Below, piece by piece: positions 1 through 26,483 of a stretch of 26,483 nucleotides of DNA. Made by a program: the position numbers and the translations under genes. Origin of the DNA: Candidatus Scalinduaceae bacterium (GTDB lineage Bacteria > Planctomycetota > Brocadiia > Brocadiales > Scalinduaceae); the NCBI GenBank assembly GCA_046759445.1, contig JBHICG010000046.1, positions 1 through 26,483 of the forward strand. Direction: 5' to 3'. Within the stretch, counting starts at the first letter, position 1; each line of letters starts with the position of its first letter. The notes beneath the pieces are model-generated. The model saw only the letters and a list, made by a program, of their open reading frames with translations, was not told where the DNA came from and ran no database searches.

Positions 1-1
1 T

Positions 2-739
2 TGCATAAAGTTTATTCAATCCATAATCACTGCAGAATCGACAACTGTATGGACAGCCCCTGTTCATTTCAAATGTACCTGTCATAGCTATTTTTCCACC
101 CATTGGTTTGTAAAATCTTTTCTGGGCGAATATGCTCCAGTCCTGAAATGGTAACTTATCAATGTCTACGGGTTTTCTAATACCATTCTTAAATAATTTT
201 CCGTCCTTTTTAACCCAGATGTTTTGTATAGAGGTTATATCTTGTCTTTGTAGAATCTTTGTACATAACTCAACAAGAGCGTATTCTCCCTCTCCCACGC
301 ATACCATATCCACGCAATTCTCAGCAATAATTTCTTCAGGAGCAAAAGTAGCATAAATACCGCCCACAATTGTTGGAATATTGTAGTGCCTTATGCTTCT
401 CAGCATTTCTATTCCAAGTGTGTAGGTGCATTCTATACAAGACATGCCTATGATGTTTGGCGAGTACTCTTCAACTATCTTTTTAAGGTCTTCAAACAAA
501 TCGGTATCTTTGTATATTATTCCTAATTTTTCAGGATCAGTTTTCCTTACCTGAAGATTTCTTGCCCGTATTTCATCACCCGTTTCCTTTGATGTCTTGT
601 AAAAGGTAGTGTCAAATAGCTTTACCTGAAATCCCTTTTCTTTAAGACAGGCAGATATTAAAGAAAGTCCCACAGGTAGAAGGACATCCATCATTGTATT
701 ACAGTTAATTAACAAAACTTTGAAATCGCTGGTTTTCAT
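2..739 (-). CDS. B12-binding radical SAM protein, 5' part (runs off the window edge)
   Basis: Manual translation from ATG at 739: MKTSDFKVLLINCN...IVGGIYAT...VGEGE...RGCPYSCRFC. Shows a cobalamin-binding domain plus the CxxxCxxC motif, open to the window edge. Not in the ORF track. Confidence 0.92.
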   Translation of the reverse strand, partial: MKTSDFKVLLINCNTMMDVLLPVGLSLISACLKEKGFQVKLFDTTFYKTSKETGDEIRARNLQVRKTDPEKLGIIYKDTDLFEDLKKIVEEYSPNIIGMSCIECTYTLGIEMLRSIRHYNIPTIVGGIYATFAPEEIIAENCVDMVCVGEGEYALVELCTKILQRQDITSIQNIWVKKDGKLFKNGIRKPVDIDKLPFQDWSIFAQKRFYKPMGGKIAMTGTFEMNRGCPYSCRFCSDYGLNKLYA

Positions 740-758
740 GTTTATGGTATCCAACAAT

Positions 759-1184
759 AACCACAAAGGCATCAAGAGCACAAAGAGTAAAAGAAGTCAA
801 TTTACAATTCTACGAATACCTTCCTTTAAAACCGGAACGTTAAAATTTATTAAGAGTCCAAGCCATAAATCAGATAGTTTAAGATATGTCAGAAGTTGGG
901 CTTCATGTATTGGTTCAAATCGCTCAACGGTTTTCAGCTCAACAATAACTAAATTTTCTACTAATATATCTAACCTATACCCACAATCAAGATGAATACC
1001 TTTACAGGTTACTGGTAAAGGCTTTTGCCTTTCAAATGAAATTCCATTTAAAGTTAACTCATGACAAATACACCGTTCATAAGCTGATTCCAAAAGTCCC
1101 TGTCCTAAGAACCGATGTACCTCAATTGCCGCACCTATTATTTGCTTAGATAACTCATCACTTCTCTTTGTGTTCTTTGTGGTT
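759..1184. repeat. Imperfect inverted repeats of 9-nt CACAAAGRR units flanking the GxxExxY gene
   Basis: 759-787 AACCACAAAGGCATCAAGAGCACAAAGAG versus reverse complement of 1164-1184, AACCACAAAGAACACAAAGAG. Confidence 0.8.
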
Positions 1185-1190
1185 TTTCAT
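797..1190 (-). CDS. GxxExxY protein (PD-(D/E)XK nuclease-like); start region out of frame, possibly a pseudogene
   Basis: Frame reads [28 protein letters not shown]...[16 protein letters not shown]...[23 protein letters not shown]. The ATG at 1190 is one base out of frame, across an A5 run. Confidence 0.88.
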
Positions 1191-1996
1191 ATTCTTTTTA
1201 CTATATCTTTAACCCACTCTATACCTTCTTTGACTTCATTTGGTATACGGTCGTAATAAGACTGGTTATATTCAAATACTATATTACAGTCCTTATTGTT
1301 GGATAAAATTATTTCAAGTGTTTTTTTTATGTCTATCCAACCATCTTTTGCTTCTTGTGAGGGATGAACGGGCACATGGTTATATTTTTTGCAGTGGTTT
1401 AGATCCTTTGTGTTCCAGAGATGTATTGATTTAGTATAAGGCGCCATTATTTCTATGTCTTTAAAATAATTGCGATTTCGTGTTTCGGATATAAGGAATG
1501 TGTGGCCTATATCAATACAGATACCCAGCAAATGGTGATTAAGTACGAATTCTACAAATTGGATCGGTTTGTGAAACAAACCAGAATATCCCCCGAATTC
1601 AACATTAATAGGTATATTGTACTTATCTGCTAATTTGCAGAATCTTGATTCAGTATCACTTGCGAGCTTCAACACTTTTATTAAGTTTTTCGAATCTTCC
1701 ATCCAGTTTAAGTGAGTGACGACATAGTCAGCGTTCCAACCCCTGGCATAATGCAAAGTGCTGTTGATTAATTTGAAAGAAAGGGCTCTTTTTTTTGGAT
1801 CATCGTTAAGAAAAAAAGTAGTCACGCCCCTATATGGAAAATATGAGGGTCTGAAGAAGGGAACATGAAAGCTAAAGGGTAATTTCTTTTTGTTAATGAA
1901 TGCCTTTAGTTTTCCTAGTTTATCTTCTTGGTAATCAAAAACCTCGTATCTGTCTATTCCTGTATGTAAAAGGCTTATTGGCCTTGCTCTCTCCAT
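1187..1996 (-). CDS. Sugar phosphate isomerase/epimerase / AP-endonuclease-2 family TIM-barrel protein
   Basis: Metal-ligand motifs SFHVP, VVTH, INVE, CIDIGH, IHLWN, NHVP, IVFE. Start is ATG 1996 or alternatively 2041. Confidence 0.8.
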   Translation of the reverse strand: MERARPISLLHTGIDRYEVFDYQEDKLGKLKAFINKKKLPFSFHVPFFRPSYFPYRGVTTFFLNDDPKKRALSFKLINSTLHYARGWNADYVVTHLNWMEDSKNLIKVLKLASDTESRFCKLADKYNIPINVEFGGYSGLFHKPIQFVEFVLNHHLLGICIDIGHTFLISETRNRNYFKDIEIMAPYTKSIHLWNTKDLNHCKKYNHVPVHPSQEAKDGWIDIKKTLEIILSNNKDCNIVFEYNQSYYDRIPNEVKEGIEWVKDIVKRI

Positions 1997-2076
1997 TATA
2001 ATTAAATTAATTCTTCCTGTAACTATTGTCACTGAAAACATAAAGACATCAAGAGAACATTTTTAATGGCCTAGTC

Positions 2077-2085
2077 ATTATACCA
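2077..2085 (-). promoter_or_regulatory. Extended -10 promoter candidate for the TIM-barrel/GxxExxY/radical SAM operon
   Basis: TGGTATAAT on the minus strand matches TGnTATAAT. Confidence 0.45.
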
Positions 2086-2589
2086 GAGCAAATAAAGACG
2101 CCTACTTGGGGTATGGCAAGTTTTAATCGGTTACGACTAGCATCTTTTTGAAGTCACTTTTACCCTTTGACGATGTGGTTTTCGTAACCCTTACCCTAAC
2201 AATTTGTTAGTTATATGTCTTAATGCTTATGTCTTTGTGGCTATTTTGGAATTTTGTTTACGTAGCAAAACTATTTTTTTGATATTAAGTATACATGATT
2301 TTTTATTGTATGTTAAATGTTTTATTATATGTTTTATGCTTTAAGGATGATTCAGATCTTTCTAAGTCTAACTAACTCATGTATTTGATTTAACATATAT
2401 CTAAAAATTGCGGTTTGACTATGTTGACTTCTTGGTATATTGTATTTTCGACAGTTTAATGCTTACGCATCTCCTGCTACCGAAGAGTACAGTTTATATT
2501 ACGTCTCGTTTGGTATTCTGATAAATTTTAAAGATAGTAGATAATGAAATATATAAAAAGGATAGTATCTGATCCATCCATAATGCAGG

Positions 2590-3097
2590 ATGGTTTCAGA
2601 AACAGAAGAAAATTCGGGTATTAATAATATTGCACATACCATCATTTCCATGGATTAGATTTAATAACAGCCGTTGATGGTGTACCAAACTTGCCTTATC
2701 CTTCGGTATTTCTATGAGATAAATATGGGCACTTGTCGACTATTCCAGAGGATCTTGAAGGGTCGTATAAAGGGATTACCACGTCGATTCAACCAACCAT
2801 ATCTTTGCATGGTATCCACTGGGGTATCATGGTTTAGTAATTGATACAGAGGGGAGAAAGTTAAGCTCTCCTTATGAAAAAGATACCTTGCTTATTGGCT
2901 CAGGTGAGAGGTATGATATTCTATAAGATCCCATATTTTTCTTCTAAGAGGAAATGTCTATCTTGCAGTATAGGTCCTGGTATAAGCATAGCCCATGACC
3001 ACAACATGATGGGAATGGTAAGTCATGGAATATATCCACCGGACCAATGACTATCTTTGATGTGAGACCAAAAAGTACGAAACCAGAAATTAAATAA
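2590..3097 (+). pseudogene. Degraded multicopper oxidase (cupredoxin-domain) gene
   Basis: Colinear fragments in different frames: AHTI/HFHGLDLITAVDGVP (frameshift at 2643); FAWYPLGYHGLVIDTEGRKLSSPYEKDTLLIGSGERYDIL* (2780-2926); GISIAHDHNMMGMVSHGIYP/GPMTIFDV. Confidence 0.75.
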
Positions 3098-3195
3098 CAA
3101 CCCTTCTTACCAATAAACTACAAGAGGATAATTGCGCTCTCCAAAGGCCAATAAAACTTCTGCCGTAACAACTTCTATCCACCCTCCTAACACTT

Positions 3196-3813
3196 TTATT
3201 GATCTCTGGAATGCTCATCGACAATCTTATCATGTCCTGCTAAAACGTTTCTTGTTATCTCACGGATATGCCAAGTGATATTCTTTATAGAATCGAGAAT
3301 ATCAAGATAAAAAGGAGCAGACTTTGGCATACACACGCCAGATATGAGCCTCTCCTCATGAAAGACGATATTCATCTGCTAGATCACACAATATCTTTCC
3401 TTCCCTATTGATATGTTCAGCTAGCACCCTATTGCCAGTAACGACACAGTCACCCAAGCAAATCAATAGTTCTTTTGTTTTATCAAGTAATTTGTATGCT
3501 TCGGATATAGATTTATCCGAAAACAAAATGTTTTCTCTTATCTTTGTCCTTATACAGTTAAATAGACTATCCAATCTATCTCCTATACGCTCTAAATGCC
3601 CAGGAACGGGGATAAGGTGTTGATATCATCTTCCGTTTTTTCATCAAGAAAGGATTTAGTTAGATCAATGGATTCCTTATGAAGCTTTCTTCCAATATCC
3701 TCTATATCTTTTAGAGATTCCAAGTTGTGTGTATTAAATCCCTTACATATTGTATCTAGCATCTCTTTTGCATGACTAATTATCCCTAAAAGTTCTTTAG
3801 TATGGTAGGCCAT
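3196..3813 (-). pseudogene. PhoU-like (Na/Pi-cotransporter C-terminal type) helical protein with two frameshifts
   Basis: Three joinable segments: MAYHTKELL...; VPGHLERIGDRLDSL...ILFSDKS...; HEERLISGVCMPKSAPFYLDILDSIKNITWHIREI...*. Frameshifts near 3615 and 3362. Confidence 0.75.
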
Positions 3814-4434
3814 GTTAATGTTCCATGGTTTCAATTATATGACATGAGAAAGTTGTAACTTCTTTATTTAAAAATTAAGAGGTTTCTGCTGAGAAGCTTA
3901 ATAGTCATTTTAATAACAAACTATAAACAAGATATATTCCCACAAAATATATAAACAGGAAAAAAAGATTGGTAGCATTTAATACCTTGTGAATTCCATA
4001 GCTTGTTGATGTTAAATCTCTGTTGGAGCTATAATTAGTTATCGAATGCGGAATATTTAATGGAAGGGTAATTATTATTGTAATTGATTATTTAAGTAAC
4101 TCAACAAGATAAACTGCTCGGGAGTTTACACAGGCAGCAACTGTTTTGAGAAGGTATGTTATTGCTCATCGTTTTTGGGTCCGATGTTACTATGGTTGTA
4201 TGGTGTGTTTGGGTGAGGGAAAGATGAAGATACATTAAAGATCAAGCTGTAAGCGAATTAATCGAAGACAAATACGATACTGATCTGAGCAATCCCTTTT
4301 AGGGAGTGCAGTATATTAATATGCACAAGCTTTAATAAATCTATTCCAAGATATATCACACTTTACAAAATATATATTGAATTTATAAATGGGCAGACTA
4401 TTTCCACTTTACTCTTTAATCATCTGATGATCTG

Positions 4435-6171
4435 TCAACTTAATGAACTACTCACTTTTTCCAGACGGTCTTCCTCTATTTCCACCACTGGTGTCAGCGC
4501 TTCATCCATATAAGAATGCTTTGAAGGATCACGTTTGATTCGCTTACGCATGGACCTTAGTTTCATGAAATAAATAGCAAGAGCCATGAAAGTACTGATC
4601 TTTTCCCATGCCCGACGTGGATAGAAGATTAGACAGTTCTCTTGAGGCATACCAGGACGCCTTTGGGTTCGTATCTTTCGCCTAAAGAGACCTCCCTGGA
4701 GTGGGTGTATATTCTGGTACTTGATTGTCCCGTAGAATTGAAAGATATGTAGCATTACTCTGCTTGGATTAGGACCATCTGCTGCAGCGCGACGCATTAA
4801 GGTTTCTACGTGCTTGGGTGAATAATAAATATCCCAAGCCTTTTTATAGATATTTTCCCACTCGTCTTTAGACATGCGTGGATGGGCTGTAGTTACATGC
4901 TCAAGGTCATATTTGTTCTTGTCGGGATCCATCCAAATGTTCTTGGTATATAAGTTCTTGTGATCTTCTGAACCTGGCAGGGGGGTTAGGCAGAAAAACT
5001 CCAATAGATCGACTGGCAATTCTCTTTGGATTATCTTAATGTCACGTTCGATTGTTTCAGGAGTGTCGGCAGGGAACCCGAGAATATAACCGGATAGCGT
5101 AACGATCCGAGCATTATGCCATGTTTGAAACATCTTTCGATACTCTGAGATACGATTCTGACTTTTCTTTACGGACATCAGATTTTCAGGGTTAATATTT
5201 TCTAAGCCAATGAACACTCTTTTGCACCCTGACGCAGCTGCCTTTGTCACAAAATTTGGGATTTTGTAAGAAAGAGCATCAACTTGAATAGTGAGCCTCA
5301 TCTGCCTAAGGCCATGATTTTCACGAAGGTCTATCAATCTATCAAAGATCGCTTCCCAATTCTTGTTACGTGCAAAGTTATCATCGGTAATGAAGAATTC
5401 GGTGATACCCTGCTCAATGTTGGAGCGAACCAACTTTTCCACATCATCAGCGCTGCGGTATCGTGATTTACGACCCTGAACGTTTATGACAGTACAGAAA
5501 CTACATTGGAACGAGCATCCACGGCCTGCGTCAAAGCAGCCAATCATGTTAACGATTTTTTTGGAAACATTTCTTGGCACTAAAGGTGTTACTTGCCCCT
5601 TCATGTTAGGCAGATCTCCCAGGAAGTTATATATTGGCTTCATACGCTCGTGATAAACGTCCTTGAAGACGTTTGCAAGCCGTCCATCCTCAGCTTCACC
5701 TACGAACAGTGTAATGCCTATATCCAAGGCTTCTTTAAGGTCGTCCGGAATCTGAGGTAACATGGCTATACAACCGCTTGGATGGAAACCACCAATTGCA
5801 ACTTGGATGTTTTCAATGAGAAACTGTTTGGCGATGTCGATGGCACGAGGAAACTGATTAGATTGGACTCCAACCAGGAAAACAATCCCACGTCCACCAC
5901 CTTTTTTGAACCTGTAAATAATGTCCTTAATAGGTATGACTGTGTTGATCTCGTCGTAGACATTAATGACAAATTCAACATTGTTACCAAGAATTTTTCG
6001 CTTGGCAGCGTCAAGGCTCAGGCTATATAAGCAGGCAAGCGAATTAGATGGAATCCAAGACTTCCACCATTGGATGACATATCCATCATCATCATAATGG
6101 GATGGTTTGATCAATTCGACAAAGAACTTTTCGTTAGCAGTGACCTTCATTTGGATAAGTTTGTAACGCAA
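4435..6171 (-). CDS. B12-binding-type radical SAM protein
   Basis: IKPSHYDDDGYVIQW N-terminus, GGFHPSG, GEAE, GRGCSFQCSFC, TDDNF, YILGFP. Start may be ATG 6150. Confidence 0.9.
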   Translation of the reverse strand: MRYKLIQMKVTANEKFFVELIKPSHYDDDGYVIQWWKSWIPSNSLACLYSLSLDAAKRKILGNNVEFVINVYDEINTVIPIKDIIYRFKKGGGRGIVFLVGVQSNQFPRAIDIAKQFLIENIQVAIGGFHPSGCIAMLPQIPDDLKEALDIGITLFVGEAEDGRLANVFKDVYHERMKPIYNFLGDLPNMKGQVTPLVPRNVSKKIVNMIGCFDAGRGCSFQCSFCTVINVQGRKSRYRSADDVEKLVRSNIEQGITEFFITDDNFARNKNWEAIFDRLIDLRENHGLRQMRLTIQVDALSYKIPNFVTKAAASGCKRVFIGLENINPENLMSVKKSQNRISEYRKMFQTWHNARIVTLSGYILGFPADTPETIERDIKIIQRELPVDLLEFFCLTPLPGSEDHKNLYTKNIWMDPDKNKYDLEHVTTAHPRMSKDEWENIYKKAWDIYYSPKHVETLMRRAAADGPNPSRVMLHIFQFYGTIKYQNIHPLQGGLFRRKIRTQRRPGMPQENCLIFYPRRAWEKISTFMALAIYFMKLRSMRKRIKRDPSKHSYMDEALTPVVEIEEDRLEKVSSSLS

Positions 6172-6236
6172 ATGTAAAAAATGTTACGACCTGGCATAAC
6201 TTTGTTAAAGCATATGTCTTTCAAAGCAAATTAGAA

Positions 6237-7319
6237 CTAATTAAAGACAGCTTTCCCGATCTTGCGCCTGAGATTCATTAGCAATTCACGAAACATTAAT
6301 TTTTTATTTTCCAATGCCTTCATGTGAAACGGTAGGACGCAACCACAACGTTCACAGTCTGCAAGCGGTCCCATCATGCAGGGGCGTTTCCTTCTTCCCT
6401 GCGGGTCAAGGCAATAAGTTACTTGTTTAAAAAGACAATTCATGGTTATTTCTCTGCACCTGTCTGACTTCATCATCTCAAGTACGTATCTTGGTACGGA
6501 AATAAAATCACCGTATTTTTTTTCTTTTAGCCTTATTAATTTATCAATAACATGATCCCTTAATTCCCATCCTGGCCACAATTCATCATTATATTGCAGG
6601 CCTTTAACAGGCGTGTGCATCTGAAATAAGCAACCTCTTACGGACGTACCACTCCATTCTTCAAGAAATGCTTCTATGCCCTCGTAGTTGGTCTTATTTA
6701 CGACCATGGATACAATTATTTTTAAATCTGGTCGGTCAATGTTCTTCTTTATTTTAGCATGACATCCTTTTCCACGAATTGCATCATGCATATCTTCTGG
6801 CCCATCTATTGCAATATAGAAATTAACATCTGGCCATTCTGGTAACGGAATAGTCCCATTAGTAGCAACCAGGTTTGATTTGAAATACTTCATGCCCTTT
6901 TCTATCAAGTCTTTGCGCAAGAGAGGTTCTCCGCCTATCCATGAACATTGATAAAATGGGAAATCTGTATCCTTTAGTTCCTCTAGTTTATCAATCCATT
7001 CTCCATCTGTAAGTTCCCTCTCAACCTCATAATCATGTGCATAGAAGTAACAGTGCTTGCAGCGGAGATTGCATCTGTTTGTAATATCTAATGAACTAAT
7101 AGCGCCTTTTGGTTTGCCAATAATGTCAAATTTGCCAAGGTCATATAATTTAAAGAGGAACTTTGTCGATTTTTTGCCTATCGTACTTGAAGAAATGTTG
7201 AAGAGCGTATCTCTAAATGTCTTCTTTGGTCCTATCTTCTTCCGATTCATTAATTGTGAATCTGCATCTATAGATTTTTCAAGCTTTTCTTTAACTATCA
7301 TATGAGTACAATTAAACAA
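6237..7319 (-). CDS. Radical SAM protein with C-terminal Cys-rich (SPASM/twitch-like) region
   Basis: CNLRCKHC, GGEP, TNG motifs; C-terminal C..C..PC..DCERCGC. True start is probably slightly downstream. Confidence 0.88.
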   Translation of the reverse strand: MFNCTHMIVKEKLEKSIDADSQLMNRKKIGPKKTFRDTLFNISSSTIGKKSTKFLFKLYDLGKFDIIGKPKGAISSLDITNRCNLRCKHCYFYAHDYEVERELTDGEWIDKLEELKDTDFPFYQCSWIGGEPLLRKDLIEKGMKYFKSNLVATNGTIPLPEWPDVNFYIAIDGPEDMHDAIRGKGCHAKIKKNIDRPDLKIIVSMVVNKTNYEGIEAFLEEWSGTSVRGCLFQMHTPVKGLQYNDELWPGWELRDHVIDKLIRLKEKKYGDFISVPRYVLEMMKSDRCREITMNCLFKQVTYCLDPQGRRKRPCMMGPLADCERCGCVLPFHMKALENKKLMFRELLMNLRRKIGKAVFN

Positions 7320-7441
7320 ATAATCTACTGAAAAGCAATAAATATTTAAGGTAACAAAATACGAATTTTAGATAAGTGAAATATTTGAAATTATGAAGTG
7401 AAACTTCTTACAGTAGAAGTTGGAAAGTCATAGACGTCTAC

Positions 7442-7993
7442 TTATTTACCTTTATGATTATAACAATTTTCTTTCAATACTCCAATGTAAGGCAGGTTCC
7501 TGTATTTGTTGTCAAAATCTAAGCCGTAGCCTACCACAAAGTTATCTTCTATTTCAAAACAACAATAGTCCGGAACAATATTCATTTCTCTTCTTGCAGG
7601 TTTATTAAGGAACGTGCATACTCTTATTGATAGGGGATTGTGCTTTTCGATTATTTGTTTAATTTTAGCGAGAGTCCTCCCTGTGTCCAGTATGTCATCC
7701 ACAATAAGGACGTGTTCGCCCTTTATGTCTAGTCTGATTTCGTTAATAATTTCAATTTCCTTTTTTGGAGAAGTAACACCTCCGATATAGGCGTTAACCC
7801 TAATAGTATCTATCTTAACGGGAAAAGTAAGAAGTCGAATAAGGTCCGAAAGAAATATTAGGCTGCCATTTAAGATACTGATTATTGTCAGGTTTTTTTG
7901 TTTGTAGTCAATGGCAATTTTTTTTGCCAGTTTTTTTACCTCGTCTTTGATTCTGCTTTCGTTGATTAGGACTTTTTCGATGTCTTTTTCCAT
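7442..7993 (-). CDS. hpt: Hypoxanthine phosphoribosyltransferase
   Basis: PRPP-binding VLIVDDILDTGRTL, plus FVVGYGLD and YRNLPYIG. Confidence 0.95.
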   Translation of the reverse strand: MEKDIEKVLINESRIKDEVKKLAKKIAIDYKQKNLTIISILNGSLIFLSDLIRLLTFPVKIDTIRVNAYIGGVTSPKKEIEIINEIRLDIKGEHVLIVDDILDTGRTLAKIKQIIEKHNPLSIRVCTFLNKPARREMNIVPDYCCFEIEDNFVVGYGLDFDNKYRNLPYIGVLKENCYNHKGK

Positions 7994-8449
7994 TTGTAAG
8001 ACTCAGGAGTTTAACCTTTAGTTTAGAAATTTCTGAGCACTAAAGGATTATAACTGACATTATCTTTTCAGTCTAGAATTGAATTATGTTTCCTGATGGT
8101 TTAAGGACTTCTTTAAGACGTTTATATGCATGTAGTATGGTAGTCGTAAGAGTAATCACTATATAAATATAATCATTATGATACATAATTTATTAAGATT
8201 CAATCGTAAAGTAAAAAGATTTCCAAACACATTGTCCGGTATGTTTGGCTCCGTTTAAAAATAAATATAAAAGACTTGTTGAATAGTTCATGTAATAATT
8301 CTTGTTGAATGGGTATGGGAGGATAAAGATAAAACCACATTACGAGAAGATGACTTTGCTTATGCTTGATTGAAGAAATTGAGGTATTGTTAGAGCCGTG
8401 ATCACGAGCCAGCATATAGATGTGTTAAATGTATAAGAAGTAAGCTGAG

Positions 8450-10000
8450 CTATTGACAGTCTTTACATAATAAGTTACTAATCATTTTGTTTAACTGTTT
8501 AAAATCCAATGGCTTATCAAGAATAAAATCAACTCCTTCTTTTACATAGTCAAATTTATCCTTAACTAATTCGCAACCCGTAATTAATACGAAAGGGGTT
8601 TTTGCCGTTTTTCTAATAGCATCAAGGTCTTTTATATATCTGGCAACTTTCCAACCATTTACTTTTGGCATCGCCAGATCACACAACACAATATCAAATA
8701 TCTTGTTCTTGTACATCCTTAAACCAGTATTTGCATCATTTGCCGTAAATACACTATGACCGTGTTTTTCAAGCATAATCTTCATCATATCCAGTATTAC
8801 TTCCTCTTCTTCTATTACGAGGATTTTGGCTTTATAATTAGAGATTAATTTGCCTTTATTCTCACACTCCGCTATTTCTGCCTGAAACAAAGGCATTTCT
8901 ATATGTACGGTAGTACCTTTGCCATAACAACTATCTATGCTAATCTCACCGCCATACCTTGTTACTATCTTATCCACTATGCTCATACCAAGGCCAGTCC
9001 TTTTTATTCCTTTTGTTGAGAAGAATGGTTCAAAAATCTTGTCTTTGATCTCATCTCTTATTCCGATTCCATTGTCTGCAATAGAAAGAATGACACTTTT
9101 GGCGTCAAATTTTGCACTGAATTTAATTTTGCCCCCGTTTGGCATAGCATCAACACTATTATTAATAATATTTACGAATACCTCTCTTAATTCTGATGGG
9201 TTAGATCTGATATAATGTTTTGAAGGAATCAGGAAATTTTTGATAATCTTGTATTCAATCCCCTTTGCTTGTGCTTCTCTTTTCCATCTTGGCATAGTAA
9301 ATTCAATCGCTTCATTAACGACTTCAGCCAGGTTGGCATGTAGTACGCCAGAATAATTTGGTTTAGTCCTTGAGAATTGCTGAATCTTATCTACAATTGT
9401 TGCTCCGTCCCTTGCTGCTTTCTCAATAATATTAATAGTATCCGAAACATGTGCATTAGTACTTTCAAGCTTCAACTTTAAGATATCTAGATAACCAAGT
9501 ATTATCCCCAATATATTATTTAACTCATGTGCTACACCACTAGACTGTAAACCTAAAGCATTTAATTTATCAATTTGAGATAATTTATTCTCAAGCTTTA
9601 TTCTTTCTGTAATATCCCTTAAAACACCTTCAATTTGTACAATCTCATCGTTTTCACCATAATTTACTCTTGCATTTAATTCTAGATGTTTGATATGGCC
9701 TTCTACTGTCTTTATTCTAAACTCAAAGCATTCTATATACTCTTTCTTGCTTAAAAACAAGTTTTTAAAAAAATCGACAAATCTTTTGCTATCTGCTTCA
9801 TAAATCAACTCATACAAGTTTACGTTATTAATAACATCTTTGGAGCAACCAAAGACTCTTTGGCCGGCAGGGTTAATTGTGGTAACGTTTAATTCCTTAT
9901 CTGCAGTAAAGAATATGTCTAAGATATCTTCAATAAGTGTTTTATATTTTAATTCTGACTCTACTAATTTCTCCTTAAAGATTTCTTTTCTCTTACGCAT
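8450..10000 (-). CDS. PAS-domain hybrid sensor histidine kinase / response regulator
   Basis: PAS domain, H-box AHELNN, N-box NIINNSVDAM, DNGIG, FEPFFSTKG, TGLG, receiver DIVLCDLAMP...KP. Confidence 0.93.
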   Translation of the reverse strand: MRKRKEIFKEKLVESELKYKTLIEDILDIFFTADKELNVTTINPAGQRVFGCSKDVINNVNLYELIYEADSKRFVDFFKNLFLSKKEYIECFEFRIKTVEGHIKHLELNARVNYGENDEIVQIEGVLRDITERIKLENKLSQIDKLNALGLQSSGVAHELNNILGIILGYLDILKLKLESTNAHVSDTINIIEKAARDGATIVDKIQQFSRTKPNYSGVLHANLAEVVNEAIEFTMPRWKREAQAKGIEYKIIKNFLIPSKHYIRSNPSELREVFVNIINNSVDAMPNGGKIKFSAKFDAKSVILSIADNGIGIRDEIKDKIFEPFFSTKGIKRTGLGMSIVDKIVTRYGGEISIDSCYGKGTTVHIEMPLFQAEIAECENKGKLISNYKAKILVIEEEEVILDMMKIMLEKHGHSVFTANDANTGLRMYKNKIFDIVLCDLAMPKVNGWKVARYIKDLDAIRKTAKTPFVLITGCELVKDKFDYVKEGVDFILDKPLDFKQLNKMISNLLCKDCQ

Positions 10001-10425
10001 TATAATTTACTTTGAAACTTCAGTGGGATTTATTGTGATTCTCTTATGTAGTTCTTATAGGGAGAAAAATAAATATTGGGATAATGTAACAAAATAGTAC
10101 AGGCGTGTATCATATTAATACAATAGCCTATTGATAAAAAAAGTTAAGAATTTGAACTGTTATGGAAATAGAATGTTAAAAGACGGTTTATGAAGGTTTA
10201 TGTTAGCTCATTTCTTTTATGAAAAAATCAAAGTAACATTTATTACCGTGGTCATTAATTCACTAAGGATTACACAATAAACATGCCCAAGTGTAGGATT
10301 TGTAGACGTTTTTACTAATGGAGGGTATTATGTTATGCATTTTAGCTTGTAATCTTAGACAGCTTTTTGTAAGATTTCGAACTAACTCAAACTTTCGAAG
10401 ATATAATAGTTAAAGAAAAGACATA

Positions 10426-11172
10426 ATGATAAATATGGATTTCTCAAACACTACTTTGCAGGTAAAGGAAAGGATGGAGCCTTTTTTCAATGAAATACTT
10501 TCTTCTTTTGGTAATCATGTCAAATCTATCTATATTATAGGTAGTGCAGTTACAAATGATTTTGATGAAAAAACGTCGGATGTCGACTCGCTAATTGTGC
10601 TAAAAGAAAAGAACCTGGACATCTTTGATTTTATAGCACCTATCGGCAAAAAATATGGCAAGAAGAAAATAAGGGCTCCAATAATTATGACCAATGACTA
10701 TATAAGGTCATCACTTGAGGTGTTTCCGATACAATTTCTCAATATTAAAATAATAAATAAGCTGATTTATGGAGAAGACGTTCTTAAAGACATCACGATA
10801 GACAAATCTGATTTGCGGCTTGTATGTGAAAGGGAATTAAAGGGTTGGATACAAAATTTAGGCCAGGCATATATAAAATCCCTTGGTAATGACCGCATAA
10901 TAAGGGAATTGTTTAAAAGCTTCCTCTCTTCGTACATTCCCATATTCAGGGCAATACTTTTCCTTCACGACAGAGAATTACCACAGGAAAGAAATATAGT
11001 ACTTGATGAATTGGAAAAAGCCATGAAGATAAGGGTGGATGTATTCAGGGAATTAGTAAATATAAAGACTGGTAAATACAAACCAACACATGGTGACCTG
11101 ACTAGGGATTTTCGAGATTTGTATAATACCCTTGATGACATAGCAAATAAAATTGATAAGTTCGAGGTATAA
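10426..11172 (+). CDS. Nucleotidyltransferase-domain protein (type usually linked to LemA/TPM)
   Basis: GSAV...SDVD motif; SLEVFPIQF and LRLVCERELKG segments; adjacent to the TPM gene. Confidence 0.78.
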   Translation: MINMDFSNTTLQVKERMEPFFNEILSSFGNHVKSIYIIGSAVTNDFDEKTSDVDSLIVLKEKNLDIFDFIAPIGKKYGKKKIRAPIIMTNDYIRSSLEVFPIQFLNIKIINKLIYGEDVLKDITIDKSDLRLVCERELKGWIQNLGQAYIKSLGNDRIIRELFKSFLSSYIPIFRAILFLHDRELPQERNIVLDELEKAMKIRVDVFRELVNIKTGKYKPTHGDLTRDFRDLYNTLDDIANKIDKFEV

Positions 11173-11173
11173 A

Positions 11174-11974
11174 ATGTTTGGTAGAAAATATTTTATAATG
11201 TTTATGTCTATTATATTTTTATTATATCCGTTTGCTATAACGGCATTTGGAGAGGTGGATATCCCCACACCTAAAATGCACGTCGAAGACCGTGCAAAAA
11301 TAATAGATAAACAAACCGAAAACAGATTAAACGCCTTTCTTTCAGAACTGGAGACCAAGACTGGCGCTCAGATGGTAGTTTTAACTGTTAAAACCACTGG
11401 AGGAATACCCGTTGATCAGTTTTCAGTTGACCTTGCTAACAAGTGGAAGCTTGGTCAGTTTGAAAAGGATAATGGTATACTTATGGTCATTGCAAAGAAA
11501 GATAGAAAATATAGCATAGAAGTAGGTACAGGCCTGGAAAAGACATTGCCAAATGCTTTTTGCGAGAACGTGGGGAAAGCCGTATTCATTCCTAACTTCA
11601 GAGCTGGCAACTATAGTCAGGGCATTTATCAGGGCGCAATTGCAATCATCAATAGAGTAGCTCAAGATGCCGGTGTTACTATTACGGGCGCTCCCAGTGT
11701 AGTACACCAACCTAGAAGAAGGGGCGTGGGGTTTTCATTTTTACCTATTCTCCTGATTTTCATATTGCCCATGTTGATGGGAAGGAGAAGGGCCTACGGT
11801 CGAAGCCGCTGGGGGGGTATGCCGTTCTTCATGATGATGCCGTTTATGTTTGGTGGATTCGGCGGTTTTGGCGGACATAGAGGTGGAGGTTCTTACAGCA
11901 GCGGGGGATTTGGTGGTTTTGGTGGCGGACTTGGCGGTGGCTTTGGAGGTGGTGGAGCATCAGGAGGCTGGTAA
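11174..11974 (+). CDS. TPM-domain (YgcG-like) membrane protein with Gly-rich tail
   Basis: Signal peptide, WKLGQ..KDNGIL, IEVGTGLE, TM segment, GGGFGGGGASGGW end. ATG 11174 follows the upstream stop. Confidence 0.92.
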   Translation: MFGRKYFIMFMSIIFLLYPFAITAFGEVDIPTPKMHVEDRAKIIDKQTENRLNAFLSELETKTGAQMVVLTVKTTGGIPVDQFSVDLANKWKLGQFEKDNGILMVIAKKDRKYSIEVGTGLEKTLPNAFCENVGKAVFIPNFRAGNYSQGIYQGAIAIINRVAQDAGVTITGAPSVVHQPRRRGVGFSFLPILLIFILPMLMGRRRAYGRSRWGGMPFFMMMPFMFGGFGGFGGHRGGGSYSSGGFGGFGGGLGGGFGGGGASGGW

Positions 11975-11978
11975 ACAA

Positions 11979-12011
11979 TCAACAACCACTCCTAAAAGAG
12001 GTGGTTGTTGA
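11979..12011. terminator. Hairpin between convergent TPM and hsp20 genes (also the putative end of an IS200-like remnant)
   Basis: TCAACAACCAC-N11-GTGGTTGTTGA, a perfect 11-bp stem 4 nt after the TPM stop. Confidence 0.6.
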
Positions 12012-12155
12012 CTAAAATTTCCCATAGAATACATCCTTTTCTCTCTTAGGGTAGCCCCCTTGATATCTTAAGGAGGTATTCTTTTTTAACAAGTTTTAAT
12101 CACTACCCTACCCGCATAGCAAAGCTGGGACACACCAGCACAGATGGTGGTTTAA
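11979..12155 (-). mobile_element. Putative non-autonomous IS200/IS605-like element with tnpA deleted
   Basis: Two subterminal hairpins (11979-12011 and ~12131-12154) and a 12/13-bp stem (12026-12038/12070-12082) that covers an SD-like AAGGA just before an orphan ATG at 12025. Confidence 0.5.
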
Positions 12156-12171
12156 GGTATTAATTAAGGTA

Positions 12172-12591
12172 TTATGCCGACTTCACCTCAATCTGTCTCT
12201 GCTTATATGTTTGTTTTTTGGGAAGCGTAATCCTTAATACACCATTTGACATCACAGATTTAATCTTATCCACGTCAATAGTTTCGTTCAAGACGAAGTG
12301 TCTATGGAAATGGCCTTCGTCGTACTCTCCATAAAGCACCTCATCATCACGTTCTTCCTCATGTACCACATGACCGGTAACAACGATCTCATCTCCCTGC
12401 AATTTCATGTTCACGCCGTCTTTACTAACGCCGGGCATATCCATTTCTATTATTACTTCATTTTCATATTCAAAAACGTCAGCAGCGGGCACATACCATT
12501 CGTCTGCATGTGAGACAAGGTGAGGCTCTGCTTTGTGAGTGCTAACATCCAGTTTCTTTTTTTCAACATGTTTCTGTTGTTTCTTTGGCAT
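12172..12591 (-). CDS. Hsp20/alpha-crystallin small heat shock protein
   Basis: PAADVFE, DMPGV, FHRHF, NGVLRITLPK; GAGGA RBS before ATG 12591. Confidence 0.93.
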   Translation of the reverse strand: MPKKQQKHVEKKKLDVSTHKAEPHLVSHADEWYVPAADVFEYENEVIIEMDMPGVSKDGVNMKLQGDEIVVTGHVVHEEERDDEVLYGEYDEGHFHRHFVLNETIDVDKIKSVMSNGVLRITLPKKQTYKQRQIEVKSA

Positions 12592-12637
12592 TGTTATATC
12601 CTCATAATAAGTTTGCAATATAATCAATCATTATTAA

Positions 12638-13042
12638 TTACCCAGCTTTTACAGAGATCTGCTTTGTTTCATCAGTATCTTTTTTGTGAAGAGCGATGGT
12701 GAGAATACCGTTAGATAAGACAGATTCTGCCCTGGAAGTGTCAACGTCTCTGGGCAGAGCAATAGTACGGTTAAAGAATCCGTCGTTCCTCTCCTCATGA
12801 AAAGAGACAACTCCCTCATGAGGTTCTATTTTCCTCTCCCCCTGAATAGTTATTGTTCTTTCTGCAACCGTTACGTTAAGGTCCTTTGCATTAATCCCTG
12901 GTAACTCAGCCCTGATAAGAAAGTTTTTATCCTTAACAGAAATCGTAATCGGGGGAAATTTGCCGCCTACAAGCAGACGATTAACTTCATCATTAAGGGT
13001 GTCAAACCAATCATAGTCTTCAAAGATGTTCATTAATTCCAT
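12638..13042 (-). CDS. Hsp20/alpha-crystallin small heat shock protein
   Basis: FPPI, AELPGI, IQGERK, FNRTIALP, NGILTIAL; GGAGG RBS. Confidence 0.93.
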   Translation of the reverse strand: MELMNIFEDYDWFDTLNDEVNRLLVGGKFPPITISVKDKNFLIRAELPGINAKDLNVTVAERTITIQGERKIEPHEGVVSFHEERNDGFFNRTIALPRDVDTSRAESVLSNGILTIALHKKDTDETKQISVKAG

Positions 13043-13141
13043 AATATACCCTCCAAAGAACTTTTAAAAAGATATTTTCTTCAAATGCGACTTTGTTTAT
13101 CACTACTCAAAATGACACTCACACATTCTTATCAAATCGTA

Positions 13142-13342
13142 TTATGTCCAGGGGGCAAAATAATCTATGTGGTAAACGTCTATAATCAACCAGAAAAGTT
13201 TTGTCCAGGCAGTCGTAATCCCGCGCAACTTCTCTGGATCGTTCTTCAGCTCCTCAGCAAAGAGATCCTCAAGCCCGAAGATAGGTACATGTACGGCACC
13301 AACCCAGCGAACATGATTCCATAATGCTTCATCATGTAATCG
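13142..13342 (-). pseudogene. Start-less C-terminal fragment of a protoglobin/globin-like protein
   Basis: 66-aa open frame with no start: RLHDEALWNHVRWVGAVHVPIFGLEDLFAEELKNDPEKLRGITTAWTKLFWLIIDVYHIDYFAPWT*. Resembles a globin F-helix His (VGAVH) and H-helix AWxK. Confidence 0.5.
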
Positions 13343-13528
13343 TTATAAAACAGTAATTATTACAGTTAGTCAATATAAATTATTTGATATTAAGATCTCA
13401 TACAAGGTTTGGCTTAATAAATAGTCGTCACTGAAAAAGTCTTTTTTTTGCTGGATGAAAGAATAAAGGTTCGACATCACGCCTAACATAATCGAGAATT
13501 TTTGAGTTTACTAGAAGCAATATTTGGA

Positions 13529-13990
13529 CTACTGTATGCACTTTTCTGATATTGTATTAGAATGAGAAGTCTTTTTACGAGAGAATATTTGCTCGTCTAA
13601 CGAATATTTTCCCGGGCCGATGAAGAGCATACTCAAGAAAAGGATTCCCGCCTCTACTGCATGGGAGTATTTTATAAAGGAATCTCCCTTGCCTATATGC
13701 ATAGATGCTGCGAATATCATTGTGATGAACAAAAGGAAGCATGCTGGACGTGTCAGAAATCCCAAAGCTATAAATGCACCACCAAAAAATTCTGAAACCG
13801 CCGCCATAAAGCCCCAGAATGTTGGGACGAAATCTAAACCAAAGAATTTCGTAATTCCTCCGATCAATTCCCATTTCTCTGGGCCACCGAAGAGTTTTGG
13901 GCAGCCATGACCCATGAACATAAGTCCGATGCCTACCCGTAAAATGAGCAAGCCTACATCTCGATATTTATCCAAACAACTGAAAACCAT
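13529..13990 (-). CDS. DoxX family membrane protein
   Basis: LLILRVGIG..HG.PKL, EFFGG..ALG..TR, GPGKYSLD. Confidence 0.93.
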   Translation of the reverse strand: MVFSCLDKYRDVGLLILRVGIGLMFMGHGCPKLFGGPEKWELIGGITKFFGLDFVPTFWGFMAAVSEFFGGAFIALGFLTRPACFLLFITMIFAASMHIGKGDSFIKYSHAVEAGILFLSMLFIGPGKYSLDEQIFSRKKTSHSNTISEKCIQ

Positions 13991-14101
13991 AGATTATCTC
14001 CTTTAGAATTTATCAAACGTAGATTTTATAAATATGATATGAAAATTTATGTGGCAATATTTGTTTTATACGAGACTCTTTACGTAACAGTTAAATATAA
14101 A

Positions 14102-14349
14102 CAGGTTGTCCGAGAATAAACAAAAGCACCATTTTTTGTCATCTCTGACCCCGCTGCTTTCTTGCACCGTATCGGCACGATGCGAAAGCAAGAAGCGGGG
14201 TCAGAATCTTTAATTATAAGTATTTACAGAAGTATTAGATTCTGGATCAAGTCCGGGTGTGATTCTGTCTGTCCTTCGGACAGTTTAGCAGAATCACCTA
14301 AGCAATTCCGCTTTTGCTGAATTGCCAATGACAATTCTCGGACAGCCTG
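14102..14349. mobile_element. 248-bp MITE with 16-bp TIRs, TAAA target duplication and nested hairpins
   Basis: CAGGTTGTCCGAGAAT (14102-14117) / ATTCTCGGACAGCCTG (14334-14349), 15/16 match. TAAA at 14098-14101 and 14350-14353. Confidence 0.8.
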
Positions 14350-14437
14350 TAAAGATATAACACAGGTGATTTCATATTTGTATAGTCTTTTTAGTATTAC
14401 AGTTTAGTTGGAAGGATAGTTAAGGGATTACGACAAA

Positions 14438-14929
14438 CTAAGACTTACAGTAATTTAGTCTTACGTATTCCATCAATCCTCCTGCTTGAATTATGTCCTT
14501 CATCTCTTTGGGGAAAGGTGTAAAAGAGTATTCTTTGTTTGATGTCAGATTAACTATTTTACTTAAATTAATGTCTACCGAAACTTCATCTCCTTCATTT
14601 ATGTCCATAGCTGCATTTTTACTCTCGAATATTGGTAAGCCAATGTTGATAGCATTTCTAAAGAATATCCTGGCGAAACTTTTTGCTATTACGCAAGAAA
14701 TTCCATAGGCCTTGATAGATAACGGCGCATGTTCTCTTGAAGACCCGCATCCAAAATTCTCACCAGTCACTATTATATCACCCCTCTTTGCTTTTTTCAC
14801 AAATGCTGGATCTATATCCTCCATGCAATGGGATGACAGTTCTTCTATATCAGTTGTATTTAAATATCTGGCAGGAATAATTTCATCTGTATTTACATTA
14901 TCTCCATATTTCCAGCATTTTCCTCTCAT
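14438..14929 (-). CDS. leuD: 3-isopropylmalate dehydratase small subunit (short type)
   Basis: [46 protein letters not shown]. Confidence 0.92.
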
Positions 14930-14952
14930 AATAAATTAGCTCCATTCAATCC

Positions 14953-17900
14953 TTAATTTACGCTTGTATGATTCTTAATTGTACCAAGTCTACTTTCCAT
15001 CCTTTGGTGAGCCTGGTGCATAAAAGCCTCAATACGTGTTTCTTCATTGGATTCCTCTTGACCATCAAACGCCAGCTTTAAACATGGAATACCTCCATGT
15101 TCTCTTTGAAATTTTTCCAGTACTGCGTTAACTACAGTTCCTGGCATGCAATGGAAAGGTGTAACATTTACAATACCATCAAAATTTTCCTCTATATATT
15201 CTACTGCTCTACCCATGCTAATAACCGGATCTCCTTTGTATGAGTCATGGACGTATTGTCTTCCTTTCAAAATCAACTTTTTTATAGAACTTTCTTTAAA
15301 GAAATTACTTATACATTTTTTAAATGGTCGAGATATTCTAAACGCATCATACCTTTGTACTATTTCAGAAACTAACTCTTTTGTATAAGCACTTATATCC
15401 CTATCCCTTATACAATCTTCTCTCCGACGATGACCTATATAATTTATCCACTCACCAAAGGGTGGAATTACCACTTTTCCTCCGAGTATTTCTATCCTTC
15501 TCACAATAAAATTATTAGAGAATTCATTACCGCGAACATATGTTTCACCAATGATGCCAATTAAGGGTTTCTGGATACTTTTGTCTACTGCTATCTTATT
15601 AAAAGCATCCCTTGCATCTTTAGCTACTTGTAAAAGGTCAAGTTCGTATTCTATTGCATGTTCTGCTTTTCTGAGATGTTGTTTATAAACAATATCTGAT
15701 TCATATTTGTGGATTTCATACGGCCGTACTTCATGCAATATTTTCTGCATAAAGTCTACAAGAACAAATCCATTCCATGCAAGCTTACGGAATTTTGTTC
15801 CCAATTTGCTCAAATCTTCTTGGTAATCATCTCCTTGATCCAACGTATAGATTTGTACTTGAGGAAATCCGAGGTCATCTAGTATCATGCGGTGCATCTT
15901 ATTGTATTGGCCAAATCTGCATGGGCCAGATGCTGTAGCCATAAAGAAGGTACTTCTCTCTGGATCAAAATCAGGGCTTAGTAACTTTTTGACAATATCT
16001 CCCGTTGTTAGGATTGCAGGGTAACACTCTTTCCCTGATGTGTATTTTCTTCCCATTTCCAGGCTTTTCTTATCAGACATTGGTAAGGCTTTAGCGTTAA
16101 TACCATTAATTCTCATAGCAGCAGCAACCATTCTTCCACAATCATTCATATAAGGGATATACAAGGTCTTTTTCTTGTTTAAGGATAATTTCTCTTTCCC
16201 ATTTATGCCATTCTTAAAGTCTTTAATCCTGGAATTTTTCAAACTATCTAAAAATGCCTCACAGCGTGTCATTACCCCAGCATCTGCACTGTGTTCATCT
16301 ATCTCTATCGTTAAGAAAGGTTTTCCTCCTACCTCTTTTGGGAAAAACTTCAAAATAAAAGAATCAGGCCCGCATCCAAAGTTTGTTATATAAAGCGCAT
16401 ACAGCCTTTTATCCCTGGCAATCATCCTCGCAGCCGCAAGTATCTTCTGTCCGTATTTCCAGTACATATTTGGATAATCCTTCGATATCTCCTCTATGTC
16501 CAGAGTTAAGAAATCCATTGGAATTGCTAATATACCCATATCCCTGAGCTTGTCAGGGAGATTCAAATTAATACCAGAATCACAACCGTTATAGGGGCGA
16601 CTTATAATCACAAATGCCGTCTCATCGTCTCCTAAATTGTCCAGTACTTCTTTGCCTCTCTCTTCAAGCTTTTTAGAAAATCTACTCTGAGAATCTTTTG
16701 CCCGAATAATGGCATTCTCAACAACTTTACCCCTTTTACCTATATCTTTCGCAATTTGCCGTAGTGTTTTGTCCAAAAATAATTCACCATACTCAAAGTG
16801 AATTATCGGTTGCAAAACCTTGAATCTTCTACTGTCCAGATCAATTGCAGAACGAACTATGTATGGAAGACATTGTACATAAGGACATGCGTAAGAGTGC
16901 GTTAACTTGGAAGATGCATGTGTCATATTTATTACGCTTGGCAAGAACAAATAATCAATATCTCTATATAACATATCCAAAACGTGTCCATGTGCTACCT
17001 TTATGGGAAAACATGTCTCCGTATTAACATTTTCCAACCCTTTATCAATAATTTCACGATTTGTATCACCTGAAGTTATTACATCAAAACCTAATTCTGT
17101 AAAGAAAGCCTTCCACATGGGATACAACTCGAAAAAAGTAGAAGCGCGTGGAATACCTATACGTTTCCCTAATGGCTTTTCAGGTCTATCTTTAGGATAA
17201 ATGGTATGTAGATATCTTTTTCTTTCATTAAACAACCTGGGTAAATTACCAGTCTTCCTGTCCTTTTTCTCATCATCATACTTGCCGCAACGACTTCCAT
17301 AATGAAGAGGTGATTCTCCACTTATACTTACTTTTCTTATCTCACATATGTTTGAACAATCCTTGCATACAAACGATAACATCTCATACTTCCTATTCCT
17401 TAAGTCAAAGCCCTTAAAGTTAGATTTGTCCCATGTGCACTCTTCTATTGCTATTATGGCAGAACCTATCGCACCCATAATATCATGATGAGTCGGCACT
17501 ATTATCTTCTTACCCGTCACTTTCTCAAAAGCTGCCTTAACACCTCTGTTTGCAGCCACCCCTCCTTGGAAAAAGATAGAATCTCCAATCCTTCTCTTCT
17601 CAACAACACGATTGATGTAGTTCAACACTATAGAATAACTTAATCCCGCTAAAAGGTCATCCTTATGTACTCCTATCTGCTGATGATGATTGAGATCTGA
17701 TTCCATAAAAACTGTACATCTTTCTCCAAGATGTGATGGACAACATGAGCTTAATGCTCTTTTACCGAATTCATTCTTAATGTTAATATCCAGCTTATCA
17801 GATTGTTCTTCAAGAAATGAACCCGTTCCCGCCGCGCATACCTTGTTCATAGTAAAATCAACTATAGCTCCATTTTCCATGCTTATATATTTAGAATCCT

Positions 17901-19224
17901 GACCGCCAATCTCAAAGATTGTATCAACTTCCTTATCAACGGCCGCTGCTGCAGTCGCATGCGCCGTTATCTCATTCTTAACTATATCGGCTCCAATAAA
18001 TTCTCCCGTCAGGTATCTACCAGAACCAGTTACACCTACACCCTTTACCATGACCTTGTCACCGACTTCCTCTCCTACTTCAAATAACCCCTGCCTGACA
18101 GCCTCCAGTGGCTTACCAGCAGTCATCAGATAACGTCTTGCCAATACATTCTTATTCCCATCTATAACCACAACATTAGTACTTATAGACCCAACGTCAA
18201 CCCCAACATATGCTTCTATCTTTTTATCTGTATAAAGCTTGTGACTCTTAACATTTATTGCATAATTGTCCCCTTTGAGCTTCTGCAGGTTCGTATTTTT
18301 ACCATTTCGACTTCTTAGATACGCATCTATCTTTTTAAAACCCTTGAATGGAGAATAAATTCCATTATCTATTATGGTTGTCACAGCACCTATTGCTCCC
18401 ATAATCTTGAAGTATTTGGGAATAATGAGTTCTCCTTCAGACAAACCCAGTATGTCTTCAAATGCCCTTACTATCCCCATATTTGCGGCAACGCCACCCT
18501 GGAAGGCTATCGGCTTCACAAATTCCTTTCCCTTTCCTATATTACTCTTAAAATTTCTTGTAAGTGCATAACATAAACCGGCCACAATATCATGAATCGA
18601 TGTGCCAACCTGTTGGAGGTGTATCATATCTGATTTTGCAAAGACACTACACCTGCCTGCTATCCTGGGAGGATTCTTTGACTTTAAAGCTAACATTCCA
18701 AATTCATCCTCTATAGATACACCTATCCTGGCTGCCTGCTGATCCAAAAATGACCCAGTTCCCGCCGCACACATCGTATTCATGGCAAAATCAGATACCT
18801 TTAAACCTGTTCTTCCTTTGGCATCCTTTCTCTCAGACGCCTCATCATACTCAAGTATTATCAGCTTTGAATCCTCGCCACCAAGCTCAATTATCGTCCT
18901 TACCTCAGGGTGTAATACTGACGTTGCCGTACTTTGTGCTACAACTTCGTTAATAAAACTTATGTCTATTATCTCCGCTAATAGCTTTCCTCCAGACCCT
19001 GTAACAGCCATTCCATTTACATCATCAAGGGGGAATCGATTACAAATGTCCCTTAGAATAATTACTACTGTTTCTATAGGTTGACCATGTGACCTTATAT
19101 AGTGATTTTCAAGAACCTCCCTGTCTTCATTCATCAATACTACTTTCACACTGACAGAACCAATATCTATACCAATATATTTCTTACTTTGCTTTTGAAA
19201 ACCTTTCTCTAAACTTCTAATCAT
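14953..19224 (-). CDS. Acyl-CoA dehydratase activase fusion (2x BadF/BcrAD ATPase + DUF2229 + dehydratase-like domain)
   Basis: Two copies of GxDxGS / GGxDSK / CAAGTGSFL / RCxVF / FQGGVAAN; ETCFPIK, FGCGPD, ECYP, GPCRFGQY, PFHCMP. Confidence 0.92.
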   Translation of the reverse strand: MIRSLEKGFQKQSKKYIGIDIGSVSVKVVLMNEDREVLENHYIRSHGQPIETVVIILRDICNRFPLDDVNGMAVTGSGGKLLAEIIDISFINEVVAQSTATSVLHPEVRTIIELGGEDSKLIILEYDEASERKDAKGRTGLKVSDFAMNTMCAAGTGSFLDQQAARIGVSIEDEFGMLALKSKNPPRIAGRCSVFAKSDMIHLQQVGTSIHDIVAGLCYALTRNFKSNIGKGKEFVKPIAFQGGVAANMGIVRAFEDILGLSEGELIIPKYFKIMGAIGAVTTIIDNGIYSPFKGFKKIDAYLRSRNGKNTNLQKLKGDNYAINVKSHKLYTDKKIEAYVGVDVGSISTNVVVIDGNKNVLARRYLMTAGKPLEAVRQGLFEVGEEVGDKVMVKGVGVTGSGRYLTGEFIGADIVKNEITAHATAAAAVDKEVDTIFEIGGQDSKYISMENGAIVDFTMNKVCAAGTGSFLEEQSDKLDINIKNEFGKRALSSCCPSHLGERCTVFMESDLNHHQQIGVHKDDLLAGLSYSIVLNYINRVVEKRRIGDSIFFQGGVAANRGVKAAFEKVTGKKIIVPTHHDIMGAIGSAIIAIEECTWDKSNFKGFDLRNRKYEMLSFVCKDCSNICEIRKVSISGESPLHYGSRCGKYDDEKKDRKTGNLPRLFNERKRYLHTIYPKDRPEKPLGKRIGIPRASTFFELYPMWKAFFTELGFDVITSGDTNREIIDKGLENVNTETCFPIKVAHGHVLDMLYRDIDYLFLPSVINMTHASSKLTHSYACPYVQCLPYIVRSAIDLDSRRFKVLQPIIHFEYGELFLDKTLRQIAKDIGKRGKVVENAIIRAKDSQSRFSKKLEERGKEVLDNLGDDETAFVIISRPYNGCDSGINLNLPDKLRDMGILAIPMDFLTLDIEEISKDYPNMYWKYGQKILAAARMIARDKRLYALYITNFGCGPDSFILKFFPKEVGGKPFLTIEIDEHSADAGVMTRCEAFLDSLKNSRIKDFKNGINGKEKLSLNKKKTLYIPYMNDCGRMVAAAMRINGINAKALPMSDKKSLEMGRKYTSGKECYPAILTTGDIVKKLLSPDFDPERSTFFMATASGPCRFGQYNKMHRMILDDLGFPQVQIYTLDQGDDYQEDLSKLGTKFRKLAWNGFVLVDFMQKILHEVRPYEIHKYESDIVYKQHLRKAEHAIEYELDLLQVAKDARDAFNKIAVDKSIQKPLIGIIGETYVRGNEFSNNFIVRRIEILGGKVVIPPFGEWINYIGHRRREDCIRDRDISAYTKELVSEIVQRYDAFRISRPFKKCISNFFKESSIKKLILKGRQYVHDSYKGDPVISMGRAVEYIEENFDGIVNVTPFHCMPGTVVNAVLEKFQREHGGIPCLKLAFDGQEESNEETRIEAFMHQAHQRMESRLGTIKNHTSVN

Positions 19225-19416
19225 TTCCTTTTTGTTCCTAAATCTGTAATTTAAACTCTTTATAGAATTTTAAGACTTTTTTTCCAACTGTGCCTTAAAA
19301 AAGAATATTTTAATCCAAAATAGTTTTTAGCACAAGTATTACAATACTAGCATTTCACAGTGCAGATAAATAACTTAATTGACGGAAGTATATTAAGTCT
19401 GCCTTGCGGATAAATC

Positions 19417-20679
19417 TTAGTCAATATATTCGGGGTGAGTAATTCTTCCTGTGATGGCAGAAGCAGCAGCAACGGCTGGGTTACAGAGATATATTTCAGA
19501 TTTTGGATGACCCATTCTACCTGCAAAATTCCTGTTAGTTGTTGATAATGCGCGTTCACCTTCTGCCAGAACACCCATATGTCCTCCAAGACAGGGACCA
19601 CAGGTTGGTGTAGAAACGGCGCCCTCAGCGTTTATAAAAATCTCTATCAATCCTTCTTTTAACGCTTCAAGATATATATCCTGTGTGGCCGGTATTATAA
19701 TCAAACGTACTGAGGAGTGTATTTTCTTGCCTTTGAGAATCTGTGCGGCAATTCTCAGATCAGAAACCCTGCCATTGGTGCATGAACCTATTACAACTTG
19801 ATCAATCCGTATATCAGATAGTTCTTCAACAGGACGTGTATTTTCAGGTAAATTAGGTAACGCCACCTGTGGAGAGATATTACTTACGTCATATTCAAAA
19901 ATATCACAATATTCACAATCATCATCATTTGAGTAGAATTTAAATTTCCTTTGTGCCTTGCCACTTATATATTCTTCTGTACATTTGTCTGGCTCAATTA
20001 TTCCATTTTTTGCGCCAGCTTCAATCGCCATATTGCATATTGTAAGGCGATCATCCATTGGTAATTCTTTAATAGCTTGTCCTGCAAACTCCATTGCCTT
20101 GTATCTTGCACCATCAACCCCAATGTTACCAATGACGTAAAGAATTAAATCTTTGCCAGATACCCATTTTTTCAGTTCGCCATTGAAAACAAATTTTATA
20201 GTTTCTGGTACTTTCAGCCAAACCTTGCCAGTCGCAAAGCATGCAGCTAAATCTGTACTTCCTATACCAGTAGAAAAAATTCCCAAGGCCCCATATGTAC
20301 ATGTGTGTGAATCTGCACCAATTACCAGATCACCCGGGACAACTATGCCTTTTTCTGGTAGCAATACATGTTCAATTCCTACTCTTCCTACCTCAAAGTA
20401 ATTTTCTATTTGGTGCTTTTGTGCAAATTCTCTAAGAACTTTGGCATTCTGAGCTGATTTAATATCCTTGTTTGGGGTGAAATGATCAGGGACTAAAACA
20501 ACACTTTTTGGATTGAAGATTTCTTTTATTCCAAGCTTCTCAAATTGTTCAATAGCAATTGGTGCCGTTATATCATTACCAAGGCATATGTCTACATCTG
20601 CATAAACAAATTGACCAGCGTGAACTTCTTCAAGGCCAGAATGTGCAGCAATAATCTTCTCTGTAATTGTCATACTCAA
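19417..20679 (-). CDS. leuC: 3-isopropylmalate dehydratase large subunit (LeuC/HacA type)
   Basis: [40 protein letters not shown]. Start may be ATG 20673. Confidence 0.93.
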
Positions 20680-20735
20680 ACTGGCTTAAACAGTAAAAAC
20701 CATTTTATTTCTTAAAACATTTAAATTTAAATTAT

Positions 20736-21035
20736 TTAATTTTCAGAGAAACGACTTTTCCTTATTGATTTAATCGAAAGAGGATCTTGTAAGTATTTAT
20801 TATGGCATTTATTACACAAATCAAAACGAAACGTCTTATACTCAACATCTTCCATTTCATCTGAATCATCTTCATCAATTTCATCTTCTTCAAAATCATC
20901 TATCAATTCTTCATCAAAGTCATTTTCACATTCCATAGAGTCACATGCTGCGTAAACTTCTATTTTTACTACATACCTATTATCTTCTTCAGTAGCCAAC
21001 GATTTACCACACATATCACAACTGTAGTGAACCAT
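20736..21035 (-). CDS. Small acidic Zn-binding hypothetical protein
   Basis: MVHYSCDMC...D/E-rich...FDLCNKC; AGGAGG RBS before ATG 21035. Confidence 0.8.
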   Translation of the reverse strand: MVHYSCDMCGKSLATEEDNRYVVKIEVYAACDSMECENDFDEELIDDFEEDEIDEDDSDEMEDVEYKTFRFDLCNKCHNKYLQDPLSIKSIRKSRFSEN

Positions 21036-21148
21036 GCACAAATCCCTCCTTTTGTTATAAGGTAGCCAAAACAAACCATTTTGGCTCAAGCCTCAGAGTT
21101 TAAAAACAATTGTCTTGTTCTTTGATAACACAAAAATGATTATTAAAT

Positions 21149-21202
21149 ACTTCATCTTTGTGCATAAAGACTTCATCTTTGTGAATAAAGACTTCATCTT
21201 TG
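21149..21202. repeat. 21-bp tandem repeat, ~2.6 copies
   Basis: ACTTCATCTTTGTG(C/A)ATAAAG twice, then ACTTCATCTTTG. Confidence 0.9.
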
Positions 21203-21429
21203 ACATTAGAAATTTATTATACGTAAATGGTATTTTTTGTCAAGAACATTAGAATTTGAATAAATAAACGTTATAATATCAAAACAATCAATAGATTGTA
21301 AATCGTAAGCCTTGGCACAGCAAGTGCTTAAATACATTTTAAAAGTATCTTTAGAATCTTGATTCCCAACTTTGACTGATAAAAATTCTTCTTAACATTA
21401 ATCAAGATTTAACACAAATTGACTCGCTT

Positions 21430-21795
21430 TTATGACAAATACTTATCCAACAATTTTATAGTCTCTTTGTTGCATAGCCTGTCTTTACCATAGCCTAATT
21501 TTGCTCCACTTTCTATTGCTAAATCCATTTGATCTTTGTAGTTGGTAACCATCATCAATGGTGTTTTGAAACGGCCATCCTTTTTTATTTCCTTTATCAA
21601 CGCTATACCACTTTCCTGATCAAAGGCACCAATCCTGTTAATTATAACCAAATCATAGTTATGTTTTTCTAAGAACCGCTTTGTGTCTTTTAGGAATCTT
21701 GCTCTAGTTACCTTTGCAGTAAAATTGTTTTCTATCAACGAGGTAATTTGAGGGTGATCCAGATCACAATGTCCAACTACTAAAACTTCCTTCAT
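21430..21795 (-). CDS. Atypical single-domain receiver (CheY-like) protein
   Basis: Receiver-like topology VLVVGHCDLDH...YDLVIINR...PLMMVTN...GK; canonical acidic residues are replaced. Confidence 0.7.
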   Translation of the reverse strand: MKEVLVVGHCDLDHPQITSLIENNFTAKVTRARFLKDTKRFLEKHNYDLVIINRIGAFDQESGIALIKEIKKDGRFKTPLMMVTNYKDQMDLAIESGAKLGYGKDRLCNKETIKLLDKYLS

Positions 21796-21999
21796 CTGTA
21801 TTTCTTTACCATCTTTCTAAATTAGTATCTTAATTAATGTATCTAACAACATTCTACATGTCAAGAACTCTCATTGTCTTATAATGAACTATAATGTACC
21901 TTAAACTATAAATAATGGCTTTTTGTTGACAGTATAACTAAAAAATATTTTTATATATGTCAATTACATTTATATTTTATATAATGGCACAAAATTTAC

Positions 22000-22031
22000 A
22001 TAAAAGAAAGATAAAAGAAAGATAAAAGAAG
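22000..22031. repeat. 11-bp tandem repeat ATAAAAGAAAG, ~3 copies
   Basis: Read directly from the sequence. Confidence 0.8.
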
Positions 22032-22094
22032 GTATACTATATAACATAGAGCAGCGAAGCCGCAACCAAAACTACTCTCGTCTAATTCAGAGAA

Positions 22095-22264
22095 AAATTA
22101 CAATAAACAAATTCCAAAATACAAACAAATCCCAAAATCTAATACCAAATGACCAAAACGTATGGTTTGTTTTGTAATTTCTGAACTCTGGAATCTATCA
22201 GGAAAAGGTCTCGGTTTTGATCATTGTATATTGTTTGTGATTTGTTATTTGAAATTTGTGATTT
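22095..22264. repeat. Imperfect inverted repeat built from ~7-nt AAATnnC-like units
   Basis: Left arm AAATTACAATAAACAAATTCCAAAATACAAAC...AAATGACCAAAACG. Reverse complement of the right arm (22212-22264): AAATCACAAATTTCAAATAACAAATCACAAAC...AATGATCAAAACCG. Confidence 0.75.
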
Positions 22265-22359
22265 AACCACTCATTTTCAAATAACTTAGCAAGATTGTAG
22301 CTTAAAAACATTGCTAAAAAAATAAGGTTTTACACATTTGTAGTATAGAGGGATAGTAA

Positions 22360-24084
22360 GTGGAATCACAAAATAACAGGCAGGAAAAAGATAGTGAAAA
22401 CGGCAAAAAGCCTTCTGTAGATTTTATAAGAACAATTGTCGCTGAAGATATCAGAACAAACAAGTGGGGGGGGAAGGTAATTACCAGATTCCCTCCGGAA
22501 CCAAATGGTTTTTTACATATTGGACATGCCAAGTCGATTTGTCTAAATTTTGGTATCGCAGATGAAAACAAAGGAGGACGTTGCCACTTGAGATACGATG
22601 ATACCAACCCTATTACGGAAGAAGCCAGATATGTTAATTCTATCCAGGAAGACGTCCGCTGGTTGGGCTGGGATTGGGGAAAACATCTCTACTATGCCTC
22701 GGATTATTTTGAGAAAATGTATGAGTATGCAGTACAGTTGACCAAGAAGGGACTTGCATATGTTTGTGACTTGGCTGCTGACCAGATCACTGAACATCGC
22801 GGAACCCTGACGGCGCCCGGCAAGGATAGCCCTTATCGCAACCGCAGTGTTGAAGAAAACGTGGATATGTTCAGGCGGATGAGAGATGGAGAATTTGAAG
22901 ATGGTTCTCGTGTTCTCCGTGCCAAAATCGATATGAAATCACCCAATTTGAATATGCGTGATCCTGTTATGTACCGTATTCTACATGCAGACCATCACCG
23001 GACCGGTAACAAGTGGTGTATATATCCCACTTACGATTGGGCTCATGGACTGGAGGATTCTATTGAGGGAGTTACGCATTCGATTTGTACGTTAGAATTT
23101 GAGAATCACAGACCTTTATACGATTGGTATCTTGACAAACTGGAAATACATCATCCCCAACAAATCGAGTTTGCCCGTTTAGAACTTACTTATACTGTTA
23201 TGAGTAAGCGAAAACTATTACAGTTGGTTGACGAGGGACACGTGAAAGGTTGGGACGATCCTCGAATGCCAACTATTTCCGGCATGCGAAGGCGCGGATA
23301 TAGCCCGGAATCCATTTGTGAATTCTGCAAATGTATTAGTGTAAGCAAGTTTAACAGTACTATCGATGTCGCACTGCTGGAACATTGTTTACGGGAAGAC
23401 CTGAATAAGACGTCCAATCGCGTAATGGCCGTGTTAAGACCTTTAAGAGTCGTCATAGATAACTATCCTGAGAATGAAGTTGAATGGATGGATGCACATA
23501 ATAACCCTGAAGACCCAAACGCCGGTACCAGAAAAGTTCCTTTTTCAAAGGTGTTATATATCGAACAGGATGATTTCATGGAAGAACCTCCCAGGAAGTT
23601 TTATCGTTTATCACCCGGAAGAGAAGTCAGGTTGCGTTATGCATATTTTGTGATCTGTACTGATGTCGTAAAGGATGACAAAGGCCGGATTGTCGAATTG
23701 CACTGCAGCTATGATCCGGCTACGCGTGGCGGCAATGCCCCTGACGGACGTAAAGTCAAATCAACCATTCACTGGGTATCTGTGCCTAATGCCCTGAAGG
23801 CCGAAGTTAGATTGTATGACCATCTTTTTACAAAGGAACATCCGGAAGATGTGGCAGAGGGAGATGATTTCAAATCAAATCTGAATCCGAATTCACTTCA
23901 GGTTCTATCAGACTGTCTGGTAGAGCCCGGCCTTAAAGAGGCAAAAGCATTAGATCGATTTCAATTTGAAAGGCTTGGTTATTTTTGTATCGACCCTGAT
24001 ACTTCGCAGGACAATCTTGTCTTCAATCGAACTGCAACCCTCCGTGATACCTGGGCAAAAATTAAAAAGAAACAGCAAAAATAG
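22360..24084 (+). CDS. glnS: Glutamine--tRNA ligase
   Basis: [17 protein letters not shown] (HIGH), VMSKRKL (KMSKS-like), [17 protein letters not shown]. Confidence 0.97.
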
Positions 24085-24209
24085 GAGTCAGCTATTTTTC
24101 TGACAGGATAACAGGATAGAAGTGGGAATACACTTGAAACAATTCAGATATACTATAAAATCCGTTACTATACAGAAACTGTAGAAGAACTTGTTAGGGA
24201 TGTAAAGAC

Positions 24210-24563
24210 ATGGAAACCAACATAGCAATAATATTTTCATTAGCTGCGTACAAGATAGTAAGTCTATTAGTTGGGCTTAGTTTTTCTTACATGGGTTTTA
24301 AGTTATTCATCGCTGGGATATGGGGCAAGGCGGGTGAACTGGATGCGCAATTTGGTGAAAATAAATTGATTTTGAAAAAAGCAGCTCCTGGAACATTTTT
24401 TGTGTTGTTCGGAACAATTATAGTTGGCCTCACAATTTGGAGAGGCCTTGAATATAAAAATATAATTGAAAAACTACCGCACACACCAGTTCCGCACTCT
24501 TCCTCACACATGCTAGAACCACTACCAAACAAACTACCATTTATAAAAGGAGATAATAAATGA
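24210..24563 (+). CDS. Small hypothetical membrane protein (2 TM), cargo-like
   Basis: Two hydrophobic segments flanking LKKAAPGTFFVLFG; TTGAAA-N16-TAAAAT upstream (24134-24161). Confidence 0.75.
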   Translation: METNIAIIFSLAAYKIVSLLVGLSFSYMGFKLFIAGIWGKAGELDAQFGENKLILKKAAPGTFFVLFGTIIVGLTIWRGLEYKNIIEKLPHTPVPHSSSHMLEPLPNKLPFIKGDNK

Positions 24564-24691
24564 AAATACGAATGATCCTCGTTTATGTTACATTAACCTT
24601 ACTGTCATTTCCTTCATATGCAGGGCCTCCTTTAGATAATGAAAAGACGCAAGAATTATATGACAAGAATCAAAAAGGTGTCACATCTTGA
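24560..24691 (+). pseudogene. Signal-peptide-bearing ORF apparently truncated by the Y1 element end
   Basis: ATGA overlap with the upstream gene and AGGAG RBS. MKIRMILVYVTLTLLSFPSYA|GPPLDNEKTQELYDKNQK-GVTS*; the stop lies inside the inverted repeat. Confidence 0.6.
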
Positions 24692-24846
24692 ATAGTGAAT
24701 AACATATTGACATAAATAAAGTGATATGATATTGTCTCGGTATGACAAGGCAATTGGAATCAAAAAGGTGTCACATCTTGAATAGTGAATAACATATTGA
24801 CATAAATAAAGTGATATGATATTGTCTCGGTATGACAAGGCAATTG
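24667..24846. repeat. Exact 90-bp tandem duplication (24667-24756 = 24757-24846)
   Basis: Unit contains 10 bp of flank, the left 24-bp IR, the promoter and the first 5 transposase codons. Confidence 0.95.
24797..24825 (+). promoter_or_regulatory. Sigma70-type promoter of the transposase (duplicated at 24707-24735), probably leaderless
   Basis: TTGACA-N17-TATTGT; ATG lies 6 nt after the -10 box and there is no SD. Confidence 0.6.
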
Positions 24847-25800
24847 CGCATTGAATATGAAGGTGCATTTTATCACGTTCTATCACGAGGGAACGAGCGA
24901 AAAGAGATTTTTCGGGATGATAAAGACCGTAGCTTGTTTACAGAAATACTTGGGGAAATGTCTGCAAGGTTTTCCGTTGACATCTTTGCGTATGTACTCA
25001 TGGGTAATCACTATCATTTATTGCTCATGACTAACAGACTAAATATTTCGAAAAGCATGCAGTGGTTAGGAGTTACCTATACACGACGGTTTAACATAAG
25101 GCATCGTCGTAGCGGGCATTTATTTCAGGGGCGGTTTAAATCATTTCTCATTGAAAATGATCAATATCTTTTAATACTTTCTTGTTATGTTCATCGGAAT
25201 CCATTACGGGCAGGGATTGTAAGACGATTGGTAGATTACCAATGGAGTAGCTATAAAATATATGCTTATGGCAAACCATCTCCTGAATGGTTAAGGACAG
25301 TTGTTCTTCTTTCTCAAATCCCTGGAAAAGATAAAAACAGGGGATATAAGGAAATAGTTCAAAATTATTCCAAAGAGGAGAAGAGGATATGGGAGGATTT
25401 TCGGCATGGTTCGCTTTTCGGGAGTAAAGAGTATTGCGATTATATTAAGTCTAAATACATATCAAAAAAGAAGCCGGACGTTGAAATTCCTCAAAAACGC
25501 CTGGTTTTAAGAGAGGAAGATTTGAACACAACAATAAGAAAGGCTGCTTCCGCTTTAGGATGCGATATCAGTAATCTCATTAATCCTAAGAGGATAAGTG
25601 GCTTAGATAAAGATAAACGTGACATACTGATATTATCATTATGGAATACAGGTTTATACAGGAATTATGAGATTGCAAAAATATTTAATATTAGTTATTC
25701 TTCCGTCAGCAAACAAGTAAGCAATATAAGGTTGAATTTAAAGAAAAAATCACAAATAAGAAAATTATTTGAAAAGGCTAATTCACTATTCAAGATGTGA
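24832..25800 (+). CDS. REP-associated-type tyrosine (Y1_Tnp, HUH) transposase with C-terminal HTH
   Basis: [13 protein letters not shown] motif [22 protein letters not shown] (catalytic Tyr), WSSY, C-terminal [18 protein letters not shown]. Confidence 0.92.
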
Positions 25801-25860
25801 CACCATCCACCAAGATGTGACACCATCCACCATCCTGACACCATCCACCATCCACCCACT
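25791..25860. repeat. Stuttered right junction: 20-bp tandem repeat decaying into CACCATC units
   Basis: CAAGATGTGACACCATCCAC twice (25791-25830), then CATCC TGACACCATCCAC CATCCAC CCAC. Confidence 0.9.
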
Positions 25861-25863
25861 TTT

Positions 25864-26483
25864 CCGGACAGGTGGTAAGTGGTGTATATATCCTACTTAT
25901 GACTGGGCTCATGGTCTGGAGGATTCTATTGAGGGAATTACACATTCAATATGTACGTTAGAATTTGAGAATCACAGACCTTTATATGACTGGTATCTTG
26001 ATAAGCTGGAAATTCACCATCCCCAACAAATCGAGTTTGCCCGTTTGGAGCTTACGTATACTGTTATGAGTAAGCGAAAACTTTTGCAGTTGGTTGACGA
26101 GGGACATGTGAAGGGATGGGATGACCCTCGAATGCCAACTATTTCAGGCATGCGAAGACGCGGATATAGTCAGGAATCCATTCGCCAATTCTGCAAGCGT
26201 ATTAGTGTTAGCAAGTTTAAGAGTACTATTGATGTCACACTGCTGGAACATTGTTTACGGGAAGACCTGAATAAGACATCTAATCGTGTAATGGCAGTTC
26301 TAAGACCCTTAAGAGTAGTCATAGATAACTATTCTGAAAAAGAAGTTGAATGGATGGATGCACTTAATAACCCTGAAGACCCAAACGCCGGTACCAGAAA
26401 AGTTCCGTTTTCAAAGGTGTTATACATAGAACAGGATGATTTCATGGAAGAACCTCCCAGGAAGTTTTATCGTTTATCACCCG
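25864..26483 (+). pseudogene. glnS: Second, 5'-truncated copy of glnS (codon 214 onward), runs off the window
   Basis: Gap-free alignment to 22998-23617 (offset 2866). Hand count about 56 differences in 620 nt; frame open; lacks the glnS 5' end and HIGH motif. Confidence 0.95.

Follow-up and report, generated by a model that had tools for sequence, protein, structure and literature searches.

What kind of event could leave a contig with a complete glnS gene and, beyond a small transposase unit, the middle part of a diverged allele of the same gene? We addressed this question for a locus of an anammox (Scalindua-like) member of the Scalinduaceae. The window analysed here is an entire contig (26,483 nt), a single contig from a short-read metagenome.

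Two diverged glnS alleles on one contig

The repeated gene is laid out as follows.

22360..24084, + strand: glnS, copy 1, an intact open reading frame for a glutamine--tRNA ligase of 574 aa (TIGR00440 and three Pfam GlnRS domains)
22998..23617, + strand: repeat arm X within glnS, codons 214-419 (direct repeat family D1, ungapped comparison)
25864..26483, + strand: repeat arm X', second glnS allele, codons 214-419, 5'-truncated and running off the contig (direct repeat, Pfam and tblastn)

The glnS product matched TIGR00440 along the whole model (735.7 bits against a cut-off of 425.8, model positions 1-524 of 524) as well as Pfam tRNA-synt_1c, _C and _C2, confirming the original prediction that this gene is intact. 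That prediction had also described glnS as starting again from codon 214 at an offset of 2866 and running for 620 nt without indels, which our comparison reproduced exactly: X and X' differ at 56 of 620 ungapped positions (90.97% identity). Among the 206 codons from codon 214, synonymous changes affect 42 and non-synonymous ones 11, leaving 195 identical residues and neither stops nor indels, the same figures that had been reached by hand count (about 42 against 11, ~91% for nucleotides, ~95% for amino acids, no stops). Third codon positions account for 45 of the 56 differences (8/3/45 by position), and the Nei-Gojobori method gave dS 0.457, dN 0.025 and ω 0.055 (Fisher p on sites 1e-22), where the prediction had named a dN/dS of about 1 as the result that would speak against it. 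Given this ratio and the synonymous-dominated pattern, the two copies are alleles of different lineages that each evolved under purifying selection, as had been proposed, and not a decaying duplicate.

A pseudogene of an ancient duplication, decaying in place, could account for a fragment that lacks its 5' half and has no obvious expression signals of its own. Were one copy neutral, however, ω should lie near 0.5 rather than at 0.055, and neither an indel nor a stop occurs in 620 nt. Each arm moreover carries just 2 substitutions unseen in 119 relatives, which argues that neither has decayed. The substitution pattern already refutes this explanation, and we give it almost no credence.

At the protein level the nearest relatives of the copy 1 arm are P0009 (95.1%) and P0002 (94.7%), and that of the copy 2 arm is P0005 (95.6%), with which it has K332, K372 and L380 in common. 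Copy 2 showed 94.7% identity to GlnRS over residues 214-419 in tblastn, and Pfam matched its catalytic domain at profile positions 176-313 and its anticodon-binding domain in part. GlnRS residues 1-213 gave a single tblastn match in the window, and the 120 nt upstream of X are unrelated to the 120 nt upstream of X'. Differences between the arms are spread evenly across the 620 nt, up to the joint. The full-length gene had been taken for a chimera; a protein-level maximum-chi-square analysis found no significant breakpoint in copy 1 (p 0.04 to 0.5), with none of the best breakpoints at residue 214 and two at about 379. Among the relatives, GlnRS affinities differ segment by segment.

The Y1 gene lies in a TIRtron

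Between the two arms lies a transposase gene with the following features.

24667..24846, no strand: perfect 90-bp tandem duplication, 2 units (family D2, 100% identical)
24767..24790, + strand: TIR-L, 24 nt, with a second copy at 24677-24700 (inverted repeats I1 and I2, 100% complementary)
24832..25800, + strand: TIRYT gene, encoding a Y1 HUH transposase of 322 aa whose C-terminal tail is HTH-like (PF01797)
25781..25804, - strand: TIR-R, 24 nt, overlapping the TIRYT stop codon (inverted repeats I1 and I2)

The perfect 24-nt repeats around 24832-25800 bear out the earlier description of a Y1 transposase bounded by inverted repeats. Its protein matched PF01797, and no other Pfam family, at 51.9 bits (cut-off 23), and the HUH (HYH in GNHYHLL) and tyrosine (YVHRNP) motifs are intact in the translation. 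No Pfam HTH domain matched it at E≤0.001; residues 254-306 at the C-terminus gave a sub-cut-off match resembling sigma-70 region 4 (E 3.6e-4). For two relatives discussed below, the L071 protein matched Bac_DnaA_C (32.1 bits, cut-off 31.5) and the L070 protein matched HTH_AsnC below cut-off. Each 90-bp unit of the tandem duplication comprises the left TIR, a promoter-like site (TTGACA-17-TATTGT, at 24707-24735 and 24797-24825) and the first 15 nt of the Y1 gene. A 14-nt TIR core occurs four times in the window, always at this unit, against 0.18 occurrences expected by chance.

TIRtrons and their TIRYT proteins were described by Di Nocera et al. 2013 (PMC3733652), and they correspond to subclass 2.1 of the TnpA-REP-like Y1 proteins of Quentin et al. 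2018 (PMC6006769), with a C-terminal HTH domain of the Bac_DnaA_C, HTH_23 or HTH_28 family. The TIR tip consensus given in these accounts is GGGGWSAS (PMC3733652, PMC6006769); the tip in the window, GGTGTCAC, agrees with it at 7 of 8 positions, and relatives have GGGGTCA.... Strict GGGGWSAS stood on both sides of the gene at 14 of 67 testable loci. With the relaxed tip G[GT]GTCA, inverted repeats did so at 49 of the 67, and no shifted control position showed them. We assign the Y1 gene to this described class.

Other anammox TIRtrons (L002, L003, L004, L010 and L020) match the window only within 24758-25816, with homology beginning at 24758-24767 and ending at 25804-25816, and their flanks are unrelated; these alignments show the TIRtron as a discrete unit that occurs amid unrelated surroundings. 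It stands in tandem copies in L002 and in three copies in L020.

Three other class assignments were rejected. For RAYT/REPtron, where GTAG-type REP palindromes flank the gene, NF047646 (REP_Tyr_transpos) reached 71.5 bits with a cut-off of 80, the window's gene has 24-nt TIRs and not REP hairpins on its two sides, and the TIR core is absent from the rest of the window. For IS200/IS605, NF033573 reached 18.7 bits against a cut-off of 55, the protein has 322 aa and terminal inverted repeats are present. For an IS91-type transposase, only Y1_Tnp matched in Pfam and the ends are perfect inverted repeats.

Sequence between the arms

The remainder of the DNA between the arms holds two small reading frames and a short linker.

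24210..24563, + strand: small membrane ORF of 117 aa, of no named family (no Pfam or NCBIfam match), the sole intact 'cargo' gene
24560..24691, + strand: signal-peptide-like ORF of 43 aa, read from the sequence, with no internal stops and no family match
25805..25863, no strand: linker of 59 bp from TIR-R to glnS codon 214 (repeat families D6 and D12)

The original prediction spoke of cargo genes here. One is intact, the 117-aa ORF, whose nearest Atlas clusters are unnamed hypothetical proteins. The other is the 43-aa ORF, whose start overlaps the stop of its neighbour (ATGA) and whose frame enters the left inverted repeat; it is probably a gene cut by TIRtron insertion. With TIRYT these are the ORFs of 24085-25863, among which Pfam and NCBIfam gave no integrase family match and no recombinase gene besides TIRYT itself. 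The 'cargo' is small and looks like the ordinary downstream DNA of a donor in which the Y1 unit had inserted into a gene.

Since the left TIR cuts the 43-aa ORF and the right TIR abuts codon 214, the Y1 unit lies at a rearrangement joint and is not a simple insertion. The linker consists of nested partial repeats of the TIR-R tip and its flank (20 bp twice, 18 bp twice), a hint that TIRYT may have had a part in the joint.

A proposed homology-anchored insertion

We consider it an even call that the structure was left behind when DNA from a related Scalindua lineage inserted by a homology-anchored route. In the donor, the second gene downstream of glnS, which encoded a small secreted protein, would have taken up a TIRtron. 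A segment that began at codon 214, took in the rest of glnS and the 117-aa gene and ended shortly after TIR-R would then have closed on itself, or joined illegitimately, creating the novel joint at which TIR-R and 59 bp lead into codon 214. This segment would have entered the recipient glnS by a single homologous exchange (Campbell-type) or through one-sided homology, leaving one complete glnS, then the island, then the displaced 5'-truncated glnS copy. The layout fits the unit of glnS 3' part, downstream DNA and Y1 element that the original prediction had carried on a circle from a relative into glnS, and it is from this layout that we infer the circle and the homologous exchange. A catalytic part for TIRYT in making the joint is hypothetical. 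Against this reading, homologous exchange at 91% identity, with a longest identical run of 55 nt, is inefficient.

Similar layouts at other TIRYT loci

The original prediction called for a screen for Y1 genes beside partial duplicates of housekeeping genes, and an intact gene, an island and a diverged 3' fragment were found at three further TIRYT loci. In an isolate of Geomonas paludis (L070), an intact DEAD-box helicase gene is followed by X (9436-9920), a TIRtron and X' (10982-11434), which begins 2 to 8 bp past TIR-R; the coding part of these arms has ~98% identity, with 3 or 4 mismatches among its first 180 nt. On a closed Zixibacteria chromosome (L071), a rubrerythrin-family gene and a 314-bp second copy of its 3' part enclose an ion-channel gene, two ORFs and the TIRtron, and the copies are 92.7% identical with ω 0.16 (p 4.5e-5). 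In a Nitrospirae MAG (L046), fragments 82% identical to a GT2 gene lie on the far side of the TIRtron and an RHH-PIN pair. Counting the window, 4 of 4 cases combine an intact host gene with an additional 3' fragment, and the host gene is a different one each time. Against the homology-anchored reading, a joint constantly close to TIR-R was not seen, the distance from novel joint to TIR-R being 245 bp in the Zixibacteria locus and about 940 bp in the Nitrospirae locus.

Of 52 loci, 5 were flanked by direct repeats of at least 100 bp; among 164 shifted control positions there were 3 (p=0.021). Without the ascertainment case the figures are 4 of 51 against 3 of 164 (p=0.056), and when the ambiguous L002 is also left out p=0.15. 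The screen yielded further cases, with an enrichment over controls that is weak. As a separate observation, tandem and partial duplications recur in TIRtron regions.

These loci bear on two further explanations. In the first, a duplication of the stretch from glnS codon 214 to the TIRtron, or of glnS DNA, arose in situ within one genome and gave identical arms, and one glnS arm was later replaced by ordinary homologous recombination with a relative, so that the 9% divergence came about without an island ever being imported. The near-identity of the Geomonas coding arms is as expected for a young in-situ duplication, TIRtron regions do carry tandem and partial duplications, and the segment-wise GlnRS affinities are compatible with frequent recombination in the clade. 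Two events are nevertheless needed where one suffices and, because the differences are even over all 620 nt, the replacement tract must span the whole arm and end at or beyond the breakpoint. The Zixibacteria copies, with their ω of 0.16, likewise show the divergence of selected alleles. We regard in-situ duplication as improbable.

The second is the boldest version of the original prediction, a site-specific, gene-restoring transposition in which TIRYT cuts at a conserved sequence directly 5' of codon 214 and at the right end, and the unit from glnS codon 214 to the stop, with downstream DNA and TIRtron, re-inserts always at one glnS site and supplies a replacement 3' part. The abrupt start of homology at codon 214 after dissimilar upstream sequence would suit such a reaction, as would the nested TIR-R tip repeats at the joint, the Geomonas arm that begins next to TIR-R, and the intact host gene with an extra 3' fragment in all four cases. 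A second glnS case is absent, however: glnS occurs at 1 of 79 other loci (L020), where it is whole and 5 kb away, and the host genes differ from case to case. At the breakpoint, a search that allowed 2 mismatches to the 14-nt core gave no TIR-like sequence. Among database GlnRS proteins that are 5'-truncated, the starts are internal Met codons that do not pile up at residue 214, and no chimera breakpoint was detected at that residue. We hold site-specific transposition to be very improbable.

Homology-anchored insertion can also be put more generally: TIRYT would move the TIRtron and neighbouring host DNA as a circle, and the captured gene piece would serve as its homology 'address'. This is a speculation in which we place little confidence. 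If true, the circle would enter the same gene in diverged relatives and leave that gene whole, amounting to a homology-targeted, gene-restoring and reversible transfer of islands across Planctomycetota, Desulfobacterota, Zixibacteria and Nitrospirota, in which islands could ride on essential genes such as glnS.

The contig end and a possible mixture of strains

No exact match between the two copies is longer than the one formed by the last 55 nt of the window (26429..26483) and 23563-23617, and with it the contig comes to an end. The chance of a terminal identical run that long is 0.0055, and a contig end after a 55-nt run common to both copies is an assembly-graph signature. It is from one contig, ending at this common 55-mer, that we infer the presence of both glnS arms in one genome.

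The assembly might instead mix strains. Two Scalindua populations ~91% identical in glnS would coexist in the sample, and the contig would pass from strain 1 (glnS, downstream genes and TIRtron) through the TIRtron into a TIRtron flank of another strain or locus, so that the island between two glnS arms would not exist as one molecule. A window that is a whole contig and ends right after the common run has the look of a k=55 graph junction, related genomes hold more than one TIRtron (the tandem of L002, the three copies of L020), and the perfect 90-bp tandem duplication is the type of loop whose copy number assemblers guess. Against this, the contig crosses the 1-kb TIRtron unbroken, and assemblers seldom pass unbroken through a multi-copy repeat. 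The joint shares no low-complexity 55-mer with glnS, and a like layout is present in the Geomonas isolate and in the closed long-read Zixibacteria chromosome, where mixing is not an issue. On the side against an insertion, when the junction peptide was sought in a set of 5.8 billion sequences, only the window's own protein (P0121, with a longest contig of 26,483 nt, the length of the window) carried it among the 120 matches listed. We treat strain mixture as a credible minority reading. Even so, since reads underlie each k+1-mer in a de Bruijn contig, there would still be a TIRtron somewhere beside a 5'-truncated glnS allele.

Comparison with known systems

Phage 21 and e14 integrate at icd and keep the host gene whole, because the DNA they bring in contains a diverged 3' end that takes the place of the native one, which is displaced to the far end of the element. 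Their integration depends on a tyrosine integrase and a short att core, and the replacement pieces measure roughly 150 bp, whereas no integrase lies between the arms in the window and the arm measures at least 620 bp, probably about 1.1 kb. Independent integrations at the same target gene and breakpoint, which gene-restoring islands would give, were not seen among the 79 other loci. In Campbell-type insertion-duplication and in homology-facilitated illegitimate recombination of naturally transformable bacteria, a single homologous anchor and one novel joint leave the insert between direct repeats of the anchor, and a dedicated recombinase is unnecessary. Such insertions are known mainly from laboratory constructs and transformation experiments; here, by contrast, the pattern recurs beside one transposase family in wild genomes.

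The IS200/IS605 family transposes by single-strand circles, and its elements have subterminal hairpins, no terminal inverted repeats and a TnpA of about 130 to 150 aa. Because that family normally reacts through circular intermediates with joined ends, a joint from TIR-R to an upstream site is chemically plausible. The window's transposase has the Y1 HUH catalytic core of IS200/IS605 members such as IS608 and ISDra2 (PMC6006769). Its likeness to TIRtrons goes further: a Y1 HUH gene of ~320 aa, TIRs at a fixed distance rather than REP hairpins, a tip resembling GGGGWSAS, a C-terminal HTH-like tail, and TIR dimers or clusters, represented in the window by the duplicated TIR-L and the nested TIR-R tips. 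Diverged host-gene segments on both sides of a TIRtron and co-mobilised neighbouring DNA, on the other hand, go unmentioned in the passages on TIRtrons of PMC3733652 and PMC6006769, and in this literature on TIRYT we found no demonstrated activity.

The original prediction knew of no comparable behaviour for HUH transposases, for which the ISCR1 model (Toleman et al. 2006) provides a precedent: as set out in PMC6834847 and PMC3575428, circles that arise by aberrant rolling-circle activity include a portion of the 3'-CS, and their rescue through homologous recombination leaves the 3'-CS duplicated. In ISCR1 and complex class 1 integrons, as here, a transposase of the HUH superfamily stands beside a partial direct duplication of a conserved segment, and such a duplication beyond the element is present in the window and in the Geomonas, Zixibacteria and Nitrospirae loci. 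The proposed circle would likewise carry the transposase gene with part of a neighbour and be rescued by homologous recombination with an intact copy. ISCR1 differs from the window's element in being IS91-like: its oriIS and terIS ends are distinct, and it lacks inverted repeats. What becomes duplicated is the plasmid-borne integron 3'-CS rather than an essential chromosomal gene, and the arms there are near-identical, where those at glnS are alleles 9% diverged. On our best reading, the homology-anchored insertion at glnS would work like the circle-plus-recombination model of ISCR1, as a variant of it and not a wholly new mechanism.

glnS is followed by part of a second allele

The glnS gene of the window is intact, and part of it recurs, as a direct repeat, beyond a Y1 HUH transposase gene (TIRYT) that lies between terminal inverted repeats, the arrangement termed a TIRtron. 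The repeated gene and its arms are as follows.

22360-24084, glnS, 574 aa, intact; it matches TIGR00440 over the full model length at 735.7 bits (cut-off 425.8), and 3 of 3 Pfam domains are present
22998-23617 and 25864-26483, direct repeat arms (copy 1, inside glnS, and copy 2), 620 nt, offset 2866, ungapped, up to the contig end

Ungapped comparison of the arms showed differences at 56 of 620 nucleotide positions, 45 of them at third codon positions. Over the 206 codons compared there are 42 synonymous and 11 non-synonymous differences, and copy 2 contains no stop codon within these 206 codons; recounting thereby reproduced exactly the hand counts, offset and lack of stops of the original prediction. 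Nei–Gojobori analysis of arm against arm gave dS of 0.457 and dN of 0.025 (ω = 0.055, p = 1e-22), which, with the absence of stops and gaps, bears out the view that the arms are selected alleles and not a decaying duplicate. An old in-situ duplication was rejected as the source of copy 2, since it would need one neutral lineage, with ω of ∼0.5 and indels, as opposed to the 0.055 observed. The 120-nt stretches upstream of the two arms have no similarity to each other, and GlnRS residues 1-213 occur once in the window.

Set against 119 relatives, each arm shows only two private residues; those of copy 1 are C320 and C325, those of copy 2 Q316 and T338. The nearest relatives of copy 1 are the GlnRS proteins P0009 and P0002, and that of copy 2 is P0005, with which it has K332, K372 and L380 in common. 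Given the low ω, the few private residues and the different relatives of each arm, copy 2 must have belonged until recently to a functioning glnS of another lineage. GC3 was 0.37 to 0.41 for the glnS segments and copy 2 and does not discriminate their origins. The closest TIRYT and GlnRS relatives all come from Candidatus Scalindua or Scalinduaceae MAGs, and the host is a Scalindua-like anammox planctomycete. One GlnRS relative (P0001, 832 aa, 73% identical to that of the window, from a 6.5-kb ENA contig) has an internal tandem duplication of ∼258 residues, seemingly exact by eye, that ends in ...FRENPPT with a short foreign peptide at the join; it is either a further glnS duplication or an assembly loop.

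The full glnS had been proposed to be a chimera, joined at residue 214. Informative-site and maximum-chi-square tests of copy 1, carried out at the protein level with six pairs of relatives, gave no significant donor/recipient breakpoint at this residue. This part of the prediction was not borne out, and either arm may be the native one. The 5'-truncated GlnRS proteins in the databases start at conserved internal methionines (174, 192, 199, 204, 208 and 225), none with a foreign N-terminus, and were set aside as uninformative about further breakpoints at 214. No TIR-like sequence lies at the glnS breakpoint within two mismatches of the 14-nt core.

DNA between the arms

The DNA separating the arms contains the following features.

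3' of the glnS stop, 117-aa two-helix membrane ORF; no Pfam or NCBIfam family, and look-alike Atlas clusters all unnamed
start overlapping the stop of the 117-aa ORF (ATGA), 43-aa ORF with a signal-peptide-like beginning; its reading frame enters the left inverted repeat
24667-24846, perfect tandem duplication, 90 bp, which gives two copies each of the left TIR, the promoter-like site and the 5'-most 15 nt of the TIRYT gene
24767-24790, TIR-L, perfect 24-nt inverted repeat
after TIR-L, predicted promoter-like site, TTGACA-17-TATTGT
24832-25800, TIRYT gene, 322 aa, PF01797, with intact HUH (HYH) and YVHRNP tyrosine motifs
25781-25804, TIR-R, complementary to TIR-L and overlapping the TIRYT stop codon
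59 bp to the right of TIR-R, linker in which parts of the TIR-R tip and its flank recur as nested repeats, directly adjoined by glnS codon 214

The 'cargo genes' of the original prediction amount to one small gene and a gene stump, because only the 117-aa ORF is intact and the 43-aa ORF runs into TIR-L. Pfam and NCBIfam family searches detected no other recombinase gene in the inserted DNA. Rfam at the gathering threshold gave no match in the window and ARAGORN no tRNA, so the site is not a tRNA-type attachment site.

Both ends of the TIRtron are repetitive. The 8 nt preceding the 90-bp duplication (TATGACAA) match an internal TATGACAA of the unit, a hint that a shorter third remnant exists; the number of units may be the assembler's guess. 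At 25791-25853, the terminal 14 and 7 nt of TIR-R are partially repeated in nested fashion, each then followed by ATCCAC(CATCC), and these repeats look as though slipped or abortive events had recurred at the right end.

Elsewhere in the window, a 2.4-kb stretch between two long minus-strand genes (2042-4434) has no ORF above 80 aa and no Rfam or tRNA match, and could represent either non-coding DNA or a gene that has decayed. Three intergenic 21-bp tandem repeats (TAAAGACTTCATCTTTG...) at 21144-21206 are neighboured by a 117-aa acidic, Cys-rich ORF (20736-21089, minus strand) and a receiver-domain ORF (21430-21795, minus strand). The minus-strand ORF at 14953-19224 encodes a 1423-aa fusion of two BcrAD_BadFG ATPase domains, DUF2229 and an HGD-D-like end, by its domains an activase-dehydratase-type enzyme, typical of anaerobes.

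Identity and spread of the Y1 unit

The transposase is not that of an IS200/IS605 element (NF033573, 18.7 bits against a cut-off of 55), nor does it pass the RAYT model NF047646 (71.5 bits against a cut-off of 80). By its sequence the unit matches the known TIRtron/TIRYT class, which Di Nocera 2013 (PMC3733652) describes as RAYT-like Y1 genes with flanking terminal inverted repeats and a GGGGWSAS-like tip, and which Quentin et al. (PMC6006769) place in subclass 2.1, with a C-terminal HTH/Bac_DnaA_C-like domain. The tip of the window's TIR fits this motif at 7 of 8 positions.

A genome scan with the TIRYT protein yielded 232 confirmed relatives across many phyla, from which 79 loci were kept. 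Of the 67 testable loci, 49 have a G[GT]GTCA tip on one side of the gene and its reverse complement on the other, a pairing absent from all shifted control positions; 14 carry the strict published motif on both sides. Five anammox copies (loci L002, L003, L004, L010 and L020) are 79 to 94% identical in nucleotide sequence but match the window only from ∼24758 to 25816, their flanks being unrelated to those of the window; the 1.04-kb TIR-bounded unit is therefore a discrete relocating entity. Relatives are rare and distant on plasmids, where 27 of 72,556 records have one; none of these reaches 60% identity, and 3 are near full length. Phages contributed 1 of 50,697 records.

Tandem and partial TIRtron copies occur in L002, on a 2.9-Mb long-read contig, and in L020, from Kuenenia. 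In L020 (positions 1-10816; Candidatus Kuenenia sp. Bin_40, another anammox genus) glnS ends at 1041, and three TIRYT copies follow 5 to 9 kb downstream of it (5898-6293, a partial one; 7938-8918; 10001-10816). No other of the 79 loci has glnS close by, and the proximity could be chance or old synteny. In L071, a closed Zixibacteria chromosome, the left TIR tip (CACGGGGTCAGCCCTT) occurs twice at 2990-3040, 27 bp apart start to start, echoing the doubled left TIR of the window.

One molecule or a strain mixture

The window is the entire 26,483-bp contig, and its end falls exactly after the longest exact run common to both arms, 55 nt; the probability of a terminal shared run at least that long is 0.0055. 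A k of 55 is a common largest value in short-read assemblers. The contig end is a graph junction at which two alleles merge, so that copy 2 is not extendable and the sample holds both alleles, as fits either one two-armed genome or two strains. An assembly that joined the alleles of two strains, with no two-armed island on one molecule, would account for the stop at the shared run. The junction peptide likewise calls for caution: the junction ORF is recorded with a single member, and among the matches listed in a protein search with this ORF only the window's own is at 100%, the next best being 83%. A pure artefact is, however, countered by the unbroken passage of the contig across the 1-kb TIRtron. 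Moreover, each k+1-mer of a de Bruijn-type contig derives from reads, and therefore the joint between TIR-R and codon 214 must exist somewhere. On balance we regard a strain mixture as rather unlikely. If the layout is such an assembly effect, it is a warning that termination at a shared k-mer can make a contig mimic a gene-restoring island.

Recurrence at other TIRYT loci

Besides comparing the 79 loci with themselves, we surveyed the flanks of TIRYT genes for direct repeats of at least 100 bp on both sides, within 3.5 kb, in the 52 sequences with at least 600 bp on each side (28 others were too short and were dropped), using as controls positions in the same loci shifted by 4 or 6 kb. Flanking repeats were found in 5 of 52 sequences (the window, L002, L046, L070 and L071) against 3 of 164 shifted controls (p = 0.021). 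The enrichment fell to p = 0.056 (4 of 51) without the window and to p = 0.15 without L002 as well; it is suggestive only, but the layout of the individual loci is striking. The clearer loci are as follows.

L070 (Geomonas paludis Red736, a culturable isolate), intact DEAD-box helicase gene, then arm 9436-9920 abutting TIR-L
L070, 10982-11434, second arm, beginning 2 to 8 bp past TIR-R; the TIRtron alone lies between the arms
L071, intact rubrerythrin-family gene, its 3' part present again as a 314-bp copy
L046 (Nitrospirae MAG), GT2 gene, with 82% identical fragments beyond the TIRtron and an RHH-PIN pair

The L071 repeats are 92.7% identical and ungapped (ω = 0.16, p = 4.5e-5) and enclose the TIRtron together with two ORFs and an ion-channel gene. 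In all four cases (the window, L070, L071 and L046), going along the host gene, the intact gene comes first, then the island and then the 3' fragment.

Other candidates were not retained. L052, L053 and L037 proved to contain solo element-end fragments, and in L065 (Aminicenantes, 7477-9930) a 517-aa ORF has a partial copy, 99.8% identical, on the left side only; this 624-bp copy of the 3' part of the ORF, of unknown family, ends ∼70 bp before the TIRYT start (10001). L002 was treated as ambiguous, being a complex array in which the repeats adjoin solo TIR fragments. Its region 7900-13300 (Scalinduaceae) is a rearrangement hotspot, with tandem TIRYT copies at 8970-9938 (truncated at the 3' end) and 9927-10974, solo left-end fragments at 8570-8633 and 13228-13283, direct repeats 87 to 92% identical, and a small ORF pair, toxin-antitoxin-like by eye, that is duplicated in inverted orientation.

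Proposed mechanism and comparison with known systems

Homology-anchored insertion is the most economical account of the scar observed in the window. A segment of a relative's DNA that began within the host gene, took in the DNA downstream and ended just beyond the TIRtron would have closed on itself or been joined illegitimately, and a single recombination of the presumed circle with the resident gene would then leave the gene complete, with a 3' piece displaced. Recombination between the arms, which are direct repeats, could also remove such islands precisely.

TIRYT may have had a catalytic role in forming the joint. In its favour, repeats of the TIR-R tip sit at the joint, there is no other recombinase gene and the arms of L070 enclose the TIRtron alone. 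Against it, 245 bp separate the joint from TIR-R in L071 and ∼940 bp do so in L046, comparison by eye revealed no motif common to the joints of the window, L070 and L071, and the TIRYT literature searched reports no demonstrated activity. The proposal of a Y1 island from a related strain that carries a replacement 3' part of glnS is partly supported, by the two selected alleles and a layout that fits insertion by homology, but not as to the enzyme's role or the chimera breakpoint at residue 214.

TIRtrons are widespread across many phyla, and if the layout is real and made by the enzyme it would be the first sign of TIRtrons mobilising the DNA next to them. The class of the Y1 unit is already known; as far as the literature searched extends, the bracketed allele beside it is the new part, undescribed for TIRYT yet resembling a known HUH-element scenario. 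In the model given in PMC6834847 and PMC3575428, ISCR1 forms aberrant rolling-circle products containing part of the 3'-CS, which are rescued by homologous recombination to give the 3'-CS duplications of complex class 1 integrons. By analogy, the route proposed for the window, a circle followed by homologous recombination, would be the same as that of ISCR1. If true, it would extend ISCR1-style 'capture, circle, recombine' from plasmid-borne resistance regions to chromosomal housekeeping genes, and to environmental bacteria such as anammox organisms.
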